Positions 1 to 64,000 of a DNA stretch of 64,000 bases are shown piece after piece. Both the position numbers and the translations under genes were made by a program. The notes under the pieces are model-generated. The model was not told where the DNA came from and made no database searches. It saw only the letters and a program-made list of their open reading frames with translations. Origin of the DNA: a virus. The stretch lies in the IMG/VR virus record IMGVR_UViG_3300045988_080038, positions 16,961 through 80,960 of that record; one strand, 5' to 3'. Each line of letters starts with the position of its first letter. The stretch's first letter is position 1.

Positions 1-121
1 GTTCAGTTTTTCCTTTCTCCCAGTTAACCACTGTGACATTGGAAATACCGAATATTTCAGCCCATTCTTTCTGATTGTATCCAGCATTAACACGAACTGC
101 TTCTAACGAAATTTTTGGCAT
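1..121 (-). CDS. XRE/Cro-like HTH protein, N-terminal fragment (continues past left edge)
   Basis: Reverse translation from ATG at 121 gives MPKISLEAVRVNAGYNQKEWAEIFGISNVTVVNWEKGKTE (HTH_3-like). AAAGGAG RBS upstream. Divergent to 268..636. Confidence 0.6.
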   Translation of the reverse strand, partial: MPKISLEAVRVNAGYNQKEWAEIFGISNVTVVNWEKGKTE

Positions 122-157
122 TTGCTCATCTCCTTTCTTAACTCATGGACTTATTAT

Positions 158-222
158 AATTCAATCAGATTGAATTGTCAACACCAAAATTCAAATTAAT
201 TGAATTTGCTATTGAATTTAAT
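158..222. promoter_or_regulatory. Operator-like inverted repeats between divergent HTH genes
   Basis: AATTCAATcagATTGAATT (158-176), AAATTCAAattaaTTGAATTT (187-207) and a further ATTGAATTT half-site (211-219) share the ATTGAATT arm. Confidence 0.5.
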
Positions 223-267
223 TTAATTATGGTGTAAAATACTAGGTATGAGGAGGATAATAGAATT

Positions 268-636
268 ATGACAGACGAAGAACAAAAGAGGATATTTTCA
301 AACAACCTTAATAGGTATATTTTGAAAAGTGGAAAACAGCAAAAAGAAGTTGCTGAAGCTATTGGTGCAAACACGTCTACATTTAATATGTGGTGCAAAG
401 GTAATTCTATGCCAGGTACTGGAAAGATTAGGGCTTTAGCAGATTATTTCCGTATAGGAATGTCAGATTTAACAGATATGAAAGAGAATCACGATCCTGA
501 TATTGAATTCGGAGATGTGATTACAAAAATCGAGCAGTCAGACCCTCGTTTCAAAAGAATTATTCTTGAATACGATAATCTGCCACCCGATAAAAAAGAT
601 TTGCTGTGTGATTTTTTTGAAAAATTTGTTTTTTAA
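268..636 (+). CDS. XRE-family HTH repressor (cI-like)
   Basis: N-terminal FSNNLNRYILKSGKQQKEVAEAIGANTSTFNMWCKG HTH motif. GAGGAGG RBS. Divergent from the Cro-like gene. Confidence 0.7.
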   Translation: MTDEEQKRIFSNNLNRYILKSGKQQKEVAEAIGANTSTFNMWCKGNSMPGTGKIRALADYFRIGMSDLTDMKENHDPDIEFGDVITKIEQSDPRFKRIILEYDNLPPDKKDLLCDFFEKFVF

Positions 637-822
637 GATGCAAGGGCGGGAATTATCTTCCTGCCCTTTCTTCGTCATATGCTCTTTTTACGCATCCATA
701 AATAAACTTTATTATTGATTCATTATGTATTTTTTGTATCATTTCAATAATCTCTTTCTTATAGTCCATAAAATAACCCTCCCTGTTTGCAAACTACTGC
801 CTACATTAAAGTATATGCTCGA

Positions 823-1203
823 TTAGCAGATGGAATGCCACGAACTTATGTTTGCATTATATCCTATAATATGTCTAATAAAGCGGAATAAGTGGGATGA
901 AACAATATTTCCACGAGGTAATTGCCAATGGTATACCGGAATATTTACAATCGCATAGAAATTATTCGTGATAACAAAGGTAAAATCATTCCTCTTTGGA
1001 GCAAAATAAAATACAAGCATAGGAATATGCTGCATCTGTTTCGTGACATTTCTTTTGACTGTTGGTTGTCTGTGCATATGTTGTTCGGAACAAATGCTAG
1101 TACCTCTGTTTGTATATTCTTCTACGCATACCGGTGAACTGATGATGTAGTTGACGTATAATATAATTCCGATAATGGCCAGAATTTGTTTGAATGTTTT
1201 CAT
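823..1203 (-). CDS. Hypothetical N-terminally membrane-anchored protein
   Basis: ORF track. Start moved to MKTFKQILAIIGIILYV (GAGGTG RBS 7 nt upstream). Hydrophobic N-terminus. Confidence 0.4.
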   Translation of the reverse strand: MKTFKQILAIIGIILYVNYIISSPVCVEEYTNRGTSICSEQHMHRQPTVKRNVTKQMQHIPMLVFYFAPKRNDFTFVITNNFYAIVNIPVYHWQLPRGNIVSSHLFRFIRHIIGYNANISSWHSIC

Positions 1204-1293
1204 TGATAACACCTCGAATTTTATTATATTTCACTATACTACTTGTGCTTTAAATGATATAATATATACAAATTTTACTAAGGAGGATTTACT

Positions 1294-2124
1294 ATGAAAA
1301 AGCATTTAAAATTATTAGCGGTGCTTGGTGTCACAAGCATTTTGGTTTCATCCACTTCTATCCCGACGTTTGCAGAAGACTTTGTTTTATATGATGAAAA
1401 CGGAGTACACGTCGAAACAAAAGGCTTAACAGAGTCGCCATCAAAAGGAACCATTGGTTTGTATATCGAAAACAATTCTGATCTGAATTTAGGTATTGCA
1501 CCTTACGCTTATGCCATAAACGGCATCATGGCTGGTGGTGACCAATATGGTCTTAATTCTGCCGATGTTGCACCAGGTAAAAAAGCAAATTCTACTATAG
1601 AACTTACCAGTGCTTGGGAAAAAACCAATTTTTATAAAGATTATCAAATGGATGAATTGAGCAGCTTCGATATTTTGCTGTGGGCTTATGATAATTCAAA
1701 AAGCTTTAAAGCTTTCGATAGTGGTCAGGTGCATGTTGATGTAACTGGAGCCACGGAAACATCTTCACCTGTGTTAAGTAACGTCCAAAACATATATGAT
1801 AAAGATGGTATTAGCGTTGATTTTGTATCATCAAAAGAGAACAGTTTCACGTTTTGCATCACGAATACAACTGGTCAGTATTTTGTTTACGATGTAGTTT
1901 CTGAAACTTATAATGACTTTACAACTTCCGATGTGAATTATGAACTGTGCAACAAATATTTGCTGAATAATTGTAAAACAATTATAACCTTAACTCCAAC
2001 TGACGATTTCCTTTCAATGAACGAGATTTCTGAAATATCAAAAGTAGATTTCGCATTAACAATCAGACCGTTGGCTGAATATGAAGGTGAATATACTACA
2101 GATTTAATATCATATCAGAAGTAA
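1294..2124 (+). CDS. Secreted protein of unknown function (signal peptide)
   Basis: MKKHLKLLAVLGVTSILVSSTSIPTFA signal-like N-terminus. AAGGAGG RBS. Confidence 0.6.
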   Translation: MKKHLKLLAVLGVTSILVSSTSIPTFAEDFVLYDENGVHVETKGLTESPSKGTIGLYIENNSDLNLGIAPYAYAINGIMAGGDQYGLNSADVAPGKKANSTIELTSAWEKTNFYKDYQMDELSSFDILLWAYDNSKSFKAFDSGQVHVDVTGATETSSPVLSNVQNIYDKDGISVDFVSSKENSFTFCITNTTGQYFVYDVVSETYNDFTTSDVNYELCNKYLLNNCKTIITLTPTDDFLSMNEISEISKVDFALTIRPLAEYEGEYTTDLISYQK

Positions 2125-2368
2125 AATATAATTTTCTCATATCTTTTATTTATGGACTGACTGCCGGATATTTAAGCACTTTTATTAACACAGGAGAGCA
2201 GCTTTGGTAAATTTCCGGCAATTCAGCCCATTTACAGTATTAAACTGCTGTAGTATAATATCTGTATAAATACTATCTACATTGTAAATTCTACAACATT
2301 TCACCGTAAAAATTGGTAAATTGAATAAATAGCATGTTTTCGCATAACGAAAAAAGGGTGTGATATAA

Positions 2369-3070
2369 ATGCGAATAGCGATACTTGACGATAACCAGCT
2401 TGATATTGATTATTTCAAGGCAAGGGCTGAGTCATTTTTGAAGAAAAAGGGCGACAGAACGTACCAGATTTCAGAATACACTTCTGGTGTCCCTCTTGTG
2501 GATGATGTGAAAGACGGTGAATGGTTTGACTTGATCGTGTTGGACATCATTTTAAAAGACGGCGAAAATGGTATTGATGTAGCATATAAGTTACGTGGCT
2601 CTGGTTATTCCGGAAGTCTGATGTTCTGGACAGCTCATGCCGGCTACATGCGTGATGCTTTTGATGTTCAGGCAACACAGTATGTTATCAAAGGGCATGA
2701 AGATGGAAGGGTGTTTTCCGTAATTGATACTACACTTGGAAGATTGGAAGAACGGATGCTCACTGTAAAATTCAAAGGTGATTTCCACAGGGTTTTCTTT
2801 CGTAACATCGAATATATAGAAAGCCGTGGTCAAATGTGCATCATCCATTGCACGTGCAGGCATCAGTATGGTTTTTACCGGCGTCTGCATGAGATAGAAA
2901 AAGTTCTGGATCGGCGTTTTGTCCGGTGTCACCGCAGTTATATCGTAAACATGGATTATATCGCAAACATTGCATCTGACATCAAGATGATTTCCGGTGA
3001 TATCGTTTCAATATCGCAGAACCGAAAAAGAGAAATAGAACAGATATATCAGGAATATCTCGAAGAATAA
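2369..3070 (+). CDS. LytTR-family response regulator (receiver + LytTR DNA-binding domain), orphan
   Basis: Receiver motifs MRIAILDDN...DLIVLDIIL. C-terminal LytTR pattern FFRNIEYIESRGQ...FVRCHRSYIVNMDYI. No kinase gene nearby. Confidence 0.8.
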   Translation: MRIAILDDNQLDIDYFKARAESFLKKKGDRTYQISEYTSGVPLVDDVKDGEWFDLIVLDIILKDGENGIDVAYKLRGSGYSGSLMFWTAHAGYMRDAFDVQATQYVIKGHEDGRVFSVIDTTLGRLEERMLTVKFKGDFHRVFFRNIEYIESRGQMCIIHCTCRHQYGFYRRLHEIEKVLDRRFVRCHRSYIVNMDYIANIASDIKMISGDIVSISQNRKREIEQIYQEYLEE

Positions 3071-3304
3071 GAAAAGAGTCGGGTTTTTATGCTCAACTCT
3101 TTTCCTGACTGTCCACTCGTGCCGCTGCTAACAGCCTCGAATTGGGACATACAGCTCTTCCGTTCATGCACGGTGGAATCAGTCTGCACTATCAACTTGT
3201 GCTAGCCACACAGGGTGCTATACATCATAAGTTCAATCCCTGTGCGACTATTGAAAGTATACCTTATTTAAAAAGAAAAATCAATTAAAATGTTAAACTT
3301 TCTA

Positions 3305-3333
3305 TTGACATACCACCAAATTGGTGGTATTAT
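3305..3333 (+). promoter_or_regulatory. Sigma-70-type promoter with embedded palindromic operator
   Basis: TTGACA (3305-3310), 17 nt, TATTAT (3328-3333). The spacer contains the perfect palindrome CCACCAAATTGGTGG (3313-3327). Confidence 0.45.
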
Positions 3334-3363
3334 ATAATCATCAAAGGAACGGAGGAAAGCAAA

Positions 3364-3711
3364 ATGAAAAAATACAACTTATCAAACATTATGAAAAGAG
3401 CATGGGAACTGGTTAAAAAATCCGGAATGACAATTTCCTCCGGCCTGAGAAAAGCATGGGAGGAGGCCAAGAAAATAGAGAAGAAAATCTTCAAAGGGCG
3501 CATGGAAATGGCGGTCCCGGAAGCAGATAACAATGTTGTAAGTATTAGCTTGTGGCAAAAAGGATCATACAAAAGAATCTACTTCAACGACTACAAAAGA
3601 AGAACTGTTGGCTACATTGACTGTGTAAGCCGTGCGGCACATTACATGGAAGGGTATGCTAGAATGTATATCCCAGCTATTGACAGATTTATGGAAGAAT
3701 ATGAGTTTTAA
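3364..3711 (+). CDS. Hypothetical protein
   Basis: ORF track. GGAGGAAAG RBS. First gene after the 3305 promoter. Confidence 0.5.
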   Translation: MKKYNLSNIMKRAWELVKKSGMTISSGLRKAWEEAKKIEKKIFKGRMEMAVPEADNNVVSISLWQKGSYKRIYFNDYKRRTVGYIDCVSRAAHYMEGYARMYIPAIDRFMEEYEF

Positions 3712-3729
3712 TTTAAGGAGGAAATAAAA

Positions 3730-4296
3730 ATGGGAAAATGGACTATTAGAGTTGATGATTCAAAGATGTCGAAACTGAGAAACTACGGAGAATGTTACAC
3801 ACACGGAGGCGGAGCTGGAGGATATTTTGATTTCTTCGGAGATTCTTTGCAGGAGGCTGCCGATAACCTTATTTATGTTTTCGCAGATGTTTTTTCTGAC
3901 GACGATGTGACGGTCATAGAATACCCGGAACATGTCATAATCGACGAAAAAATATATGAATACGCAAACTGTGCCGAAAAACATATCACACTTATTATAC
4001 CTTGCAAATGTAAAAGGTATAAAACCGGTGTTGGCGATATCAACTTCAACGCCGATATCCGTATCTATCTTCAAGAACAGAAGATGCAAGTAGCTGAGAT
4101 GCGTGCACTGCTTGACGAATCCCGAATAGCGTTCTCTAAACAGTACAACATACCGGTCCGTACGCTTGAAAACTGGGAATCTGGAAAAAGCCAGTGTCCC
4201 GAATATGTAAGACAGCTCCTCGAGAGAGCTGTTAAGGAGGATGCGAGAGTTAAAAATGATGCAAACACCAACGCAAAAGATACTGAAAGCTTATGA
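3730..4296 (+). CDS. Hypothetical protein with C-terminal XRE/MqsA-like HTH
   Basis: C-terminal FSKQYNIPVRTLENWESGKSQCPEYVRQLLERAV resembles antitoxin-type HTH. AAGGAGG RBS. Confidence 0.5.
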   Translation: MGKWTIRVDDSKMSKLRNYGECYTHGGGAGGYFDFFGDSLQEAADNLIYVFADVFSDDDVTVIEYPEHVIIDEKIYEYANCAEKHITLIIPCKCKRYKTGVGDINFNADIRIYLQEQKMQVAEMRALLDESRIAFSKQYNIPVRTLENWESGKSQCPEYVRQLLERAVKEDARVKNDANTNAKDTESL

Positions 4297-4582
4297 AGAA
4301 AGTCAGACGCTGACCGGCATTCACAAGCTTACCGGATATAACTGGCAAAGAATAGCGAAAACGCTTTCTACGGAGGGCATTATAGTCAATGAAACGCAAG
4401 CGACTATCATAGATCTGCATTATCGTGGAAAAAGCGCCAGTGAAATTTCAACCATTACAGGATTTGCAGTGAGTACGGTTATGGCGTACCTTCCAAGAAC
4501 ACGTCCGGCATACATGGAAAACAGGTCCGAAAACGCACTAAGAATTGAAAAATGTAGAAAAGGAAAAAGCCCCAAGGATTAA
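4256..4582 (+). CDS. Small HTH DNA-binding protein
   Basis: ORF 4241..4582. Likely start MMQTP. Contains LHYRGKSASEISTITGFAVSTVMAYL, a sigma-region-4/LuxR-like HTH. Confidence 0.45.
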   Translation: MMQTPTQKILKAYEESQTLTGIHKLTGYNWQRIAKTLSTEGIIVNETQATIIDLHYRGKSASEISTITGFAVSTVMAYLPRTRPAYMENRSENALRIEKCRKGKSPKD

Positions 4583-4600
4583 CTCCAAGGGGCTTAATTT
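4567..4600. terminator. Bidirectional hairpin between convergent units
   Basis: GCCCCAAGG-attaact-CCAAGGGGC followed by TTAATTTTT. Lies between the 4582 (+) and 4602 (-) gene ends. Confidence 0.45.
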
Positions 4601-4601
4601 T

Positions 4602-6050
4602 TCACTTAGTATTTGCTTTCATGTGCTCAATCACTCTCTTCCAGGTATCAATGCCGCAAGTTCCATTTGCCTTTACACCGACATTTTTCTGGAAAACTTT
4701 GAGGGAATCATATGTGTCATTCCCAAACTGTCCGTCAACTTCCACTCCCAGCATCGCCTGAAGCATTGCCACAGCTGTACCGGAACTGCCCTTTCTCAGA
4801 ATCGGAAGTCTTGTCTGGAAGGTACCGGTAAGCGTAGTTGAAGATGTACTTACTTTTGCACCGGTGGTAACAGCAATAGCCACGTGGTGATTATCGTTCA
4901 GGAGGATATCTCCTGCCTTTAAATAGTCACCAGATGTCAGATACTTACTATCCGTCAGTACTTTCGCACCAGCAGCCTTCATTGCGGCTCTCATGTTCCG
5001 TGTCGTCAGATAGATACTGACTGCCTTGAGTTTTGCGTTATTTAAGCGATACCCAGCCCCCTTGACGATAGCTGCTGTGCTCGCACTGCAATCGGATTCA
5101 CAAGCTACCGTGATCTGCGCCGGATCGTAGTTGCTCGCCTTCAGATGCTGCCAGAATGAATACCGGTCATTGCTGTTTCCGGCTGTGCCCTGATCGTACC
5201 CGATGAGATTGTTCTGGGCTGCTTTTGTCGCCATATCTGCGATCATGGCTGCGATTTTGGCGTCATTGAATCTCAGGACACAGAGCCACGGCCTACTGTA
5301 CCAGTTCATGATCCGATATTCTGTCCCAGTCTGATCTCCTGCTCTCCCCCCTGCATACCTTCCGTTTTCATCATGCCCACAGTTGCTAATTTTTACCATT
5401 TTTGTTTCTCCTTTCTGCGTCGTTCCTCTATAGTCCTTGTAGAACACATCCATATCGACATTTCCGCTGATGCCGGATACTTTTCCTTTGCTGGAATACT
5501 GCCAGCCAATTCCTGCTTTTGGCTTTACCCTTGTTTGTATTGTTCCATTATCGGGATCTGGGTAATGTGCAATCCAGCACTCATACTTTCTGAGTGCATC
5601 AGTCAAAACGTTATTATACCAGTCCGTGTTGCAGTAGATGCCGACCTTATAACCAGCTTTCTTCATTCTAGTCAGAAATGCGACTGCAATGTTTTCGACT
5701 GCCTGCTTACCGAGTTTTCGCTGATTAGACCACTCGAGATCATAGAACACCGGGAAGTCCAGTCCTCGCCCGTTCAGTGCGGCAATCACATCCTCCGCTT
5801 CGTCAATAGCCTGTGCCGGTGTCAGAGCGTATGAATACTTATACCCACCGATAAGGATTCCGTTGTTCTTGCACCCCTTGTAGTTGTACTCGAATGAGCT
5901 GTCAACGCCGGACCTCTGGTGTACTCTCAATATTGCGAATTTGATGCCGGATTTAGCTACTTTCGACCAGTCCGGTTTTCCTTGATTGGATGATACGTCA
6001 ATACCTTTAATTTCCAATTTATCAGCTCCTTTCATAATTTCATGAAACAT
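4602..6050 (-). CDS. Endolysin: GH25 muramidase + Cys-peptidase/amidase-like domain + PG_binding_1
   Basis: N-terminal IKGIDVSSNQGKPDWSKVAKSGIKFAILR (GH25). Central IGYDQ...ACESDCSASTAAIV...DNHHVAI (NlpC/P60 or Amidase_5-like). C-terminal LRKGSSGTAVAMLQAMLG...DGQFGNDT (PGB1). Confidence 0.85.
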   Translation of the reverse strand: MFHEIMKGADKLEIKGIDVSSNQGKPDWSKVAKSGIKFAILRVHQRSGVDSSFEYNYKGCKNNGILIGGYKYSYALTPAQAIDEAEDVIAALNGRGLDFPVFYDLEWSNQRKLGKQAVENIAVAFLTRMKKAGYKVGIYCNTDWYNNVLTDALRKYECWIAHYPDPDNGTIQTRVKPKAGIGWQYSSKGKVSGISGNVDMDVFYKDYRGTTQKGETKMVKISNCGHDENGRYAGGRAGDQTGTEYRIMNWYSRPWLCVLRFNDAKIAAMIADMATKAAQNNLIGYDQGTAGNSNDRYSFWQHLKASNYDPAQITVACESDCSASTAAIVKGAGYRLNNAKLKAVSIYLTTRNMRAAMKAAGAKVLTDSKYLTSGDYLKAGDILLNDNHHVAIAVTTGAKVSTSSTTLTGTFQTRLPILRKGSSGTAVAMLQAMLGVEVDGQFGNDTYDSLKVFQKNVGVKANGTCGIDTWKRVIEHMKANTK

Positions 6051-7029
6051 ATTTGTGGTGGCTGTAGCGTACAGATTCCTGCGCTACTTTTGCGTAAATC
6101 ATAGTCGTGTCAAGTTTTTCATGTCCGAGCATCTTCTGCAAGTCAGTGACATTCATCCCCCGTTCGAGCGCCATGCTCGCTGTTGTGTGCCTTATCAGAT
6201 GTGGGTATAAGTGTCTGCCGATGCCGGAACGTTCGCCAATTTGTCGGACTATCTGCTCAATTTGCGTCTTCGTAATGCCCCGATATGGCTGACGGACGGT
6301 GGATATCACGCTGTCGGAATCACCTTTCCGACTGAGCCAGTATTTCTTCAGAGCAACTTCGGCTCTGGCGTTGATATACGATATCCGGTGCTTACTACCT
6401 TTTCCGAATAGGTGGACTTCCTTGGTCCGAAAGTCAATGTCAGCTTTCTTCAGAATCACCATTTCAGAGACACGGCATCCGGTGCTGTAGAACAGTTCCA
6501 CAAGGGCTTTTTCCCGATAATCCTTGCAAGCATCCCGAACTAATTCCAGTTCGATATCAGACAACGGCTCACGTGGTTTGGCTTCAAACTTAATCGGATT
6601 TATTCGGCTACAAACATTTTTGGTCAGATACTCTTCCTTGACGCACCAGTCCAGAAACGTATGAATAATAAGACGTTTTCCGTCAATCGTCCGGTTGGTG
6701 TTGCCTTTTGCCGACAGCCCGAACAGGTACACACGGATATCGTTGGTGGTTATCTGGTTCAGCGGCTTATTGACCGTCTGAAAGAAGTCGTCAAGGTTGC
6801 ACTTGTACGTCCTCAGTGACTGTGGGGACATGCCCTCAATCTTTTTCGATACCAGATACACTTTGTAGCACTCCGGCACGCAGTCTTGATATGGCACGAT
6901 TTCCGTGATTTTCTTCTCAATGTCGAAGTTTGCCGAGAACATTTCCAGTTCCATCAGCACGGTTTTCATCTGCTCCGGCGTCAGCTTTCCGTCCAGTTTG
7001 GTCATAAATTCGGTTGCGAAATTTTCCAT
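6040..7029 (-). CDS. Tyrosine recombinase/integrase (XerD-like)
   Basis: C-terminal HLIRHTTASMALERG...LGHEKLDTTMIYAKV catalytic signature and SAM-like N-domain. Start MENFATEF with AAAGGAGGG RBS. The 3' end overlaps the lysin start by 11 nt. Confidence 0.85.
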   Translation of the reverse strand: MENFATEFMTKLDGKLTPEQMKTVLMELEMFSANFDIEKKITEIVPYQDCVPECYKVYLVSKKIEGMSPQSLRTYKCNLDDFFQTVNKPLNQITTNDIRVYLFGLSAKGNTNRTIDGKRLIIHTFLDWCVKEEYLTKNVCSRINPIKFEAKPREPLSDIELELVRDACKDYREKALVELFYSTGCRVSEMVILKKADIDFRTKEVHLFGKGSKHRISYINARAEVALKKYWLSRKGDSDSVISTVRQPYRGITKTQIEQIVRQIGERSGIGRHLYPHLIRHTTASMALERGMNVTDLQKMLGHEKLDTTMIYAKVAQESVRYSHHKYVS

Positions 7030-7170
7030 GAAAAAAGCCCTCCTTTTGGGTACACAAAGGGAAGGCACTGTGATATAATATACCTGTACCCTTTGTGGTG
7101 CTGTTGGAGTCGAACTTTTTGATTGGTAGTCGGGAGTTCGGCTCCTTTTTTGCTATAATGTTTTGTCCGT

Positions 7171-7179
7171 ATTATAACA
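7171..7179 (-). promoter_or_regulatory. Extended -10 element upstream of recombinase-lysin pair
   Basis: Minus strand reads TGTTATAAT (TGnTATAAT), about 140 nt upstream of the recombinase start. Confidence 0.3.
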
Positions 7180-7253
7180 CTTAGCACATCACCGTGGTAG
7201 CTTTTTTATGAAATTTTCAAAGTTTCTTAATCAACTAAATGGGAAGAGGAAAA

Positions 7254-7712
7254 TTATAAAAAAGCATAAAAGCATGTGATCACCTGAGTTTTTGTCGATT
7301 TTATTGTTACGGTCCTATCCGAATTGCTGACAGTGATACCGTCCGGAAGTGCTGATGTGGTCACGGTATAACCAATATCGATAGAACCTCCGAGGTAGAA
7401 AACAACCATCGCTTTCTCGATTATGATTAATCCATGAGTGGCAGCACGTACATTTTTGATAGTAAGCGATTCGCCAAATGCTTTTTCGTACCTCAGAAAG
7501 GGCTTACTATTTAATTCATTAAGCGCTCCAATCACCGTCTTGTCGTTCGTCTGCAAGTTGCTGATGACCGCATTGGTCAGTTTCCCAACAATCCAGTTCC
7601 AGATTCCGCTGAACGGCGAAAGCTTGTTTGCCTTCGATGTTGCGTCGTAAATCATCAGTGTGTCGTTGTCCGCCGGTGTTGCTTTCTGTGAATACTCGTT
7701 AAATTTACCCAT
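7254..7712 (-). CDS. Tail-fibre-associated protein (unknown function)
   Basis: ORF track. ATG overlaps the stop of the 1449-aa tail protein. N-terminus MGKFNEYSQKATPADNDTLMIYD is typical of phage fibre accessory proteins. Confidence 0.5.
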   Translation of the reverse strand: MGKFNEYSQKATPADNDTLMIYDATSKANKLSPFSGIWNWIVGKLTNAVISNLQTNDKTVIGALNELNSKPFLRYEKAFGESLTIKNVRAATHGLIIIEKAMVVFYLGGSIDIGYTVTTSALPDGITVSNSDRTVTIKSTKTQVITCFYAFL

Positions 7713-10700
7713 TACTGTAATCTCCTTTCTAATTCCTTGATACGTTTCTCTTGCTCGTCAACCTTTGCGCTAAGTTCCTGTATGGCTTTAATGGCGTAGT
7801 TGAGAAGGTACGGACTGTTAATCTGTTTAATGTCCATCTCACCGTTTTCGTCATAACCGCCGCCCAGAGCCAAGTTCGGGTCGATTTCCTCCAGTTCGTC
7901 CGCCACGAAACCGATGTTTTGATGCCATCCACCCATCCGCTCTTTCCAGTCAAATTGACGGACTTTCATTCGATTGACCGTTTCGAGAGCGTCTGTTTCG
8001 CTGGCTTCGATGTTTTCTTTTAGGCGGATGTCGGACGGGGCTGAACCGGAATAAAATTTACTCGTTACAAAATTTTTAGCACCAGTAAACTGTCCTCTAA
8101 CTTCGATATAGTTTTTATAGCTAGTTCCAATGTCGGTGCCTCCAGTCTGTGTTTGACCGCATCCGATAAACGCCACTTTTTTTCCAACAGTTCCCAGTGT
8201 AGCTATAGGCCTTCTTCTGACAGGGCTTCTTTCATCGGTTTGCTCTGAATCCTCGAAAGAGAAACTTCCCTGCACATAAGCGCCGCCTTTCAATCCAGCG
8301 GCCCTCTCAACAGTGAGGCTTCCATTTGTCAAAATGTTTGCCCCAAGTTCGCATCCGTCCGTAAAAAGTGAGTTTGTATTTATTCGGACTTTATTGTTCA
8401 GATAGCGAACAATGTAGCCTTCCCACTTTTTGCTCGTATCACCTTCCATCCAAAGTTCAAGCACTTTATTTTGAACTTTCTGTGCATACAGTCCGTATTT
8501 TCCAAGCATCAGTGCATTGTAGTTGTCTGCATCTGTGTAGTCCGTATACAATCGCAATCCGGCAGTATTAAGAGATACCATTGGATTTCCGGTGTTCTTA
8601 TTAAGTACGACATATCCGGTATATCCTAATCTCGATATCTGATTTCCGTCAGCATCGTAAATCTTCAACTGACCGTTTCCGTTATTCGTGCCACCAAGAC
8701 TGATAACGCCACCTTTCATGGCATTGAATGAAATAAACAGCGTCTGGTTTCCACTCTCATCCTTTTCGTAGTACAGCCCTTTGAACTTCCCATCGTCTGA
8801 CAAGATATCGACTATCTGTTCCTGTGTCAGTGATGCCACATCAACCGCAACGGAAAAAGTCTGGTAGTCCGCAAGCTTCGTTTTCGACTGGTCAAAGTAC
8901 AGTGAAACCTTGAGCATGTCATGGGCCTTGAGTGACAGTCCGTTGACATTGATGTTCAATCGGTCAAGTGCCGCAGTCTGTGATACCGTGAGCGCTGACC
9001 ATGTAGCGCCGTTGTCAGTGGATTTTTCCAGTTTCCACCAACCTTTTTGTGACTGTGCAACTTCTCCGTTTCCGTCACGATAGAACGAATCTACGATGAG
9101 CGGTGCCGGTGTTATCTTCTTATCTGCTCCCATCAGTAACACATCCGCATTGCTCTGGAAGAAGTAAGTCCTTCCGGCAGTCCCCGGTTCACCCTTAATT
9201 TTCGTCCAGCTGTATTTCGCCGGGTCGGTGCTATCGTCCGGCGTGTAATCGGTATACTGACCGATATACAGCTTATTGACACTATCATCTACGGAGAAGC
9301 CTGTTCTACCATCCGCACTATTCGCATATGCGATATGGAAGTACGGCGTCTTTCCGTTCGCTCCCGGTGTTCCCGGCACGCCTTGCGCTCCTTGGTCGCC
9401 TTCAAACTTGGCCCATGTGTACTTTGTCGGGTCGGTACTGTCAACGCCGGAAAAGTCCGTATAAGTTCCGATGTACTTGTTTGGTGTCTTGCTCATCTGC
9501 GCCGCTGTCGGGTTCTGTACCGGTGCGTACTGGATATGCAGATACGTTGTCTTTCCATCTGTTCCAATGCCCGGAATTCCCTGCGGTCCGGCGTACTGTT
9601 TCGCAAGTGAGAACTGTTTCGATACGACAAGGTTATTCAAGTATGCCGCCTTGATGTTCACCCATCCGCTGTCTGCGGTCAGTCCGGTGACAGTGTATGT
9701 CTTAGTCTCCTTATTCCAGTTTCCCTGTATGTTCTGGGACGTCGTAATCGTGTACGTACAGTTGTCTGTAATATCCTGTGTGCCGTACATGACGGTCGCT
9801 GTTGTGGTGCACTCCGGGAACTCTGTATAGTTACCGTCGCTGTCAACCGGGATTCCCTGATAGTCGTTATCAAGCTGCATGGTCATGTTTCTGGCTAGGG
9901 ACGCCGCTTCAAGGGCCTCTTCTGCTTTTGTGTCATCCGTATATTTATTCAGTTTCTGCCAATCCGACTGAACATAAGATGCTCCCTTTGCTCTTGAAAC
10001 TGTACAGGTAAGGATATCTCCACCTTCACTCTCTCCTTGCGACCATAAATCACCGATATCGTAAGGCGGCTGCGGCTTTGTCACAAACACTCTGCGCTTA
10101 TGGTCCGCGGTATCCTGTGCGTCCTCAGCTGCTTTCATTGCTTTCGTGATATCGGTATCTTGTACCAATGTCCAGCCCCACGTTGCTCCATCCTGCATAA
10201 AACGATATGCGTAACCGGTCGTTTTGTTGAAAAACAAATCACCGATATGCTTCTTTCTTTCCGTTGCATTTGTCCAGTCTGATGCAGGCTTGTTCTGAAG
10301 TGTAGGTTCATAATCGTAATAGAACGTTTCAATCTGGCCATCTATCTGGTCTTGCAACTCTCCCAGTGAACCAGTTACCGTTTCAGCATAGTCAGATAGT
10401 TTTCCGTCTGAATAATCCTTGCTCTCTTGGAGATAGTTTGCGAATGTTTGATTGAGAGATTTCCCTCCACCAATTTGAACACTTCCGTCGAGATATACGG
10501 ATTTTGTGTCCATATCCACAGAGAAGATAATGCTTCCATCGGTATCTGTTACCGTGATTGCTCCGGCATTAATCCAGTCAGCATTAACACCAACAGCGTT
10601 CAAAATTCTCACAATCGTATCTCCGTCAACAGTCATTCCACCATTCCATGTTTGCCCGCCATCGGTTGAAACACCCCATGCTTCTGCGGTCATCTTCCAT

Positions 10701-12061
10701 ACAGCCTTTGATTCCGCAAGTGTGGGTTTATCATGTAAGTAAAATATCTGGCTGCCATCCTGTTGAGTCTGGACTGTGGTATATACGCCGGTGGAATTGT
10801 CAAGCCGGTCTTTAAACTCTTGTAATGCCTGCTCTCGGGTGGTTCGCTCTCTCCAAACGGATTTTCTGGCATCCACAGCTGCTTGTGTTACAAGTGAATA
10901 AGTCTTTGAACTATTCCGGGCCGCACTTTCGGCATTGCAGGATATCTGCTCGAACGATCCCGGTTGCAGCACAACATTTGTCAAAAAGCTTTTATACTTA
11001 TTTCCTTTCCGGTCAGTAATCAGAACAGCATCGCCGGCTTCAAGAACTATATCGGTCAAACATTCCGTTTCAAACGGTCGGAAAGACATTCCGACGCATT
11101 TTTCGCCGATCATATTCGCAACAACTTCGCCGGTTCCCTGCGGGATCAGCTTATTTTCACTAATCTTCAGAACGTATCCTTCTTCTCCGTACAGATACGA
11201 ACTTGCTTCTTCGTCCGTAGATGTGGATTCCAGATACTCTGTTACCTGCACACCAGTTATCACTACATCGTCCAAGTTTGGGGTAAAACCATTAGTGGAT
11301 TTTATAGTTACTCTGTTCGCATCGGTAATTTCCGTATCATACCATTTTATAGTCAATCTGCCGTATTTATCGCATCTGGCGTACTGGCATCCGATCTGGC
11401 ATGTCCATGCAATGACTTGTCTGAAGGTCAGTGCTTCATCATCAGGTCTTGCTGGTATCTGGTAAGAATCCTGATAGAAATTAAGTGTGTCCAGTGTTAC
11501 TCCGCACACCTTGCAAGCATCCTGTATGATTTGTTTCCTTGTCGCCGGATATTTCAGCTTACTTGCAGAATAATCACGGTCGAACTTCCGCATGTTATCT
11601 TCGCATTCCAGTTCGATAATCGTAGTATTCTGGTACGGAGTATCTATGACTGTCATTGTACATATTCGGATTTTTTCTATCAGAGCATTTTTGTGCACTA
11701 TGATTTCGTTACCGGTCGTATCCAGAATCTTATCACCCGTGGTATCAAGCAATGCGCTGGTATCTTCCGGTTCAAGTTCGATTCCTACGTAGCAGATCAC
11801 CGTAGCATCCGTAAAATCATAATCTGTATATTTTCCATCAAAGTTATTGATTGATAGGTTCAAAGTATTGATATTTGCGGACCCGATGTTAAACGTGTTG
11901 TCGTCAGACACGGAATCCTCGAACTTCATACCATTCGACCAAAAATCAGCGTTGGTAAGATTGATAACTGTCCCATCCGTCAGCGTTATGTCAGCGTATT
12001 TTAAATAATTCCTGTTATCGTTATTTTGTTCATTCTTGAATCTGTTTGAAATATCTCTCAA
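7712..12061 (-). CDS. Tail tip/anti-receptor fibre protein with collagen-like repeats and C-terminal S74 intramolecular chaperone domain
   Basis: 1449 aa. Two tandem modules of about 55 aa, GxY stretch + YxHIxYA...YIGxYTD...DSTDPxKYxWxK (aa 825-965). C-terminal SDIRLKENIE...VRQFDWK (peptidase S74 type). Confidence 0.8.
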   Translation of the reverse strand: MRDISNRFKNEQNNDNRNYLKYADITLTDGTVINLTNADFWSNGMKFEDSVSDDNTFNIGSANINTLNLSINNFDGKYTDYDFTDATVICYVGIELEPEDTSALLDTTGDKILDTTGNEIIVHKNALIEKIRICTMTVIDTPYQNTTIIELECEDNMRKFDRDYSASKLKYPATRKQIIQDACKVCGVTLDTLNFYQDSYQIPARPDDEALTFRQVIAWTCQIGCQYARCDKYGRLTIKWYDTEITDANRVTIKSTNGFTPNLDDVVITGVQVTEYLESTSTDEEASSYLYGEEGYVLKISENKLIPQGTGEVVANMIGEKCVGMSFRPFETECLTDIVLEAGDAVLITDRKGNKYKSFLTNVVLQPGSFEQISCNAESAARNSSKTYSLVTQAAVDARKSVWRERTTREQALQEFKDRLDNSTGVYTTVQTQQDGSQIFYLHDKPTLAESKAVWKMTAEAWGVSTDGGQTWNGGMTVDGDTIVRILNAVGVNADWINAGAITVTDTDGSIIFSVDMDTKSVYLDGSVQIGGGKSLNQTFANYLQESKDYSDGKLSDYAETVTGSLGELQDQIDGQIETFYYDYEPTLQNKPASDWTNATERKKHIGDLFFNKTTGYAYRFMQDGATWGWTLVQDTDITKAMKAAEDAQDTADHKRRVFVTKPQPPYDIGDLWSQGESEGGDILTCTVSRAKGASYVQSDWQKLNKYTDDTKAEEALEAASLARNMTMQLDNDYQGIPVDSDGNYTEFPECTTTATVMYGTQDITDNCTYTITTSQNIQGNWNKETKTYTVTGLTADSGWVNIKAAYLNNLVVSKQFSLAKQYAGPQGIPGIGTDGKTTYLHIQYAPVQNPTAAQMSKTPNKYIGTYTDFSGVDSTDPTKYTWAKFEGDQGAQGVPGTPGANGKTPYFHIAYANSADGRTGFSVDDSVNKLYIGQYTDYTPDDSTDPAKYSWTKIKGEPGTAGRTYFFQSNADVLLMGADKKITPAPLIVDSFYRDGNGEVAQSQKGWWKLEKSTDNGATWSALTVSQTAALDRLNINVNGLSLKAHDMLKVSLYFDQSKTKLADYQTFSVAVDVASLTQEQIVDILSDDGKFKGLYYEKDESGNQTLFISFNAMKGGVISLGGTNNGNGQLKIYDADGNQISRLGYTGYVVLNKNTGNPMVSLNTAGLRLYTDYTDADNYNALMLGKYGLYAQKVQNKVLELWMEGDTSKKWEGYIVRYLNNKVRINTNSLFTDGCELGANILTNGSLTVERAAGLKGGAYVQGSFSFEDSEQTDERSPVRRRPIATLGTVGKKVAFIGCGQTQTGGTDIGTSYKNYIEVRGQFTGAKNFVTSKFYSGSAPSDIRLKENIEASETDALETVNRMKVRQFDWKERMGGWHQNIGFVADELEEIDPNLALGGGYDENGEMDIKQINSPYLLNYAIKAIQELSAKVDEQEKRIKELERRLQ

Positions 12062-12072
12062 TCTCTCACCTC

Positions 12073-12438
12073 CTATTGCTCGATCAAGTCAAATTGCAAT
12101 CCTTCCATCCGTTGATTCCCGACCCACCAGCACTTAAAAGGAGCGGACCGGTCGCCAACATAAAAGGTTCGGACTTCGTGTTTGTTTCCAGACAAGAGAT
12201 CGGGATATTCAACAGAAATGTACTCTGGGTTGACCGCCTGCACGATTTTGCAAGCTTTTTCCCATTCCGGTGCGTTCCAACCTATTTCCAATTTTCTCTT
12301 TTGACCAACACGATTCTTGTGCATGATCGTGTCATCAGTACGCCCGGATTCTGACGCTGATATGTCCTGAAGCCCCCATGTAAAAGAGGACGGACAAGGC
12401 ATCGCTGCACCATTAATTTTTATAAAAACGTCTGCCAT
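12073..12438 (-). CDS. Small tail-tip module protein (possible distal tail component)
   Basis: ORF track. Position immediately upstream of the tail tip gene. GAGGTG RBS. Confidence 0.35.
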   Translation of the reverse strand: MADVFIKINGAAMPCPSSFTWGLQDISASESGRTDDTIMHKNRVGQKRKLEIGWNAPEWEKACKIVQAVNPEYISVEYPDLLSGNKHEVRTFYVGDRSAPFKCWWVGNQRMEGLQFDLIEQ

Positions 12439-12462
12439 TGAATAATCACCTCATTTTTGCGC

Positions 12463-12492
12463 ATGAAAAAAGCGCCTATCAAAGATAGACGC
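12463..12492 (-). terminator. Intrinsic terminator-like hairpin just upstream of tail-tip genes
   Basis: Minus strand AGCGTCTATcttgATAGGCGCT followed by TTTTT. Preceded by a TATAAT box (12510-12505). Confidence 0.4.
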
Positions 12493-12557
12493 TTTATGAT
12501 TATTCATTATACTTTTTTGGCGTAATATGATTCCATATTTTTACATATGATATTCAG

Positions 12558-12590
12558 ATAAAAAGAAAGAACCGGAGATTTCTCTCCGGT
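12558..12590 (-). terminator. Intrinsic terminator after Big_2 gene
   Basis: Minus strand ACCGGAGA-GAAA-TCTCCGGT followed by TCTTTCTTTTTAT. Confidence 0.6.
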
Positions 12591-12598
12591 CCATAGCT

Positions 12599-13486
12599 TT
12601 ATTTATAAACTACTTTGTACATTGCTCTACGATACGATTTCACTTTTCCATAACGATTATTATTTGTAAACTGCACCATTTCGACAACGTGTGTTCCAGA
12701 TTTTATATAAATGTCGTCCAATGATCCCCCTCCGCTAACAGAAGTGCCGTGATTTTGATCCCAAAGCGTTCCGTCAATATAGACATACGTCATTAATTCC
12801 CGGTCAACATTATTTGCTGAAAAATTGATATATCCCATTGGAAATTGTTTATATAACTGCATAAGTACGGTTTTACCATTCGTACTTCTTTGAGAATTAT
12901 ATTCAATAAAGAAATCTGCATCTCCACACTCTTTTTGATTTGGTAAAAGCATCTTAAGTTTGCTAGGTGTGTTCTTGACCGTGACTTTGCACTTAAATAT
13001 TTTACCAGACGCACTTCTGGCGGAAGCATAAGCAGTTCCGACATTTTTTCCACTAATCTTACCGGTTGACGAAACTGTTACAACTTTGGTGTTTGAAGAT
13101 TTCCATCTGTATTTCTGTTTCGTATTCAGCATTTTAAGCTGCGCCGTTTTTCCTTTGTACAGTGAAATATTTGAGCTGCTGATCCTCGGTGCTTCTACTG
13201 TCACCAAACACCGATAACTCTTCTTCCCGGTTTTGGCAGTGATCGTAGCTGCTCCTCGGGTCTTTGCTGTTACTTTTCCGGTGCTATTCACAATCGCATT
13301 TCTTGAGCTGCTGAACCATTTTGGTTTCGCTTTTGTTCCGACCATCTTCAGCTGCATCGTTTGTCCCGTGCAAATCGTCACCTTCGTTTTGTTGATTTTA
13401 ACCGTTGCCGCTGATACTGGAACTGCCATGGCAAGCGCCATAATCATTGCCAGCAAGATCACTGAAAACTTTTTCCACCTTTTCAT
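12599..13486 (-). CDS. Secreted Big_2 (bacterial Ig-like) repeat protein
   Basis: Signal peptide MKRWKKFSVILLAMIMALAMAVPVSA. About three repeats of the type TxxxGxTxQLK...WxSSNxxVxTVSSTGKxxxKxxGTAxIxA. Confidence 0.7.
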   Translation of the reverse strand: MKRWKKFSVILLAMIMALAMAVPVSAATVKINKTKVTICTGQTMQLKMVGTKAKPKWFSSSRNAIVNSTGKVTAKTRGAATITAKTGKKSYRCLVTVEAPRISSSNISLYKGKTAQLKMLNTKQKYRWKSSNTKVVTVSSTGKISGKNVGTAYASARSASGKIFKCKVTVKNTPSKLKMLLPNQKECGDADFFIEYNSQRSTNGKTVLMQLYKQFPMGYINFSANNVDRELMTYVYIDGTLWDQNHGTSVSGGGSLDDIYIKSGTHVVEMVQFTNNNRYGKVKSYRRAMYKVVYK

Positions 13487-13651
13487 TTTCTTCTTCCTCC
13501 CTTGGATTGATAGCTCAATTATACATCTGATAAAGAGAAACTACAATGAGAATCACAGTAATTGATTAGGCAAAATCACGCAGAATCCATTTTTTTGTGT
13601 TTCCGTGGAGTTTTATCGTTCAAAAAAAATCGTGCCCGTATTTAAGCCGTT

Positions 13652-14287
13652 TTATTTGAGTAAGGCTGTGTCAATGATCTGAAAGTTTGCCCGGTGGATG
13701 TAAAGGGCTTTCCCGTCAATCATGAGCTTTGTCATTTTCGGCAACTTCTTCGGAATTTTCCAGTATACTTCGTTACCAGAATATGCTGTAATAGGTTGCC
13801 CAAGCTGAGATTTAATCACAACAACTCTAGATTTTCCGAAATAATTCTTGTATTGATTTACAATCCCGGTAACGTAAGTATTGTCAGAAAGTTTTCCTGT
13901 AGATTGACTGTAAATATCAGTCTGCTCAAAATCCACATCCGGCTCCAGGCCGTCCTGCTCAAATATGCAGGTATCACCACAACTCTGAATTTCTTTGCCA
14001 TCAATATTGATTGTAATCACGGATGACAGCTCGTATCCGCTGACCACAGTTCCATCACTGTTGTAAGAAGTTGTCTCAACCGGATTCCCTTGAACATTGA
14101 TCTTGTCGCCAACCGTGGTCATAACCTTTTCACCGTAGTTGTCGTAAGTACGGATTGTATATCCATTTCCAACCAGATCGCCTTTGATGTCATTAATAGC
14201 ATCGTCCATCAGAGCGCATCCGGCAGCCCCTCCGGCAAAGCACAGACACAGGATTGCCAGTAACATGATTTTTAATTTTTTCTTCAT
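13652..14287 (-). CDS. Lipoprotein
   Basis: MKKKLKIMLLAILCLCFAGGAAGC lipobox-type signal. Confidence 0.7.
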   Translation of the reverse strand: MKKKLKIMLLAILCLCFAGGAAGCALMDDAINDIKGDLVGNGYTIRTYDNYGEKVMTTVGDKINVQGNPVETTSYNSDGTVVSGYELSSVITINIDGKEIQSCGDTCIFEQDGLEPDVDFEQTDIYSQSTGKLSDNTYVTGIVNQYKNYFGKSRVVVIKSQLGQPITAYSGNEVYWKIPKKLPKMTKLMIDGKALYIHRANFQIIDTALLK

Positions 14288-14445
14288 CTTTTTTCCTCCT
14301 TGTCGTCAAAATGATGGTATCCCCATTTAGGGATTAAAATAAATGCCAGCAATGGCCACGCTGAACCTGTCACTTTACAGGCCGTGGCAATAGCTGCTGA
14401 ACAAGCGATCACTGATACTGCGTTCAGAATCATAACATATTCCAT
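14284..14445 (-). CDS. Small membrane peptide (53 aa)
   Basis: MEYVMILNAVSVIACSAAIATACKVTGSAWPLLAFILIPKWGY.... Stop overlaps the lipoprotein ATG (ATGA). Not in the ORF track (<60 aa). Confidence 0.35.
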   Translation of the reverse strand: MEYVMILNAVSVIACSAAIATACKVTGSAWPLLAFILIPKWGYHHFDDKEEKR

Positions 14446-14558
14446 TTTCTTTCCCTACTTTCTTGATAATTGATTGAATAAAATCGGCTAGAATCCATTT
14501 TTATGTGTTACGTGAGGAAATTATCACCTGCGGTATTTCAAACGGATTTTGGATTGAT

Positions 14559-15641
14559 TTAGTCAATGTATTCTTGGTTATCCCATTTCTGCTTTACCCG
14601 TTCACACAAGATTCTCTGATTCTCCTCAGCGAAGAACAGCCAGATATGACGGTCAAAGCTTTTTCCGTTTCGTTGGCCAAGGTCTGACTTGAAGAACTCA
14701 TCTATCATGTCCTGATAGAACCGGAGCTCATCCTTTTCTTCCACGTCCGCTTTCAGAAGCGGTGAATCATCGCCAATGATAACACCCATGAACTGATCTG
14801 CGTATTCGGCAGAAATCATTATATGCTGTTCACCCATGTGTTCCCGGTACTGCTTGAAGTAATAAGCGATAACTGCCATGGTCAGACAAATGTCATGATC
14901 TTCCAGAATGTTCTCCTGTTCACCATACAGCGAATTAAACTTATTGTACAAAATCTGTGGTACATCTTCGTACCGGTATTTCTCAGAACGATTTTTCTGT
15001 TTTTGCTTGCGGTACACTTCCTTCTGCTCAGTTGTCCGTGAGGGTATATTATTTATATCTAGTATGTTAATATTATTAGGAGCAGAAGTCTTTGAACCTT
15101 TACCATTCTTTGGTAAAGTCTTTTTCTCTTTATTTGATAAAATAAAGTCTTTATCTGTATTCTTTTCTTCTGTTATACTTATTCCCTTGTTATACTTATA
15201 CATGCAGATTTCCTCACCACGGGAGGTGCATTTTTTCTCACCGTCCCCCATGTGTTTTTTCTCACCATGTTCAGAAGATTGTTTTATCTCATGTTCATTG
15301 ATAAATTCTTCGTAAAATTTTTCTGTCAAAACAAGATGCCTACAATGAATAACTTTTGGGTTTTCTTTTTCGTATTCGTACCATGCTTCTACATATCCCT
15401 CTGTTTTTAATCCATTTAGCATTGACTGAACGGTACGTTCTGATACACCAATGAAATCCGCAAAATGCCGATTGCTTGCAAAACAATCTCCGCTTTTATC
15501 TTTCTTGCGAAGACTATATATTTCCACTAATAAAAATTTTTCTCTAGGGCTGAATTTGTTTGTAAGATATAATCGTGACGGTATAAAAACGCCAGTAAAA
15601 TCTCGTTCTCTTTTTTCGGAAATAGACTGTTCTTTTCTCAT
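14559..15641 (-). CDS. HTH (HTH_36-like) protein, possible replication/regulatory protein of an inserted cassette
   Basis: N-terminal FIPSRLYLTNKFSPREKFLLVEIYSL...SNRHFADFIGVSERTVQSMLNGLKTEGYV winged-helix pattern. Confidence 0.5.
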   Translation of the reverse strand: MRKEQSISEKRERDFTGVFIPSRLYLTNKFSPREKFLLVEIYSLRKKDKSGDCFASNRHFADFIGVSERTVQSMLNGLKTEGYVEAWYEYEKENPKVIHCRHLVLTEKFYEEFINEHEIKQSSEHGEKKHMGDGEKKCTSRGEEICMYKYNKGISITEEKNTDKDFILSNKEKKTLPKNGKGSKTSAPNNINILDINNIPSRTTEQKEVYRKQKQKNRSEKYRYEDVPQILYNKFNSLYGEQENILEDHDICLTMAVIAYYFKQYREHMGEQHIMISAEYADQFMGVIIGDDSPLLKADVEEKDELRFYQDMIDEFFKSDLGQRNGKSFDRHIWLFFAEENQRILCERVKQKWDNQEYID

Positions 15642-15775
15642 AATAGATAACCTCCTTGTTGGTCGTCGGCATCTCCATAATATGCCAGAATCCTTGATTT
15701 ATAAAAACAGTAGGCAGGTGCATCAAGGTTTACACTTTTCGGCGGCCAACCTAGCCTACTGAATTTAACTAAATA

Positions 15776-16141
15776 TTAAATACCGTACTTTTCTTTATTG
15801 TATTTTTCTCTATCCATGTCGGATTTTATTCTTACCCATTTATCAATTTCTACCATTGTTTCACACAAATTTTTCATCATGTTTATTCCAAACATAGGGA
15901 TGCTCCCGCATTCTGAGACGATTTTAAAATCAAGACTTGCAATTCCTTTATTGTTTTTATCAGGATTAAATCCAGTTAACAAAAAGTGATATCGGCTATG
16001 TAACTTCGAAGGTAATAAAATTAAATTATTAATATCATTGTTGCTTCTGTCAAAGTCAATATGGTGGATTACATAGCTACTGTCGAAATCAATCCCATAA
16101 TAGTCTTTGTAATATTTACGGTAATTAAAAGATTTTGCCAT
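15776..16141 (-). CDS. HNH endonuclease
   Basis: VIHHIDFDRSNNDINNLILLPSKLHSRYH HNH motif. Confidence 0.7.
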   Translation of the reverse strand: MAKSFNYRKYYKDYYGIDFDSSYVIHHIDFDRSNNDINNLILLPSKLHSRYHFLLTGFNPDKNNKGIASLDFKIVSECGSIPMFGINMMKNLCETMVEIDKWVRIKSDMDREKYNKEKYGI

Positions 16142-16255
16142 AGAAAAATACCTGCCTTTCGTATAAAAGATGCCTTGAATGTATGTAAATCAACAGGCAG
16201 GCGGCAAGGCATTTCCGCTTGTCCCCCGTCGGGTAAGCCTGTTGGTTTTACCGTA

Positions 16256-16474
16256 TTATTTTTCGAATGAAATAAATCCATGATTTACCAATTCGTTTAA
16301 AGCTTTTTCGACAACTGCTTTGCTCTCTGAAACATATTCGCAGATTTCATCCAGTTCAAAGTCTGTTCCATCAAGGCTCATCAATATGCCGTATATTCCT
16401 TTTGCTTCCAACGATAGACTATTGTTGAGCATAATATTTCTGTCAACTAATCCATATGGCTTCATTTGCTTCAT
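16256..16474 (-). CDS. Small winged-helix DNA-binding protein
   Basis: LSLEAKGIYGILMSL...ICEYVSESKAVVEKALNELVNHGFI HTH_36-like pattern. Confidence 0.5.
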   Translation of the reverse strand: MKQMKPYGLVDRNIMLNNSLSLEAKGIYGILMSLDGTDFELDEICEYVSESKAVVEKALNELVNHGFISFEK

Positions 16475-16665
16475 TCCCTTCTATAAAACAAAAAAGAGCA
16501 GACTCCAAGACGGTATCACGGGAAACGGGTCACTGTTTCAACCCAAGTAAATATCATCTTAAAAGTCTGCTCAATATTTTGTTTTTTTCGCACAATATAA
16601 CAAGATATAGGTGTTACTTGTTACTCATTCATTATACCGCAATCAGAAAGAAATGGCAATGGTTT

Positions 16666-19600
16666 TTACCATGCTGGACTAGGGTTTTTCCGCCGGTTGT
16701 TGTCGTTCTGGGCTTTTGTGACAGCTTTCGCAATAGCACGTCCGTCCAGATTGATCGTGTTGGAAATGTACTGCGGAGATGAGCTTCCACCGGCATTCAT
16801 GTTCATCATCGCCATGGCAACGCCCTGTGTTACCGCTTGTGTCATTTCTTCCTTACCTAGCCCAATGCTTCCGTTCGGAATGTTTCCGGTAATGCTGTCA
16901 GCGATACTCTTCATGGCCTGTTTATTGGTCAGCGGAAGGACTGCTTCCTTTCCGGCTTCACCGACACCAATCACAGATGCTGCATTGAAAAGACCGCCTT
17001 TGGCGTACCAGTCAACTCTCGAATTGTACCGCCACTTGTGGGTCTGCCCCTCTTGCCAATCAGTGTAATCCATGGATATGTGTGGAGTTCTGATGTTGAT
17101 TGACTCCATGCCGTTTCGGAGATTCTGCATAGCCGTTTGCCCGATACTGTACATATCTCCGAAATTTCGACTGATTGTATTAACTATACCGTTGATCGCA
17201 CCGCCTATGCTCGTGTCCATTGTTCCTCGGATGTAAGAAGATATATCCCTTCCCAGATTTTCCCATTTCTTGAGAGCGATTCTGTACTGGCTTCCAAAGT
17301 GGCTGCGGACGGTTTCGTCCATTCTGCCAAGCTCTGTACTTGCATCAACCTTCATCTGGCGGACATTTTTGGTTACTTCACGGGAAGAATTTCCCCAGTT
17401 CTTTGTCGCAGATATGCTTACACGGCTGAAGGATTTTTCAGCGCTTGTAGCTGCGGACGCAGAATTGATTTCAGTCTGTCCAGTAATGGTGTCCCAAGCC
17501 CCTTTAATTTTTGAACCGATTGAATCCCATGCTGTTTTGGTATTTGAACTAATAGTGTCCCACACGCCGGTTACAGTGTTCTTAATGTTTGTGAACGTAT
17601 CAATCACGCTTCCGATTCTGTCAGAAATTCCCTGTTTCAGTCCTGACATCAAAAATCCGCCGATCTCAGCAAAAACCGTAGACGGAGAATGAATACCAAA
17701 AAGGTTTTTAACACCGTTGATAATAGGGTCCGAGATGTTTGTTTTAAGCCATGTTCCAACAGTGGAAATCACGTTTTTAGCGCCGTTGTAAAGTCCATTG
17801 ATAAGGTTTGAGCCATGTGTGTAAAGCCAAGTTCCGGCAGTGCTGAATGCATTTTCTATTGCTTCCTTAGCTTTACCGGCAAATTCCGTAACAGTATCCC
17901 AATTTTGCCACAGAAGAAATCCACCGACAACAGCTCCGATAACAGCTAAGCCTATCGGACTGAACAGTACGCTGCCCAATGTAGAAAACGCTGTTGCCAT
18001 AGCTGGTGCAAAAGTTCCTGTAATCCAAGTTCCGATTGAACCAGCGAAGGCAGTTGCAGCTGGCCAAAGTTTGGTAGTTATAACTTCAAGGATTTTCGGA
18101 GCAATCTGTGTTGTTATGGTGGTCGGGATTGCTTTCAACTTGTCAACAGCTTCCAGAGCGTAAACTCCAACAGTTGTGCCTAATGTACTGGTTGAAAATG
18201 CAGTCGCTATTTTGCTGAGTGCTGTTCCCAGTAATGTTGCCGTAGCACTGGTCCCGGTCGGCAGTTTTCCCATAGCAACTAAGATAGATGATACCAGGGT
18301 ATCTGCCTTTGACACCAATCCTACACCGGCAAATGCAACTACAAACTTACCGGCTGTAGTTTCTCCTAATCCAGAAAAAATCCCGCCAAGAACATCCAGT
18401 AATACTGTTGCTAAATCCTTTAAATGGCTTCCCCAGTCTATCTGACTAAGGAATAGTCCGATGCCCCTTCCGAAGGATTCCCAGTCTGTTTCTCCTGCGA
18501 TATCAACCAGAGCATTCAGTAAGTTGGTGATGAAAGTGTTTAAGGATGTTCCGTTCTCTTTCCACTTGAACTTTCCGATAAAAGTATTGATTCCGTTGGA
18601 AATATTAGTTACCAATCCGCCCCAGTTGAATTTTTGTGTCCATGCAGCCAATGTCTGAAATGCACCGTTTAATCCGGTCGCAATCGTAGTTGCTATTTTG
18701 GAGAATGAAATTCTGCCAAAAGCTCCATTCATGGCATCAGCAACCGCAGTTCCCAACTGTTCCCAGCCAGTCAGACCGGCATTATTCTCTTTTGACATCT
18801 TCTGAACAAAACCGTCCAGAATATTCCAGCTTATCATAAAACCACTGCCAAGGAATTGGCCAAGGTTCGGCCAGTTAACTTCATCAATCATTCCACGAAG
18901 CCCCGTTGCCAGTTTGTTACCAATGTTTGTGAAGTCAATACCACCCGGGCCAATCAGAAGCTCAAAGGTGTTGACTAAAGTGTTGATACCGGCACCAACA
19001 GTACGCCCTAATCTATCCCAGTGAATGTTTTCGACAAGGCTGTTAAAAGATCGAGTAAAAGCATCACAAAATGCAGAGATCTTCGGTCCTACATTGCTCC
19101 AACTAATAACATCATAAATCTTCCGGATTCCGATATTAAGCATATCTGCAATGGTCTTTCCAAGTCCTTCCCAGTCATGGTTAAGAAAAGCTTTGCGGAT
19201 TTTTTCAGCCCATTTATTGATAGGGGTTTCTTCTTTGTTCAGAGCATCGTCTATCTGGTCCGTGATTCCGCCAAGACCCAATGACGGTGTTGTGCCGGTT
19301 CCAGTTTTACCCTTTCCGGTACTAGGTGTTGAACCGGATGAACTAGAATTATCTGTCAGCTGATTCAGTTCGTCAAATGGAAGAACAGAAAGAGCTTTCT
19401 TCAGAGTTTTTGCTGATGAAGTAGCATCGTCCAGCCCAGAAGCCGCTGCATCTCCGGCGTCCTGTAATCCGCTAAGGTCTGCTGCGGAATCTTCCAGTCC
19501 AGCAAGATCATTTACGACCCCGCTTGTGGAACCTTTGATTTTTTTACCCATCAGAACATACATGAAGTTACGGAATGTTTCCGCAGCCTGCATAAGTTTT

Positions 19601-21453
19601 GACATTAAGGCATTAAGAGCCTGGATTCCCGGAAGAACTGCTGCGATTAAGCCCTGCCCGATAACAGATGCAAGGGACTGGATGTTCAGAGTAAGGAGAC
19701 GTACTTGATTGGCCCAGGATCCGGCGGTCCTGGCAAAGTCCCCCTGCTGCGCACTTGTAACTGACATGATGTAGTTATAGCGCAGCATCGTTTTCTGAGC
19801 CTGCGTCATGGAATTATAGGCTGTTGTAATTCCTTGCGATAACGCATACTCCTGTAAATTGGCGACCGAAAGATTTATTCCGAGCTGTTTTAAAGGCTCG
19901 ATTTCACCTGAAATGCCCGCCCTGATTTTGTAGAAGGCGGTATCAGTATCAATGTTGTAAAAAGATGCCAAATCTCCGGCTAATCCTGCAAGAGTTGTTG
20001 ACATTTTCGCAGCGGATTCCTGCGCTACTCCAGAAGCATTCAGCATTGCCATCATGGTTCCGGAGTAATTCTTTGCTGCCAGTTCCGATAATCCAAACTG
20101 CTTTGTTGCTGTAGATGCAAACTTATACGCCTGATCTGCCATGCTTCCAAAAGCAACATCTACAACGTTCTCGACCTCAGCGATATCAGAGCCAATCTCA
20201 AGGATTCCTTTTCCACCCATGGCTTCGCTGAATTTGTTCATTACAGCTGAAGCCGCTTTGAAGCCAAGGACGGTCTTAATGAAAGAACCTACATTGAAAG
20301 ATGCTGTTTTTAGTCCGTTACTCCTATTGACTAGACTAGAGATTCCGGCTGCCAGAAATCCCAATCCACTCTTTGCTTTTGTCGCCACCCCACCGAGTAA
20401 CGAAGAAAGTCCCGAACCGATAGAGGAAAGCTTGTTAAAGGAATTGACCACAGTGTTCGTAGCGGTTCCTACTTTTCCACCGGCCGTCGCCAACTGCCCG
20501 AGGGCTTCAGTCATTCTCAGCGTATTCTCGCTGATCTGCGGAGCATCCTGCATGGCGGTAAAGAATTTCTTTATTTCTGTGGCCAGATTAGCCAGCTGCG
20601 ATGCTGTCTGTCCGGTTTTGTTGCCAGCACTTGCCAATCGTCCTATGGACTGTACAAACATGTTCGTAGATTCCGAAACAAGCCTTGTACTTGCCATGGA
20701 ATTGACGACTTTTCTTAATTCTTTTCCAAGGGTTTTTAAGCCCGATGCAGATTGGCTAGTCTTTTCTCCAGCATTAGCAAGTCTCGCCAGTGAACCTACA
20801 AACCGGTTGACACTGGAAGATACATCCTCAATATCATTTAAGCTATCGATGCTTTTGATGATTTCTCCCATCTTTGAAGTGTCAAATCCGCTCATATCCG
20901 CTGCTGCAAGTCTACTTAAGGAATTGATAACATTCGTGATTTTAGAATCCTTGAAGTTCATTCCGTTAAGAGCGTTCATGGTGCTGGAAATTTTTTCAAC
21001 GCCGGTTATTGCGGGCTGCATCTTCACAGCATCAATTTCTTGAAATTTTTGAATAGCGTTTACCGCTGATTTGACGTTTTTGGTATCAATCTTTGGGATT
21101 GAAATGTTCGAAGCACCTTTTAAAGAGCTTAATCCGGCAGCCAGATTCTGCAAGGATTTCGTACTCGCTCCAAGTGTCGTAAAGTCAACTTTTGATAAGC
21201 TTCGAAGCTGACCGGTTAATCCAGATAAGTCCGGAACACTAACTTTTGTTTTGTTTAAGGTCTGTAAAGCCGATGATACTCTTCCGATTTCACGAGCATA
21301 GTTTCTAAGTCCGCCGGTATTGACGTTTCCCAGTGCTGTGTCAACATCTTTTAACTTTTTAGCCAGATTTCCCAATGCTTTTGTAGCGTTCCTGGTACTA
21401 CTGTTTATTTGTATATCAAGGGTATCAATGGTATTATCAGCCACAAAAAACAC
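16666..21453 (-). CDS. Tape measure protein
   Basis: 1595 aa. Ala/Gly/Ser-rich repetitive helical sequence with hydrophobic central segments. Position after the G/GT chaperones. Confidence 0.85.
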   Translation of the reverse strand: MFFVADNTIDTLDIQINSSTRNATKALGNLAKKLKDVDTALGNVNTGGLRNYAREIGRVSSALQTLNKTKVSVPDLSGLTGQLRSLSKVDFTTLGASTKSLQNLAAGLSSLKGASNISIPKIDTKNVKSAVNAIQKFQEIDAVKMQPAITGVEKISSTMNALNGMNFKDSKITNVINSLSRLAAADMSGFDTSKMGEIIKSIDSLNDIEDVSSSVNRFVGSLARLANAGEKTSQSASGLKTLGKELRKVVNSMASTRLVSESTNMFVQSIGRLASAGNKTGQTASQLANLATEIKKFFTAMQDAPQISENTLRMTEALGQLATAGGKVGTATNTVVNSFNKLSSIGSGLSSLLGGVATKAKSGLGFLAAGISSLVNRSNGLKTASFNVGSFIKTVLGFKAASAVMNKFSEAMGGKGILEIGSDIAEVENVVDVAFGSMADQAYKFASTATKQFGLSELAAKNYSGTMMAMLNASGVAQESAAKMSTTLAGLAGDLASFYNIDTDTAFYKIRAGISGEIEPLKQLGINLSVANLQEYALSQGITTAYNSMTQAQKTMLRYNYIMSVTSAQQGDFARTAGSWANQVRLLTLNIQSLASVIGQGLIAAVLPGIQALNALMSKLMQAAETFRNFMYVLMGKKIKGSTSGVVNDLAGLEDSAADLSGLQDAGDAAASGLDDATSSAKTLKKALSVLPFDELNQLTDNSSSSGSTPSTGKGKTGTGTTPSLGLGGITDQIDDALNKEETPINKWAEKIRKAFLNHDWEGLGKTIADMLNIGIRKIYDVISWSNVGPKISAFCDAFTRSFNSLVENIHWDRLGRTVGAGINTLVNTFELLIGPGGIDFTNIGNKLATGLRGMIDEVNWPNLGQFLGSGFMISWNILDGFVQKMSKENNAGLTGWEQLGTAVADAMNGAFGRISFSKIATTIATGLNGAFQTLAAWTQKFNWGGLVTNISNGINTFIGKFKWKENGTSLNTFITNLLNALVDIAGETDWESFGRGIGLFLSQIDWGSHLKDLATVLLDVLGGIFSGLGETTAGKFVVAFAGVGLVSKADTLVSSILVAMGKLPTGTSATATLLGTALSKIATAFSTSTLGTTVGVYALEAVDKLKAIPTTITTQIAPKILEVITTKLWPAATAFAGSIGTWITGTFAPAMATAFSTLGSVLFSPIGLAVIGAVVGGFLLWQNWDTVTEFAGKAKEAIENAFSTAGTWLYTHGSNLINGLYNGAKNVISTVGTWLKTNISDPIINGVKNLFGIHSPSTVFAEIGGFLMSGLKQGISDRIGSVIDTFTNIKNTVTGVWDTISSNTKTAWDSIGSKIKGAWDTITGQTEINSASAATSAEKSFSRVSISATKNWGNSSREVTKNVRQMKVDASTELGRMDETVRSHFGSQYRIALKKWENLGRDISSYIRGTMDTSIGGAINGIVNTISRNFGDMYSIGQTAMQNLRNGMESINIRTPHISMDYTDWQEGQTHKWRYNSRVDWYAKGGLFNAASVIGVGEAGKEAVLPLTNKQAMKSIADSITGNIPNGSIGLGKEEMTQAVTQGVAMAMMNMNAGGSSSPQYISNTINLDGRAIAKAVTKAQNDNNRRKNPSPAW

Positions 21454-21492
21454 CTCCTTTTAATCAAAAAAAATAAGGGCAGACAAGACTTT

Positions 21493-21852
21493 TTATTTAT
21501 CTTGCCTGCCCTTTTCATTTCCTATTTCAGCTATATTCGCATTTGCCTTTTTTATCAGAAGTTCGTAGTAACGTTCCTCCTGCTTCAATTCAGCTTCAGA
21601 TCGTTTCGGAACATCTGTTTTTTCTTCAATCTGTGGTTTCTTTGTTTTTTCTGTGATTGGTTTATCTGGATATTTTGCTTTGTCAGAAAGCGCACTTGCT
21701 ACCGCAGATTTCACATATAAGCCGGAAAGCCATGACTGATATTCAATCAGTTTTACCTGAGTTTCTATCTCATCACGTTTACTTTTCTCGTACTCACGTA
21801 TCCTTATTTGAAGGTCACGTATGGTACTTCTGAGAAATTCTTTCCGGCTCAT
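21493..21852 (-). CDS. Tail assembly chaperone frameshift extension (gpT-like)
   Basis: The frame is open upstream past the stop of 21891..22367 and lies at -1 relative to it. An A6 run (21911-21906) sits in the overlap. Confidence 0.5.
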   Translation of the reverse strand: MSRKEFLRSTIRDLQIRIREYEKSKRDEIETQVKLIEYQSWLSGLYVKSAVASALSDKAKYPDKPITEKTKKPQIEEKTDVPKRSEAELKQEERYYELLIKKANANIAEIGNEKGRQDK

Positions 21853-21890
21853 TCCGATGCGAACTGCCGCCGGATATAGCTCTGTCCAGA

Positions 21891-22367
21891 TTATTTCGCT
21901 GTAGCTTTTTTCTGGTGATCTGTTGGCTTCTTCGGAGCTCTCTTCGGCTTGGTTGACATGTTCATGTCGTCCATGAGTGTCTCCAGACCGGCCAGTTTGA
22001 AAAAACCGTCTTCCTCCATTTGTTCAAGACACATGGCAAAAATACCGTAAAAGTTACCCTGCTCATCATCCTTATGTTCCTGAATGAATTGTGCTGCAAG
22101 TTTCTTCGCAGTTGCAAGATTCGGAACAGAACCGTCTGCATCCGGGTTGTCACCATGATACTGAAGAAGCCCTGCATAAAACACGGTTAATGCTGTGTTC
22201 GGAATATTTGCCATGCCGGAGATCATTTCTTCCGGCGTTTTGTCCACACCACCGCTTGTTGCCAGAAGCGTGTTCATTACACTCTTGACACAATCATCAT
22301 ACAAAGATGCTTCAATGCCGTATTCGAGTTTGTACTCTTTACTACCAATTTTTAAAAGCTTATACAT
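21891..22367 (-). CDS. Tail assembly chaperone (gpG-like)
   Basis: Position between the major tail and tape measure genes. Acidic 158-aa protein. Confidence 0.6.
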   Translation of the reverse strand: MYKLLKIGSKEYKLEYGIEASLYDDCVKSVMNTLLATSGGVDKTPEEMISGMANIPNTALTVFYAGLLQYHGDNPDADGSVPNLATAKKLAAQFIQEHKDDEQGNFYGIFAMCLEQMEEDGFFKLAGLETLMDDMNMSTKPKRAPKKPTDHQKKATAK

Positions 22368-22397
22368 AATATTTTTCCTCCCAGTTAGATATATTTG

Positions 22398-22883
22398 TTA
22401 TTCGCCTTCAGTTGGCTTGATTGCTGTGTCTGGGCCGACATACTCATTGATAGTCAGGGACATGTCAACAGTAAGAAGACCGTTCTGGTCTCTTGCCGGT
22501 TTTGGAATGATAGTCGGCGGCTCGATTTTGGTGAAGAATGCTTTCTGAAGTGCCGGGTAATATTCCTCATACCACATAGACAGACCGCTCGCGTGAGCTG
22601 TTTTGTAAGCGGAGATAAGGTCTTCCCACTCTTTGATTGTTTCGTCTGTAACGTTTACGGTTACATTAAACGTACCGCCGGTTGAACCACGACCTGCGAT
22701 AGTTCTCTCGATTTCGTCTTCAAGAGCGGATGCGTCGATAGTCTCAACATCGATATTAATTTCATCAGAAGCGTTTATTCTGTGAAGCTGTTTAAATTTT
22801 GCTGGTTTTGTTCCCGCTACTGTCTCTACTGCATAACCGGTAAGAGCACCAACGGTACTGATTCCTGCGATATTTCCTGCCAT
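22398..22883 (-). CDS. Major tail protein
   Basis: MAGNIAGISTVGALTGYAVETVAGTKP...IDASALEDEIERTIAGRGSTGG resembles phi13/TP901-type major tail proteins. Synteny supports the call. Confidence 0.65.
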   Translation of the reverse strand: MAGNIAGISTVGALTGYAVETVAGTKPAKFKQLHRINASDEINIDVETIDASALEDEIERTIAGRGSTGGTFNVTVNVTDETIKEWEDLISAYKTAHASGLSMWYEEYYPALQKAFFTKIEPPTIIPKPARDQNGLLTVDMSLTINEYVGPDTAIKPTEGE

Positions 22884-22989
22884 ATTGGCTCCTTTCCGCC
22901 TTTCGGCTATAAATTACTGCATAAAAAAAGAGCCATTACGGCTCTGACACGTAACCCTGTGCCCGGGAGATAAAAGGATCACCGCCCTT

Positions 22990-23283
22990 CTACTCTTCTT
23001 TGCTTACTTGTTTAATGACCTGATTCACATAAGTGCTCAATCCTGCGACAAGAATACCTTGTGTGATTGCGGTAAAGACTGCCATTGCAGCTTCCTGACC
23101 GCCTGTGACTGTAGATGTAGCAAAAACATAGATTCCGCAGACAACTACGCCCAGAAGTCCAAGGATTCCAGGAATATACTTGTCAGCTACGGTTTCAGCC
23201 TGTTTGAGGAATACTCCCACAAAATACAGGACTACAGCTACAACCAGGAGTTCCGGTTTCACATAGTTCATAATCTGATCCAT
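22990..23283 (-). CDS. Holin-like three-TM membrane protein (Hol118/A118-like)
   Basis: 97 aa. The pattern PELLVVAVVLYFVGVFLKQ...KYIPGILGLLGVVV...GILVAGLSTY with a charged C-tail parallels the Listeria A118 holin as I recall it. Confidence 0.45.
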   Translation of the reverse strand: MDQIMNYVKPELLVVAVVLYFVGVFLKQAETVADKYIPGILGLLGVVVCGIYVFATSTVTGGQEAAMAVFTAITQGILVAGLSTYVNQVIKQVSKEE

Positions 23284-23298
23284 TCTATCTCACCCCTT

Positions 23299-23706
23299 TC
23301 ATTCACCGAGCAACTGCCCAGTGTAAATTCTTGTGTATCGGCTAACAAGCCGTTTGATGCTATCGTCAGCGTTCCCCATGAGTTCAGGACCGTAAGTTCT
23401 ACGAAATCCCATGCCAATCATGGACTGATGACTTTTTTCGTCAATTTGATATACTTTCGCAAGCGGAGCTGTACCTGCGGCGAAGCACTCAATCTGGATA
23501 GTTGGAACCGTGGCACATTCATCGCCTTCAAGGTCTCCTTCTGTCAGAACATTTCCCAACATGTAAAGTCTTGCATAGGTTTTCTTTCCAGATGCAAGAG
23601 TTTGGCTTCTGTCCATGGAAAAATTTCCTTTACCAACTACAGGTTCGATCGCTTTATTCCAGCGTTTGTATATCTCGGATATCGGGTTTTTTAATATTTC
23701 CGGCAT
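23299..23706 (-). CDS. Head-tail joining / tail terminator-like protein
   Basis: ORF track. Synteny directly upstream of the major tail region. Confidence 0.4.
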   Translation of the reverse strand: MPEILKNPISEIYKRWNKAIEPVVGKGNFSMDRSQTLASGKKTYARLYMLGNVLTEGDLEGDECATVPTIQIECFAAGTAPLAKVYQIDEKSHQSMIGMGFRRTYGPELMGNADDSIKRLVSRYTRIYTGQLLGE

Positions 23707-24379
23707 TTACATCACCTTGTCTGATAATACGAATTATTTCATTTATGTTTACATAATTATTAATAAGTAAAACTGATAACCGTTCAAGCCTTCTTATTTC
23801 AGATTCAATATCTTCCGGAAACAAAGAATATATATTTCCAGAAATGGTAACCCCAAGCATTTCTTGAATTTCCGTGATTGAATTTGTTTTAAATATTGAC
23901 GTCAATATCGCTTCCGTGAAAACATTGGGAACATAATACCCTTTCAAAGAATAGGCAAATTTCTCTATCTCTGCGTTTTCGATTTGCATGTCTTTGATTT
24001 CTTTTTCAATTTGATTTGCATATTCTTCAATAGAAATATGTTTACCGTTAGAGGTAAGATAAATAATCGTAGGATTAACATTAGTATTTTTATCGATATT
24101 TTTATTTTTCGTGTTCCCTTTGGAAGAAACAATCTCATCCACAATGTGAACAATTTCATTTTTGCCAATTCCAGTAAACCATTCATTGCTTATTTTGTGA
24201 GAACTGATTTTCTTGTGTATTAAAGCTTCGACAGCATATCTGTTACTCAGCTCTTGACTTTGATACACCAGCTTTAGATAAGGATTCCCTATCTTTAAAT
24301 TCTTTAATCTAGTCTCTGGTTCGATTGACACGCCTATTTTGTAGGCATCTCCGGACTTCATTACATAAATTTTTTTCAT
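23654..24379 (-). CDS. GIY-YIG superfamily (T5orf172-type) nuclease-like protein
   Basis: MKKIYVMKSGDAYKIGVSIEPETRLKNLKIGNPYLKLVY...ISNEWF matches the T5orf172 pattern. AT-rich gene inside the structural module. Confidence 0.65.
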   Translation of the reverse strand: MKKIYVMKSGDAYKIGVSIEPETRLKNLKIGNPYLKLVYQSQELSNRYAVEALIHKKISSHKISNEWFTGIGKNEIVHIVDEIVSSKGNTKNKNIDKNTNVNPTIIYLTSNGKHISIEEYANQIEKEIKDMQIENAEIEKFAYSLKGYYVPNVFTEAILTSIFKTNSITEIQEMLGVTISGNIYSLFPEDIESEIRRLERLSVLLINNYVNINEIIRIIRQGDVNAGNIKKPDIRDIQTLE

Positions 24380-24481
24380 TGCATCCTACCATGAAAAAAG
24401 CACCTACCTTTCCGGTAGATGCTTCGCATCTTAATTGTACAAAATATGTGCCATATGTTTCCATATTTTAGCATAGGATGT

Positions 24482-25003
24482 TTAACTTCCAAACACTTCC
24501 TTTGCAATATGCCGTATCTGAATAATGATAGCTTCTTCCGTATGGTACATCGGCATGTATGCCCTGTTACCATAAGAATGATGCTTTTGTCCACTTTCAT
24601 CCACATACCACCATCCGTTTGGGTCGTAGGCGTGCTTTTGATCTGGGTAAGTACCAACGCCATAATCAGCGCCAGACGGTAATGGATAGCTGTCCGTTCC
24701 GTAAGAAATACCGGCGCTAAACTCGATAAAAAGAACCTTGTCCCCAGAAAGGCGGACCGCTGCACCAATAATATCTCCATGTCCGTTATTAATAACTTCC
24801 GTGTAGTAAGAACCTTTTTCTTCGGCCGGAACAGATTCCATTGTGGTTTGGATAACCTGTATTCCTTCTTGAGCCAGTTTGTCGATGAAAATCTGGTTCT
24901 TCCTTTGAATATCTTTCTGGTATGCTTCCAACTGCCGAATCGCAGACTGCAAAGAATTATGGTTCAAACTGCACCGGATTGTTTTCCTACTCATTGTTGC
25001 CAC
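24482..25003 (-). CDS. Neck/tail-completion protein (HK97 gp10-like position)
   Basis: ORF track; synteny only. Confidence 0.35.
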   Translation of the reverse strand: MATMSRKTIRCSLNHNSLQSAIRQLEAYQKDIQRKNQIFIDKLAQEGIQVIQTTMESVPAEEKGSYYTEVINNGHGDIIGAAVRLSGDKVLFIEFSAGISYGTDSYPLPSGADYGVGTYPDQKHAYDPNGWWYVDESGQKHHSYGNRAYMPMYHTEEAIIIQIRHIAKEVFGS

Positions 25004-25400
25004 CGATTTTCGCTATTCCATATCGGGCGACTTGTCCTTTTTGAGTATCAAGGATTCTCTTAAGCCTGTAGTCTGGAAGAACAGTCGGGCTGTTATCTCC
25101 ATCAAGGATTAATGTTCCGTCTTTCCTAATTTCTGGCACGACATCAATCCACAAGACGTTGCCTTCTTTTGGCTGAAATGTTCGGTCAAAAACCGTAATG
25201 TACCGGTCGTAGTCAGGAACAATTCCGGCAGACAGTTCTTCTGGCGTACCGGCTGTTGCTGATACTGAAATGTTCTTCTTTTGTGGGTTTGAATAGACAA
25301 GCGTTTTATCCATTCCATTGTTTTTTTCTGTTACTGTCGAAATCCATACGGATTGTTTCTGGCGAAGTCTACCTCTCATATATGCACCCTCCATTGACAA
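24987..25400 (-). CDS. Head closure / head-tail adaptor-like protein
   Basis: ORF track; synteny and size. Confidence 0.4.
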   Translation of the reverse strand: MSMEGAYMRGRLRQKQSVWISTVTEKNNGMDKTLVYSNPQKKNISVSATAGTPEELSAGIVPDYDRYITVFDRTFQPKEGNVLWIDVVPEIRKDGTLILDGDNSPTVLPDYRLKRILDTQKGQVARYGIAKIGGNNE

Positions 25401-25535
25401 AATTACTTTTTTATGTTATTTTTATACAGAAATCAGGGAACAGCATATCCCCAGATTTCATAATCTTCCAGCCCCCAGTTCCTCAGTTCTGGGGACTTTT
25501 TTATTTTAAGATAAATTAATTAAAGCCCTCTTTAG

Positions 25536-27542
25536 TTAATTATACCAATATTTTAATGATGCTCCTTTTTGATACACAATTTTAGAAATGTAAGAATACC
25601 CTTTAGCGTTAAGATGTATATTGTCACTTCTTAGTGATGTAGGGACTCTGTTATCTGCAATATCTGTTTTATCTTGTTCAGTAGGTGTAATTCCCATACT
25701 TTGTAAACCATAATTAATTAATAGATATTTTGCATCAATAAAATGTGAGCCATATTTTTCTGATTGCAATTTATTTAATTTAACTGCATTTTCATTGGCT
25801 ACTGGGTTTTCTTCTTCGGAAATATTACCGATAACAATATATCTATCAACATTTAAAGTATCTATCATATTATCAATTCTATTTAACACGCATTCAATAT
25901 CTGATAATTGTGCTCCTGTTACGCCAGCGTACAAATCATTTTGCCCACACCAAAAAATTAACGTATCATCCTTATTAATTGACTCATAAGCATTTGTACT
26001 TACGAATTGGTCATAACTAATTGTTCTTGAACCACCTATTTTACTTCGTTCAAAATAATATTTATTATCTTCTAGAGTGATATTACCTTCAATTTCACCT
26101 AATTTACATGGATTGATACCATATGAACTACCAAATGTAATTGTATTTTCTTCTTGCAAAAAAGGTTTAATATCATGATTATTGTAAGCTTTTAATAATA
26201 TTTCAATTTTTTTAGGTTCACTTGGTATCTCTAAAGGTACAGTTTGTGGATTTGTAGAAGTTGCAATAAAACCAGTAATTCTAGCGTTAATTGTTTCAGT
26301 TCCTTCACCACCAACACCTAAATTAATGACTTCAAAGCTTGAACCTAGTCTTTTTCCTAATTCAATAGGATAACTATATCCTTTTTCCCATGCGTGTTCA
26401 CCAGCAGTAATTGCACCCATTGTCAATGAATCGCCAATACAATAAACTTTAGATGATGATACTAATCCTAAGTCTGAAATAACACCTTTTTCAATTACAT
26501 AATTTAATTTATTGATATTAGCCAACAAATATTTTAGTAATTTAGTTTCGGTAACATCGTAAACAATAATATTACCATTATATGTTGAATCGCAGTTAAA
26601 TCTCAACTCGCCATCATTATCAGCTTTGATAATCATGTAACGATTAGTTGTAGTGATTATCGATTGTGACCATGATGTACCCTTATAAAGATTTCTAATT
26701 TCTTGACTAGTTGTATTAAGGTAGACATCTGAAATAAGTAAATATAAATGATTTTTAATGGATGTACCAAGTGATAATGCATATCCAGTATAATTAGAAA
26801 CTTCTTTTTCTGATAATGGTTTTTGCAATTTGCAAATATCTACTAAATCTTCCCTTAATGAACTAATTGCATTTCCTGTGGCTTTTGCATCGGCAATACC
26901 GCCTTCAACGGTAAGAGTTTTATCTGGCTGTAAAACATTCTGAATGTCCGTAATGGCTTGTTCTTTTGCGGAATTTACATTTTTCACCGCCTCGTCAGAT
27001 GCAGTTTTGGTAATAGCTAGAAGTTGATTAATTATATCTTTGTTGTTTTCATCAAGAGATGGCTGGTCAACTTCGATTCCTTCTAAAACAGGAATTTGCG
27101 CTACGGTAGTGTTCCATTCAATACTGATATTTGAATCAGAATCTGTCTTAACAGCGCAGACAATGAATCTTATTGTTCCCATGTATCGCGCGGCGTTTTT
27201 TCCAATGACCCATGAAAATGTTATGTTATCTCCGTTTATAGAAGCATCTTCACAAATGTATTGGTCTTTTATGGAAATGTCTGGATCTACGCTACTTACA
27301 TTTTCAAAGTTGATTCGAATTGAAAATTTTGATAAATCAAGATTATCTCCCACTATCTTCGGGCAAGAGAATTTAATTCGTTCTGCATTTTTGTCAGATT
27401 GCACCGCCCCAACTACGATTTCTGGAGGCACAAAAATAGTTCGTGTTCTGGAGTCAATTGTGCATATTCCGTTGCTTTCTAATAATGTAGTTGTTTCTGC
27501 TGTTGAATCTGAATCCATAAGTAAATCAAGTGCTGATGTCAT
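25536..27542 (-). CDS. Virion appendage-like protein with C-terminal SGNH/GDSL esterase domain
   Basis: SGNH blocks CIGDSLTMG, GVGGEG, WCGQND, DNIHLN in the C-terminal half. The N-terminal region resembles BppU-N/DUF2479-type phage domains. Very AT-rich. Confidence 0.65.
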   Translation of the reverse strand: MTSALDLLMDSDSTAETTTLLESNGICTIDSRTRTIFVPPEIVVGAVQSDKNAERIKFSCPKIVGDNLDLSKFSIRINFENVSSVDPDISIKDQYICEDASINGDNITFSWVIGKNAARYMGTIRFIVCAVKTDSDSNISIEWNTTVAQIPVLEGIEVDQPSLDENNKDIINQLLAITKTASDEAVKNVNSAKEQAITDIQNVLQPDKTLTVEGGIADAKATGNAISSLREDLVDICKLQKPLSEKEVSNYTGYALSLGTSIKNHLYLLISDVYLNTTSQEIRNLYKGTSWSQSIITTTNRYMIIKADNDGELRFNCDSTYNGNIIVYDVTETKLLKYLLANINKLNYVIEKGVISDLGLVSSSKVYCIGDSLTMGAITAGEHAWEKGYSYPIELGKRLGSSFEVINLGVGGEGTETINARITGFIATSTNPQTVPLEIPSEPKKIEILLKAYNNHDIKPFLQEENTITFGSSYGINPCKLGEIEGNITLEDNKYYFERSKIGGSRTISYDQFVSTNAYESINKDDTLIFWCGQNDLYAGVTGAQLSDIECVLNRIDNMIDTLNVDRYIVIGNISEEENPVANENAVKLNKLQSEKYGSHFIDAKYLLINYGLQSMGITPTEQDKTDIADNRVPTSLRSDNIHLNAKGYSYISKIVYQKGASLKYWYN

Positions 27543-27548
27543 TTTTTT

Positions 27549-27866
27549 CTACCCCCGTTGCGGAATCGTTATTTTATCTGATGTTATAATAAACTTACCG
27601 TTGTCTTTTATACCTGTGACTGAAACCCCAAAATAATCCCACGCAAGAGCTTTAGATGGAATTTCACATTGTCCATTTTGTACCAATATCGGATACTCTT
27701 TGTCCATCCGCCAAAAAGAAGCTGCAATCTTGCATCCATTCCATTCAGGCGAAAAAGAAAAGAACGCTTTTAAATATCCAGAAGTTCCTTTTACAAGTCC
27801 AGTAAAATCGCAACTTGGGTCTTGGTATATTTTTTGGTTTTCAACTTTAAATTTTAAAATTCTCAT
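27549..27866 (-). CDS. Small phage structural-like protein (tentative)
   Basis: ORF track. Closely spaced with the esterase gene (7 nt gap). Confidence 0.35.
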   Translation of the reverse strand: MRILKFKVENQKIYQDPSCDFTGLVKGTSGYLKAFFSFSPEWNGCKIAASFWRMDKEYPILVQNGQCEIPSKALAWDYFGVSVTGIKDNGKFIITSDKITIPQRG

Positions 27867-27917
27867 ACAAATATCCTTTCTGTTCTGACAGGGGGGCGCA
27901 TATATAAACGGTCTATC

Positions 27918-28301
27918 CTACGCCACTTTTTCCAGTAAATACGGAACAAAATGTATCGCTTCATCCCCTACAATCTCATATGCAATTTCAAAAATCTGCC
28001 TTGCTTTGTCGGCAATCAGATTGGCAATCAATTCTTCTACTTCCACCCAATTTTCACGGGGCACAAGTCTATGCAGTTCTTTAAGAAATCCGCTCGAAAA
28101 CATCATTGCATGGCTCAACTCATGTAGAACTACCCTTGTGAGAAATTCGCCCGAAATAGCGTCAGAAATCCAAATAATTCTTGTGTTTCCGTCCGTCACA
28201 GCACAGGTCATAGTACCGGTACGGTCAATCAGCACCGGATTCTCAGGATGAGTGAACCGAACTTTCCATTTTTGCCCATTCATGTAGAATTGCTTTAGCA
28301 T
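27918..28301 (-). CDS. HExxH zinc-metallopeptidase-like protein
   Basis: VVLHELSHAMMFS motif. Confidence 0.45.
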   Translation of the reverse strand: MLKQFYMNGQKWKVRFTHPENPVLIDRTGTMTCAVTDGNTRIIWISDAISGEFLTRVVLHELSHAMMFSSGFLKELHRLVPRENWVEVEELIANLIADKARQIFEIAYEIVGDEAIHFVPYLLEKVA

Positions 28302-28361
28302 AAAATCACCGCCTTTAAACCAAAAAGCCCCTGCTACATTCCTGTAACAAGGGCCTTGTTT

Positions 28362-28976
28362 TTAATTCATCTGTTGAAGAAGCTTAGTCAGATCAGTTTT
28401 CATCTGCTGTCTAAGGGTCGCATCTGCATCCGACCACATCTCAGACATGGTACGGATAACATCCTGCGTGTACTCTTTCATTGAACTGTCCATCTTCTGT
28501 TTTGAATCTGCATCTTTGGAATCATGGTAATGCCTGCGATTCTCGCTGTATCTGTCATAGGTTTCGCCGTATCTGGACTGCTGACGGTTCGTTCCGTCCA
28601 TCCTCATGTTACTACGGTCCGGATGATATCCCATGCGGTATGCATCCGAATTATTCAGATACTCGTCCATCCAGTCATCATCTTCCATGTACAGGTACGG
28701 TTTATATCCCATACGACTTCCTCTACCCTTTGGGGCAAATCTGCCATTGGAATAACGATATCTGTCATATCCCATGCGTCCAAGATACTTCTCTTCCTGT
28801 TCGCATTCGTCCATAGCTTCTACGATTCTGTAATCTTTATCTGCACAAATTGCACACTTTACAGCTTCCATGCAGTCCTTCAGATCGTCCCAGTCTTGAG
28901 CACTGAGATTATCGAAGCCATGTGTCTTGGCTTTTTCCATAGCCCATTTTCCCATTTCCATTGCAACTTTATGCAT
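28362..28976 (-). CDS. Low-complexity M/Y/R/D-rich protein (RMGY repeats)
   Basis: GRMGYDRYRY, SRMGYKPYLY and YRMGYHPDRS repeats. Start overlaps the upstream stop (TAATG). Confidence 0.5.
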   Translation of the reverse strand: MHKVAMEMGKWAMEKAKTHGFDNLSAQDWDDLKDCMEAVKCAICADKDYRIVEAMDECEQEEKYLGRMGYDRYRYSNGRFAPKGRGSRMGYKPYLYMEDDDWMDEYLNNSDAYRMGYHPDRSNMRMDGTNRQQSRYGETYDRYSENRRHYHDSKDADSKQKMDSSMKEYTQDVIRTMSEMWSDADATLRQQMKTDLTKLLQQMN

Positions 28977-29401
28977 TACAGTGCCCCCTTTCTAACAGCC
29001 TGTGTAACAGGTGTATCTGCTGTTGGGGCTGTACCATTAATTGCTGTCAAATTGTTACTCGGACTACAAGCCGGATTCCCTAACATCTTGAATACTCCAC
29101 CAGTTGCACTCGTAGCTACTCTGGTTGCGTACTTCGTTCTGGTTCTTACGCCACAAGCCGTAACCTGTGCACAGCAACGATTCTGTAATGGATACAGGGT
29201 TGTTCCCGTTCCTATCTGAATCACCACCGGAGCGTTAATCGTAGTGGTTTCTGGTATGCTCTGTGCAATCACAATGCAATATTTTTCACCGTTGTTATAA
29301 CTACCTGCTGGAAGTGTAATCACAAGATTACCACCAGTAAACGCAACAGCCTGGCTTATCACGAGATGATCACAGAGCTTACAAACATTTTTACAACTCA
29401 T
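28976..29401 (-). CDS. Cys-rich beta-type protein of unknown function
   Basis: MSCKNVCKLCDHLV...NRCCAQVTACG. GAGAGGTAG RBS. Confidence 0.5.
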   Translation of the reverse strand: MSCKNVCKLCDHLVISQAVAFTGGNLVITLPAGSYNNGEKYCIVIAQSIPETTTINAPVVIQIGTGTTLYPLQNRCCAQVTACGVRTRTKYATRVATSATGGVFKMLGNPACSPSNNLTAINGTAPTADTPVTQAVRKGAL

Positions 29402-29478
29402 ACTTCTACCTCTCAATCAAATAAGAGGTGAGCCGTAACCCACCTCTTAGAATTAGTCAACCTCTAAGGGTGAGTTAC

Positions 29479-30291
29479 TTAGCAGCAACCGTTGTTGTAT
29501 CCGTTGCATCCACCGTAGTAGGTATTCGGATTCGGAACAACATATGCCGGAACAGCTGCCGGATTGATTGCATTGATTAACTGCTGTGTCTGAGATGCCA
29601 TTGCAGTTGTAAGAAGTGCGCTCTGGCGATCCTGAGATGCAGCACGTTTCAGATCAGAGTTCTCTGCCTGTAATGTTGCAAGCTTATCATTCGTCAAGAA
29701 ATCGAGAATTGCTCTGGTGTTGCTGTTCTGATTGTCCAGAAGGTCTCTGGTGTTGTTGTTCATTGTGTTCTGAAGAGCACAAGTGTTGGTTGCCAGGTTG
29801 TAGTTGATACCCTGGATAGCTTCCCTTGTTTCACAGCAACAATTTGCCAACTGAGACTGTAATGCATTGGTATTCTGCATACCGGCTACAGTATCAGCGT
29901 TAATTGCCTGCTGAACGCCATTGAAGCCCTGAAGCATTCCAACGTTCATGCCGTTAAAACCGCTCTGCATGGTATTGTTGAGTGCATATGTGCTGTCACA
30001 GATACCCTGCTGAATACCTCTGATACCGTTTTGGATATCGTTAAGAGCGAAGCCCTCGTTGATATCGGCACGTGTAGCCCATCCTTGGAATCCGGCACCA
30101 TTAGCACCGTTTCCACCATTACCGCCGAAGCCACCGCCCCAGCCGCCAAAACCTCCCCATCCGAAGATTGCGAAGATCAGTACGAGCCAAATAAGTGAAA
30201 AACCATCACCGCCCCACATGTCATTGGCACGGTTATTAGAGCCTGTAGCAGCTGCAATGTCGCTAAGACTGTAATTAGAACCATTCATCAT
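29479..30291 (-). CDS. Glycine-rich membrane-anchored coiled-coil protein with Cys-rich C-terminus
   Basis: GFSLIWLVLIFAIFGWGGFGGWGGGFGGNGGNGANG TM/Gly tract, N/Q-rich coiled region, and ANCCCE...GGCNGYNNGCC. Confidence 0.55.
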   Translation of the reverse strand: MMNGSNYSLSDIAAATGSNNRANDMWGGDGFSLIWLVLIFAIFGWGGFGGWGGGFGGNGGNGANGAGFQGWATRADINEGFALNDIQNGIRGIQQGICDSTYALNNTMQSGFNGMNVGMLQGFNGVQQAINADTVAGMQNTNALQSQLANCCCETREAIQGINYNLATNTCALQNTMNNNTRDLLDNQNSNTRAILDFLTNDKLATLQAENSDLKRAASQDRQSALLTTAMASQTQQLINAINPAAVPAYVVPNPNTYYGGCNGYNNGCC

Positions 30292-30390
30292 GTTTTTAGT
30301 CTCCTTATAAATTTATTTACAATAGGAGACATCCGCGGCTGTCATCCCAAATTGTAGCGATTTTAAATCACCCAATCATGGGGAAGTGTT

Positions 30391-30636
30391 TTATAATCCA
30401 AGGAATTTTTGGATAATTCCGTCTGGTGATAAGTGCTTTTCATTAAAAACATTTTGCTGAATTTGATGCAACTGGTCTGTATCACCTTTTTTGTACAAAT
30501 CCAAGGCGTTTTTTAATGTTGGATTATTCCCTGCAAATTTACTCATATCGTTCATCATGTTATCAACACTTCCGAACCTCTGAGAAATCATTCTTTCAAC
30601 TTGCTTTTTCATCATGGCATTTGGATTGAAATTCAT
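30391..30636 (-). CDS. Hypothetical protein (81 aa)
   Basis: ORF track. Start overlaps the upstream stop by 4 nt. Confidence 0.45.
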   Translation of the reverse strand: MNFNPNAMMKKQVERMISQRFGSVDNMMNDMSKFAGNNPTLKNALDLYKKGDTDQLHQIQQNVFNEKHLSPDGIIQKFLGL

Positions 30637-31133
30637 TTCTGTCTACCTCCATTCTGCTTAGGTTCTGATGTCCCCGACATTTGTGCCGGGAACATGTTCT
30701 TTATTTCAGAAATCTCAGAACAAACATCGTTCCGAAGTTGATTAAACATAGCTTCTATATCAATCGGTTTTTCTTCTGCTTTTGGTTGCTGTTGTTCGTC
30801 TGGATTTAAAAGTCGGTAAACAAAAATCCTGCTTTTTCCGTCTGCCTGTAGTTGCTTCTTGTATATTTCTGTACCATCTGTTTTTGGATAATAGACAGGA
30901 TTTCCAGTCATATCCACATCCTTTGCTTTTACAGTGTCAATGCCATCAACCATTTGCCCTGAAAGCATAGCAACCTGTGGCATCTGCTGCATCGGCTGTT
31001 GTATTTGTGCCTGTCCATAAGGCATTGTCTGTTGGTAGTTGTTCTGCAACTGTGCCAATCTATCTTGATACGGTTGTACCGGTGTTTGTGGGTATGGATT
31101 CAATGGTTGCGGATAATATGGATAAAATGCCAT
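30633..31133 (-). CDS. Q/P/Y-rich protein
   Basis: Start MAFYPYYPQPLNPYPQTPVQPYQDRLAQLQNNYQQ with GGGAGGAA RBS. Confidence 0.5.
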   Translation of the reverse strand: MAFYPYYPQPLNPYPQTPVQPYQDRLAQLQNNYQQTMPYGQAQIQQPMQQMPQVAMLSGQMVDGIDTVKAKDVDMTGNPVYYPKTDGTEIYKKQLQADGKSRIFVYRLLNPDEQQQPKAEEKPIDIEAMFNQLRNDVCSEISEIKNMFPAQMSGTSEPKQNGGRQK

Positions 31134-31167
31134 AGTGTGTTCCTCCCATCTCTGTAAGCTTTTCTCT

Positions 31168-31196
31168 ATGCTTACATTATATGAGAGAAACCTAAG
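31168..31196 (-). promoter_or_regulatory. Sigma-70-type promoter inside accessory island
   Basis: Minus strand TTCAAA-17 nt-TATAAT between the sigma-like gene and the Q/P-rich gene. Confidence 0.4.
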
Positions 31197-31209
31197 TATT
31201 TGAACGACA

Positions 31210-31464
31210 CTATTTCGCCATATTTTCGCCATGATACAAAGAAAAGCCCCGATAATACATCGGGGCAACTTTAACAATCTTCTTTTTTACTTTTCGGTTT
31301 ATGCGGTCAATGGTTCTTGGACTATACCCCATAATCTCTGCTGTTTCAAACAATGTTTTTTCCTCATAAACTCTCAACCGGAAAAATTCTTTTTCTCGGG
31401 AATCAAACCCGGATTCGCTTAGATAAAACTTTCTTTCATCTTCTGAAAAGTCTGTATAATTCAT
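31210..31464 (-). CDS. Sigma-70 region-4-like small DNA-binding protein
   Basis: MNYTDFSEDERKFYL...FFRLRVYEEKTLFETAEIMGYSPRTIDRINRKVKKKI. AGGGAGG RBS. Confidence 0.5.
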   Translation of the reverse strand: MNYTDFSEDERKFYLSESGFDSREKEFFRLRVYEEKTLFETAEIMGYSPRTIDRINRKVKKKIVKVAPMYYRGFSLYHGENMAK

Positions 31465-31499
31465 AATCCCACCGCCTCCCTTACAAGTGGAATTGCTTA

Positions 31500-31811
31500 T
31501 TATGCCGGAAAGATACCGCTTAATGCAAACCCTACAATAGCCCCGATCACGGCCGTGATAACGCAAACAACAATCGTATCGTAGCGTTTTCCCGGGGCTT
31601 CCATGAGGGATTTTAAATTATCATTCATTTCATCCACCGTATCTTTGATGTGCCCGAGATCATTGTTGTAAAGAACAATTTTGGTTTCAAGCGCATTGAT
31701 ACGTTCAAAAAAAATACCGTCACGTTTAGACTGCTTCTCTTTTATTTCGTGAACAACTTTTTCCAATTCTTCTAAGCGGTGTTCGTTAAAGCAATTCTGT
31801 TCACATTCCAT
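31500..31811 (-). CDS. XhlA-like coiled-coil protein with C-terminal TM
   Basis: 103 aa. HRLEELEKVVHEIKEK... coiled coil, then IVVCVITAVIGAIVGFALSGIF. The architecture matches the PBSX XhlA family. Confidence 0.45.
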   Translation of the reverse strand: MECEQNCFNEHRLEELEKVVHEIKEKQSKRDGIFFERINALETKIVLYNNDLGHIKDTVDEMNDNLKSLMEAPGKRYDTIVVCVITAVIGAIVGFALSGIFPA

Positions 31812-31923
31812 CGCTACTCTCCTTCACTCCCATTACATTTTTTGTACTTCTTCCCACCTCATAATGAAGTACCCCAGCAACGCCTGGGAGGAAATGCGTC
31901 ACGTTCTCAACCTACTTTTTCTG

Positions 31924-32247
31924 TCAGATTCCTCTGGCAAAGGGAAAAACGCCGTGATTAACAAATATCTCTGTCTCAGAGTTCCATCCTGCATTTACAG
32001 AATTTTCCGAATGAGATGTTTCAAATTCAACTCCCTGTTTCACAAGAAAATAAAGAGCCAAATCGAAAATACAATCATAGCATTCGTCCATATCTTTATT
32101 GATGCTTTCTTTCGTATAACTCTCAGGATAATTGCGTTTTTTCTGGAATGACCGAATAGCTCTTTTGACTGCTAAGGGAATCATCCTTGCGGTCAGTTCA
32201 TCACCTTCCAGATATGTTGTCAGATCGCTTGTAAGCTGTTCGTCCAT
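31924..32247 (-). CDS. gp6-like head-tail connector protein
   Basis: 107 aa. Position just after the capsid gene. Pattern typical of the phage gp6-like/DNA packaging connector family. Confidence 0.55.
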   Translation of the reverse strand: MDEQLTSDLTTYLEGDELTARMIPLAVKRAIRSFQKKRNYPESYTKESINKDMDECYDCIFDLALYFLVKQGVEFETSHSENSVNAGWNSETEIFVNHGVFPFARGI

Positions 32248-32257
32248 GCCATTTCAC

Positions 32258-32362
32258 CTACCCTTGCTGCGCTATAATTTCTGATATGATACCAGCCTTG
32301 TTTGTGGAAGTCAGGGCATAACCATTGTCACTTGCAAGCTGTCTCAGTTGAGCCACAGTCAT
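32258..32362 (-). CDS. HeH/SAP-like peptide, probably the C-terminal frameshift extension of the capsid protein
   Basis: TVAQLRQLASDNGYALTSTNKAGIISEIIAQQ. The frame is open from 32554 and is -1 to the capsid frame. Weak own RBS. Confidence 0.35.
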   Translation of the reverse strand: MTVAQLRQLASDNGYALTSTNKAGIISEIIAQQG

Positions 32363-32445
32363 ACTGGACAGCTCGCTTTCTGTATACTTGTGTGTAACAC
32401 TTGCTACAGACGGTGACTGGCTGTTTTCATCAAGGCTATGCCCGT

Positions 32446-33480
32446 TTATTCCCCCTTTGTACCGATAACGATACCGCCATTGGCTTTCGGTGCTACCGGA
32501 ATAAACATACCGGATGCTTTTGTCCAAACAGCAACTGGATCCTGTGTAGCCCACATGGAAAGAGTAACAAAAGAGCGATTCTCTTCTTGGATGAACTGTC
32601 TGTATTCATTCTCTTCCGGTGTTGGTCCCCAAAGTCCAGTACCGAAGGAACCGCCTGCATCAGCTTCGTAGAGAGTGAACACATCCTCTTTGAAGTATCT
32701 TCCGGTCATCAGAGTTCCGTCTGCTTTTCTGTAACGGAATTTCTCGTCGCAACGACCAACGGTGATTCCGTACTCCTGCATGAGCAGATTTGCAAGCTCC
32801 TGTCTGGTAAGGAGGCGTTTATTCGCAGCTCCCAGAACAGCTGTCTGCATAGCTGTGTTGCTTCTCATGTAGTTGATCATCTTCAGAGATGTAACTGCAT
32901 TTGTTACTACGTATCCGGAATCCTCGGCTACAGTTACCATCTTCTGAATATCGCCCATGATATCTGCGTCTGCTGCGGACCAGTCGGTAAGAGTAACCTT
33001 CGCGGAACTCGGAACGCCGTAATCAATAGACATGTCAACATTGTTCTCTTTGATTTTTACTACACCAGTAGCAAGGAACTGTCCTTTCATAACATTTGCT
33101 CTGGCAACAACGCCCTCGAACAGGTTTGTGGCATCATCAAAAACGAAGTTTGTAAGAGTTTCGTTGTCCGGAACGCCGTTTTCGATAGCTTCCTGGAGAC
33201 GCTCAGACTGATTGATCTTCCTCTTGATAAAGAGTTTTTCAGTCAGAACTTTCTCGAATCCCGGTCTGGTGCCGATTTCTGCTTCGGTATCAAGAGCGTG
33301 AACAAATGCTACCTCCGGCAGTCGTTGTCCAGCCATAAGTCTGTAATACTCGGCTTTCCAAAACGGTGTCTTTACATCTGGAAAAATGGTATCGAGGATA
33401 CCAGGTCTTGCCACAGAAAAATTCTGAGCGAAATTTAATCTTTCTTCTGCTGTGATAGCTTCTAATACATTGTATGGCAT
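32446..33480 (-). CDS. Major capsid protein (lambda gpE-like family)
   Basis: 344 aa. MPYNVLEAITAEERLNFAQNF...FWKAEYYRL pattern and synteny after the scaffold and decoration-like genes. Confidence 0.8.
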   Translation of the reverse strand: MPYNVLEAITAEERLNFAQNFSVARPGILDTIFPDVKTPFWKAEYYRLMAGQRLPEVAFVHALDTEAEIGTRPGFEKVLTEKLFIKRKINQSERLQEAIENGVPDNETLTNFVFDDATNLFEGVVARANVMKGQFLATGVVKIKENNVDMSIDYGVPSSAKVTLTDWSAADADIMGDIQKMVTVAEDSGYVVTNAVTSLKMINYMRSNTAMQTAVLGAANKRLLTRQELANLLMQEYGITVGRCDEKFRYRKADGTLMTGRYFKEDVFTLYEADAGGSFGTGLWGPTPEENEYRQFIQEENRSFVTLSMWATQDPVAVWTKASGMFIPVAPKANGGIVIGTKGE

Positions 33481-33495
33481 ATTGGTTATACCTCC

Positions 33496-33840
33496 TTAAA
33501 ATACTGGATCTGTTGTGGTTACAAAAACAATTCCCTGCGCGGTAAGCTCTGTTTTTGCAGTTTCGTCAACTGTAACTGGCAGTCTTTTCTCAAGGACACG
33601 TCCTGCTACGATCACGGAAATCGGTCTTTTAGCATCATCTGTCATATCAACATCTTCAAATACGATTCCTTTTGCACCAGTCGCATTTGTCGGATACACG
33701 GAACCTGCTTTGATGATTTTTTTATCATTTACTGCCGTTGCATTTGTTGCGTCTGCGGTGTAAGTTTTCAGTACCAGTCCAACCTCAGATTCGAGAATGT
33801 TGGGAGTTGACTCATACTGTTTTGTTTTCATAAAAGCCAT
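33496..33840 (-). CDS. Head decoration-like protein
   Basis: 114 aa between the scaffold and capsid genes (the gpD-like position). Confidence 0.4.
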   Translation of the reverse strand: MAFMKTKQYESTPNILESEVGLVLKTYTADATNATAVNDKKIIKAGSVYPTNATGAKGIVFEDVDMTDDAKRPISVIVAGRVLEKRLPVTVDETAKTELTAQGIVFVTTTDPVF

Positions 33841-33862
33841 AATCTAAATCTCCTTTACTTAC

Positions 33863-34522
33863 TTAAAAATTAACCGGTGCATTGTCACCTGCCGGTTCTG
33901 TTTTTGGGTTCATGCGTGCTGAGTAAGCTTTTGCGTACTTAGCTGCCGGACTATCGTTATCATCTTTTTTCTGTCCCTTGTCTGAATTTCCGCCACCTGG
34001 ATTCGGAGTATTGTCAAGAACTGCTTTCTCCCATTCAGATTTAGCATTATCCAGAGCTGCTTTATTTGCTTCGGAAATTCCATTAACAAAAGTTTTGACT
34101 TCCTTCATTACGTCTTCAGACTTGTCTGCTGGCATAGATGAAAATGCTTTGATAGCGCTTGCATATGTTTCTGTTGAAAGACCTGCATTAGCGAAAGCAG
34201 ATGTAATCTCACTGGAAAGCGCTTTCCTGTTGGATTCAGCAAGTGCTTTTTCCAGGTCAGAAATCCTCTTTTCGTTTTCTGCTTTTTCCTTCTGTCGCTC
34301 TGCTTCTTGTCTTTCGGCATCCGTCATATTCTGGGCTTTCAAATCATCCAGCTCCTTTTGAAGGTCATCTGCTTTATCAGCTTTTTCTTTCAGAGAAGTG
34401 TTTTTTTCTTTCACTTTCTTTGTCTCTGATTCAACAGAATCAAGATATTTAGTCACCTGCTCTTCAGACGGTTCCTCGATTCCAAAGCCGATAAGTACCT
34501 GTTTTGCCTGTTCTCTTGTCAT
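33863..34522 (-). CDS. Scaffolding protein
   Basis: Highly charged coiled-coil protein (KEKADKADDLQKELDDLKAQ...) between the portal and capsid genes. Confidence 0.7.
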   Translation of the reverse strand: MTREQAKQVLIGFGIEEPSEEQVTKYLDSVESETKKVKEKNTSLKEKADKADDLQKELDDLKAQNMTDAERQEAERQKEKAENEKRISDLEKALAESNRKALSSEITSAFANAGLSTETYASAIKAFSSMPADKSEDVMKEVKTFVNGISEANKAALDNAKSEWEKAVLDNTPNPGGGNSDKGQKKDDNDSPAAKYAKAYSARMNPKTEPAGDNAPVNF

Positions 34523-34677
34523 AGAAATCTCCTTTCTTTCAGACCATCACACTTTTTTCACACGGTTCGCTCCGCACATGATCTGTACCCGATTTACGCT
34601 CACGGGCTGTTGCATTATTTTTGTGTATTAAAAAAGGAACCTTGGATGTTATTCCTTGGTTCCTTTGATAATTGAAT

Positions 34678-36171
34678 TTACGAGTTTTGATTGATGGCTG
34701 AAGAATTTACCATTGAATCAATTTCAGCCGGATTCTGACTGTTTTTGCCAATCAATTGTTGTGCTTTTTGCATTTCTACGTCTGGGTCTGCCAGTTCGGG
34801 ATATACAGTTCCCAGGTAAGGCAAACTCATTTCATATACCTTTTGTGGATCACTAAATAATCCGCAAGTAATCAGCGCAATCAGCGGATGAATTTTATTC
34901 TTGAACAGATAATCAAGGGCCTGTGCTTTGACAAGCATGTTATCTGTCGGGTTTCTGGTTATCTTTACATCAAAATCTCTTGTTGAGATTGAAATATCCT
35001 TTGTGGTCTGTCGGATGATATTCAGAATGATTCTGGCACTTGTTTTCTCAGCTTCCCGGATAAATGGTTCATCCAGTTTCGCTCTACGTTCTGCGAAATC
35101 CCATCCATTTCTGAGATATACAGCTTGACCAGTATCGCCAGACGATTGTTGCTGCCTATCCGGCATTCCCTCAACAATAAGCATGTTGCTGTAGATATCG
35201 TCTTTTGCAACTTGGCTTTCTGTTTGATTCAGTTCAGCGGTCATCAGGTCAACATCTGACTGGCAACCATTTCCAGTATCCTTTACAGAGATCGCACCAA
35301 GTTTAATCATTTTCAGAAATTCGCTTTCATCAATCTCACAGTTTTTAAACTTCATGAGAGCTTGCACGAACTGCTCTACGCCATCCATCCTGTTTGACTG
35401 CATGTTGTTCATAGTGTCAAACATGGTTATTGCAATCTCGATATCGGAAAGGCGGTCGTGGTTATTCGGGTACTCAACTACCGGGATGCCACTAAAACCA
35501 TTGATGCCGGTTTTTGTAATCTGTCCATTCTGAATCTCAAAATATTGTTTTGCCGAAAAGCATAAATAATACTGCTGTTCATTCTCATCTTTAAGAATCT
35601 GAACCGAGAGCATCGCTTTTCCGGTCTTTCGGGAATAAACAATGTAACAATCCCCCGGATATGGTATAAAAATCCGGAACGGTGGTAACTCACTGTCCTT
35701 TGTCCAGTCATCTTCTTTCAAAATTGCTTTGTATGCGGTCCCTACAGCACTTTGATAAGTACCTAGTTCAATGTTTCTAGCTTCTGCATTTGCTTCGTCC
35801 AGATAATCGTTAAACAGATCTACCTGCTCATTTGCTTCTTCTGTAGCTTTTTTCTTCTTGCATACATACTGGATAGGTTCGCCATATGTCTGTGATGCTT
35901 TGAAGCGGACAACTTCCAGTGCATGGTTCTCGCATACACGGTTGTTAATTTCCGGTCGCACCACTTTTTCTCTATAAAGAATCGGCTGATCTCCTTTGTA
36001 GTACCGGTACAGATAGTCAATCAGTACCCTATTCCGGTTATGAGTACCGATTGTATCAGAAATAACTTTTCTGACATTTGCTGTTGTGATCTGGCTTACA
36101 CCGGTATAGGCAATTTTGCGACCAAACTCGCCCCGGCATAAGTCAATGAAATTCATTTTATTTCTGCCCAC
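34678..36171 (-). CDS. Portal protein (SPP1 gp6-like)
   Basis: 497 aa. Position after terL. Confidence 0.8.
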   Translation of the reverse strand: MGRNKMNFIDLCRGEFGRKIAYTGVSQITTANVRKVISDTIGTHNRNRVLIDYLYRYYKGDQPILYREKVVRPEINNRVCENHALEVVRFKASQTYGEPIQYVCKKKKATEEANEQVDLFNDYLDEANAEARNIELGTYQSAVGTAYKAILKEDDWTKDSELPPFRIFIPYPGDCYIVYSRKTGKAMLSVQILKDENEQQYYLCFSAKQYFEIQNGQITKTGINGFSGIPVVEYPNNHDRLSDIEIAITMFDTMNNMQSNRMDGVEQFVQALMKFKNCEIDESEFLKMIKLGAISVKDTGNGCQSDVDLMTAELNQTESQVAKDDIYSNMLIVEGMPDRQQQSSGDTGQAVYLRNGWDFAERRAKLDEPFIREAEKTSARIILNIIRQTTKDISISTRDFDVKITRNPTDNMLVKAQALDYLFKNKIHPLIALITCGLFSDPQKVYEMSLPYLGTVYPELADPDVEMQKAQQLIGKNSQNPAEIDSMVNSSAINQNS

Positions 36172-36284
36172 TGCCTACACCTCCCATTTTCGGGCATTAA
36201 AAAAGCACCGGATTATTCTCCGATGCTCGTTTTACAGGTTACATTATATTATACATAGAACATATGATTCCATATTAAAACATA

Positions 36285-36722
36285 TTAACTTTCAAAATGC
36301 TTTTGTTTTCGTAGAGCTTCAATAGCTTTTCCATGGCAGGAACGGATATGCTGTACGGAATATCCCATCTCGTCTGCGACCGTGACCAAATTTTTAAATT
36401 CTATGTATCTCTTATGGAGTAAGGATGAGTACATGGAGTTTTCCATGTCATTAATATCTCCGGAAACTTTCATTTGCAATTCTGCCAGTTCCTTGACATC
36501 AGATGCTATTTCCTGCTGCAATTCAACAATTCTGGTTACAGCATCACCAACACGGTCTTTTCCACCGGAAGTCTGCACTTTATCTCCATTTGAAAAAGAA
36601 GATATACTGGTTGCCAAAAGCCTTAAGCGGTATTCTTCCTGTATTTTGTTCTGTATTTTTCTATCAGAATCTTGCACTTGCTCAAGATATTGTCGTGTGT
36701 TCATCTCATTCTCCCTCCCCAT
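36285..36722 (-). CDS. Sigma-region-4-like (DUF1492/ArpU-type) regulator
   Basis: C-terminal LLHKRYIEFKNLVTVADEMGYSVQHIRSCHGKAIEALRK. Located between terL and the portal gene. Confidence 0.5.
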   Translation of the reverse strand: MGRENEMNTRQYLEQVQDSDRKIQNKIQEEYRLRLLATSISSFSNGDKVQTSGGKDRVGDAVTRIVELQQEIASDVKELAELQMKVSGDINDMENSMYSSLLHKRYIEFKNLVTVADEMGYSVQHIRSCHGKAIEALRKQKHFES

Positions 36723-38398
36723 AATGGATTGCGCATAGCTGTCACTGTACCTACATTTCCTTTTTCTATAAACATCTGAAGCTGAGTAAGACCGTCCGGT
36801 GCATCATCATGCACATTCTTTCCGAGCTGGACAAAGAAAGTAAGTTCGTCCATAGCTGCTTGATACTCTTTGCTTCGATGTTCTTCATCCAGAAAAATAA
36901 AGTTTCTTTTTATATCATCTGAATATGCGATGATCTTAGACATTTTCTCCATGTTCCCCGGTGCACGGCTGGATGTACAGCTACATTTATACTTCTGTTC
37001 TTTAAGTTTTTCATCCACGTACATCTTGTACATATCACCACCGTTGTTTGCCTCGAAGTTAATCTGTCGTATCTCGTTTCCAATGATTTTTCCAACAACA
37101 AGTGGAAGGGTAACTTCTTTCGTTCCTTTGTTGAATACCCAGTCAAAAATATAGATATCTCCATTTTCGTATTCTCGCCCAATAGGCATTGAAAGACTAT
37201 CCCCACCGCCCCATGCAACATCACAGGCAGTAACAACACGGCTGTCACCTTCCGGAAGTATTCCATTATAGTACCGAAGTCCATCTTCCGGAAAAAGGAT
37301 TCCTTCACGGATAAATGGATTTTGCTGATATTTGGCTTGCCATTCATTAGCATCCAGCCTTGACTTCATATCCACATAGTATTTTGTAGAAAATCCTACT
37401 CCGTAGTCATAATCAAAGTTGGATTCACCGTTTTCATTTAATGCTGGAATCTTCCTAAAGCGGTACCGTGGATTATTTTTCTTTTTAGTCTCCACTCTTC
37501 CAAGAGGATCCATGACATTCCATCGTGTTCCGACCATTAATTCTCGTGCACCGTCATTTTTACGGTCAACCAGAACGTTCAGATAATCCTGATACCGGTT
37601 TTCCAGACGTGTTGGACTTAATGATTCAGTTCTGTCACGAACAAGGTCATCCACATATAAGTAACCGTCTGAAGATATATCTACGGAACCTGTCCATGTT
37701 CCATCAATACCACGACAAGTCAGCGTCGAAAATCGGTCCGGTGCGCCAAGGTTGATTTCTTTCTTCTCTGCCGATTTCTTTTCAAGAGTTGCAGACGGAA
37801 AGATTTCGTTGAAAGTATATTCTGGTGTCGAAATAAGGTTCTGTATTTCTCCGTAAAATCCATCGGCAAGGATTCCGCTGTGACCGCTCATAGCGTTATG
37901 GCTGTTCGGGCGTTTACCCATTATCCAGGACAGGAAAAATATACAGGTGGTTGACTTTGCGGTTCGGGGCGGCATAGACACGCCAAGAAACTCAATCTTT
38001 CCGTCCTCTAAGTCCTGCAGATCCTGTACGAGAACATTTAATGTCTTTTTTCTCGGCTCGTAGAATTTTCTGCGTGGCTGCCTGTTCTTTTCCATGTAGT
38101 ACAGATAACTCTCGAATAACCATGGAGCTTCCAGCAGCAAATACTGCCAGTAGATATCATCAAAATTACCGCTTCCGGTCAACGCAGCTTGCCTTGCAGC
38201 TACATTATGAGCATACTTGCTTACTTTTATTGCCATTTGTTGTGCTTCTAAATTCTCCGTAAACGGCAAATCAATGTTCATGTTTAACAGCAGATCAAGG
38301 CAGTCTTTCTGATTCTGGTAAACAGACATATCTCCGCTGATGATTTGATTTAAGACTACCCGATACCATTCAAATGAGCCTTCTGTAAATTTTTGCAT
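36701..38398 (-). CDS. terL: Terminase large subunit
   Basis: 565 aa. P-loop-like GVSMPPRTAKST. C-terminal nuclease-type motif VHDDAPDGL. Confidence 0.85.
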   Translation of the reverse strand: MQKFTEGSFEWYRVVLNQIISGDMSVYQNQKDCLDLLLNMNIDLPFTENLEAQQMAIKVSKYAHNVAARQAALTGSGNFDDIYWQYLLLEAPWLFESYLYYMEKNRQPRRKFYEPRKKTLNVLVQDLQDLEDGKIEFLGVSMPPRTAKSTTCIFFLSWIMGKRPNSHNAMSGHSGILADGFYGEIQNLISTPEYTFNEIFPSATLEKKSAEKKEINLGAPDRFSTLTCRGIDGTWTGSVDISSDGYLYVDDLVRDRTESLSPTRLENRYQDYLNVLVDRKNDGARELMVGTRWNVMDPLGRVETKKKNNPRYRFRKIPALNENGESNFDYDYGVGFSTKYYVDMKSRLDANEWQAKYQQNPFIREGILFPEDGLRYYNGILPEGDSRVVTACDVAWGGGDSLSMPIGREYENGDIYIFDWVFNKGTKEVTLPLVVGKIIGNEIRQINFEANNGGDMYKMYVDEKLKEQKYKCSCTSSRAPGNMEKMSKIIAYSDDIKRNFIFLDEEHRSKEYQAAMDELTFFVQLGKNVHDDAPDGLTQLQMFIEKGNVGTVTAMRNPLWGGRMR

Positions 38399-38465
38399 AA
38401 AAATAGAGCCAGACCTCCTTTCTTCTTAGGATTTAGTCTGGCTCTCATGTGGCTCTCTGACTGGT

Positions 38466-38744
38466 TTATTTATTTTTCTTTTTTAATTTCAAGTATTTTC
38501 TATATTTGCGGCTGTATTTCCGAAGAATCAAATCAAGCATGATGCTATTTGTTTGTTCTGTGTTTTCTGACATAGTTGTGAGATACGGATAATCTTCTCT
38601 ATCATCTACTAATGTCTTGAAAATTAAGTCTAAAGCAAACTGAGCGCTGATAGGTGGGTCGCACAGTTCAAAGTCTTTATCCTTGTACCACTCATCAATC
38701 TTCTTTTGGAATCCATCAAACGATATTTCTTCATTCCATATCAT
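38466..38744 (-). CDS. Hypothetical protein
   Basis: ORF track; co-directional, tightly packed. Confidence 0.45.
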   Translation of the reverse strand: MIWNEEISFDGFQKKIDEWYKDKDFELCDPPISAQFALDLIFKTLVDDREDYPYLTTMSENTEQTNSIMLDLILRKYSRKYRKYLKLKKKNK

Positions 38745-38748
38745 ACAT

Positions 38749-39060
38749 TCACCTCACGATGCTTCTAAGTGAATCCCACCACTCGTCTTTTTTATTTATA
38801 TCTTCTACTCGTTCGAACATAAATTTCAACTTATAAATATCTGATTCTGATGCAACAGATTCAGTATGCATGAGTTTGAATTTTCTTTTAAGATATCCAA
38901 TTTCAAGAATGCATTCCTCCGGAAGATCAGTGTAATTCATGACGCATTCTACCAAAACAATTCGTTTATCTTCTTCATGATGTATTTCAATGTCTGCCAG
39001 TGCATTAATGATTTCTTCATCAATAACCTTAACGGGATAATTCACTACACTATATTTCAT
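38749..39060 (-). CDS. Hypothetical protein
   Basis: ORF track. Confidence 0.45.
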   Translation of the reverse strand: MKYSVVNYPVKVIDEEIINALADIEIHHEEDKRIVLVECVMNYTDLPEECILEIGYLKRKFKLMHTESVASESDIYKLKFMFERVEDINKKDEWWDSLRSIVR

Positions 39061-39069
39061 ATATTCACC

Positions 39070-39243
39070 TCAGTCTGGAATTCCTAATTGTTTGTAAGTA
39101 AATACGGCTGTATACTTCTTCCCACACTTGCAGCAAGTTTCCGTAATGGTACAGGTCTTTTCTTTATCGTCGCACTCTGAAATAGCTGAATCCCGGAATC
39201 TACATCCGCCTGTCAGAATACATTTAATCCGTTTTATGTTCAT
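39070..39243 (-). CDS. Small Cys-rich protein
   Basis: Likely start MNIKRIKCILTGGCRFRD...CCKCGKKY within ORF 39070..39363. Confidence 0.35.
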   Translation of the reverse strand: MNIKRIKCILTGGCRFRDSAISECDDKEKTCTITETCCKCGKKYTAVFTYKQLGIPD

Positions 39244-39745
39244 CTGGTTCCTCCAAATAATTGATAATTTCATGTGCGATATGTGCCAATTCCATTCTGG
39301 TATGTCGCTCAAAAAATTCATCAAAGTCAATTTTGAATACTGAATCAAATTTCTGTGATTCATTGATTCTTTTTATAGTTTTATCAAGTTTTGTTTCTGG
39401 ATAAGGTGGGTTTATATAACAAGTCAAAGGATTATTTTCATTATGTACCTCCGAATCGCATATAACCGGATACCATTCAACAGCAGTTCTTTCTCCTGCG
39501 TCTTTTTGAATTAGAATATTTGAAAGTCCTCCAATATAACATTTTATGACCATATCATCATTTTTTATTTTTACTGAATATTCCTTTTGGAATTCAAATG
39601 CAGTGTACTCAGTATAAAATTTTAAAACGGTCTTTGTAATTGGCGGATAAGATGTAAGAAGAATTTCCTCGATATCAATCTGCGCATATGTTTCTATTCC
39701 AAGTTCGATGATCTCAATCGGAATCCTTTTAACCACAATTCTCAT
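39224..39745 (-). CDS. Hypothetical protein
   Basis: ORF track. Confidence 0.45.
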   Translation of the reverse strand: MRIVVKRIPIEIIELGIETYAQIDIEEILLTSYPPITKTVLKFYTEYTAFEFQKEYSVKIKNDDMVIKCYIGGLSNILIQKDAGERTAVEWYPVICDSEVHNENNPLTCYINPPYPETKLDKTIKRINESQKFDSVFKIDFDEFFERHTRMELAHIAHEIINYLEEPDEHKTD

Positions 39746-39975
39746 ACATTTACCTCAAACTCTTTCTTGCAGTTGCTACCCTTGCATTTCAATTTAAGAT
39801 GCCGAATTCTTGTCTCTGGGCTAATCAGAAGTGCTTTCTTCTGGCAAAGCGGGCAGCACGCCCATACGCTTCCTTTTATGTTTTTTATTAACGCCTGCCC
39901 GTCCCATGACTCTGGTGGATTCATGATCTGTGAGAAGTCTATTCCTTCGAATTCGAACGCTGATTTAATGCTCAT
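39742..39975 (-). CDS. Cys-rich KTR-type zinc-ribbon protein
   Basis: CCPLCQKKALLISPETRIRHLKLKCKGSNCKKEFEVNV. Confidence 0.5.
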   Translation of the reverse strand: MSIKSAFEFEGIDFSQIMNPPESWDGQALIKNIKGSVWACCPLCQKKALLISPETRIRHLKLKCKGSNCKKEFEVNV

Positions 39976-40243
39976 CTGATTTTCTCACTCCTTTTCGTCC
40001 TGCAATCTTGCGCTTTTTGGGGAATCCGTGCATTTTGCGGAAATTATTTTGTTTAATTCGATTTGTTAAAAGCAACGAGTAAAGTAATTCTTTTGACAAA
40101 ACAAATTCCGTTCTAAACCCTAACTCTTTTCCGACAGATTGCAGCGAATAATTAATCAAATCTCCCGGAAACTCCGGTATTCCTGATGTATCTATCTCTT
40201 TTTCTCCTATAAAGATCCGCTTCAATTCATCTTTCTCGCCCAT
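39965..40243 (-). CDS. Hypothetical protein
   Basis: ORF track. Confidence 0.4.
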   Translation of the reverse strand: MGEKDELKRIFIGEKEIDTSGIPEFPGDLINYSLQSVGKELGFRTEFVLSKELLYSLLLTNRIKQNNFRKMHGFPKKRKIAGRKGVRKSDEH

Positions 40244-40260
40244 ATCAGCTTATTTTCCTC

Positions 40261-40656
40261 CTAATTGCACGTCTTCCTAAGTTCAAAGGCGCTTCTTAAA
40301 TCTGCTAGCATATCAACCAGCGTATTAACAGTTATCGTCAGTTCGTTAATCCGAACATTGCTCGCCTGGTACAATTTCCGATAATGTTCAAGTTCTTTCG
40401 GTGCATCGCAGAACGGAAGATCTATGGTTCCATCTTTCACCCATGCAGCTGTTTCAATGACTTTATTAGCACGATCGAGATCTTCATGTGCCTTTCTGTT
40501 CTCTTCTACCGTTTTGGCAAAATCTCTCTCCAGCTCAATCCGGCGTTCTTGTAAATCCAAAATTTCATGCTGTCTTTTCTCACATTCTTCAGATAGTCGG
40601 GCAACTTCTTTCTTCAGCTGATCTACCGTCCAGTTCTTCATATCTTCAATCCTCAT
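40261..40656 (-). CDS. Coiled-coil protein
   Basis: ORF track; heptad-rich sequence. Confidence 0.45.
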   Translation of the reverse strand: MRIEDMKNWTVDQLKKEVARLSEECEKRQHEILDLQERRIELERDFAKTVEENRKAHEDLDRANKVIETAAWVKDGTIDLPFCDAPKELEHYRKLYQASNVRINELTITVNTLVDMLADLRSAFELRKTCN

Positions 40657-40668
40657 GGTTTCCTCCCC

Positions 40669-40908
40669 TCAAATCTTGGTAAATGTTTCCATATCGTAAT
40701 TGTTACGGATATGATCCACACATTCACTGAGTTTTTCTTTCAAGATTGGGTCTTTTGCAATGTCCGGATGTATCGTATACATTATGCAACTGCCTTCTCT
40801 TCCCTCTTTCTGGAATTTCCGCCAGTTAAAAGTCATTGTAAACAGTGGAATCCTTGTAAGATTCTTTGTCTTATGCCTTATGTATAGATTGAAAAGTTTC
40901 TTAATCAT
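40669..40908 (-). CDS. Hypothetical protein
   Basis: Start MIKKLFNLYI with AAGGGAG RBS, within ORF 40669..40953. Confidence 0.4.
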   Translation of the reverse strand: MIKKLFNLYIRHKTKNLTRIPLFTMTFNWRKFQKEGREGSCIMYTIHPDIAKDPILKEKLSECVDHIRNNYDMETFTKI

Positions 40909-40927
40909 GGCAATTCTCCCTTTTTCA

Positions 40928-41635
40928 TCATGCTGTTTTCTCAAACAGGCCAAGAATAAACTCCCGACCCATCTGCGTAATCCGTCTATGGTAGATTACT
41001 TTTCCAGAATCCAATACTTCCTGTTTGATTTCCTCATATCCGCAGTCGCTGTAATTGGAGTACATCAACCACGTACCGTTTACCTGATACTGGATCTTCT
41101 TTTCTGACAGAATCCGGTTTAGCTGCATTGCTGATTTCAGCCCCAATTCTTTGGCAATTTCAGTAATGGTATATGTTTTGTTGACGTGCATCAGGATAGC
41201 ATTCTTTCTCTCGGCTTCTACTCTTGCAGCACGTTCCTCTTTCAGTTTAGTCAGAAGCTCGATGCCGAAGTCTGGATTGTTGAGGATATTATCAATAACA
41301 TTGTCTGTAGCATATATGCCATGTTTGTGGATTGATGGTAACACTTCCGATGTTACCCACTTTTTAAAATGTTTAGCAGACGGAAGCTTGCTCGAAAGAA
41401 TAAGGCTGTAAAGACCAGATTCATTAACGATGTACATTTCACGGCTTTGACCTGAGTCGGTGAAACGCCTTGTCAGCTTATCTTCATCATCCACATGTCT
41501 CTTTATTGCATCTGATGTATCTTTATATCCCAATATCTCTGCAACGTCTTTTCCAACGAAATATGGCACTTCCTCAACCATCACTACACGTACAGAACCT
41601 AATTCTGCATTTTTAAAAACTTCCGGTTTATTCAT
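40928..41635 (-). CDS. Antirepressor (Bro-N + KilAC-type C-terminal domain)
   Basis: FKNAELGSVRVVMVEEVPYFVGKDVAEILGY Bro-N motif. Start MNKPEV with GGAGGAAAG RBS. Confidence 0.75.
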   Translation of the reverse strand: MNKPEVFKNAELGSVRVVMVEEVPYFVGKDVAEILGYKDTSDAIKRHVDDEDKLTRRFTDSGQSREMYIVNESGLYSLILSSKLPSAKHFKKWVTSEVLPSIHKHGIYATDNVIDNILNNPDFGIELLTKLKEERAARVEAERKNAILMHVNKTYTITEIAKELGLKSAMQLNRILSEKKIQYQVNGTWLMYSNYSDCGYEEIKQEVLDSGKVIYHRRITQMGREFILGLFEKTA

Positions 41636-41793
41636 TTCTCTCTTTCCTCCCTGTGCTTCATCTGGCACTTGATCATCTTTGCTATATTCTCACGTTCCTG
41701 TTTTATCCCATGCCCTTGCCGAAACAATTCGCATTCAAGGATATTTCCGCACTTGGAACATTCATCTTTGATTTCTTTGCCTGCTATTTGCAT
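41632..41793 (-). CDS. Small Cys-containing protein (53 aa)
   Basis: MQIAGKEIKDECSKCGNILECELF.... ATGA overlap with the antirepressor start and TAATG overlap with the upstream gene. Confidence 0.35.
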   Translation of the reverse strand: MQIAGKEIKDECSKCGNILECELFRQGHGIKQERENIAKMIKCQMKHREEREK

Positions 41794-42098
41794 TATTCGT
41801 CCTCACAATAAATAAAAAGGTGTAGGGCAATTTGTTTAAGATCATTCTTTCCGTATAATCGGATCCCATCTTTTGATTCTCTGCCAATCAGCCAATCTGC
41901 TAATTTAAAAGGTGGTTTAGGGGGTTCTCCCTCTTTTGGGGCTGCCGCTTCAGCATTTGACTGGATAGTAAGTCCGTACCACAAATGACGGTGCCAGTAT
42001 TCCAATGCTTCTGGGCTGCATCTCTCTTCTAATTCCGAAAATACCTTTTTGTAATCAGATAATTCTTTTTTCATTTTCTTTGCTTCTTGTTTTGTCAT
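41793..42098 (-). CDS. Hypothetical protein
   Basis: Start MTKQEAKKMKKEL with GGGAGGG RBS. The longer ORF-track version runs through a tRNA. Confidence 0.45.
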   Translation of the reverse strand: MTKQEAKKMKKELSDYKKVFSELEERCSPEALEYWHRHLWYGLTIQSNAEAAAPKEGEPPKPPFKLADWLIGRESKDGIRLYGKNDLKQIALHLFIYCEDE

Positions 42099-42231
42099 TT
42101 TCAATACCCTCCCAACATTCACAACTATCATCCAACAATCTGAAATCTGCCCGATACTCACTGTCATCATTACAGCATACGCCTTCTTCCAGTGCGTACC
42201 ATTTGCATTTACAACAATAATCTTTTTCCAT
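42055..42231 (-). CDS. Small Cys-rich protein (58 aa)
   Basis: MEKDYCCKCKWYALEEGVCCNDD... with GGGAG RBS. Confidence 0.4.
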   Translation of the reverse strand: MEKDYCCKCKWYALEEGVCCNDDSEYRADFRLLDDSCECWEGIENDKTRSKENEKRII

Positions 42232-42249
42232 AATGTCACTCCCAAAATT

Positions 42250-42307
42250 AAAAAAGTCCGGCGGGTGGACTTGAACCACGCATCGTCGCCCAACGCGAAC
42301 CACCGGA
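42250..42307 (-). other. tRNA-like T-arm/acceptor minihelix followed by a T-run (terminator of the tRNA cluster?)
   Basis: Minus strand TCCGGTGG...CGTGG-TTCAAGT-CCAC-CCGCCGGA-C-TTTTT. Has a T-loop consensus, but no D or anticodon arm can be drawn. Confidence 0.3.
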
Positions 42308-42370
42308 ACCAATCAGAAGGTAAATTTGAGCATTTTGGAAATGCTTTCCGGTAATGGCAATTTACCGGAA

Positions 42371-42441
42371 TCGGAATGGCAGGAATCGAACCTGCGACAC
42401 ATGACTTGTAAGTCACTGCTCTACCGCTGAGCTACATTCCG
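42371..42441 (-). tRNA. tRNA-Val(UAC)-like with a 6-nt anticodon loop
   Basis: Hand-folded: CGGAATG/CATTCCG acceptor, GCTC-AGCGGTA-GAGC D arm, GTGAC-TTACAA-GTCAT anticodon arm, GCAGG-TTCGATT-CCTGC T arm. Confidence 0.55.
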
Positions 42442-42629
42442 TGCCGCTTACCACGGCTGATCACCTCGGTAAATGAATGAGATGATTTCCATTTTGCACA
42501 ACATATAAATGATATGCTTTTCGTACTGCCCAGCAGTCCTCAGGATAAACATCAACCTTTTCCCATGGGTTTAATCCGCTTGAACCATAGGCCGCCCGTG
42601 CACTGACAGCATAGAACGAACGAATTAAT

Positions 42630-42701
42630 TTGCAGGAGACGGATTCGAACCGCCGTTCTCAAGGATATGAGCCTTGTGAGATTCCACTTCTCCATCCTGC
42701 C
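42630..42701 (-). tRNA. tRNA-Met/Ile2 (anticodon CAT)
   Basis: Hand-folded cloverleaf: CAAGG-CTCATAT-CCTTG anticodon arm, GGCGG-TTCGAAT-CCGTC T arm. Position 1-72 is a G.A mismatch. Confidence 0.7.
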
Positions 42702-43000
42702 TTAACCCGGATTGTACCGGGTTAGCAATAGGTTTATCGTGTTATGCTTTCCACTAGACTGTTTTCATCCGTGCCAGTCCCACGGAGTTGTTTCGGAGGA
42801 TTATTCCTGAAATGCCTCTTGAAAACTCCCTGTCGTCAACGTGCACTCATTGGCGACATATTCAACTCAGAGGCAGTACCGAACGGGAAGTTGCTTTTTC
42901 AATCCGGCTACGCCGTTACGTACCTTCTGGAAAACAACCCACATACACACATTCGGCAGTTTTTTCTGCCCATTAAACGGATGGGCAGCTTTGGGAGAAA

Positions 43001-43074
43001 TGGAAGCTCTGGGGCTCGAACCCAGGACCGACCGGTTATGAGCCGGTTACTCTAACCAACTGAGCTAAGCTTCC
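43001..43074 (-). tRNA. tRNA-Met/Ile2 (anticodon CAT)
   Basis: Canonical cloverleaf: GGAAGCT acceptor, GCTC-AGTTGGTTA-GAGT, ACCGG-CTCATAA-CCGGT, CTGGG-TTCGAGC-CCCAG. Confidence 0.85.
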
Positions 43075-43289
43075 TGAGTAGCAAAAAGATACAGGGTCGC
43101 TGCGATATCTGTCTTTTTACTACTGTTGCAGTTCTTGACCGCCAGCTGCAACAAAGGTTGAAACCACCCGGAACATTTGACTGTTCCTTTAGTCATCGCC
43201 GTTGCGATAGGTGGTTAAAGGGTATTTCATGAAAAAAGGAAAAAGAAAATCCAATCTGCATCAAAGGGAAGATGAAGCCCGATGCAGAG

Positions 43290-43361
43290 CGGCGCATGTG
43301 GGATTCGAACCCACGCATGCCGGAGTCAAAGTCCGGTGCGTTACCGCTTCGCCAATGCGCT
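43290..43361 (-). tRNA. tRNA-Gln (anticodon TTG)
   Basis: CCGGA-CTTTGAC-TCCGG anticodon arm, AAGCGGTAA D loop, GTGGG-TTCGAAT-CCCAC T arm, G73. Closely parallels E. coli tRNA-Gln. 1-72 unpaired (A.C). Confidence 0.8.
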
Positions 43362-43676
43362 ATGTTGCGGCAGTCGCTCAACCCTGCCGCACGTGATATA
43401 CTTCAAAAACACCATTGATATATTTATGTTTTCCCTGGAACGCCTGTATCAGTCGTAACTCATTTGGAGGAAATTTGGTTTTGGATATCTGTTTCATTAT
43501 TATAAATCCGTACTGATACAGGCTATCTAGGGATTTCATGCCTCGTCCTGTCCGTGATGAACCTTCCTCCAAGTCCATACGGCGAGGGCTTTACCTTTGC
43601 TTTTATTATTTTAATCCGCTCTACCAATATCAGCGGAATTAAAACCATTGGAAATGCCAGTAACATTTATTTCACC

Positions 43677-43847
43677 TCACAGGGATGTTAAAAATAAAAT
43701 CACGCTTATTCCGGTTCCGACAAGGATCATCGAACAAGCGGCAGATTCCCATTTGTCTTTATTGTTATTTGTCACGATCTCGGAACTTGCCGAAACGAAC
43801 ATCAGAACATTGATTGCAAGTGCAATTATCGTAAATATCGTCCTCAT
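43677..43847 (-). CDS. Small two-TM membrane protein (56 aa)
   Basis: MRTIFTIIALAINVLMFVSA...MILVGTGISVILFLTSL. GGAGGAG RBS. ATGA overlap with the upstream stop. Confidence 0.4.
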   Translation of the reverse strand: MRTIFTIIALAINVLMFVSASSEIVTNNNKDKWESAACSMILVGTGISVILFLTSL

Positions 43848-44227
43848 CGTTCTCCTCCAATCATGAAATCAAGAATCTTTTCTGCTGTCTCTTCTTCAGG
43901 CTCAAATGGAAGCCCACATGTAGAATAGATTTCCAGAGCCGATTTCAGGCTTGATTTGAAGCCTTGGTATATTTCTCCATGTTGAAGCAGTTCGTGTCTT
44001 AAAACTGAAATTGCATCAGTAATTGATTTAGAGCTAACACTAATCTGTGCCAGACATTCCATTTCGATATCCGGGCTCCCCATCATTTCAAAGTTAAACG
44101 TCGGTACTTCATCGACCGCAACATGAAAATCAACTGATTTTACCCTCGGTACTTTATGTTCGTCAATAAAGTACTGTGTCCCTCTCCAGTCATACGGATT
44201 CGGATTTACAATCTTCACAACAGACAT
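43844..44227 (-). CDS. Hypothetical protein
   Basis: Start MSVVKIVNPNPYDW with AAAGGGGA RBS, within ORF 43844..44374. Confidence 0.45.
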   Translation of the reverse strand: MSVVKIVNPNPYDWRGTQYFIDEHKVPRVKSVDFHVAVDEVPTFNFEMMGSPDIEMECLAQISVSSKSITDAISVLRHELLQHGEIYQGFKSSLKSALEIYSTCGLPFEPEEETAEKILDFMIGGER

Positions 44228-44453
44228 TTTCGTATCCCCTTTCCTGTGCGTTACAGTACACCAGAAGGTGCTCTGCGATTTCCTGAAGCTGAACCGGGTC
44301 GTATTTCGGAATTGCAACCAATTTACCTTCAAGCATCGGGGATAGTGGTGCGAATACCGGTGCGTCCGTAACAATCGTTGCTTTTATCAACATAGCTGCT
44401 ACGTCAACTGGCTCTGACGGTAACAGCTCATAGATTTCTTTTGTTTCATTCAT
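44190..44453 (-). CDS. Hypothetical protein
   Basis: ORF track. Confidence 0.4.
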   Translation of the reverse strand: MNETKEIYELLPSEPVDVAAMLIKATIVTDAPVFAPLSPMLEGKLVAIPKYDPVQLQEIAEHLLVYCNAQERGYENVCCEDCKSESV

Positions 44454-44878
44454 GCTTCTTCTACCTCCCCGAAATATTCTCTATACAATTCATATCCATT
44501 TTTTCCCATTATGGCCCTAACATTATCTTCCCGCTCTGTCCGAAGATCGTTATATGTAATAATTATTTTTACGATCTGCATACGAAATTCGCCAACATCT
44601 TCTATTGCTTCATCTTTTATCTCGGTCTCTTCATCGGCAGAAAACCATCTCCCATGCGGTGACAAAAAATAGGCTCTGCGCTTTGATACGTTAAACGTGA
44701 CTTCCTGTAAAGATGTATAATCAACAAATGCTTTTTTTGAAGCGGATGTATCATATAACTTTCCATCTTCCAGAACAGTTCTTATATGGTGATATACATA
44801 TGTTCTATAATGGTCCAAAGGCTTTTCTCCCGGTCCTTCAGAAGACCTTTTTTGTTTTTTTAAAAATTTTTCAAGCAT
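44450..44878 (-). CDS. Hypothetical protein
   Basis: ORF track; 4-nt overlap with the next gene. Confidence 0.45.
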   Translation of the reverse strand: MLEKFLKKQKRSSEGPGEKPLDHYRTYVYHHIRTVLEDGKLYDTSASKKAFVDYTSLQEVTFNVSKRRAYFLSPHGRWFSADEETEIKDEAIEDVGEFRMQIVKIIITYNDLRTEREDNVRAIMGKNGYELYREYFGEVEEA

Positions 44879-44888
44879 CGTCTTTTAC

Positions 44889-45038
44889 CTACCTTTTCCA
44901 AAAATACTGTGTCAAGGCTTCACGGGTAATCTGTGACACACTTTTGCCGGTTCGGTTCTTTTCGGCTATAAGTCTTTGCTCCAGTTGGTACGGCAACCGG
45001 ATACGAATGGATTCGCCTTGTGGATTATTCTTTTTCAT
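44889..45038 (-). CDS. Ribbon-helix-helix (Arc/CopG-like) protein, 49 aa
   Basis: MKKNNPQGESIRIRLPYQLEQRLIAEKNRTGKSVSQITREALTQYFWKR. Not in the ORF track (<60 aa). Confidence 0.5.
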   Translation of the reverse strand: MKKNNPQGESIRIRLPYQLEQRLIAEKNRTGKSVSQITREALTQYFWKR

Positions 45039-45049
45039 AGGATGTATCC

Positions 45050-45517
45050 TCAACTTACTATTTCCACTGGATAACCTAGCTTTTCTTCAAGCTCAGCTAC
45101 CGTTATTTTACGTGGCTTATTTAATTTGATTTTCACATCTTGAACCGCACCATCTTTGTTTTTAGCAATCCCGCGCCCAGTGTATATATCAGTTTCTTCA
45201 TTAGCGTATACACCGAGATGATTGTATCCATATGTACGGCACCACCTAGCAGCCAAATCAGAAATTTTCATCAATTCTTCCAACTCATTCCCGAATAAAT
45301 GAGAATATAATATAGCTCGATCATACATTTCCTGTGTTACTGCTGACAGCGCAATCACGCTTTTATACGGACTTCCGATAAAACGGAAAAATCTGCATGA
45401 TTCCATTACTTTTTCGCCTTTCGGAAGTGCAAAGCCTTGAGAAATTGCCATCTTAAGAAGCTTCGCTGATTCAACATCGCTTTCTGTGATAACACACTTA
45501 TTTGTAAAGTCTATCAT
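45050..45517 (-). CDS. Hypothetical protein
   Basis: ORF track. Start codon overlaps the resolvase stop. Confidence 0.45.
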   Translation of the reverse strand: MIDFTNKCVITESDVESAKLLKMAISQGFALPKGEKVMESCRFFRFIGSPYKSVIALSAVTQEMYDRAILYSHLFGNELEELMKISDLAARWCRTYGYNHLGVYANEETDIYTGRGIAKNKDGAVQDVKIKLNKPRKITVAELEEKLGYPVEIVS

Positions 45518-46101
45518 TACTGTTCCCCTCCCAACATTTTATATAGTGTTCCTCTTGACACTCCCATGATTTCGGCAAACTGAACTTTGGTAATTTCCCC
45601 AGCCTGCCATCTTTGCTTTGTTTTCTCGAAGAGTTCTTTATCTACCTCTTTTTTTGCTCGTCCTTTATATTTCCCTTGAGCTTTTGCAATCGCAATTCCT
45701 TCTTTCTGTCTCTGACGAATATTTTCACGCTCTCTCTGAGCTACGTATGAAAGAAGCTGCAATACAATATCAGCAATCAGAGTCCCGGTCAAATCTTTGT
45801 TTTGCGTGGTGTTAAGTAATGGCATGTCCTGAACAACGATATCTGCTTCAATCTCTTTTGTAATTTTTCTCCACTCAGCTATAATTTCTTCGTAATTCCT
45901 TCCAAGTCGATCAATGGAATGGATCACCAGTACGTCGCCTTTTTGAAGGGAAGCAATCATCTTCTGGTACTCAGGACGGTTGAAATCCTTGCCGGACTTC
46001 TTATCCATATAAATTTTATCGACGCCTTCTTCTCTCAATGCCTCCATCTGTCTCGCTTCGTTCTGCTCTACTGTCGATACTCTTGCATATCCTATCTTCA
46101 T
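45517..46101 (-). CDS. Small serine recombinase (resolvase/invertase family)
   Basis: MKIGYARVSTVEQNEARQ catalytic N-terminus. C-terminal HTH ITKVQFAEIMGVSRGTLYKML. Confidence 0.85.
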   Translation of the reverse strand: MKIGYARVSTVEQNEARQMEALREEGVDKIYMDKKSGKDFNRPEYQKMIASLQKGDVLVIHSIDRLGRNYEEIIAEWRKITKEIEADIVVQDMPLLNTTQNKDLTGTLIADIVLQLLSYVAQRERENIRQRQKEGIAIAKAQGKYKGRAKKEVDKELFEKTKQRWQAGEITKVQFAEIMGVSRGTLYKMLGGEQ

Positions 46102-46238
46102 ATATACACGCCCCCGTTTCTTTATGGCTTAATTATACACCATAGGGTGTGTTATATCAATAGTAAAATACACGTTTGAGTGAATTTTATTTGATTTTTA
46201 TAACATTTGCGTTTATTATGTAGTTAGGAGGTGTTACT

Positions 46239-46472
46239 ATGGTATCTCAAAAAGTTAAGCAAATCATGAAGCTGAAGAAAATAACAAACATTCAAGTGGC
46301 TGAGCATCTAGGTACTTCACCACAAGCACTTGCAAACAAGTTTTCCAGAGAAACGCTTTCTGCAAATGAGCTTATAGCAATTCTGGATTTTCTTGGATGC
46401 CAGATTGCCGTTGAAGCAATTCCAGATGTTATTGTGAAATTTAATAGTGCCGATCTCAAAAGGGAACCGTAA
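46239..46472 (+). CDS. XRE-family HTH protein
   Basis: KKITNIQVAEHLGTSPQALANKFSRETLS. AGGAGG RBS. The only plus-strand gene in this stretch. Confidence 0.65.
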   Translation: MVSQKVKQIMKLKKITNIQVAEHLGTSPQALANKFSRETLSANELIAILDFLGCQIAVEAIPDVIVKFNSADLKREP

Positions 46473-46485
46473 TGGTTCTCTTTTT

Positions 46486-47229
46486 TTATGCCCTAACCAG
46501 TCCTTGTCCCTGTAGTAACAGTCGAAATGTTTCCTTGCCTTTTATAGTGATATATGTTTGAACATTTGAATACCCATAAGGCGTTGAAAAATCTTTCATC
46601 TGGAAAAGCCCTGACTTTCGATGCTGTTCGTATGGTTTTATGATATTGTGCCGGTCTCGATAAATATACCCGTTATCTGACAGCCATTTCGTAAGCGTCT
46701 TGGGTGGCATGTGAAATTCTTTCGCAGCGTCCCGAAATGTTGTGAGCAGTCTATTGTCTACAAGAGAATCGAAGTACTCCGCTTTGGGCTTCTGCTCCTG
46801 CACTTTCTGTTCAAGTAACTGCTTTTCCTGCTGTTCTTCAATCCATCTTTTAGCTCGCTCTATCGGATCAGCTATCTGGTAAGAATCTTGTTTCTGACCA
46901 ACTTCATACTTTCCGGTTTTACGGATAGAAGGAAGGACTTCTGCTGTTACCCAATGTTTAAATCTTTTTGCAGAATCGAGTTTGCTTGATAGTATAAGTG
47001 AAAACAAACCGCTCTCATTTATCACGATTGTTTCCTGTACTCCGCTGTTTGAAGGGAGGCTGCATTTCAGGGCGTCCTCTTTATCGACATGATTAGCAAT
47101 GGCGTTTCGTTCTTTTACGTATCCTAATGCTTTTGCTACATCGTTTCCAACGAACCAAGGATTTCCGTCTATCGTCACTGTTCTTACGTTTCCAAATTCT
47201 GGATTGCTAAAAATCATCATTTCATTCAT
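46486..47229 (-). CDS. Antirepressor (Bro-N + KilAC domain), second copy
   Basis: FSNPEFGNVRTVTIDGNPWFVGNDVAKALGY Bro-N motif. C-terminal TFRDAAKEFHMPPKTLTKWLSDNGYIY (KilAC-like). Confidence 0.75.
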   Translation of the reverse strand: MNEMMIFSNPEFGNVRTVTIDGNPWFVGNDVAKALGYVKERNAIANHVDKEDALKCSLPSNSGVQETIVINESGLFSLILSSKLDSAKRFKHWVTAEVLPSIRKTGKYEVGQKQDSYQIADPIERAKRWIEEQQEKQLLEQKVQEQKPKAEYFDSLVDNRLLTTFRDAAKEFHMPPKTLTKWLSDNGYIYRDRHNIIKPYEQHRKSGLFQMKDFSTPYGYSNVQTYITIKGKETFRLLLQGQGLVRA

Positions 47230-47597
47230 TCTTCATACCTGCCTTTCTTGGTATTGCCTTATTTTGTGTTGGCAGAGAAACCGTTAAGGCTTACGGCTTG
47301 TCGTGTTGCAATCACTATCTCTGCCATGTGAAAAGGGCCTTTTTGTTATTTTATTTGCTTTGGGGGCTCACCCGGCTCCTGGTGGCTTTCCCTCCAAGGG
47401 GGTCCCCGTCTCATCCGTACGCTATCCGGTCAGCCCGCCGCCCCATGGGACCCGCTGCACCGGATCACACTGTTGTTGTTCGGCCTTCGGCAGTAGTCAG
47501 AGGAAGTTGATGCCGCTTTTCGTTCGTCATATTGCACAAATTTTCTCGTGCTGTTCATTGTACATTTTAAGTACACCCTATTTATACATTACGGTAA

Positions 47598-47645
47598 ACA
47601 ATATATTGTGTTTTTGCCTTGCTTGATACAATATATTGTGTTTTT
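47598..47645. promoter_or_regulatory. Two identical 18-nt sites, each with the 12-bp palindrome ACAATATATTGT
   Basis: ACAATATATTGTGTTTTT at 47598-47615 and 47628-47645 (30-bp period), between the terS stop and the antirepressor leader. Confidence 0.5.
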
Positions 47646-47658
47646 ACTGCTTTTGTGT

Positions 47659-48252
47659 TCACAGCTTCGGCCGTTCCATCTCTGGAAGCTCCAGCGCGTC
47701 CTTGTACCGGTCCGCGATCTGCTGCGCTGACTGCTGCGGGATACCTTGCACATGATCCGCCTGGACCGGTGCTGTCTCTGCCATGCCGTATGCAGCTTTC
47801 GCAACGAAGATCAGGTTTGCATTTGTTCCGGGTTGGTTATGCAGTCTATTAAGCGTGCAGTTTTTGCAAATATCGAACCATTTTTTCACCGTGTTGCTAT
47901 GTGCTGTGGCGGTTCTATAGTCCCCGCGCATCCAATCGCTAAACGTTGAGCGGTTAATCCCTACCAGAAAACTAAATACTTCCAGAGTCGGTAAAACATG
48001 ATACTTACTGCACAGCCTTACAAACACACTAAACATATGATCTAATAATTCTATATCATCGTTACTGGGTTTCTGTATGTGATCAGCAATATAAAATATC
48101 ATATCAACAAAACTATCAGCTACTTCTTTTCTGTAATTCTCACTATCAGGTGATACACATAACACTGTGTTAATATATTCATCAGCATATATATTAATAT
48201 TACTCAAGTATACTTCTGTTTCCTTCTCTGTCTTGATAGTATTATCTTTCAC
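47659..48252 (-). CDS. terS: Terminase small subunit (tentative)
   Basis: VGINRSTFSDWMRGDY HTH-like segment and NANLIFVAKAAYGM motif, as seen in Firmicute phage TerS. 9 kb away from terL. Confidence 0.5.
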   Translation of the reverse strand: MKDNTIKTEKETEVYLSNINIYADEYINTVLCVSPDSENYRKEVADSFVDMIFYIADHIQKPSNDDIELLDHMFSVFVRLCSKYHVLPTLEVFSFLVGINRSTFSDWMRGDYRTATAHSNTVKKWFDICKNCTLNRLHNQPGTNANLIFVAKAAYGMAETAPVQADHVQGIPQQSAQQIADRYKDALELPEMERPKL

Positions 48253-48296
48253 TGTATCACCTCACTTTACAACGTTAATCTGTTAATTTAGTAAAA

Positions 48297-48400
48297 TAAA
48301 AAGGACGATACCAAACCGGTTAGCAATCGAAGAACACGCCCAGCAGCTACGATCAGCGCCGGAAGTTCCGTAAATGCTTTTCAGTTTTTATCGTCCTTTG
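48297..48400 (-). promoter_or_regulatory. Large stem-closed structured element ending in a T-run, 45 nt upstream of terS
   Basis: 11-bp closing stem AAAGGACGATA/TATCGTCCTTT around about 78 nt (internal palindromes CGGAACTTCCG, AACCGGTT), followed on the minus strand by TTTTTATTTT. Confidence 0.4.
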
Positions 48401-48891
48401 TTTAAAAATCGTAAATGTATTTGTTTATCTGCCATTTACAATAGCACATGTAAGTCATTAATGCAAGCATAAATTTATTTTTATTGCTCAATGCATAATA
48501 AAAGACCTATTGATAAAATAATCCATTACAACTCAATATACAACGTTATAGAGCTATATATATTATAATATAGTGTATCTAAGTATATATTAATAAACTC
48601 AGAATCTAGGAGGGGCTTAAAAGATGTTATAATACGGTACTGTATAGAATTAATTAATAGAGGATTGTATATATAATATAATTATAGGGCGTTTTGGCAC
48701 AGAAAAAGCCAGGCTTCCGGCGTCTGATCCGGTTACCTGGCTGAATGATTTTTTATTGATTTTCGATTGGCTCGCCCCTCCTGAGTTCCTCGTTAATGAC
48801 ACGATAGCACATTTTACAAAAACCTGTCAAGCCAAAAGCAAAAAATATTTTTCTTGACAAAACAAACATTTGTGTGCTATGAATAATTTAA

Positions 48892-48980
48892 CAGACTTCG
48901 GCGGCGGGTCTGTTCTCCCCTCGTTAGCCGCCACAAAAAAGAGTTTAAGCCCCTGGAGATTATCCAAGGGCTTTTTTTTC
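48892..48980 (+). ncRNA. Candidate small RNA (about 90 nt) with own promoter and terminator
   Basis: TTGACA (48854-59), 18 nt, TGcTATGAA (48875-83). Alternative stems ACAGAC/GTCTGT and GGCGGC/GCCGCC. Terminator AAGCCCCTGG...CCAAGGGCTT + T8 (48947-48979). Confidence 0.35.
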
Positions 48981-48981
48981 T

Positions 48982-49157
48982 TTCCACAATGGGGCTATTA
49001 TTAATCATTAACATTCTAACTTTACATTCAGGCAAAAACGCCTGTTCCACAATGTGACTATTAATGTTTTGCTAACTTAATAACTAATGATCCAATTTTA
49101 CATTCGTCATAAAAATGACGTTATAGTTATAATAATATAATCATTGTCAGCTGTCAA
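48982..49157 (-). ncRNA. Candidate RNA of about 170 nt with two hairpin+handle repeat units, own promoter
   Basis: Minus strand TTGACA (49157-52), 17 nt, TATTAT (49134-29). Then CGTCAT-TTTT-ATGACG + AATGTAAAAT...CATTGTGGAA, then CAGGC-GTTTTT-GCCTG + AATGTAAAGT...CATTGTGGAA. Ends at the shared hairpin at 48947-73. Confidence 0.35.
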
Positions 49158-49160
49158 TAA

Positions 49161-49853
49161 TCACATTAAAAACACCGGGTTTCCGCAGCTGTCAATTTCG
49201 GTCGTGACTTCTTGCCCTGCATCAAGATACGCCGTTTTTACATCTTCGAAAATTCGCCGTTCTCTGTCCACCGTATATTTTTTGTGAAGTGTGTAAACAG
49301 TGCCGGAGATTTCCGGAAGTACCGGTGCATAAGCTGGCAAATCCAACACCACTTTTTTCGGCGGCAAAATGTCAACAACTTCGATCTTATCAATTATCAA
49401 CAAATCCTCATGTCGGCCCAGGTTTGGAAACCGTCTCGGATACTTCAGCATTTTATAAATTATGTCAACTTCCTTTTCGTTTTTTGGCTGAACGTGTAAA
49501 CGCAAATTCAAATCTGCGACAAAATCAACTAAAACCGGCGTATTAACCCAGCCTGTGAACCCCGGGCCGTTTTTCACTCGGACGGGAAAACGCTTTTTAA
49601 ATTCTTCCGTTTCTGATCCGGCATAAGCTCCACCCTTCCAGCGTTTTGTAAACTCCTGTTCGTTCATCGTTCCGCTTCCGGCTATTGATATGTTCATGTC
49701 GTGCCAGCTACTCCACCGGCACAAAAAATGGACCATCCCGGCAACTGTAGAAAAAGGCGGCAGTGGGTACGTATATACCCTTTTCCCGGCGTGCGAAAAA
49801 GGCGTTGCGAAAACGCCCTTTTCCATGTATCCCTCTATTAGCACTGTATTCAT
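49161..49853 (-). CDS. Cas5-like RAMP protein (solitary)
   Basis: GVFATPFSHAGKRVYTYPLPPFSTVAGMVHFLC (Cas5 N-terminal PPPST-G type motif), WKGGAYAGSE, NLGRHEDLLIID, GTVYTLHKKYTV. Start MNTV is ATGA-coupled to the upstream ORF. Confidence 0.45.
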   Translation of the reverse strand: MNTVLIEGYMEKGVFATPFSHAGKRVYTYPLPPFSTVAGMVHFLCRWSSWHDMNISIAGSGTMNEQEFTKRWKGGAYAGSETEEFKKRFPVRVKNGPGFTGWVNTPVLVDFVADLNLRLHVQPKNEKEVDIIYKMLKYPRRFPNLGRHEDLLIIDKIEVVDILPPKKVVLDLPAYAPVLPEISGTVYTLHKKYTVDRERRIFEDVKTAYLDAGQEVTTEIDSCGNPVFLM

Positions 49854-50047
49854 GGCTCTTCGGCCTCGCATCTGAAGCCGAAAAGGATATCTTCGTAAAG
49901 CTGATCGGGAATTTCCTCTTCCATCAGTGGCTTTCGGTTTTCGGTTCTAAGCTCTTCGTCAAGACTTGCGTCGATATCTCTGAGAGCCTTTTCCCTACTG
50001 AAGCCCATTTTTACAACTTCGTTTAAAAGATTGATTGTTTTTTTCAT
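49850..50047 (-). CDS. Small acidic protein (65 aa)
   Basis: MKKTINLLNEVVKMGFSREK...EEEIPDQLYEDILFGFRCEAEEP. AAGGAAAA RBS. Within ORF 49850..50194. Confidence 0.45.
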   Translation of the reverse strand: MKKTINLLNEVVKMGFSREKALRDIDASLDEELRTENRKPLMEEEIPDQLYEDILFGFRCEAEEP

Positions 50048-50080
50048 GTCTTTTTCCTTTCTTTGTGGTATAATATTATT

Positions 50081-50190
50081 GTCACTTGCGGAGGATGTTC
50101 CGTAAGCGGAGCGGCCAACAATCCCGGTCGCCGAGGGTTGAAACAATAATTTTAAGTGTAAAGAGCTGGTTTCCGGCTCTTTATTCTTTC
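50081..50190 (+). ncRNA. Candidate antisense small RNA with CRISPR-repeat-like hairpin-GTTGAAAC element
   Basis: Extended -10 TGgTATAAT (50066-74). Stems CTTGCGGA/TCCGTAAG and CCCGG..CCGAGGG, then TTGAAAC (50138-44). Terminator AAGAGCTGG-ttt-CCGGCTCTT + TTATTCTTT (50161-89). Confidence 0.35.
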
Positions 50191-50474
50191 GCATTTTTCC
50201 CGTCCCCGTAACATTTATAAAAAGTTTCTACCAGCTCCGCCAGTTCCTGCGGCGTAAGCTTTTCTTTTAAGCTGTCCGGGATACGGCTGTAGTTGGCCGC
50301 AAAAGTATCACGACACTTTCCAATCTTGCAGGCTTTTTTGACCTGCTCGAGCTTGTACATTTCTCCAAGCTCTTCTACGGTGATTCCACCGTTTTTAACT
50401 TCTTCCCGTCCTTCTTTTGTCAAGATGGACATTGCTTCTTTCTTGCTAACAACTCCGATTCCGTTGATTCTCAT
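50181..50474 (-). CDS. Hypothetical protein (97 aa)
   Basis: ORF track. Confidence 0.5.
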   Translation of the reverse strand: MRINGIGVVSKKEAMSILTKEGREEVKNGGITVEELGEMYKLEQVKKACKIGKCRDTFAANYSRIPDSLKEKLTPQELAELVETFYKCYGDGKNAKE

Positions 50475-50492
50475 TTCTTTCCCCTCCTTGTT

Positions 50493-50765
50493 CTATTCTT
50501 CAAATCCTGGATACGGCTTGAAAGTTTCAGCCCATTGTGCCTCGTCTTCTTCCGTCCACTCCGGCTCCTCTTCCGGCTCAACCTCGTAGGAACATCCGGC
50601 AGCGTCCTCAAAGATGTTATCTTCGTATTCGGTCATCCACTGACCGTCTACAAGGCAATCATATCCGGTTGCGTGGATGAATCCAACGCCGTCCTCGAAA
50701 CGATCGAACGGCATGTTTTTAAGTTGTACCCTTCTTGTAGCTTTTCCAGCCTCTGTATTTTTCAT
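50493..50765 (-). CDS. Small highly acidic protein (90 aa)
   Basis: ORF track. C-terminal half EVEPEEEPEWTEEDEAQWAETF. Confidence 0.5.
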   Translation of the reverse strand: MKNTEAGKATRRVQLKNMPFDRFEDGVGFIHATGYDCLVDGQWMTEYEDNIFEDAAGCSYEVEPEEEPEWTEEDEAQWAETFKPYPGFEE

Positions 50766-50938
50766 TTCACCCCTCCTGATCCGCCCCGCTGAGGGCTGTT
50801 TGCTTGGTTTTTATTCACTTACAGTTATTTGCTATTTTCACATCATAAATCATAACAATAATGTTTTCCGTATTTTTCAAAATAAAATTTTTCCAAGTTT
50901 GCCATATTATAACCACTTCCTTTCTATGGTTACAGTAT

Positions 50939-51358
50939 AGTCTATTTTCGTGTATTTGTCAATAGTCTATTTCCATGTATTTTATTTATTTTTTATACTC
51001 CATGATATCAGACGGTTGACAGTTCAATAATTTGCATAATGTGCAGATGACTTCACAAGTTACATTTTCGTTTTTAGTCAGCTTTGCTACTGTATTAGAA
51101 TGTAATCCGTTGTTTTTTAACCACTGTTTATTAAGTTCTTTCTTTTTTAATACGTTCCATAGCTTTGAAAAATCAATATAACCATTCTTTCCATAATCGG
51201 CCATTGTTTTTCACCTCCTTATTTATAAATATATGATAATAGATTTTTGGCATTAAGTCAATGTCTATTTTTATGTACTATTTGCACAAAAATAAGCTGT
51301 GTTATATGGTCTATTTTCGTGTATCTTGTGTATTTACTTTTAGTCTATTATCGTGTAT
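50939..51358 (+). repeat. Five direct copies of a 17-bp motif (A/G)GTCTATTTTCGTGTAT flanking the HTH gene
   Basis: Copies at 50939-55, 50964-80, 51262-78, 51308-24 and 51342-58, each with 0-4 mismatches to the consensus. Confidence 0.6.
50986..51204 (-). CDS. XRE/Cro-type HTH regulator (72 aa)
   Basis: LKKKELNKQWLKNNGLHSNTVAKLTKNENVTCEVICTLCKLLNCQPSDIMEY (HTH_26-like). Confidence 0.7.
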   Translation of the reverse strand: MADYGKNGYIDFSKLWNVLKKKELNKQWLKNNGLHSNTVAKLTKNENVTCEVICTLCKLLNCQPSDIMEYKK

Positions 51359-51433
51359 TATATAACCATCAAAGGAAAACAAAAAAACATTCACCCCCGG
51401 ACGCTGATCCGGGAGAAAGAGAGGAAAAAGGAT

Positions 51434-51553
51434 ATGAAATGGTACGTAAATTATTATGACAATGGTGTGAAGAGATCTTGTTGTTTCGAGGATGATGAAA
51501 AACAGGCAAAACACTTTGCTAGCCTAGTAAACGGAACAGCTTATAAAGGATGA
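51434..51553 (+). CDS. Small protein (39 aa)
   Basis: MKWYVNYYDNGVKRSCCFEDDEKQAKHF. GAGAGGAAAAAGG RBS. Within ORF 51353..51553. Confidence 0.35.
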   Translation: MKWYVNYYDNGVKRSCCFEDDEKQAKHFASLVNGTAYKG

Positions 51554-51633
51554 TAGCCGAAACGGTCAGAAATGACCGTCCACCGGGAACGCCCCACCGG
51601 TGCTGATGATGGCAGGGCAGAAAGGAAAACAAA

Positions 51634-51771
51634 ATGAAAAAAGAAGAAAGAACAATCTTAGAAACAATTGTATTTGCATATCTGGTCGGAGAGTGTGAGT
51701 GGTCACCGATCAGCGCAAGAAAAAAAGTCGAGTCAATGACATACGAAGAACTTGACGAATTTGTAAATTAA
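51634..51771 (+). CDS. Small protein (45 aa)
   Basis: MKKEERTILETIVFAYLVGECEWSPISARKKVESMTYEELDEFVN. Not in the ORF track. Confidence 0.35.
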   Translation: MKKEERTILETIVFAYLVGECEWSPISARKKVESMTYEELDEFVN

Positions 51772-51849
51772 ATCTCTCCGGCGGCGGTCAAGCCGTAGCC
51801 CCAACGCAACCGCCGGATTTCAAAAAGAAGAAGAAAAGGAGAAAAAGTT

Positions 51850-52248
51850 ATGACTTATGGCATGATATTAACACCAGAACAGGAACAGAGAAGGAAAGAC
51901 AGCAAACAGGCGCTTGAAAGCCTGAAATATAACCCGATGTGCTACGGCTGTAAAAAGCTGTGTGCAGAATGTGGCGGAACTATTGAAAAATTGTGGGACG
52001 GCTGCATCTGGTACGAGAAAAACGATTTTTCGAGCGTTTACGCACTGGCAATATATGCCCCAGAACTGATTAAAAATGAAGATTGGTTCTCATTTGATGA
52101 GTTCCTGGACGATCTCAGAAACGACCGTGCCGAAGTCGTTAAGCACTTGAAATGGCGCGCAGCTGGCCATCATTTTTTAAACGAAGTGCTGACCGAGAAA
52201 TATATTGTAGCTTGTAAAAAGATCATTGAAATTTTAAAGGAGGTCTAA
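51850..52248 (+). CDS. Hypothetical protein (Cys cluster CYGCKKLCAECGG)
   Basis: ORF track. AAAGGAG RBS. Confidence 0.55.
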   Translation: MTYGMILTPEQEQRRKDSKQALESLKYNPMCYGCKKLCAECGGTIEKLWDGCIWYEKNDFSSVYALAIYAPELIKNEDWFSFDEFLDDLRNDRAEVVKHLKWRAAGHHFLNEVLTEKYIVACKKIIEILKEV

Positions 52249-52253
52249 ATATT

Positions 52254-52424
52254 ATGATGAATTGGGAAGAATTAACAAAGAAATTTGTATCTATTCGCTC
52301 TGCGCTCTATGACATGGGCGAAGAATGGGCAGTTGTTAAGATGTATAAAAAACCTTGGAAATTCTACAAGGAAAACAAAACGAGTGAAATTATCAATATT
52401 TTGATTTCTGAAGCCCGTCAATAA
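52254..52424 (+). CDS. Small protein (56 aa)
   Basis: MMNWEELTKKFVSIRSALYDMGEEWAVVKMYKK.... AAAGGAGG RBS 10 nt upstream. Confidence 0.4.
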   Translation: MMNWEELTKKFVSIRSALYDMGEEWAVVKMYKKPWKFYKENKTSEIINILISEARQ

Positions 52425-52495
52425 TCAGACCGGTGAGCGTACCGGGGAGCATTTCCCCGACGGCTTTTTAAAATAAAAATTAGGAGGAAAATAAA

Positions 52496-52723
52496 ATGAA
52501 AGAATATATTTTAAGTGAATTAGGATTCCGCACAGTTAGTGAGTGCAGAAAAATTACAGATGTAATGGAAGGAAAAACTTTTATGAAATTTCATGTTAGT
52601 TTCTCTAACGTTTGTGGAAACTGTATGATTATAATTTCAACAAATTACGATGCGGAAGAATCTTATATTAAACAGTTTTTTATTTCTGCTCTTGTTAGTA
52701 ACTTACTTATCTCTCAGACGTAA
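52496..52723 (+). CDS. Hypothetical protein
   Basis: ORF track. AGGAGG RBS. Confidence 0.45.
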   Translation: MKEYILSELGFRTVSECRKITDVMEGKTFMKFHVSFSNVCGNCMIIISTNYDAEESYIKQFFISALVSNLLISQT

Positions 52724-52725
52724 TG

Positions 52726-52768
52726 GTTCCGGCCGGGTTCGATTCCCGGCAGCGCCCTTTTATTTTAA
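52726..52768 (+). other. tRNA 3'-end fragment (T arm + acceptor 3' strand) followed by a T-run
   Basis: CCGGG-TTCGATT-CCCGG-CAGCGCC-C-TTTTATTTT. No matching 5' half (GGCGCTG...) lies upstream. Confidence 0.45.
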
Positions 52769-52806
52769 CACCCGGCTCCCATGGGTACAGGGAAGAAAGA
52801 AAAGAC

Positions 52807-53037
52807 ATGAAGAAGAAAAATAGCTATATCGCCGTACAGGTGACGGAGAACGGGAAAAACTATGCTTACGCCGTCAAGGTTTCTGAAAGTGATAACTTGC
52901 TTTCGAAACTGGCGATAAAAGGTATCACAGCGGCGAACCTTTGCGGATCCAGGAAGGAAGCTGAAGAAATTGTTACAGCCTGGAACGAATGTTTCAAAAG
53001 CAATGGTTCTTATATGTTCGGGGAGGTGTTCTGCTAA
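52807..53037 (+). CDS. Hypothetical protein (76 aa)
   Basis: Start MKKKNSYIAVQV within ORF 52723..53037. Confidence 0.45.
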   Translation: MKKKNSYIAVQVTENGKNYAYAVKVSESDNLLSKLAIKGITAANLCGSRKEAEEIVTAWNECFKSNGSYMFGEVFC

Positions 53038-53429
53038 TGAGCGAAAAAATAATTGAAATCAGAAAAGCCACGCAAAAGCAAACCGTCGCCGCTATAAAAA
53101 GCGGCGATTTTTCAGAAGTCGAAAAGATAGAGGATGCAGCACGCCAGGAAGCGGCAAAGGTTTTTCTTGCGGTCGCTTCCGGTTCTGTGCCGTTGATCTG
53201 GTACGACCTTCCGCCAGTGCGGTGCCAGTCTGGGGCACTGTCTGTCATGCGGTACGCCCTGCACCGGTCAACAAAACAAGCCGGTTTTTTACAGCTGTCT
53301 TGCATGGAGCTGAAGGCCGGGCAGATCATCCCGACTTCTGACAGGCAGTATAGCACCACTGACGCCGGTTTTTCGGAGTTCTTCCGCGACTTGCCCCGGT
53401 CAACCGATGTTAATTTTTTAGAGCAGTGA
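53037..53429 (+). CDS. Hypothetical protein (130 aa)
   Basis: Start MSEKIIEIRK with GGGGAGGTG RBS. TAATG overlap with the upstream stop. Confidence 0.5.
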   Translation: MSEKIIEIRKATQKQTVAAIKSGDFSEVEKIEDAARQEAAKVFLAVASGSVPLIWYDLPPVRCQSGALSVMRYALHRSTKQAGFLQLSCMELKAGQIIPTSDRQYSTTDAGFSEFFRDLPRSTDVNFLEQ

Positions 53430-53450
53430 AAACGCTGCTCTTTTTCTGCT
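53421..53450 (+). terminator. Intrinsic terminator
   Basis: GAGCAG-tgaaaacg-CTGCTC followed by TTTTTCT. Confidence 0.55.
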
Positions 53451-53683
53451 GCTCTTCCGGTATCCAGCCCGGCGCCAAGTTCACGGCCTGGGGAGCGGAT
53501 CAGGCTTGCGAAATCTATCTGCAAGCAGTGTGCCTTGACAACTTAACATTTTTGCTTGTCCGGAAACACGGTTATTGATTTGCTTTTTTCGCCGTTTTTC
53601 GTCTTTTTAGCGTCCCTTGATGATTCTACCATTGCCAGATTTACAAGCTGTTTTTGTGCGCTTTCGTCAATCAATACTCACGG

Positions 53684-53750
53684 TTGACGGGGCGCCGGTA
53701 TGGTGGTACTATGATTATATATAGCCGTTTCCGGCTCTTTTTGTCGTGTC
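53684..53750 (+). promoter_or_regulatory. Orphan promoter with promoter-proximal terminator hairpin
   Basis: TTGACG (53684-89), 17 nt, TACTAT (53707-12). The initial transcribed sequence ATTATATATAG is -10-like. Then AGCCG-tttc-CGGCT + CTTTTTG. Confidence 0.4.
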
Positions 53751-54319
53751 TCTGTGCAACTGGCACCGATCCGGGGCACAGTGTCCAAACAGTGGCGAAA
53801 GTATGTTCTGTTTTGGATCCACTGTACAACCGCTCTATTCGGCTTTTTAACGGCCGATTAGATTCCGGTCGAAGAAGTATAGCCTTGTCAGTTCTGCGGG
53901 CGTTGTGGGCGAAATTAGAGTGTCAGTTATTGACGCCTGGGAAATCCCCGGCACCGGTCCGCAGGTGATCCGCAGCCTTTTGCAGAATTGGTCATGCTGG
54001 TTGTGAAACGAACGATATTTCTGGAAGTCCTTGAATATTTGCAATATTCAGACACAGAAAAATGCCGAAAAACGCTCAAAAAAAGAACTGCTGGAAAATA
54101 ATCTTTATTTCTGGATTTCCATTTTGTTTATCTTGCATATATTAATCCATAGCATCTTCCGAGGAGATGTGAAAAATCACGAATCAATTTAATTTATTTA
54201 ATCCATCGGATTTTCTCCTAGCCGTATTCTTCGTCTTGTATGTGGTCCGTTGTTTCCGAACTTTCACCTTCTGTTCCGTCTTATCTTTCTTCCTACGTAC
54301 TTTATTGTGTGCTGATCGT

Positions 54320-54997
54320 TCAGTTGAGAATCCCATACTTTCCCTCCCTATCCTTGATCTTCTGGTTTCTGCTCTTGAAGTTAATGATTTCTATGTTTGT
54401 TTGTAGTTCCTGTGGCATCCGTCCGACAACAATCACCCTCAGTGGCTCCAATCTCCGGACCATCTCTTGAAATCCCTTGCAAAATTCCATCCGTGACGCT
54501 TTCGACTTCACCCGTCCATTGGTGCAGCAGGCAACTGCGCTTCTCTTTGGGATTCCGTCAAAAATCCAATCGTAGCAGTATTCCGGCGGTATGTTCACGT
54601 TTGGAATCACACGAATTCCGTTCATGTGTAGGTAATGCGCTATCGCATGGTTGCGGTACTTCTGCCAGATGTTCATTGCGAACGGCATACCACCTTCTCC
54701 GACCGCCATGCTGAAATCCGGTGCAATCACGCTGTTGAAGCATTTCAGATGCTCGATATATTTATCCGGGCAATTCCAGATTTTCTCAAATTCGTTATCA
54801 TGAATGTAGAAATTGACGGTCAAGTCCCTGTGGTTCTTTATCCGCCGGTCAAAGCTGTCTTTGAAGTCGACAGTATCCGCTCCAGGTCTGCCGGTATACC
54901 GTGGCATCATGGGGAACTGGTATGGTCCGTCCAGCTCTGCTCCCTCGATCATGTACTCTCTCATTACATCATATGCGGTATGATTCATGATTATCAC
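54320..54997 (-). CDS. DUF4417-like protein
   Basis: 225 aa. The pattern ...NFYIHDNEFEKIWNCPDKY...VIAPDFS... is recalled as DUF4417, common in phages. Confidence 0.55.
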   Translation of the reverse strand: MIIMNHTAYDVMREYMIEGAELDGPYQFPMMPRYTGRPGADTVDFKDSFDRRIKNHRDLTVNFYIHDNEFEKIWNCPDKYIEHLKCFNSVIAPDFSMAVGEGGMPFAMNIWQKYRNHAIAHYLHMNGIRVIPNVNIPPEYCYDWIFDGIPKRSAVACCTNGRVKSKASRMEFCKGFQEMVRRLEPLRVIVVGRMPQELQTNIEIINFKSRNQKIKDREGKYGILN

Positions 54998-55002
54998 TCC
55001 CT

Positions 55003-55047
55003 AAAAACACAAAAAGACATCCTGTTCCGGGAATTGGAACCGATGTC
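55003..55047 (-). terminator. Intrinsic terminator after the large serine recombinase
   Basis: Minus strand GACATCGGTTCCaattcccGGAACaGGATGTC followed by TTTTTGTGTTTTT. Confidence 0.5.
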
Positions 55048-55135
55048 GTCATTAGTATGTTTTCATACTATCAGATATTCACTTAAATGTCAAAAAATTA
55101 CATCTCTGCTCTTCCGTTCATCTTTTGTATATTAT

Positions 55136-56860
55136 TTAGATTGCAAATGCGTAAGTGTAGTTAAATTCCTTTTCGCATCCATCCACATAGTTGATTTTCC
55201 TGTAAAATACGGCGTGTCGTTCTGAGAACTTATTTAAAAAAAAGTATTCAGAACAACTCTGTTTATCCCGCTCGATTATTGACTTTTTTTTTACATCTCC
55301 AGTCTTTAAAAAGAACAAAATTTCGCACTCCTGCGGATGCTTTGGATTTATTACTATTTTGTCCAGAAATTCTCCCAGAACCGTTTTGGTAATATCTTCT
55401 GGGCCAACTCCTTGCAAATCATTTAATATCTTTCCGATTTCTTTTAATTTCAAATGGGAATCTTTATTGGCTTCTTCTTTCGATTCCAGTTCGGAAAGTT
55501 TATTGCTTATGTCTTGGATTTCATTCTTGAATTTTTCATTTTTTTCAAGATATTCAGAATTTGTTATAATCCCGTCCAGATTCAGGTCGAGAAGTCTGTC
55601 TTTCTTTTTCTCTATCTGGAGAATCATGTTTTTAAGTCGGCTTATCTCAACTCCATCGTTGCTGAAGTCCATGTTCTTTTCGACCAAACTTATATATTTT
55701 TCAATAGCTGTTTGAATATCTCCCGATTCGTTGATAAGGTCTGCAAGCATTATTCTTAATTCTTTCTCACGTATACCGAAAGAGTTGCAGCTTTGCGCTC
55801 CGTTTTTTATACGATAGCTGCATACCCATCTTGCATCTTCACGCCCTCTTATAGTGTGCTGCTTCATCCAGTACGGTGCTCCATCATTACCGCAAAAGAT
55901 ATACCCGGTAAACAAATTGTTTTGTTTGAAAGACGTTCTGTGGGATTTGATTGCATCGCTCCGTGTTTGCATAATGACATTTGCCTTATTCCATACAGAT
56001 TCATCTACAATCTGCGGAACATGGTTCCCGTCGTCTTTGTACATTGTCCATTCGTCCTCTGGCAAAAACTCTTGCTTTTTAGTGAACATATCGACAACTT
56101 TTACTTTACCACCGCAATAATAACCCTTGTATTTCGGATTCTTGATTATCTTCTTGATATTATCTCGGCTGAGTTTTCCGCCTTTATAATTTCGATATCC
56201 TTTTTTGTACAGGTATTTCTCAATAGTGGATGTAGACCATTCTCCTGTAGAATATTTTTCAAATATCTCTTTTATCATTGGAGCTGTTTTGGGATCAATT
56301 GTAAGTTTTCCGTCTTTTTTGATGTATCCGTATATTCGAGCGCCGAGAACTACGCCATTTTTTATTGACTGTGCATGTCCGAATTTTATTCGATTGGAGA
56401 GTTTTCTTGATTCATCTTGGGCAATTCCGGACATTATGGTAAGTCTTAATTCACTATCTTCGTCAATCGTATTAATGTTGTCATTTTGAAACCATACGCA
56501 TACACCATACATTAGTAATTCCCTTGTGTATCTTATACTGTCTAACGTATTCCTCGCAAATCTGGTAATTTCTTTCGTTACAATCATATCAATCTTCCCA
56601 GTTTTGGCATCTGCCATCATGCGTTGAAATTCGTCTCTTTTCTCAGTTCGTATTCCCGATATTCCATTGTCAATGTACGCGCCAACAAATACCCAGTTTT
56701 TATTTTGTGCAATGAAGTTTCTGTAATATTCATCCTGGTGATGTATAGAAACCTGTTGGTCTTCTGATTCTGTGCTTACTCTTGCGTAAAACGCCACTTT
56801 TAATTTCAGATCGAAAATACTGCAAGTTTTCAGTATTTCTCTAGTGCGATAAACGTTCAT
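55136..56860 (-). CDS. Large serine recombinase
   Basis: 574 aa. VAFYARVSTESEDQ catalytic Ser region, resolvase domain, recombinase domain, Cys cluster and a C-terminal coiled coil. Confidence 0.9.
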   Translation of the reverse strand: MNVYRTREILKTCSIFDLKLKVAFYARVSTESEDQQVSIHHQDEYYRNFIAQNKNWVFVGAYIDNGISGIRTEKRDEFQRMMADAKTGKIDMIVTKEITRFARNTLDSIRYTRELLMYGVCVWFQNDNINTIDEDSELRLTIMSGIAQDESRKLSNRIKFGHAQSIKNGVVLGARIYGYIKKDGKLTIDPKTAPMIKEIFEKYSTGEWSTSTIEKYLYKKGYRNYKGGKLSRDNIKKIIKNPKYKGYYCGGKVKVVDMFTKKQEFLPEDEWTMYKDDGNHVPQIVDESVWNKANVIMQTRSDAIKSHRTSFKQNNLFTGYIFCGNDGAPYWMKQHTIRGREDARWVCSYRIKNGAQSCNSFGIREKELRIMLADLINESGDIQTAIEKYISLVEKNMDFSNDGVEISRLKNMILQIEKKKDRLLDLNLDGIITNSEYLEKNEKFKNEIQDISNKLSELESKEEANKDSHLKLKEIGKILNDLQGVGPEDITKTVLGEFLDKIVINPKHPQECEILFFLKTGDVKKKSIIERDKQSCSEYFFLNKFSERHAVFYRKINYVDGCEKEFNYTYAFAI

Positions 56861-56940
56861 GCCCCGTTCTCCCTTCTAGTTGGAAGAGCAGAGATAAGGT
56901 TATTATAACGTCAATCTCATCTCCGCTCAATAGTTTTGAT

Positions 56941-57048
56941 TTAATTTTCAGAAAGAATCTCCATATCAATTTTTTCTTTCATTTCTCTGCTGATCAGTCC
57001 CTGAAGGTATATGTGTTCGTTCAACGCCAGTAATAACGCTTTGTTCAT
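56941..57048 (-). CDS. Small protein (35 aa)
   Basis: MNKALLLALNEHIYLQGLISREMKEKIDMEILSEN. AAAGGAG RBS. Not in the ORF track. Confidence 0.35.
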   Translation of the reverse strand: MNKALLLALNEHIYLQGLISREMKEKIDMEILSEN

Positions 57049-57151
57049 GTCGCACTCCTTTCTTTGGCGAAAAGGTCCAAAATCCTTTTAAAACATTTTA
57101 GGCATATATTTCTATGTGAACTTATATAAAATGGATTCTAGCGTTTTTTAG

Positions 57152-57403
57152 TCAATCAATTACTTTGTTTTGCAACAAATCAAATATATCTATCTGTCCT
57201 TTGATTTCATCTTCCTTTTCATCTGTGAAAAATTTGCAGGCAATGTAGTTTGGTTTCCAGTCCACATCTCCGTTGTAATTCAGACACCTCGGATGCTTTC
57301 CAGGCCGGTACCGTAAACATTCATCGCATCTGTGATACGGATTTGTTCCGCCGGAATCTTTGTACATTGCGCTTATCTTAATCATATGGGTCACCCTCTT
57401 CAA
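57152..57403 (-). CDS. Hypothetical Cys-containing protein
   Basis: ORF track. Confidence 0.4.
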   Translation of the reverse strand: MKRVTHMIKISAMYKDSGGTNPYHRCDECLRYRPGKHPRCLNYNGDVDWKPNYIACKFFTDEKEDEIKGQIDIFDLLQNKVID

Positions 57404-57908
57404 ACAAACTGTGCTTTCTCAAAATTTCCACTTCGTGTTCGCACAACTTTATCTGGCATTCATTGTACAACTGCCGTGCAAGAGTACCGATAGTCGGTTT
57501 TCCTTCATTTGCCTGATGCACATATTTGTTACTCTTTTCCACTACGTTCATCAGCTGTTCCGGTTCAAAGTCGTATGCTCTATGCAGTGCCAAAAGCAAT
57601 GTTACACTGTTCTCAACATTTGCCCAGTCCTGTCCGTCCGTAAATCCTTGTTCGAAACCGGCGTTGTAGCTTTTCTCTCTTTCTTCTTCCCTTGCGTTTT
57701 CTACAACTTTGTTCAAGGCACTCACAGTTCTACTGATCCCGTCTTCCTTGCCTTTCTGGTACGCTTTTTCAATCTCTTCATTTCTGGCTGCCAAAACTTT
57801 TTCTCTGGACTCGTCAAACATCCGCTGCATTCTTTCAATCTTTGCAGCTGAATAAGGCATAGTTACCGGTTTCCCTGTGAATTTTCTTTTTAACACCACG
57901 CTGTTCAT
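57378..57908 (-). CDS. Hypothetical protein
   Basis: ORF track; 4-nt overlap with the DnaC-like gene. Confidence 0.5.
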   Translation of the reverse strand: MNSVVLKRKFTGKPVTMPYSAAKIERMQRMFDESREKVLAARNEEIEKAYQKGKEDGISRTVSALNKVVENAREEEREKSYNAGFEQGFTDGQDWANVENSVTLLLALHRAYDFEPEQLMNVVEKSNKYVHQANEGKPTIGTLARQLYNECQIKLCEHEVEILRKHSLFEEGDPYD

Positions 57909-58756
57909 TTTCCGCCTCCCATAATCCCTGCTATCATTTGTTGTTTCATCGTTTCTGCTATATGTTCCCGGACAGATTCTTCCGGAAACGGAATCTCAAG
58001 TGACCGCTCCAGAATCCGGTTGGTGATACGTTCATCATAATTTAGTCGAGAAATACAGTAATTACTTGTAAAAATCGTGATTTTTCGGCTTGTATAGCGT
58101 CCGTCGATAATTTCATAATATTTTTCATTTACCCAGTCCTTTTCGGTTTCTGTGCCGAAATCATCAATGATTAGAATATCTGCTCTGGCAAGTTCATCAA
58201 TCAACTGTTCTTCCGTTTTATCCGGACTGTATCTTTTTCCCCATGTGGACTTGATCTCGTCAAGGATTTTCATAGACGTTGAAAATTTTACCTGTTTCTG
58301 ATGTTTTTCAATCAGTTCATTCGCCAGGCTGCATACCATTCGGGTTTTTCCAGAGCCTTTCGTACTAGAATAAAAATATAGCCCAATTCCCTGTTTTTGC
58401 ATATCGCTGATATTTTCCATCCAGTAGTGAACAGCTTTCGCAGCCTGTCTTATTGTTTCCTGGCTCTCCGGCAGCTGGTATACTGCCGACCGGAAGTTAT
58501 TAAACATTGCGTCCTTGTAGATATCTGGAATCTCTGCAAATTTAAGTTGATTTCTATGAATCGTTTTTTTACGGATACCGCAGGAACACTCCTGGCAGTA
58601 CGGAACTCCATATTGATCACGGCTCCATACCCATCCGGAATCATCGCATAAAGGGCAATGTGTCTGAACCTCCGTCATCACCGAGTGTTCCAAACGGGAT
58701 AAGCGGTTCGACTTTTCTTTGAGTTTTTGCACCAGATCCATGTTTCCTGTCCCCAT
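57905..58756 (-). CDS. DnaC/IstB-like AAA+ helicase loader with N-terminal zinc-finger-like Cys cluster
   Basis: Walker A STKGSGKTRM, Walker B ADILIIDDFGTE, HCPLCDDSGW...CQECSCG. GGAGGG RBS. Confidence 0.75.
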   Translation of the reverse strand: MGTGNMDLVQKLKEKSNRLSRLEHSVMTEVQTHCPLCDDSGWVWSRDQYGVPYCQECSCGIRKKTIHRNQLKFAEIPDIYKDAMFNNFRSAVYQLPESQETIRQAAKAVHYWMENISDMQKQGIGLYFYSSTKGSGKTRMVCSLANELIEKHQKQVKFSTSMKILDEIKSTWGKRYSPDKTEEQLIDELARADILIIDDFGTETEKDWVNEKYYEIIDGRYTSRKITIFTSNYCISRLNYDERITNRILERSLEIPFPEESVREHIAETMKQQMIAGIMGGGK

Positions 58757-59540
58757 TGTAGTTACCCTCCAAAACCTTTAAGAAATTATTTGGTTTTACA
58801 AACCAGTCAAAAGTAATCATCCATCCATTTTTGTTTTCGCCTCTCAGGAAATCGCTGTGGCGAATGTTGTCCATAGCCTTTAAGAGATCGTCCATGCCAT
58901 ACTCTCTTATTCGTCCTTTGAGCATCTGGCATCTCTTTGATGCTGGTTTGATATCCCTGATAGGAGCAATGCCAACATCCTGTAATTTGTTCCATTCCTC
59001 AATAACGCGTCGGACATCTGTCTGACGAATAGTATCTTTAGATACTATTAAATTATTATCTTTTTCTTTATCTAATTCTTCTTTCTTATTCTTTATCTTA
59101 TTCTGTTGCGTGACGTCACGTGAACTGTCACGTGACATATCTTGTTCAATTGCAAGTTTCTGCCGTTCTCTCTGTTTCTGTTTCCTAATTCTATTCTGTT
59201 CTCTGATCTTGTCCATGCCTTCGATATTCTGATGTTCTTCCCATCCTGGAATTGCAAGCATATTTCCATCTCTGGTAATCATTCCAAAATTTTCCAAAGC
59301 AGTCAATGCAAGTTGTATTACACTTTCATCAAAGCCAAGTTCATCTGCCAGCAGCTTTTCATTATATGGAATGTTTTCTGTCAGAAAGATAAGCCCATTA
59401 GCATTGCATCTTCCGGCCATTGTCAGAAGCATAACCCAAATAAGAACTATGTTGTTTCCTTCTGGAAGTTTTCTGATATGACCGATTTTAACATTATTAA
59501 ACATCTCTGTTTCAATTTTGATCCAGCTTACTTTAGCCAT
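58641..59540 (-). CDS. Phage replisome organizer (N-terminal rep_org domain + Phg_2220_C-like C-terminus)
   Basis: MAKVSWIKIETEMFNNVKIGHIRKLPEGNNIVLIWVMLL. C-terminal WNKLQDVGIAPIR...HSDFLRGENKNGWMITFDWF. Confidence 0.75.
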   Translation of the reverse strand: MAKVSWIKIETEMFNNVKIGHIRKLPEGNNIVLIWVMLLTMAGRCNANGLIFLTENIPYNEKLLADELGFDESVIQLALTALENFGMITRDGNMLAIPGWEEHQNIEGMDKIREQNRIRKQKQRERQKLAIEQDMSRDSSRDVTQQNKIKNKKEELDKEKDNNLIVSKDTIRQTDVRRVIEEWNKLQDVGIAPIRDIKPASKRCQMLKGRIREYGMDDLLKAMDNIRHSDFLRGENKNGWMITFDWFVKPNNFLKVLEGNYNGDRKHGSGAKTQRKVEPLIPFGTLGDDGGSDTLPFMR

Positions 59541-60069
59541 TAATATAATTTCCGCCTCCATGTACCATCTTATGACACCTCTTGCATAAACAAATTCCGT
59601 TGCTTACATCATGAGCAATATTTTCATTATCATAGCAGTCTCTGAATCTTATTTTATGGTGAGCTATGTTTGATTTTGGCCTTCCGCACATCTGGCAAAT
59701 ATATTTATCACGTTCTAAGACTTTTTTTCGCCATTCTCTATATTCTTTCGTATGTCTTTCTCTTTCTCGTTCTCCATATCCTGTGGTTTCTTTAAACAGA
59801 GGCAATTTATATATACCATTTGTCGTTTTTTTCAAATACCCATTTTCAATCAACTCAAATATATCCTTTTCAGTTATATTTATAATTTGAAAAATCCGTT
59901 TCCAATTTCTTAAATATCCGTCATTGTCTGATCGCATACACAAATGAAAATATGCACATTGCGCACCGGCTGACATACTTAAAAATGCGTCACTGTCAAC
60001 AATTTTCATTGTAAACATTCGTTTCTGTGTCAATTCTAAAATTCCTTTCTCCAATTCCTGGTTTTTCAA
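59533..60069 (-). CDS. HNH endonuclease domain protein
   Basis: CQMCGRPKSNIAHHKIRF...NGICLCKRCHKMVH. Confidence 0.7.
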   Translation of the reverse strand: MKNQELEKGILELTQKRMFTMKIVDSDAFLSMSAGAQCAYFHLCMRSDNDGYLRNWKRIFQIINITEKDIFELIENGYLKKTTNGIYKLPLFKETTGYGERERERHTKEYREWRKKVLERDKYICQMCGRPKSNIAHHKIRFRDCYDNENIAHDVSNGICLCKRCHKMVHGGGNYING

Positions 60070-60075
60070 AAGTAT

Positions 60076-61197
60076 TTATTTTAATCCAACTTCAATTCCA
60101 TTGATTTTCAGTTCTCCATTTACCGGAATTACAAGAGATGGAACGCCGTTTATTTCTTTCAGTTCAATCAGAGCAATTTTATCTGGCTGGATGCAGATTG
60201 TTGCATCTGGTGTTACAATTTTTGCAGTTTTTGAATTATGAATATTGTCAAGAGCAACAGGCTCATTGCTGAAATACATTTCCCAGTTTTCTTTGAAATC
60301 CGACAACTTCTCGTCTGGGACTCCGCAATATCCAAAAATCTGTTCCATTTCATCACATGACACGGTTACCATCTCCGGGCTGTCTTTCTTCTGTTCTCTT
60401 ACTTCCTGCAAAGATTCAACCAGACTTTCCGCGAAATTGAATGTTGTATTTCCTTCGAAATTGTCCATGATAAAATCTGAAAAGACATTGATCTCGTTGC
60501 CGGGTATACGGGGAATTGGTGCGCCAAGAACGTTTTCAATGAAGTCGGGATGAATATTCTTTATGTTTTTGTTGAAATACAAGGTTCCATGAATATCAGT
60601 GCTTCTGTCATTGAATATAGGGAATAAGAATCCTGTTTCTGGTCTTGAGACTACCCAATCACGAATTCTGTCTTTGATGTTATTTTCAGCCACATCATAG
60701 CTAAGCCCAGCCTTTGAAAGATTTACTGGACAAATGCTGCACAGAATGTGTTCATAAATTTCTTCTGATGCATCGTGCATTTCGGTTCCATCAGAAGCTT
60801 TTCCTGGAATGTCATATACTGCATGAATGAGAACTATGTAGTAATTTTCGTGATAATCGTAATTTTCAATCACTTTGTCGTAGAACTCATCCAAAAGCTC
60901 ATCATTTTTAAGCTTACTTGCTCTGATCCGCATAAGAAATTCCTGTGTTCCACCCTCTTTTTCCTGTGATAATGGGAAATCAAGGTTCATAAGGTTTTTT
61001 CCAAGTCTGCCAGACATGGTTTTCTTGAAAATATCAAAATACTTAAACATTTCTTCCTCTGGAAGAGACATGAATGCTTCTTTAATTTTGGTTTTCTTGT
61101 TCTTTTCTGCGTCCACATAACAACCACAAATGCGTGTGATTGTGCAATTGGCTGGAGTAAACTGTTTCTTAATTTCTGCGATTTCTTTCTTATTCAT
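60076..61197 (-). CDS. DUF4317-like protein
   Basis: MNKKEIAEIKKQFTPANCTITRICGCYVDAEKNKKT N-terminus, recalled as the DUF4317 family. Confidence 0.55.
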   Translation of the reverse strand: MNKKEIAEIKKQFTPANCTITRICGCYVDAEKNKKTKIKEAFMSLPEEEMFKYFDIFKKTMSGRLGKNLMNLDFPLSQEKEGGTQEFLMRIRASKLKNDELLDEFYDKVIENYDYHENYYIVLIHAVYDIPGKASDGTEMHDASEEIYEHILCSICPVNLSKAGLSYDVAENNIKDRIRDWVVSRPETGFLFPIFNDRSTDIHGTLYFNKNIKNIHPDFIENVLGAPIPRIPGNEINVFSDFIMDNFEGNTTFNFAESLVESLQEVREQKKDSPEMVTVSCDEMEQIFGYCGVPDEKLSDFKENWEMYFSNEPVALDNIHNSKTAKIVTPDATICIQPDKIALIELKEINGVPSLVIPVNGELKINGIEVGLK

Positions 61198-61643
61198 TCT
61201 TTTCCATCCTTTCTGCTTCTTCTGACTTCATGTTGATCCTCCAAGTTTTCAAACAACGGTTCTGCATATTCTTTGTAGGTTTCGTATTCCACTACGCCCC
61301 ACGGATTGTCCCATTCGCAGCCTTTTTCGTTGCAATCGTCCATGTATTGATAGTCGCTTTCAATATGATTTCGGCGTTCAATTACTTTATCCTCAATGGG
61401 CGTGCAAGTTGTATCTATCGACACTTCGCCGGAAGCATAAAACCATTTCTCACATTCGGGACACAAAAACGGTGTGCCGGACAGAATATCGTTTGCATCT
61501 TCGCAGTCATAATCTATGCTGCTTTTGCAATATGGGCAGATCAGTTTGTCACTTGCATATTCTTCTTCAAAACCTGATGGTTCAACTTTTTCAAAGTCAA
61601 TCCTGCGAATATGGTATTTTTTCTGGAATTCTTTAAGGTTCAT
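61194..61643 (-). CDS. Zinc-ribbon protein
   Basis: CPYCKS...CPECEKW. Confidence 0.45.
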   Translation of the reverse strand: MNLKEFQKKYHIRRIDFEKVEPSGFEEEYASDKLICPYCKSSIDYDCEDANDILSGTPFLCPECEKWFYASGEVSIDTTCTPIEDKVIERRNHIESDYQYMDDCNEKGCEWDNPWGVVEYETYKEYAEPLFENLEDQHEVRRSRKDGKE

Positions 61644-61933
61644 TCTTCCTTACCTCTCCTCACAATCAATCCTCCACAATATGGACAAAATGTATAATCC
61701 AGTCGATTAAGTGGCTTTCCACAGCTGCACCATGCTTTTACGGGCCATGATTTATAGTAGTCTGGCATAGAACTATAATCATCTTCGCTCAGCACTTCCA
61801 TTTTTACAATTTTCCCGTGCTTTGAATATTCTATTCGTGCATCCTCTTTCCCGTCAGAGTATCCATGACTGTATGCACTGCTCAGCTGATATTCAATGGA
61901 TTTGATAGCATTATCTAAATACTTATAAGCCAT
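61640..61933 (-). CDS. Hypothetical protein (C-terminal zinc ribbon)
   Basis: ORF track; CSCG...CPYCGG. Confidence 0.45.
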   Translation of the reverse strand: MAYKYLDNAIKSIEYQLSSAYSHGYSDGKEDARIEYSKHGKIVKMEVLSEDDYSSMPDYYKSWPVKAWCSCGKPLNRLDYTFCPYCGGLIVRRGKEE

Positions 61934-62312
61934 TCTTCATCTCCTCCAACTTCTTCTCAGCTTCTTCACGGGTGAGGAAAATAGATTTTCCTATAGAATT
62001 CTTCATAATTGAAGTAAACTTAATTTCTTTTACATAATATTTCTTCTTTTCATACTCGCATTGAACATATTCTTCACATTTCCATTTTTGAGTAGCTTCA
62101 CAATGTTCATAATCATAAATACAATCAAGAAATGATCCTACTACATACACATTAGTTCCTGTCGCAACTGGCAATCTCACAAGCAATCCCTTTTCTTCTA
62201 AATCTTCATAATCGCAAAGCTTTCGCGCCGCTGAAATGTAATCGTGCTGTTTAACCCAGACATCTGATTCTCCGTCTGGTGTAATATCATATCTTTCTGT
62301 TAATCTCTCCAT
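61923..62312 (-). CDS. Hypothetical protein
   Basis: ORF track. Confidence 0.45.
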   Translation of the reverse strand: MERLTERYDITPDGESDVWVKQHDYISAARKLCDYEDLEEKGLLVRLPVATGTNVYVVGSFLDCIYDYEHCEATQKWKCEEYVQCEYEKKKYYVKEIKFTSIMKNSIGKSIFLTREEAEKKLEEMKNGL

Positions 62313-62867
62313 CTACTTCACCTCTTTCATCTTCTCCACCGCCAGATTCAACGCCTCTACAAATTCATCATTTAACGCTGCACGGTCTGGATTCTCGATA
62401 AAATTTTCAAGAGTATCAATTGCTTTCTCTTTTGGCGATAAGACTGTAGCTTTGCCCGATGCCGCAATTTCGAGAAGTTCATCAATATTGTCTTTCCATT
62501 CAGATATATCGCACAAATTACACTTACACTTATTGTTCTTTTTGTTCAATACGCATTCCGAACAGTTACGTCCATTGCAGTTGCCTAAATCAGCAATTCT
62601 ATCAGCAAACTTTCTCGCTGTCATTCCTTTTTCTCCGAAAAGTTCTGACGCTTCGTAGAAAGCAAAATTTGCGTCAATATATGAATTATGAACAATACTT
62701 TCATCTTTGAAAATTTTTAAAATATTTGGAAATGTTTGTTCTTTTAATGGTCTACAATAGTCTCTTCCTTTCCACGTAATTCCCTGCTTTTCAGCTTCTT
62801 TAAGTAATTTCTCGTTCTCTCCTGGTGTTCTAACTAGAACGCATGTATTTCTTAAATCAATCATCAT
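62313..62867 (-). CDS. Hypothetical protein
   Basis: Likely start MMIDLRNTC within ORF 62313..62921. Confidence 0.45.
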   Translation of the reverse strand: MMIDLRNTCVLVRTPGENEKLLKEAEKQGITWKGRDYCRPLKEQTFPNILKIFKDESIVHNSYIDANFAFYEASELFGEKGMTARKFADRIADLGNCNGRNCSECVLNKKNNKCKCNLCDISEWKDNIDELLEIAASGKATVLSPKEKAIDTLENFIENPDRAALNDEFVEALNLAVEKMKEVK

Positions 62868-63111
62868 AATTTCCTCCTGTGATCGCATCAATACACTGAT
62901 TTCGACCATCGACCATCCCACACTGATAATCCGTCATATCGTTCTCGGTAGTGTTCTTCTCCGGTAATGGCTTCAATGGGCACCAATCAGGCTTAGTACT
63001 TATGTCCTTAATATCTCTGCAATTTATCCTACAGAAATAATGGAATATACCAACATATATGCACGAAACACATTTCTCTGGTGTATCAATCACTAATACT
63101 GATTTACTCAT
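62857..63111 (-). CDS. Hypothetical Cys-rich protein
   Basis: ORF track. Confidence 0.4.
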   Translation of the reverse strand: MSKSVLVIDTPEKCVSCIYVGIFHYFCRINCRDIKDISTKPDWCPLKPLPEKNTTENDMTDYQCGMVDGRNQCIDAITGGNYDD

Positions 63112-63362
63112 TCAACTCCACCGCCTTTCACGATTTCAACTGCTTCATTCAGACATTGAGCTGTATACCAATCGTCACCCGATTCTGAAACTTTATCTTC
63201 GATTAACATTTCCAACTGTTGAATAACTTCATCTACATCAAAAACTGTCAGCTGTTCATTGACGCAATCAATAAACTCTTTCTGATCAGAACTAATACTT
63301 GTGCCAATTTCAAAAGCTTTAATGTATACAATTAACTCGTCTGCATCAATCAGTCTGCTCAT
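63108..63362 (-). CDS. Hypothetical acidic protein
   Basis: ORF track. Confidence 0.4.
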   Translation of the reverse strand: MSRLIDADELIVYIKAFEIGTSISSDQKEFIDCVNEQLTVFDVDEVIQQLEMLIEDKVSESGDDWYTAQCLNEAVEIVKGGGVE

Positions 63363-63365
63363 ATT

Positions 63366-63746
63366 CTATTCTCCTAACTGTTTTAAAATTTCTTTTGCAA
63401 TTTTATTACTTTCCTGCATGGAAATTCCCCATCCATTATATTTTCTGTGGCATTCATCACAGTTCCATTCATCACTATCACTTTCTTTAATTTCGCTATT
63501 GAATCTGCAATTATCGCAATACATATGATCGAGAGTGCTATAAATGATGTTTGCAATATCGTCTTGTTTACTATTAGCATCGTCTACGTATTTCTGTCTG
63601 TTTAAATATTCAAATACTCTCAGCTCATTTTTTCCGACCCATTTAATCCATGCACCGCAATCCCCGCAATACAATCCCGTATTATTCCCAACTTTCTTGA
63701 CAAAAAGGTTTTTACTATTGCACTTTGGACATTTATATTCTTTCAT
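63366..63746 (-). CDS. Zinc-ribbon protein
   Basis: CPKCNS...CGDCGAW and CDNC...CDECH. Confidence 0.45.
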   Translation of the reverse strand: MKEYKCPKCNSKNLFVKKVGNNTGLYCGDCGAWIKWVGKNELRVFEYLNRQKYVDDANSKQDDIANIIYSTLDHMYCDNCRFNSEIKESDSDEWNCDECHRKYNGWGISMQESNKIAKEILKQLGE

Positions 63747-63992
63747 TTATTTATCCTCCCACACTCCCAACAACCGCATCCTCTCATACAGTACAGCGAC
63801 GGTCTTGCGCCTGTATCCATAAAAGTCCTTTGGGTTCATCGGGATATATCTTTCTTTGCTAATTTTTCTGTAACTTTTCCGGTGCAAGATATTCTCAATA
63901 ACCATATCCGCTATCACCGTATTTTTCGGGCAAGCTGACAAGGCGGCACTGGAAAGCAGGTATCCGTACTCTGCCGGGAAGTCTTTCAGCAT
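63747..63992 (-). CDS. Sigma-region-4/ArpU-like regulator (possibly truncated by window edge)
   Basis: C-terminal KDFYGYRRKTVAVLYERMRLLGV. The ORF start is only 8 nt from the right edge. Confidence 0.35.
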   Translation of the reverse strand: MLKDFPAEYGYLLSSAALSACPKNTVIADMVIENILHRKSYRKISKERYIPMNPKDFYGYRRKTVAVLYERMRLLGVWEDK

Positions 63993-64000
63993 CGTATTCA

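What the first reader, a model, noticed from the sequence alone, without database searches (positions are those of the whole stretch)
48982..49157. Promoter-driven pair of hairpin + AATGTAAA handle units directly downstream of the cas5-like gene (degenerate mini-array or crRNA decoy?)
A good minus-strand promoter starts 4 nt after the cas5-like stop: TTGACA-17-TATTAT. It precedes two tandem units. Unit 1 is CGTCAT-TTTT-ATGACG, AATGTAAAAT, about 40 nt, CATTGTGGAA. Unit 2 is CAGGC-GTTTTT-GCCTG, AATGTAAAGT, about 28 nt, CATTGTGGAA. Transcription should end at a hairpin shared with a convergent sRNA. The two 16-nt hairpins differ in sequence but keep the same position, size and T-rich loop, which is covariation-like. 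The flanks (10 nt and 9 nt) are conserved. GTGGAA...ATGTAAA resembles the 3' part of clostridial type I-B repeats as I remember them (...GTGGTATGTAAAT). A stem-loop followed by a short handle is the geometry of a crRNA processing site. Next to a lone Cas5, which binds the 5' handle, this looks like a decoy or minimal guide locus.
Basis: partly seen in the sequence, partly recalled or inferred. Interest (0 to 1): 0.7.

Follow-up and report, generated by a model that had tools for sequence, protein, structure and literature searches.

The report
Phage guide RNAs silencing host CRISPR
Next to a stray Cas5-like gene, this gut phage carries two small CRISPR-RNA look-alikes copied from the host's own cas-regulating RNA; their guide parts match the promoter of the host's type I-B cas operon, so the phage most likely turns the host's CRISPR machinery against its own expression.

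Summary
On the minus strand, window 48947-49157 holds a strong promoter, two tandem units and a terminator.

Each unit mimics a mature crRNA: a hairpin, a 5' handle (A)ATGTAAA, a short pseudo-spacer (28 and 16 nt), and the first 21-23 nt of a CRISPR repeat. The parts match the type I-B repeat GTATTAATAGAAACATTGTGGAATGTAAA[T/G] of gut Clostridia such as Ruminococcus sp. AM36-2AA. Arrays with this repeat carry 14 spacers against this phage, mostly with a CCA PAM.

The units are homologues of a host creR-like gene, a degenerate mini-CRISPR divergent from cas6. Pseudo-spacer 1 matches a CCA-flanked site next to the -35 box of the cas6 promoter in one host variant, at all 15 pairing positions of nt 1-17. 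Its only mismatches are at 6, 12 and 18, the bases Cascade flips out. Pseudo-spacer 2 matches the same site in a second variant.

This is a type I-B viral "Cracr" array, a kind described in a 2024-26 preprint. It is linked to an orphan Cas5 homologue, as AcrIB3 is in Listeria. The unusual features are the linkage (80 of 80 phage loci) and the covarying hairpin that replaces or splits the pseudo-repeat. Expression and activity are untested.

The parts
49161..49853 (-). Orphan viral Cas5 homologue (vCas5), 230 aa counted from Met7. The mechanical ORF runs to 49871.
   Evidence: It matches TIGR01895 Cas5t/Cas5b at E 4.9e-18 over model positions 2-202 of 217, though the score of 65.5 is below the 96.7 cut-off. 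It is 28-35% identical to bona fide host Cas5b, E 1e-18 to 1e-32. The AF2 model has pLDDT 90 and its best PDB matches are all Cas5, led by the I-B Cas5 8fcj_A at E 2e-8. No other cas gene or array lies in the window.
49129..49157 (-). Promoter of the RNA locus: TTGACA, 17 nt, TATTAT.
   Evidence: It scores 11/12 and is the best site in the scan. It is conserved in all close relatives. The predicted start lies 0-2 nt before hairpin 1; this is my inference from the spacing.
49105..49120 (-). 5' hairpin 1, CGTCAT-TTTT-ATGACG. It stands where the upstream half of pseudo-repeat 1 would be.
   Evidence: In 26 of 28 unique phage contexts a stem of at least 5 bp abuts AATGTAAA, with 12 distinct stem sequences. 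Random 24-mers do this 8% of the time. The hairpin is absent from host creR genes and from the two prophage-borne units L037 and L039.
49096..49104 (-). 5'-handle mimic of unit 1, A-ATGTAAAA. The 8-nt handle expected from the host repeat is ATGTAAAT/G.
   Evidence: It equals the last 8-9 nt of the host I-B repeat. The block is invariant across viral units and host creR genes.
49068..49095 (-). Pseudo-spacer 1, 28 nt: TTGGATCATTAGTTATTAAGTTAGCAAA. Its guide part is nt 1-17 (49079-49095).
   Evidence: It matches CCA + TTGGAACATTAATTATT about 100 nt upstream of cas6 in 10 'type A' host loci, at 15 of 15 non-flipped positions. The mismatches are at 6, 12 and 18 only. It is 25/27 identical to the host creR type A gene.
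49045..49067 (-). 3'-handle mimic of unit 1, which is the 5' part of pseudo-repeat 2: ACATTAATAGTCACATTGTGGAA.
   Evidence: It aligns to nt 1-23 of the repeat GTATTAATAGAAACATTGTGGAA|TGTAAAT.
49029..49044 (-). Hairpin 2, CAGGCG-TTTT-TGCCTG. It is inserted in pseudo-repeat 2 at the position of the expected Cas6 cut (GTGGA|ATGTAAA).
   Evidence: The position follows from comparing the sequence with the intact repeat. Relatives carry the variant CAGGTG-GAAAA-CGCCTG, which keeps the pairing.
49020..49028 (-). 5'-handle mimic of unit 2, A-ATGTAAAG.
   Evidence: It is identical to the repeat end ATGTAAAG of the type A and B host arrays.
49004..49019 (-). Pseudo-spacer 2, 16 nt: TTAGAATGTTAATGAT. It is 30 nt long in most relatives.
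   Evidence: Nt 1-11 are identical to CCA + TTAGAATGTTAT[T/C]TATT about 100 nt upstream of cas6 in 'type B' host loci. The mismatches are at 12, 14 and 18. The full-length versions in relatives mismatch only at 6, 12 and 18.
48982..49003 (-). 3'-handle mimic of unit 2: TAATAATAGCCCCATTGTGGAA. It is truncated at the Cas6-cut position.
   Evidence: It shares AATAGCCCCAT..TGGA with pseudo-repeat 2 of host creR, whereas the CRISPR repeat itself has AATAGAAACAT.
48947..48973 (.). Bidirectional intrinsic terminator hairpin. It ends the crRNA-like transcript and a convergent plus-strand small RNA candidate.
   Evidence: The scan finds a terminator-like site with an 11-bp stem. It is conserved in relatives, with changes in the stem.
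50986..51204 (-). Context: an HTH_26 (Cro/C1-type) gene at the head of the small-gene operon HTH, 90 aa, 97 aa, 114 aa, vCas5. Its position resembles that of an Aca regulator.
   Evidence: It matches Pfam HTH_26 at E 9.7e-12. In distant homologue loci an HTH gene overlaps the start of vCas5.

Best explanation
The locus is a phage-encoded, two-guide array of crRNA-like anti-CRISPR RNAs, the kind Liu et al. call 'Cracr'. [quoted passage not shown]

Shown by sequence:
- Each unit has the layout of a mature crRNA: a 5' handle, a pseudo-spacer and a 3' handle.
- The handles copy the I-B repeat of the bacteria whose arrays carry spacers against this phage.
- The units are homologous, over their whole length, to a host creR-like gene that lies divergent from cas6.
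- Nt 1-17 of each pseudo-spacer are complementary to a CCA-flanked site that abuts the -35 box of the cas6 promoter. Unit 1 matches this site in one host variant and unit 2 matches it in another.
- Mismatches are confined to every sixth base, and complementarity stops after nt 17.

Inferred:
- The RNA is transcribed from its own promoter and ends at the shared terminator.
- Host Cas5/Cas7/Cas8b (Cascade) load the RNA in competition with real crRNAs.
- The partial match lets Cascade sit on the cas6 promoter without Cas3 cutting. That tightens the host's own autorepression and lowers Cas levels, while the RNAs also soak up Cas proteins.
- vCas5 probably acts alongside as a defective Cascade subunit, as shown for the Cas5 homologue AcrIB3 in Listeria.
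- The GC-rich hairpins that cap each handle are a phage innovation. They most likely stabilise the ends of the RNA or make its maturation independent of the normal Cas6 site.
For: Host CRISPR system
- A scan of one genome per species for GGAATGTAAA-N50-66-GGAATGTAAA returned more than 120 stretches.
- Those stretches that include cas genes show the order cas6-cas8b-cas7-cas5-cas3-cas4-cas1-cas2.
- The best match to the viral pseudo-repeats is GTATTAATAGAAACATTGTGGAATGTAAAT of Ruminococcus sp. AM36-2AA.

The host system targets this phage
- Of 234 unique spacers from 11 arrays with this repeat, 14 match the window.
- Their PAMs are CCA nine times, CCG twice, and CCT, ACA and TCA once each.

Host creR and its target
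- I reached the cognate host loci L246 and L248 through the host Cas3, not through the viral sequence.
- In both, a solitary pseudo-repeat/pseudo-spacer/pseudo-repeat gene lies on the strand opposite cas6.
- Its pseudo-spacer matches CCA + 17 nt next to the -35 box. The mismatches fall only at position 6 (L246) or at 6 and 12 (L248).

Host variants that match the window's own units
- A metagenome scan gave 28 such creR genes in I-B loci (some of the contigs truncated), in three variants.
- Window unit 1 matches the type A target at 15 of 15 non-flipped positions.
- Window unit 2 matches the type B target at 12-13 of 14.
- The targets lie about 100 nt upstream of cas6. In L255 the matched stretch ends 7 nt before the promoter-like site TTGACT-17-TATTTT.

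Pattern across phages
- Of 16 unique pseudo-spacers from the window's phage clade, 12 mismatch their best target only at positions 6, 12 and 18.

Homology of the whole unit
- Viral units and host creR genes align with 72% mean column identity.
- They share AATAGCCCCAT, which the CRISPR repeat lacks.

Precedent in the literature
- In CreR/CreA, pseudo-repeat 1 keeps the 5' handle and pseudo-repeat 2 keeps the 3' handle (bioRxiv 10.1101/2023.03.10.532045).
- Viral Cracr arrays carry pseudo-spacers aimed at cas-promoter variants of related strains. A prophage I-E array with 24- and 21-nt pseudo-spacers has been validated (bioRxiv 10.1101/2024.10.29.618823).
- AcrIB3 is a Cas5 homologue that enters Cascade (bioRxiv 10.1101/2023.06.24.545427).

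Linkage to vCas5
- All 80 viral loci with vCas5 at 55-98% identity carry a unit immediately downstream.
- Two prophage lineages at 37-40% identity also carry one.
Against: - There are no expression, processing or activity data of any kind.
- The metagenome pattern was built from the viral seed, so recovering host creR genes with similar seeds is partly by construction. However, the target sites, their PAM and the matches at nt 13-17 were not imposed, and L246/L248 were found independently.
- Window unit 2 has only a 16-nt pseudo-spacer and one non-flipped mismatch at position 14, so it may be weakened.
- The host in which I first identified the repeat and matching spacers (type C, L118/L246) has a promoter site that the window's units match only 9/10 in the seed, with a mismatch at position 8. 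So this phage's guides may not work against every host that targets it.
- The hairpin removes the natural upstream half of the repeat, so it is unclear how a clean 8-nt handle would be produced.
- In Listeria, AcrIB3 blocks DNA binding by Cascade. If vCas5 does the same, it would also disable Cracr-guided repression unless the two act on different pools of complex.
- For the two other phage clades (pseudo-spacers TTGAAATAGTAC.. and TCAAACTGGTAA..) I found no cognate target.
Confidence: 0.75

Rival explanations
1. Pure decoy (Racr-type). The RNAs only soak up Cas6, Cas7 or Cas5, or vCas5 itself, into dead-end complexes. The match to the cas6 promoter would then be a leftover of descent from the host creR gene, with no targeting role in the phage.
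For: The handles are the most conserved parts of the units. Pseudo-spacer length is variable, at 16, 19, 26, 28 and 30 nt. Racr RNAs act by sequestering Cas proteins (PMC10651486), and Liu et al. also propose competition for Cas proteins as part of Cracr action.
Against: Across diverged phages, the non-flipped positions 1-17 stay complementary to a host target, while positions 6, 12 and 18 vary freely; position 6 shows all four bases. Different units track different host promoter variants. That pattern indicates ongoing selection for pairing within Cascade, not mere relic similarity.
Confidence: 0.13
2. Prophage housekeeping rather than counter-defence. The units act as an extra copy of the host CreR so that a lysogen with self-targeting spacers keeps its I-B system low and tolerates the prophage. 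The molecular mechanism would be the same but the biological purpose different.
For: Host arrays carry many spacers against this phage, so lysogens would face autoimmunity. The window has temperate-phage features: a serine recombinase/invertase, a Bro/Ant antirepressor and HTH regulators. Related units sit in prophages of Bariatricus and Clostridium sp. AF15-17LB.
Against: This cannot be distinguished from the main explanation by sequence. A strong constitutive-looking promoter and the linkage to an Acr-like Cas5 fit either purpose.
Confidence: 0.08
3. A genuine virus-borne mini-CRISPR array whose spacers target competing phages.
For: Such arrays exist in viruses and use the host's Cas proteins (PMC11656645).
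Against: The repeats are degenerate and split, not identical to the host repeats. The spacers are 16-30 nt, against 34-39 nt in host arrays. The two spacers are paralogous, are homologous to host creR, and match a host promoter only partially. The region has no match in GenBank phages.
Confidence: 0.02
4. DNA-level repeats bound by a protein, for example terminase (cos/pac) or recombinase sites upstream of the small-terminase gene.
For: The region lies about 700 nt upstream of a weak terS-like ORF at 47659-48252 (phrog_606, E 5e-4).
Against: The hairpin stems change sequence while keeping their pairing (12 stems). The locus has its own promoter and terminator. It travels with vCas5 into unrelated genomic contexts and is homologous to a host crRNA-like gene.
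Confidence: 0.01

Closest known systems
Viral Cracr RNAs and Cracr arrays (Liu et al., bioRxiv 10.1101/2024.10.29.618823)
   Same: The element is encoded by a phage outside any CRISPR-Cas locus. It has the pseudo-repeat/pseudo-spacer/pseudo-repeat layout and a shortened pseudo-spacer. It is homologous to a host CreR. Its match to a PAM-flanked site at the cas promoter is partial and PAM-proximal. Its two guides are aimed at promoter variants of related strains. It sits next to an anti-CRISPR-type protein gene.
   Different: This one is subtype I-B; the 30 arrays in the preprint were I-C, I-E or I-F, and I-B appeared only among single candidates. The upstream half of pseudo-repeat 1 is replaced by an unrelated, covarying hairpin, and the middle pseudo-repeat is split by one at the expected Cas6 cut. 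The protein partner is a Cas5 homologue rather than AcrIF24. Nothing has been tested experimentally here.
Host CreR/CreA regulatory mini-CRISPRs (bioRxiv 10.1101/2023.03.10.532045)
   Same: The architecture is the same and, in this case, the sequences are demonstrably homologous (72% column identity). The target site and PAM at the cas6 promoter are the same. Mismatches fall at positions 6 and 12.
   Different: The host gene sits divergent from cas6 inside the CRISPR-Cas locus, occurs as a single unit, keeps the natural repeat half ACATTTTGGAATGTAAAT, and has a 32-36-nt pseudo-spacer. The phage copies are tandem, capped by hairpins, shorter, and lie outside any cas locus.
AcrIB3, the Cas5-homologue anti-CRISPR of Listeria mobile elements (Katz et al., bioRxiv 10.1101/2023.06.24.545427)
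   Same: vCas5 is also a full-length orphan Cas5b homologue, about 30-38% identical to real Cas5. It lies in a small-gene operon with an HTH gene on a mobile element.
   Different: vCas5 forms its own clade, separate from the Listeria orphan Cas5 (31% identity). The Listeria locus L283 has no crRNA-like unit downstream. The activity of vCas5 is unknown.
Racr / solitary repeat units (Camara-Wilpert et al. 2023, PMC10651486)
   Same: Both are phage RNAs that mimic host CRISPR repeats and are often encoded beside acr genes.
   Different: A Racr is a single repeat with no spacer and, in the I-F case, no functional 5' handle. Here both handles and a targeting pseudo-spacer are present, and no intact repeat exists.

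Membership tests
Viral Cracr (crRNA-like anti-CRISPR RNA) | Encoded on a virus or plasmid, outside a CRISPR-Cas locus. | tested here: met
   The window has no array and no other cas gene. Eighty IMG/VR viral contigs carry the same locus.
Viral Cracr (crRNA-like anti-CRISPR RNA) | Degenerate pseudo-repeat/pseudo-spacer/pseudo-repeat layout in which pseudo-repeat 1 keeps the 5' handle and pseudo-repeat 2 keeps the 3' handle. | tested here: met
   The units carry (A)ATGTAAA[A/G] and ATTAATAG..CATTGTGGAA, to be compared with the repeat GTATTAATAGAAACATTGTGGAATGTAAAT.
Viral Cracr (crRNA-like anti-CRISPR RNA) | Pseudo-spacer corresponds to that of a host CreR/CreA, with at least 9 PAM-proximal matches. 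| tested here: met
   Unit 1 matches host creR type A at nt 1-11 and 13-17. Unit 2 matches type B at nt 1-5 and 7-12. The whole units align.
Viral Cracr (crRNA-like anti-CRISPR RNA) | PAM-flanked, partially complementary target at a cas (or creT) promoter. | tested here: met
   CCA + 17 nt lies about 100 nt upstream of cas6 and ends 7 nt before the promoter-like site TTGACT-17-TATTTT. The same PAM flanks the phage protospacers.
Viral Cracr (crRNA-like anti-CRISPR RNA) | Cas-dependent maturation, repression of cas transcription, and rescue of phage or plasmid from interference. | not testable with these tools
   This needs RNA-seq, reporter assays and interference assays.
Racr / solitary repeat unit | A single, near-complete copy of the host repeat with no adjoining spacer-like guide. 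| tested here: not met
   There is no intact repeat. The first pseudo-repeat is truncated to 9 nt, the middle one is split by a 16-nt hairpin, and the last one is truncated. Pseudo-spacers that carry a target match are present.
Virus-borne CRISPR mini-array | Repeats (near-)identical to host repeats, and full-length spacers that match other viruses. | tested here: not met
   The repeats are degenerate. The spacers are 16-28 nt, against 34-39 nt in host arrays, are paralogous to each other, and match a host promoter only partially. There is no GenBank phage match.
Cas5 of type I-B (Cas5b/Cas5t) | Sequence profile match above the curated cut-off. | tested here: not met
   TIGR01895 scores 65.5 bits against a cut-off of 96.7 (E 4.9e-18). 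Pfam Cas_Cas5d scores 21 against 23. The protein is a homologue but not an equivalog.
Cas5 of type I-B (Cas5b/Cas5t) | Cas5 (RAMP) fold. | tested here: met
   The AF2 model has pLDDT 90.2. The top 28 PDB matches are Cas5 subunits or Cas5-family proteins, led by the I-B Cas5 8fcj_A at E 2e-8 and TM 0.54-0.58.
Cas5 of type I-B (Cas5b/Cas5t) | Encoded within a cas7-cas5-cas3 operon. | tested here: not met
   The gene is orphan in the window and in all homologue loci examined.
AcrIB3-type Cas5-homologue anti-CRISPR | Full-length Cas5 homologue on a mobile element, away from cas loci, forming a clade apart from real Cas5. | tested here: met
   vCas5 has its own clade in a neighbour-joining tree. 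Its genomic contexts are phage or prophage.
AcrIB3-type Cas5-homologue anti-CRISPR | Belongs to the Listeria AcrIB3 lineage. | tested here: not met
   vCas5 is 31% identical to the Listeria orphan Cas5 P0101. In the tree that protein groups nearer to real Cas5b than to vCas5. I did not have the published AcrIB3 sequence itself, so I identified P0101 as AcrIB3-like from its context.
AcrIB3-type Cas5-homologue anti-CRISPR | Incorporates into Cascade and blocks I-B interference. | not testable with these tools
   This needs co-immunoprecipitation and interference assays.

The most novel reading that the evidence does not exclude
vCas5 may not be merely a poison subunit. It could be the dedicated partner of the hairpin-capped RNAs. 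In this reading it recognises the hairpin-plus-handle junction and perhaps cuts at the hairpin base, as Cas5d does in type I-C. It would then nucleate a chimeric Cascade, made of viral Cas5, a viral guide and host Cas7/Cas8b, that is reserved for silencing the host cas operon. That would make the pair a minimal, Cas6-independent 'bring your own Cas5 and guide' hijacking module. The tight linkage (80 of 80 phage loci), the replacement of the Cas6-recognition half of the repeat by a covarying hairpin, and the invariant G-AATGTAAA junction are compatible with this, but none of them demonstrates it.
Probability: 0.15. Interest if true: 0.85.

Novelty: new variant of a known kind. Interest (0 to 1): 0.62.

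Why it matters
The locus gives a fully specified, testable case of a recently proposed strategy: phages reprogramming the host's own Cascade to shut down cas expression. The case is set in abundant human-gut Clostridia and their roughly 80-kb phages.

All the pieces were recovered from sequence alone:
- the host I-B repeat;
- host spacers against the phage, and their PAM;
- the host creR gene and its promoter target, in three variants;
- the matching phage guides.

The every-sixth-base mismatch pattern is an evolutionary footprint of Cascade pairing. It could be used to find more such RNAs and to predict which host variant each phage can disarm.

The constant pairing with a Cas5 homologue and the hairpin-capped handles suggest a protein-RNA anti-CRISPR module that has not been described. 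They also suggest a compact design for Cas6-independent type I guide RNAs.

Tried and rejected
- **Rfam.** Neither the gathering-threshold scan nor the E-value scan places a known family on the locus. The only hits are sub-threshold noise around the terminator.
- **GenBank phages.** A blastn search with 48253-49160 finds nothing.
- **Type I-C reading.** I considered Cas5d with a hairpin and an 11-nt handle. The protein matches the I-B Cas5 profile, not the Cas5d profile, and the matching arrays sit beside I-B operons.
- **First target searches.** Looking for pseudo-spacer targets in the first 120 host loci gave only chance-level hits. Those 8-kb stretches rarely reach the region upstream of cas6. 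The search worked only after I fetched complete loci through the host Cas3.
- **Conserved internal hairpin in the pseudo-spacer.** The candidate was GTTAGC..GCTAA. Support was inconsistent between clades, and the conservation is better explained by pairing to the target.
- **Co-capture of vCas5 and the RNA from a host cas5-cas3 intergenic region.** Some host loci do carry a lone pseudo-repeat there. However, vCas5 is an old, separate clade, and the RNA is homologous to the creR gene upstream of cas6 instead.
- **A generic scan for solitary crRNA-like genes in the first set of host loci.** It returned nothing.
- **Targets for the other two phage clades.** I found none.
- **Type III toxin-antitoxin (ToxIN-like) repeats and terminase sites.** I considered both and dropped them, for the reasons given under the rival explanations.
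Full report
**1. What is in the sequence**

The minus strand of window 48935-49160 reads as follows. The stop codon of a 230-236-aa ORF lies at 49163-49161. It is followed by:
- TTGACA (49157-49152), a 17-nt spacer, and TATTAT (49134-49129);
- hairpin 1, CGTCAT-TTTT-ATGACG (49120-49105);
- AATGTAAAA (49104-49096);
- a 28-nt stretch (49095-49068);
- ACATTAATAGTCACATTGTGGAA (49067-49045);
- hairpin 2, CAGGCG-TTTT-TGCCTG (49044-49029);
- AATGTAAAG (49028-49020);
- a 16-nt stretch (49019-49004);
- TAATAATAGCCCCATTGTGGAA (49003-48982);
- AG, a run of eight A;
- an 11-bp terminator hairpin (48973-48947) and a T-run.

The promoter scores 11/12 and is the best in the region, and the terminator is also called by the scan. 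The composite motif GAATGTAAA-N20-50-CATTGTGGAA occurs twice, against 0.00 expected. The transcript folds with z = -4.3.

The stretches between the motifs are paralogous between the two units. That already argued against ordinary, unrelated spacers.

**2. The neighbouring gene is an orphan Cas5 homologue**

- The ORF matches the type I-B Cas5 profile TIGR01895 over almost its whole length (E 4.9e-18), but below the curated cut-off.
- It is 28-35% identical to real Cas5 proteins from I-B operons.
- A confident AlphaFold model (pLDDT 90) finds Cas5 subunits as its best PDB matches, led by an I-B Cas5.
- The window has no array and no other cas gene.
- In a neighbour-joining tree the protein and its relatives form their own clade. 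That clade is separate from real Cas5b and from an orphan Listeria Cas5 that, from its context, is AcrIB3-like.
- It is the last gene of a small-gene operon headed by an HTH_26 protein. In distant relatives an HTH gene overlaps its start.
- Katz et al. showed that AcrIB3, a Listeria Cas5 homologue, enters I-B Cascade and blocks it. They also counted 358 orphan viral cas genes in IMG/VR.

**3. The RNA locus travels with the gene**

- All 80 IMG/VR loci that encode the protein at 55-98% identity have one or two units directly after the stop codon.
- So do prophages of Clostridium sp. AF15-17LB (40% identity) and Bariatricus massiliensis (37%).
- One lineage at 51% identity lacks it, as do the more distant orphan Cas5 loci.
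- In phages, a stem of at least 5 bp abuts AATGTAAA in 26 of 28 unique contexts. There are 12 different stem sequences, for example CGTCAT/ATGACG, CATCA/TGATG, CAGGTG/CGCCTG, CAATTAC/GTAATTG and CAGTTAC/GTAACTG. The random expectation is 8%.
- The two prophage versions have no such hairpin. They carry the natural repeat half instead (..CCATATTGGAATGTAAAA).

**4. The conserved blocks are the two ends of a real type I-B repeat**

- Most of these stretches are CRISPR arrays. Those that include cas genes show the order cas6-cas8b-cas7-cas5-cas3-cas4-cas1-cas2. Many are from Lachnospiraceae and relatives.
- The repeat of Ruminococcus sp. AM36-2AA is GTATTAATAGAAACATTGTGGAATGTAAAT.
- The viral block ATTAATAGTCACATTGTGGAA corresponds to repeat nt 3-23, which forms the crRNA 3' handle.
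- The viral ATGTAAA[A/G] corresponds to the last 8 nt, which form the 5' handle.
- Between units 1 and 2 the pseudo-repeat is complete, but hairpin 2 interrupts it at the point where an 8-nt handle would be cut off (GTGGA|ATGTAAA).
- Each unit is therefore a mimic of a mature crRNA, with a short pseudo-spacer. Real spacers in these arrays are 34-39 nt.

**5. These hosts target this phage**

- Two spacers of the AM36-2AA array match window 47446-47481.
- Across 11 arrays with this repeat, 14 of 234 unique spacers match the window. Examples are 38/38 at 23646-23683, 37/37 at 57769-57805 and 34/34 at 8828-8861.
- Their PAMs are CCA nine times, CCG twice, and CCT, ACA and TCA once each.

**6. The pseudo-spacers are guides to the host cas promoter**

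Using the host Cas3 as a handle, I fetched complete host loci. In L246 (Cas3 100% identical to that of AM36-2AA) and in L248, a solitary crRNA-like gene lies on the strand opposite cas6. It consists of a TATAAT box, then TTACATTTTGGAATGTAAAT, a 32-36-nt pseudo-spacer, and TATAATAGTTCCATATTGGAAAG.

Its pseudo-spacer matches CCA + TTAGAATATTAACCATT next to the -35 box upstream of cas6. The only mismatch is at position 6 in L246, and at positions 6 and 12 in L248. This is the CreR/CreA arrangement of Li and co-workers.

The single unit of phages L023/L025 matches the same site at 16 of 17 positions.

A metagenome scan for host-type creR genes with related seeds returned 28 such genes in I-B loci, some of them on truncated contigs, in three variants.
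- Window unit 1 (TTGGATCATTAGTTATT..) matches the type A target (CCA TTGGAACATTAATTATT) at all 15 pairing positions of nt 1-17. The mismatches are at 6, 12 and 18 only.
- Window unit 2 (TTAGAATGTTAATGAT) matches the type B target (CCA TTAGAATGTTAT[T/C]TATT) exactly at nt 1-11. The mismatches are at 12, 14 and 18.
- The targets lie about 100 nt upstream of cas6. In L255 the matched stretch ends 7 nt before a promoter-like TTGACT-17-TATTTT.
- Of the 16 unique pseudo-spacers of this phage clade, 12 mismatch their best target only at 6, 12 and 18. Position 6 shows all four bases.

In Cascade every sixth guide base is flipped out and does not pair; this is established knowledge of type I complexes. 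The pattern is therefore a footprint of selection for Cascade-mediated pairing. Complementarity ends after nt 17, which fits binding without Cas3 cleavage, as described for CreR.

Viral units and host creR genes align over their whole length at 72% column identity. They share AATAGCCCCAT where the CRISPR repeat has AATAGAAACAT. The phage units therefore derive from creR, not from an array.

A caveat: the metagenome pattern contained the seed. The target sites, the PAM and nt 13-17 were not imposed, and L246/L248 were found independently.

**7. Mechanism**

*Shown:* the architecture, the homology to creR, the complementarity and PAM at the cas6 promoter, the host's targeting of the phage, the linkage to vCas5, and the hairpin covariation.

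*Inferred:*
- The RNA is transcribed from its own promoter.
- Host Cas proteins load it, in competition with crRNAs.
- The resulting complex sits on the cas6 promoter and deepens the host's autorepression.
- vCas5 adds a second hit, as a defective subunit.

This is what Liu et al. report for viral Cracr RNAs. They include a validated prophage I-E array whose two pseudo-spacers (24 and 21 nt) match the CreR elements of two strains, and they note frequent synergy with co-encoded Acr proteins.

*Unresolved:*
- How the handle is freed from the hairpin, and what the hairpin is for. It could stabilise a 5'-terminal end, bypass Cas6, or serve as a site for vCas5.
- How a Cascade-poisoning vCas5 and a Cascade-dependent guide would coexist.

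**8. Comparison and novelty**

The element meets every sequence-level criterion for a Cracr (see the membership table). It fails the criteria for a Racr/solitary repeat and for a true mini-array. Compared with published Cracr arrays (I-C, I-E and I-F) it is new in three ways:
- it is subtype I-B;
- it has hairpin-replaced and hairpin-split pseudo-repeats;
- it is consistently paired with a Cas5 homologue that is not of the Listeria AcrIB3 lineage.

I rate it a new variant of a known kind. The interest is moderate to high for specialists, because the whole host-phage circuit is specified and directly testable. It is not a new principle.

Noticed in passing
window 51555-51621 (+): Rfam places a type II hammerhead ribozyme here, above the gathering score (40.6 bits against 37). 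It lies in the divergent early region, about 350 nt from the HTH gene of the vCas5 operon.
   Followed up: no
window 15692-15761 (-) and 16173-16244 (-): There are two copies of the int-alpA RNA motif (Rfam RF02996, 55 and 44 bits), flanking a 121-aa ORF in the structural-gene region.
   Followed up: no
window ~48885-48985 (+): This is a candidate small RNA convergent with the crRNA-like transcript. It has TTGACA (48854-48859), 18 nt, then TATGAA, and a conserved GGCGGCG...CGCCGCC stem with a variable interior. It ends at the shared terminator with a run of eight T. It is conserved in both phage clades and matches no Rfam family.
   Followed up: partly
window ~48700-48830 (-): This is a second small RNA candidate: TTGACA (48830), 18 nt, then TATCGT with a TG extension, and a terminator at 48721-48708. 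The RNA contains ..GGAACTCAGGAGGGG.. and is conserved in clade-2 phages (L036 ~6990-7090). Overall, the 900-nt gap between vCas5 and the terS-like gene looks like a cluster of small RNA genes.
   Followed up: no
L246 5660-5757 (-); L248 ~5620-5700 (-); L250-L282: Host type I-B loci of gut Clostridia carry a creR-like mini-CRISPR divergent from cas6. It occurs in at least three variants, and in each the promoter target has co-varied with the pseudo-spacer. Mismatches between guide and target fall only at positions 6 and 12.
   Followed up: yes
L064 ~5560-5600, L105 ~4850-4885, L107 ~3120-3150: Some host I-B loci have a lone pseudo-repeat (..AATAGNNACATTNTGGA with a degenerate tail) between cas5 and cas3, just upstream of the cas3 ribosome-binding site. 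It could be a Cas6 binding site or part of another regulatory crRNA-like RNA.
   Followed up: partly
window 47446-47481, 60103-60138, 57769-57805, 57985-58020, 23647-23682, 21985-22020, 17691-17724, 15077-15110, 12484-12517, 10831-10866, 9813-9847, 8828-8861, 3096-3130: These are protospacers matched by spacers of host I-B arrays with the cognate repeat, mostly with a CCA PAM. The phage is under heavy I-B CRISPR pressure. The site at 47446-47481 is hit by two different spacers of one array and lies in an ORF-poor stretch.
   Followed up: yes
L036 6731-6760 and clade-2 loci L191-L239: The clade-2 pseudo-spacer begins TTGAAATAGTAC, which is nearly the 5' end of a related I-B repeat (GTTGAAATAGTTAC..). 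So this 'spacer' may itself derive from a repeat. I found no cognate host target for it.
   Followed up: partly
window 42371-43361 (-): There is a cluster of four tRNA genes inside the phage genome, downstream of a DNA invertase (45517-46101) and a Bro-N/ANT antirepressor (46486-47229).
   Followed up: no
L041 10820-11980: In an unrelated, AT-rich type I-B locus a full CRISPR array of about 18 repeats sits between cas5 and cas3, in addition to the array after cas2.
   Followed up: no

Follow-up and report, generated by a model that had tools for sequence, protein, structure and literature searches.

A phage Cas5 homolog and an adjacent crRNA-like RNA gene in a candidate anti-CRISPR island directed at type I-B immunity

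The window analysed here, a 64,000-nucleotide stretch of tailed-phage genome from IMG/VR record IMGVR_UViG_3300045988_080038, carries an orphan homolog of the Cascade subunit Cas5 and, directly downstream, a crRNA-like RNA gene made of host-type repeat pieces. The best explanation, which we consider likely, is that this locus is an anti-CRISPR island that pairs a diverged Cas5 with a crRNA-mimic RNA and is directed against the type I-B system of a Lachnospiraceae host (Blautia_A or 'Ruminococcus sp. AM36-2AA'-like). Cas-derived Acr proteins and repeat-mimic RNAs are known separately, and the window locus joins both: a handle-binding subunit is encoded beside an RNA that displays that handle, and the architecture of the RNA varies with the presence of the protein. 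The RNA gene is a more unusual feature of the locus than the Cas5-like gene on which a preliminary description, made from the sequence alone, had centred.

An orphan Cas5 homolog of the type I-B lineage

49161..49853, minus strand: orphan viral Cas5 homolog, 230 aa, type I-B lineage, own clade (TIGR01895, AF2)

The preliminary description had read this ORF as a Cas5/RAMP protein and proposed profile searches and structure prediction, both of which bore it out; every Cas5 motif that it had quoted is present in the 230-aa translation. In profile searches, residues 2–215 matched positions 2–202 of the 217 in TIGR01895, the model for type I-B Cas5b, with E=4.6e-18 and a score of 65.6 bits that falls below the curated cutoff of 96.7 bits, and the ORF also matched PF09704 (E=3e-4; 21.2 against a cutoff of 23) and TIGR02593 (14.6 against a cutoff of 17.8). 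The best PDB matches of the AF2 model (pLDDT 89, pTM 0.81) were all Cascade Cas5 subunits, type I-B included (probability 1.0, TM 0.5–0.63), with 8ip0_A, 8h67_A, and 8fcj_A as structural relatives of the type I-B Cas5 kind (Cas5b/Cas5t). The assignment to Cas5 is far beyond chance, and the subtype, judged from sequence, is I-B and not I-C. MNTV is the correct start of the ORF because homologs open with MKAV or MNTV, and this start overlaps the stop codon of an upstream 65-aa ORF as ATGA, as originally proposed.

The viral protein shares the fold, the end-to-end HMM match, and the conserved core motifs of bona fide type I-B Cas5. By contrast, its family has a 4-residue insertion and a distinct signature (RWKGGA..ETEEFK.RFPVR..GWV, peculiar to the family) in the long β-hairpin region, lacks the variable C-terminal insertion, scores below the cutoff, and was never found in a cas operon. 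The viral homolog is a Cas5 whose core has been kept, whose β-hairpin region has been remodelled, and whose loops have been shortened.

The gene is solitary, as the preliminary description had held: tblastn found no match in the 64-kb window to Cas6, Cas8b, Cas7, Cas3, Cas4, Cas1, or Cas2 of a type I-B operon. Homologs confined to complete cas operons would have pointed to misassembly, but all close homologs examined were orphans in phage or prophage contexts and none was inside a cas operon; P0055, 30% identical, sits in a full cas6-8b-7-5-3-4-1-2 operon. The viral family comprises 55 homolog clusters, is intact and full-length in 97 IMG/VR contigs, and has 34 invariant residues in an 18-sequence alignment. 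Its members are 27–33% identical to the Cas5 homolog AcrIB3 and to all genuine Cas5b proteins compared. In a neighbour-joining tree calculated without bootstrap, the family formed a clade separate from Cas5b and AcrIB3, and AcrIB3, 45% identical to Listeria Cas5, grouped with Listeria/Enterococcus-type Cas5b. Because the window family and AcrIB3 lie on separate branches, their sequences suggest that Cas5 was probably co-opted independently in the two. Two matches in Listeria phages LM 4-11-1/4-14-1 were considered as AcrIB3-type phage genes and rejected; this Cas5 is genuine rather than orphan because the UNVERIFIED_ORG record contains a complete Cas8b-Cas7-Cas5-Cas3 operon.

A crRNA-like RNA gene downstream of the Cas5-like gene

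The RNA gene spans about 48937–49157 and consists of a promoter, two units (each a hairpin, GAATGTAAA, a short AT-rich pseudo-spacer, and TAATAG..CAT..TGGAA), and a terminator.

49129..49157, minus strand: promoter-like site, TTGACA-17-TATTAT (11/12 consensus match only; site kept in the close clade)
49097..49120, minus strand: unit 1 hairpin, CGTCAT-TTTT-ATGACG, closing on the G before the 5'-handle-like AATGTAAA
49064..49096, minus strand: pseudo-spacer 1, 33 nt, AT-rich, version 'Sa'
49045..49063, minus strand: 5' part of repeat (3'-handle-like), TAATAGTCACATTGTGGAA, matching host repeats
49021..49044, minus strand: unit 2 hairpin, CAGGCG-TTTT-TGCCTG, with AATGTAAA, an insertion at a point where natural repeats run unbroken
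49001..49020, minus strand: pseudo-spacer 2, 20 nt, shortened 'Sb'
48982..49000, minus strand: 5' part of repeat (3'-handle-like), TAATAGCCCCATTGTGGAA
48937..48973, minus strand: intrinsic terminator, 11-bp stem with 6 GC pairs plus T-run, kept in sister phages

The promoter-like site begins 4 nt past the Cas5-like stop codon. The terminator ends the RNA gene and probably also the operon; it was predicted in folds of related single-unit RNAs, the fold input for the window having ended before it. The pseudo-spacers of the two units (33 and 20 nt) are related to each other, and the 76-bp unit 2 is missing from loci L015 and L016. Sites resembling the 3' handle occur twice in 64 kb, against 0.3 expected. 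The preliminary description had seen no canonical array, and this stands for a regular one, since TRF detected none in the 64 kb, only the two split units with a 76-nt period; the repeat-derived mini-array or crRNA-like gene just downstream of cas5, barely beyond the interval first described, had, however, been overlooked. Rfam returned no family for the RNA element at gathering or permissive thresholds.

The 5–7-bp stem of the hairpin closes exactly at the G before the handle in 18 of 19 distinct contexts, and the stems exist in at least four unrelated versions plus compensatory variants, which amounts to covariation. These statistics come from a structure-anchored count with shuffles, used in place of RNAalifold, which gave no structure on a MAFFT unit alignment because the variable stems were misaligned. 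A candidate conserved hairpin inside the pseudo-spacer was dropped, as whole-unit folds gave inconsistent interior structures.

Host repeats, CRISPR targeting, and the pseudo-spacers

Ruminococcus/Blautia hosts have a type I-B repeat whose two halves make up the pieces of the RNA. The 3'-handle-like part of the RNA matches the host repeats GTATTAATAGAAACATTGTGGAATGTAAAT (locus L090) and GTTTTAATAGAAACATTGTGGAATGTAAAG (locus L135), and the matching Lachnospiraceae/Ruminococcus arrays lie beside complete type I-B operons. The array whose repeat is most similar carries at least nine spacers against the window phage family; CCA is the PAM at 21 of the family's 27 protospacers, and apparent PAM-escape variants also occur. 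One protospacer lies in the window itself.

47446..47481, no strand assigned: protospacer of two spacers from the type I-B array of Ruminococcus sp. AM36-2AA, CCA PAM

The two spacers match this site over 33/35 nt at 97% and 36/36 nt at 94%. A type I-B or I-C host system had been suggested at first; the matching host repeats and operons are of type I-B.

None of the host type I-B loci searched, which rarely include the region upstream of cas6, convincingly matched the pseudo-spacers, and the 18 exact matches of the window pseudo-spacer in viral contigs were all the elements themselves. In the rest of the window, the sole credible match was at 53914–53934 (20/21 nt), which looks like a degenerate paralogous copy. 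A scan for isolated repeat units like host CreR/CreA (10-mer, two mismatches allowed) gave output that was too noisy.

These results bear on two other readings of the RNA. First, it might be a functional guide against competing phages, causing superinfection exclusion via host Cascade, with viral Cas5 helping or biasing its loading. The predicted promoter and terminator are intact, and there are known cases of viral mini-arrays directed at related viruses (work cited in PMC10651486), but the pseudo-spacers are AT-rich, conserved, mutually similar across lineages, and shorter than host spacers, and all 18 of the exact viral matches are self-matches. Furthermore, the hairpin of internal units splits the repeat at the inferred Cas6 cut position, and we regard a guide role as very unlikely. 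Type I-B Cas6 cuts 8 nt from the 3' end of the repeat.

Second, the RNA might hijack host Cascade, possibly together with viral Cas5, in the manner of Cracr RNAs, so that the pseudo-spacer, by partial pairing, silences a host promoter (of the cas operon or of a CreT-like toxin). The architecture is Cracr-like, with degenerate repeats, a pseudo-spacer of 19–35 nt versus 35–37 nt in host arrays, its own predicted promoter and terminator, and acr genes as neighbours. Moreover, different phage lineages have conserved, related pseudo-spacers that share a TTAGTTATT-like core, as expected of a fixed host target and not of acquired spacers. Yet no target was found in the host loci searched, and the best match, at 53914–53934, is in the phage itself and has no CCA PAM. 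Such silencing is rather unlikely; it overlaps with the reading of the RNA as a decoy and could hold in addition.

Linkage and variation of the gene and the RNA

The RNA element lay at most 330 nt downstream of the viral Cas5 gene in 85 of 87 loci, and in an independent search for RNA elements in viral contigs, 89 of 109 directly followed a viral Cas5 gene. Importantly, the form of the RNA varied with this linkage. A hairpin-capped handle was present in 88/89 Cas5-linked elements, whereas all stand-alone elements (13/13) had the natural repeat, a contrast that involves few independent lineages (at least three versus at least four), with L010 and L011 as exceptions. The handle motifs were invariant and the promoter and terminator were kept while the adjoining protein diverged to 44–57% identity. 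About 14 viral contigs have the RNA element without viral Cas5, and a prophage lineage (P0029) has viral Cas5 without the RNA; because each occurs alone, and AcrIB3 has no adjoining RNA, neither part strictly needs the other. As the RNA is downstream of a coding gene, the hairpin might merely serve processing or stability.

The same conservation speaks to the idea that the cas5 gene and the degenerate repeats are evolutionary debris, the decaying and functionless remnants of a captured host CRISPR locus, as the incomplete repeats and the protein score below the curated Cas5b cutoff could suggest. Decay is hard to reconcile with a family that is intact and full-length across its 97 contigs and 55 clusters and keeps 34 invariant residues, or with invariant handles, covarying stems, and a promoter and terminator retained across clades 44–57% identical. 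In addition, cas5 is not adjacent to the array in host loci, so the joint gene–RNA arrangement is not the product of simple capture. We consider debris a scarcely plausible explanation.

Organization of the island

Five minus-strand ORFs were found in the order and at the positions given by the preliminary description, running from an HTH regulator through three small proteins to the Cas5 homolog.

51305..51358, no strand assigned: two copies of a 20-nt operator-like repeat (TATGGTCTATTTTCGTGTAT, TTTAGTCTATTATCGTGTAT), upstream of P1 (repeat and promoter scans)
51233..51261, minus strand: promoter-like site P1, TTGACT-17-TATCAT, upstream of the HTH gene (consensus scan 10/12, match only)
50986..51204, minus strand: HTH regulator, 72 aa, Cro/C1-type, HTH_26 (PF13443, E=9.7e-12); Aca-like candidate repressor, first in operon
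50934..50980, minus strand: promoter-like site P2, TTGACA-17-TATACT, after the HTH gene and ahead of the small ORFs (11/12 consensus)
50493..50765, minus strand: very acidic protein, 90 aa, net charge about -17; variable cargo, only in a subset of sister loci
50181..50474, minus strand: 97-aa protein, about neutral charge; variable cargo (ORF list)
49850..50047, minus strand: acidic 65-aa protein, charge about -7, ATGA-coupled to the Cas5-like gene; conserved in both main clades

The acr/aca-like layout noted at the outset was substantiated by the HTH_26 gene, four operator-like repeats, and variable small ORFs. Together with a CasPR-like CapR+AP2 gene that occupies the corresponding place in about 20 sister phages, these features give the locus the look of an anti-CRISPR island. 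HTH_26 genes also stand first in this locus in L009 and L013-15, and an HTH_26-like gene lies upstream of the stand-alone RNA element in L247; the best NCBIfam match of the window HTH protein was VanU-like (E=3.7e-11, far below its cutoff). The four copies of the 20-nt repeat (family D1) are 85–100% identical. Two, at 51305..51358, overlap a divergent plus-strand promoter-like site, and the others, at 50936–50955 and 50961–50980, cover the -35 and -10 hexamers of P2. These operator-like repeats are putative binding sites of the HTH protein, which probably represses the island promoters as Aca proteins do.

The small ORFs are shuffled among sister loci. The 90-aa and 97-aa proteins had no Pfam, NCBIfam, or PHROG match, and in L297 a homolog of the 97-aa protein (63% identical) is encoded 1.7 kb away from the stand-alone RNA element. 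The mechanical reading frame of the 65-aa protein reaches 50194, its homologs start at MKKT, its family has the motif MKKTIDLLNEVV.MGF.REKAL.DIDASLD..L.ERKPLMEEEIP, and the 4-nt overlap with cas5 occurs in most loci. That this protein mimics Cas11 or the Cas8b C-terminus, like AcrIB4, was rejected at the sequence level: searched against every ORF of about 120 type I-B loci, the family HMM reached no E-value better than 7.8, and AcrIB4 as a tblastn query had no match in the window.

Comparison with known systems

A free-standing phage Cas5 was first thought to be undescribed as an anti-defence mechanism, a view that published work overturns. The Cas5 homolog AcrIB3 inhibits type I-B by joining a Cascade that no longer binds DNA, and it co-purifies with the complex; genuine Cas5 expressed alone had no effect, whereas the diverged homolog was inhibitory (Katz et al., bioRxiv 10.1101/2023.06.24.545427). 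Table S3 of that study, which catalogued 358 orphan viral cas genes, lists three sister loci as orphan viral cas5 of CAS-I-B (IMGVR_UViG_3300045988_035813, _103204, and _117306; predicted host Blautia_A), and the gene family was therefore already catalogued (bioRxiv 10.1101/2023.06.24.545427). These entries are listed only, without test or further description of the window family, and the pipeline discarded hits near predicted arrays; the adjacent mini-array or crRNA-like gene is unmentioned. Like the window protein, AcrIB3 is a full-length Cas5 homolog of type I-B lineage, alone on a mobile element among anti-defence genes, and has the core motifs PLPP.STV.GM.H and LGRHED. However, it is 29–31% identical to the window protein, falls outside the window clade, belongs to Listeria rather than gut Lachnospiraceae, and has no repeat-derived RNA beside its gene, whereas about 85–98% of window-family loci do. 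By analogy, viral Cas5 is expected to act as a faulty Cascade subunit.

The same study raised, for viral cas genes generally, the possibility of a pro-host function (bioRxiv 10.1101/2023.06.24.545427), and viral Cas5 could in principle complement or boost host type I-B immunity against other phages, to the benefit of host or lysogen. The inertness of lone genuine Cas5 beside the inhibitory activity of its diverged homolog argues against this role (Katz et al., bioRxiv 10.1101/2023.06.24.545427), as do the targeting of the window phage family itself by host type I-B spacers and the acr-island markers that neighbour the gene. Such a role seems to us extremely improbable.

Several features of the RNA also have precedents. 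RacrIC1–AcrIC5 is an acr–racr pair on one transcript (Camara-Wilpert et al., Nature 2023, PMC10651486). Like Racr RNAs and solitary repeat units (SRUs), the window RNA is a viral small RNA that mimics the host repeat directly after a promoter-like site in an acr context, but its repeat is split into two handle-forming halves around a pseudo-spacer, its partner protein is a Cas5 homolog, and its 5' handle is retained and capped by an unrelated hairpin. RacrIF1 complexes lack Cas5f and Cas8f because RacrIF1 has no 5' handle, SRUs were described as unlinked to cas genes, and type I-B is unmentioned in the main text of that paper (PMC10651486). In Liu et al. (bioRxiv 10.1101/2024.10.29.618823), AcrIF24–CracrIF is an acr paired with a repeat-mimic RNA and type I-B Cracr candidates are predicted. 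Cracr RNAs and host CreR/CreA/crlRNAs resemble the window RNA in their degenerate repeats, short conserved pseudo-spacer, terminator, occasional multiplexing, and association with Acr proteins; they differ in that no host promoter target or cognate CreR/CreA was identified for the window RNA among the host loci searched. That paper contains 0 occurrences of Cas5 homologs, and the passages of it that were searched describe no hairpin-capped handle in place of the upstream repeat part. Finally, in Cas6-less type I-C systems Cas5d binds the hairpin of the repeat and cuts it at the base (background cited in PMC10651486). The likeness of the window locus, with a hairpin just 5' of the handle beside a Cas5-family protein, is in logic only: the window protein is of I-B lineage by sequence, its PF09704 match is weak, and no Cas5d NCBIfam model was among its matches at E≤1. 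Thus, the principle of a Cas5 decoy is known, and we found no description of a tight Cas5-plus-RNA pairing in the literature searched.

A proposed mechanism of inhibition

For the anti-CRISPR island that we favour, we infer every biochemical step, inhibition, RNA expression, and Cas5–RNA contact included. By analogy with AcrIB3, viral Cas5 would take the place of Cas5, the handle-binding subunit, at the crRNA 5' handle and leave Cascade unable to act. The small RNA would be transcribed from its own strong predicted promoter, and probably also by operon read-through, and would show the host 5' handle (AAUGUAAA) and 3' handle (UAAUAG..CAU..UGGAA) around a short, conserved, non-targeting pseudo-spacer. 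As a crRNA mimic it may soak up Cas6, Cas7, and Cas5/Cas8b, as Racr and Cracr RNAs do. Because Cas5 binds the 5' handle and the Cas5-linked RNAs carry a hairpin-capped handle, viral Cas5 would load onto the phage RNA by preference, and the complexes that it nucleates with host subunits would be dead ends.

We raise more tentatively, as a possibility short of our main reading, that the locus is a dedicated two-component protein–RNA anti-CRISPR. Viral Cas5 would then specifically recognise, and perhaps process in a Cas5d-like way, the hairpin-AAUGUAAA junction, would make the mimic independent of host Cas6 at its 5' end, and would seed host Cas7 and Cas8b onto a pseudo-Cascade that is inert or that silences host immune genes. 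If the pair acts together, the phage would build a counterfeit surveillance complex around its own seed with the remaining host subunits, and the pair would offer, for type I-B systems, a compact inhibitor or a guide format that does not depend on Cas6. Such systems are common in gut Clostridia and are used there for genome editing. As the host array, PAM, and protospacers have been identified, the system is directly testable.

The system is abundant, with about 100 viral contigs from human gut viromes. In a megablast search of deposited phages, the only match was one of 430 bp to an unannotated human faecal phage contig.

An orphan Cas5-like protein in a phage operon

Five ORFs occupy the minus strand of the window at 49161-51204, and their arrangement, the MNTV start of the last one and its ATGA coupling are as set out in the preliminary description.

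Genes of the operon
HTH protein, 72 aa, minus strand, match to PF13443 (E=9.7e-12)
Very acidic protein, 90 aa, minus strand, variable cargo of the island
97-aa protein, minus strand, variable cargo of the island
Acidic protein, 65 aa, minus strand, stop codon overlapped by the Cas5-like start (ATGA)
Cas5-like protein, 230 aa, minus strand, start MNTV at 49853

The Cas5/RAMP motifs quoted in that description were all found in the 230-aa translation, and profile and structural comparisons bore out the assignment. The protein matched TIGR01895 (type I-B Cas5) end to end (E=4.6e-18; residues 2-215 against positions 2-202 of the 217 in the model), with a score of 65.6 bits that falls under the curated cutoff of 96.7, and it matched PF09704 weakly (E=3e-4). 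An AlphaFold2 model built from 18 family members was confident (pLDDT 89, pTM 0.81), and its best PDB matches were all Cascade Cas5 subunits, including those of type I-B (8ip0_A, 8h67_A, 8fcj_A; TM 0.5-0.63). The phage family retains the Cas5 core (PLPP.STV.GM.H..C and LG..D) and has an invariant signature of its own, RWKGGA..ETEEFK.RFPVR..GWV.P. Its members have four extra residues inserted in the long beta-hairpin region and are without the variable insertion found at the C-terminus of Cas5b.

The window encodes a large terminase, portal, tape measure, and tail proteins and thus belongs to a tailed phage. Searches of the 64 kb by tblastn with type I-B Cas6, Cas8b, Cas7, Cas3, Cas4, Cas1, and Cas2 found no further cas gene, and Tandem Repeats Finder found no regular CRISPR array in the window. 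Taken with the Cas5 match and fold, these results confirm the original observation of a solitary cas5-like gene, but that observation had overlooked a repeat-derived RNA gene, and this gene, tightly linked to the Cas5-like gene, adds to the interest of the locus.

Homologs of the protein formed 55 clusters in our protein collection, and 97 IMG/VR contigs, many of 75-80 kb, carry the family. All close homologs with an examined context (44-94% identity) are phage or prophage orphans rather than members of a cas operon; a homolog with 30% identity, P0055, lies inside a full cas6-cas8b-cas7-cas5-cas3-cas4-cas1-cas2 operon. The sole strong viral structural match to the model in BFVD, A0A8D9PGM8 (an uncharacterised 275-aa 'Bacteriophage sp.' protein; 30% identity, TM 0.84), is a further unannotated viral Cas5-like protein.

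Both main clades keep the 65-aa acidic protein and its coupling to the Cas5-like gene, and we found no similarity between it and Cas8b/Cas11 or AcrIB4. Four copies of a 20-nt repeat lie at the two promoter regions of the operon, and two of them overlie the -35 and -10 elements of the promoter that lies after the HTH gene and ahead of the small ORFs, a placement that fits the HTH protein being a putative Aca-like repressor. In about 20 sister phages (among them loci L183, L190, L193, L195, L196, L199, and L176), the gene directly upstream of the Cas5-like gene, and coupled to it, encodes a protein of 264-279 aa that has an AP2 domain and two CapR-like Cys motifs. This protein is similar to adc37 and to the CasPR family, silencers of cas operons.

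A predicted RNA gene made of host repeat pieces

The overlooked gene begins just past the Cas5-like coding sequence.

Parts of the RNA gene
49157-49129, minus strand, near-consensus promoter TTGACA-17-TATTAT, starting four bases past the Cas5-like stop codon
49120-49097, minus strand, hairpin CGTCAT-TTTT-ATGACG, closing on the G before AATGTAAA
49096-49064, minus strand, AT-rich segment of 33 nt
49063-49045, minus strand, TAATAGTCACATTGTGGAA
49044-49021, minus strand, second hairpin CAGGCG-TTTT-TGCCTG plus AATGTAAA
49020-49001, minus strand, 20-nt segment
49000-48982, minus strand, TAATAGCCCCATTGTGGAA
48973-48947, minus strand, strong terminator

Both occurrences of GAATGTAAA in the whole window fall inside this gene, and TAATAG..CAT..TGGAA has two sites in the window, compared to 0.3 expected. 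No Rfam family matching the element was found. A scan of one genome per species recovered more than 100 genuine arrays with repeats ending in GGAATGTAAA, chiefly in Lachnospiraceae, Ruminococcus, and other Clostridia, and their consensus repeats include GTTTTAATAGAAACATTGTGGAATGTAAAG (locus L135) and GTATTAATAGAAACATTGTGGAATGTAAAT (locus L090, Ruminococcus sp. AM36-2AA). The phage pieces match these two repeats and therefore correspond to the 5' part and the 3' part of a host repeat. In type I-B processing generally, we take the 5' part of the repeat to become the crRNA 3' handle and the 3' part to become the 8-nt 5' handle. Arrays with matching repeats flank complete type I-B operons.

Multiple observations tie this RNA to the Cas5-like gene or point to selection on it. 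First, both repeat-derived pieces lie within 330 nt downstream of the Cas5-like gene in 85 of 87 loci; the exceptions are L011, where natural repeats are upstream instead, and the P0029 prophage lineage, which has none. Second, a reverse scan of all viral contigs, made with the RNA architecture alone and a gap too short for a real array, returned 109 stretches: 89 that directly follow the gene in the same orientation, 6 truncated by the edge of the locus, and about 14 that stand alone. Third, the handle motifs do not vary, and promoter and terminator are both retained, even between clades with proteins of 44-57% identity; elements have one or two RNA units. Finally, of 19 distinct contexts, 18 have a stem of 5-7 bp that ends precisely at the G preceding AATGTAAA, compared to stems of at least 5 bp in 12% of shuffles, and the stems comprise at least four unrelated sequences as well as compensatory variants (CGTCAT to CATCAT, CAATTAC to CAGTTAC). 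Folding predicted the 5' hairpin in all six versions that have one, the terminator in 6/6 folds with input reaching it, and a single-stranded handle in most folds; z-scores of single-unit RNAs were -3.3 to -4.4.

The AT-rich pseudo-spacers between the pieces are 19-35 nt long, whereas host spacers are 35-37 nt. They occur in about eight mutually related versions and so are inherited, not acquired, and no exact copy of the window's pseudo-spacer was found in viral contigs outside these RNA elements. A conserved 21-nt site, ATTAGAGT(G/A)TCAGTTATTGAC, at 53914-53934 on the plus strand in a GC-rich non-coding stretch (counterparts at L013 1649-1669 and at 1309-1329 in L014 and L015) shares 20/21 identity with 'Sd', a version of the pseudo-spacer in sister phages. 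The sequence on its left, TTGTGGgcGAAA, is similar to the junction of repeat and pseudo-spacer, and a CCA PAM is absent; the site may be a third, degenerate copy or may serve self-regulation.

Hairpin-capped and stand-alone elements

Stand-alone elements are compact mini-arrays whose first piece is a near-complete natural repeat, whereas Cas5-linked elements have an unrelated hairpin where the first half of the repeat would be. Elements with two units also have the hairpin inside an otherwise uninterrupted repeat, near the position at which Cas6 would be expected to cut. A hairpin cap is present in 88 of 89 Cas5-linked elements and a natural repeat in 13 of 13 stand-alone elements with enough flank, a correlation drawn from few independent lineages per side and with L010 and L011 as exceptions. 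This pattern suggests that the Cas5-like protein and the RNA work together, although the hairpin may be required merely owing to the position of the RNA downstream of a coding gene. In other phages, stand-alone elements are found beside homologs of two island products: the 97-aa protein and, from L010, the ORF with which the Cas5-like gene is coupled.

Stand-alone type I-B mini-arrays occur in other, larger phages (L253, L258, L277, L295, and L319, on contigs of 130-166 kb; L279/L298; L297; L247), with 24-28-nt AT-rich pseudo-spacers and among small acidic ORFs; L279 has four repeats with similar pseudo-spacers. These are candidate type I-B Racr/Cracr genes.

Relationship to AcrIB3

The preliminary description proposed a free-standing phage Cas5 as an anti-defence mechanism not previously described. 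The proposal is of the right kind, but it has a precedent: AcrIB3, a homolog of Cas5 carried by mobile elements of Listeria, blocks type I-B interference, an effect that genuine Cas5 lacks when expressed likewise (Katz et al., bioRxiv 10.1101/2023.06.24.545427). AcrIB3 acts upstream of DNA binding and co-immunoprecipitates with Cas6, and thus assembles into a defective Cascade (bioRxiv 10.1101/2023.06.24.545427). The same study lists 358 orphan viral cas genes from IMG/VR, including three sister contigs that we recovered independently (IMGVR_UViG_3300045988_035813, _103204, and _117306), labeled orphan CAS-I-B cas5 with predicted host Blautia_A (bioRxiv 10.1101/2023.06.24.545427); the gene family was thus already catalogued, though not tested there.

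The AcrIB3 sequence given in the supplement of Katz et al. and the window protein share 31% identity (E=1e-35). In a neighbor-joining tree, calculated without bootstrap support from 12 family members, AcrIB3, and 16 genuine Cas5b proteins from complete operons, the phage family forms its own clade with 27-33% identity to every Cas5b, and AcrIB3 groups with Listeria/Enterococcus-type Cas5b (45% identity to Listeria Cas5). By these identities, the phage family reflects a separate and probably independent co-option. At the characterized AcrIB3 locus, we found no repeat-derived RNA: 31 nt separate the gene from the start of the next CDS, and no exact match to AATGTAAA occurs within 3 kb, a check that presumes that the Listeria type I-B repeat likewise ends in AATGTAAA.

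Two phage-labeled UNVERIFIED_ORG records, L137 (GenBank OR846720.1, 'Listeria phage LM 4-11-1') and OR848150.1, contain a complete type I-B Cas8b-Cas7-Cas5-Cas3 operon, which may be host contamination or a phage-borne system.

Host type I-B spacers target the phage family

We took 1,950 spacers from arrays with matching repeats. At least nine spacers of the Ruminococcus array, L090, match the phage family with 94-100% identity over the full spacer length, and two of them match the same protospacer in the window, 47446-47481. A 5'-CCA PAM is present at 21 of 27 protospacers, and a few phages have CCG or ACA where CCA is expected, variants that are consistent with CRISPR escape within the family. 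These matches show which host lineage is involved, one that agrees with the Blautia_A prediction, and what selective pressure the phage is under. The CCG or ACA changes are in L159 and L142, at an otherwise conserved protospacer targeted by two spacers of this array (L090_+_3797 and L090_+_4460).

Protospacer 47446-47481 is intergenic. It has on one side a gene for a Bro-N plus KilAC/ANT antirepressor (46486-47229, minus strand), downstream of the locus, and on the other a weakly TerS-like gene (47659-48252). The leader of the latter contains, at 48300-48399 on the minus strand, an 11-bp perfect inverted repeat, AAAGGACGATA / TATCGTCCTTT, with arms 78 nt apart and a following T-run; this leader/attenuator-like element is kept in sister phages. 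Approximately 200 nt past the type I-B array of a host MAG (L040, JAEWEN010000028.1; minus strand, near 364), an isolated repeat, an AT-rich segment of about 27 nt, and a degenerate repeat may represent a host CreR/CreA-like mini-array or a decayed array end.

A model for the island

The reading with the best support is that the locus is an island directed against type I-B systems, combining a faulty Cas5 subunit with a Racr/Cracr-class RNA that mimics a crRNA, and we infer every biochemical step. The viral Cas5 would act as a faulty Cascade subunit, and the RNA product would mimic a crRNA of the host type I-B system, either as a sponge alone or by also guiding the hijacked Cascade to a host promoter; both roles are conceivable. 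AcrIB3 is the precedent for the protein half (bioRxiv 10.1101/2023.06.24.545427). For the RNA half, the precedents are Racrs (PMC10651486) and Cracrs (10.1101/2024.10.29.618823), and pairing of an acr gene with an RNA is known from RacrIC1-AcrIC5 (PMC10651486) and AcrIF24-CracrIF (10.1101/2024.10.29.618823). In the literature searched, we found no description of a Cas5 homolog paired with a handle-bearing RNA.

Other features of the window

The stretch just past the terminator of the RNA gene, at about 48700-48935 on the minus strand, contains a conserved GGCGGC...GCCGCC hairpin, followed by a candidate small RNA of about 100 nt whose predicted bounds are a promoter-like site (48830-48801) and, on the minus strand, a terminator (48721-48708). 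The region has no Rfam match, and blocks such as GGAACTCAGGAGGGG and CCGG..CTGGCTTTTT are kept even in the distant locus L009. A type II hammerhead ribozyme match covers the full-length Rfam model at 51555-51621 on the plus strand (40.6 bits; gathering score 37), between two small plus-strand ORFs and about 350 nt from the opposite-strand HTH gene. Two full-length int-alpA sRNA matches at 15692-15761 and 16173-16244 on the minus strand (55.2 and 43.6 bits; gathering score 35.8) flank a 121-aa ORF adjoining the tape-measure gene. Four tRNA genes lie at 42371-43361 on the minus strand: two tRNA-Met(CAT), one tRNA-Gln(TTG), and one without an ARAGORN anticodon call.
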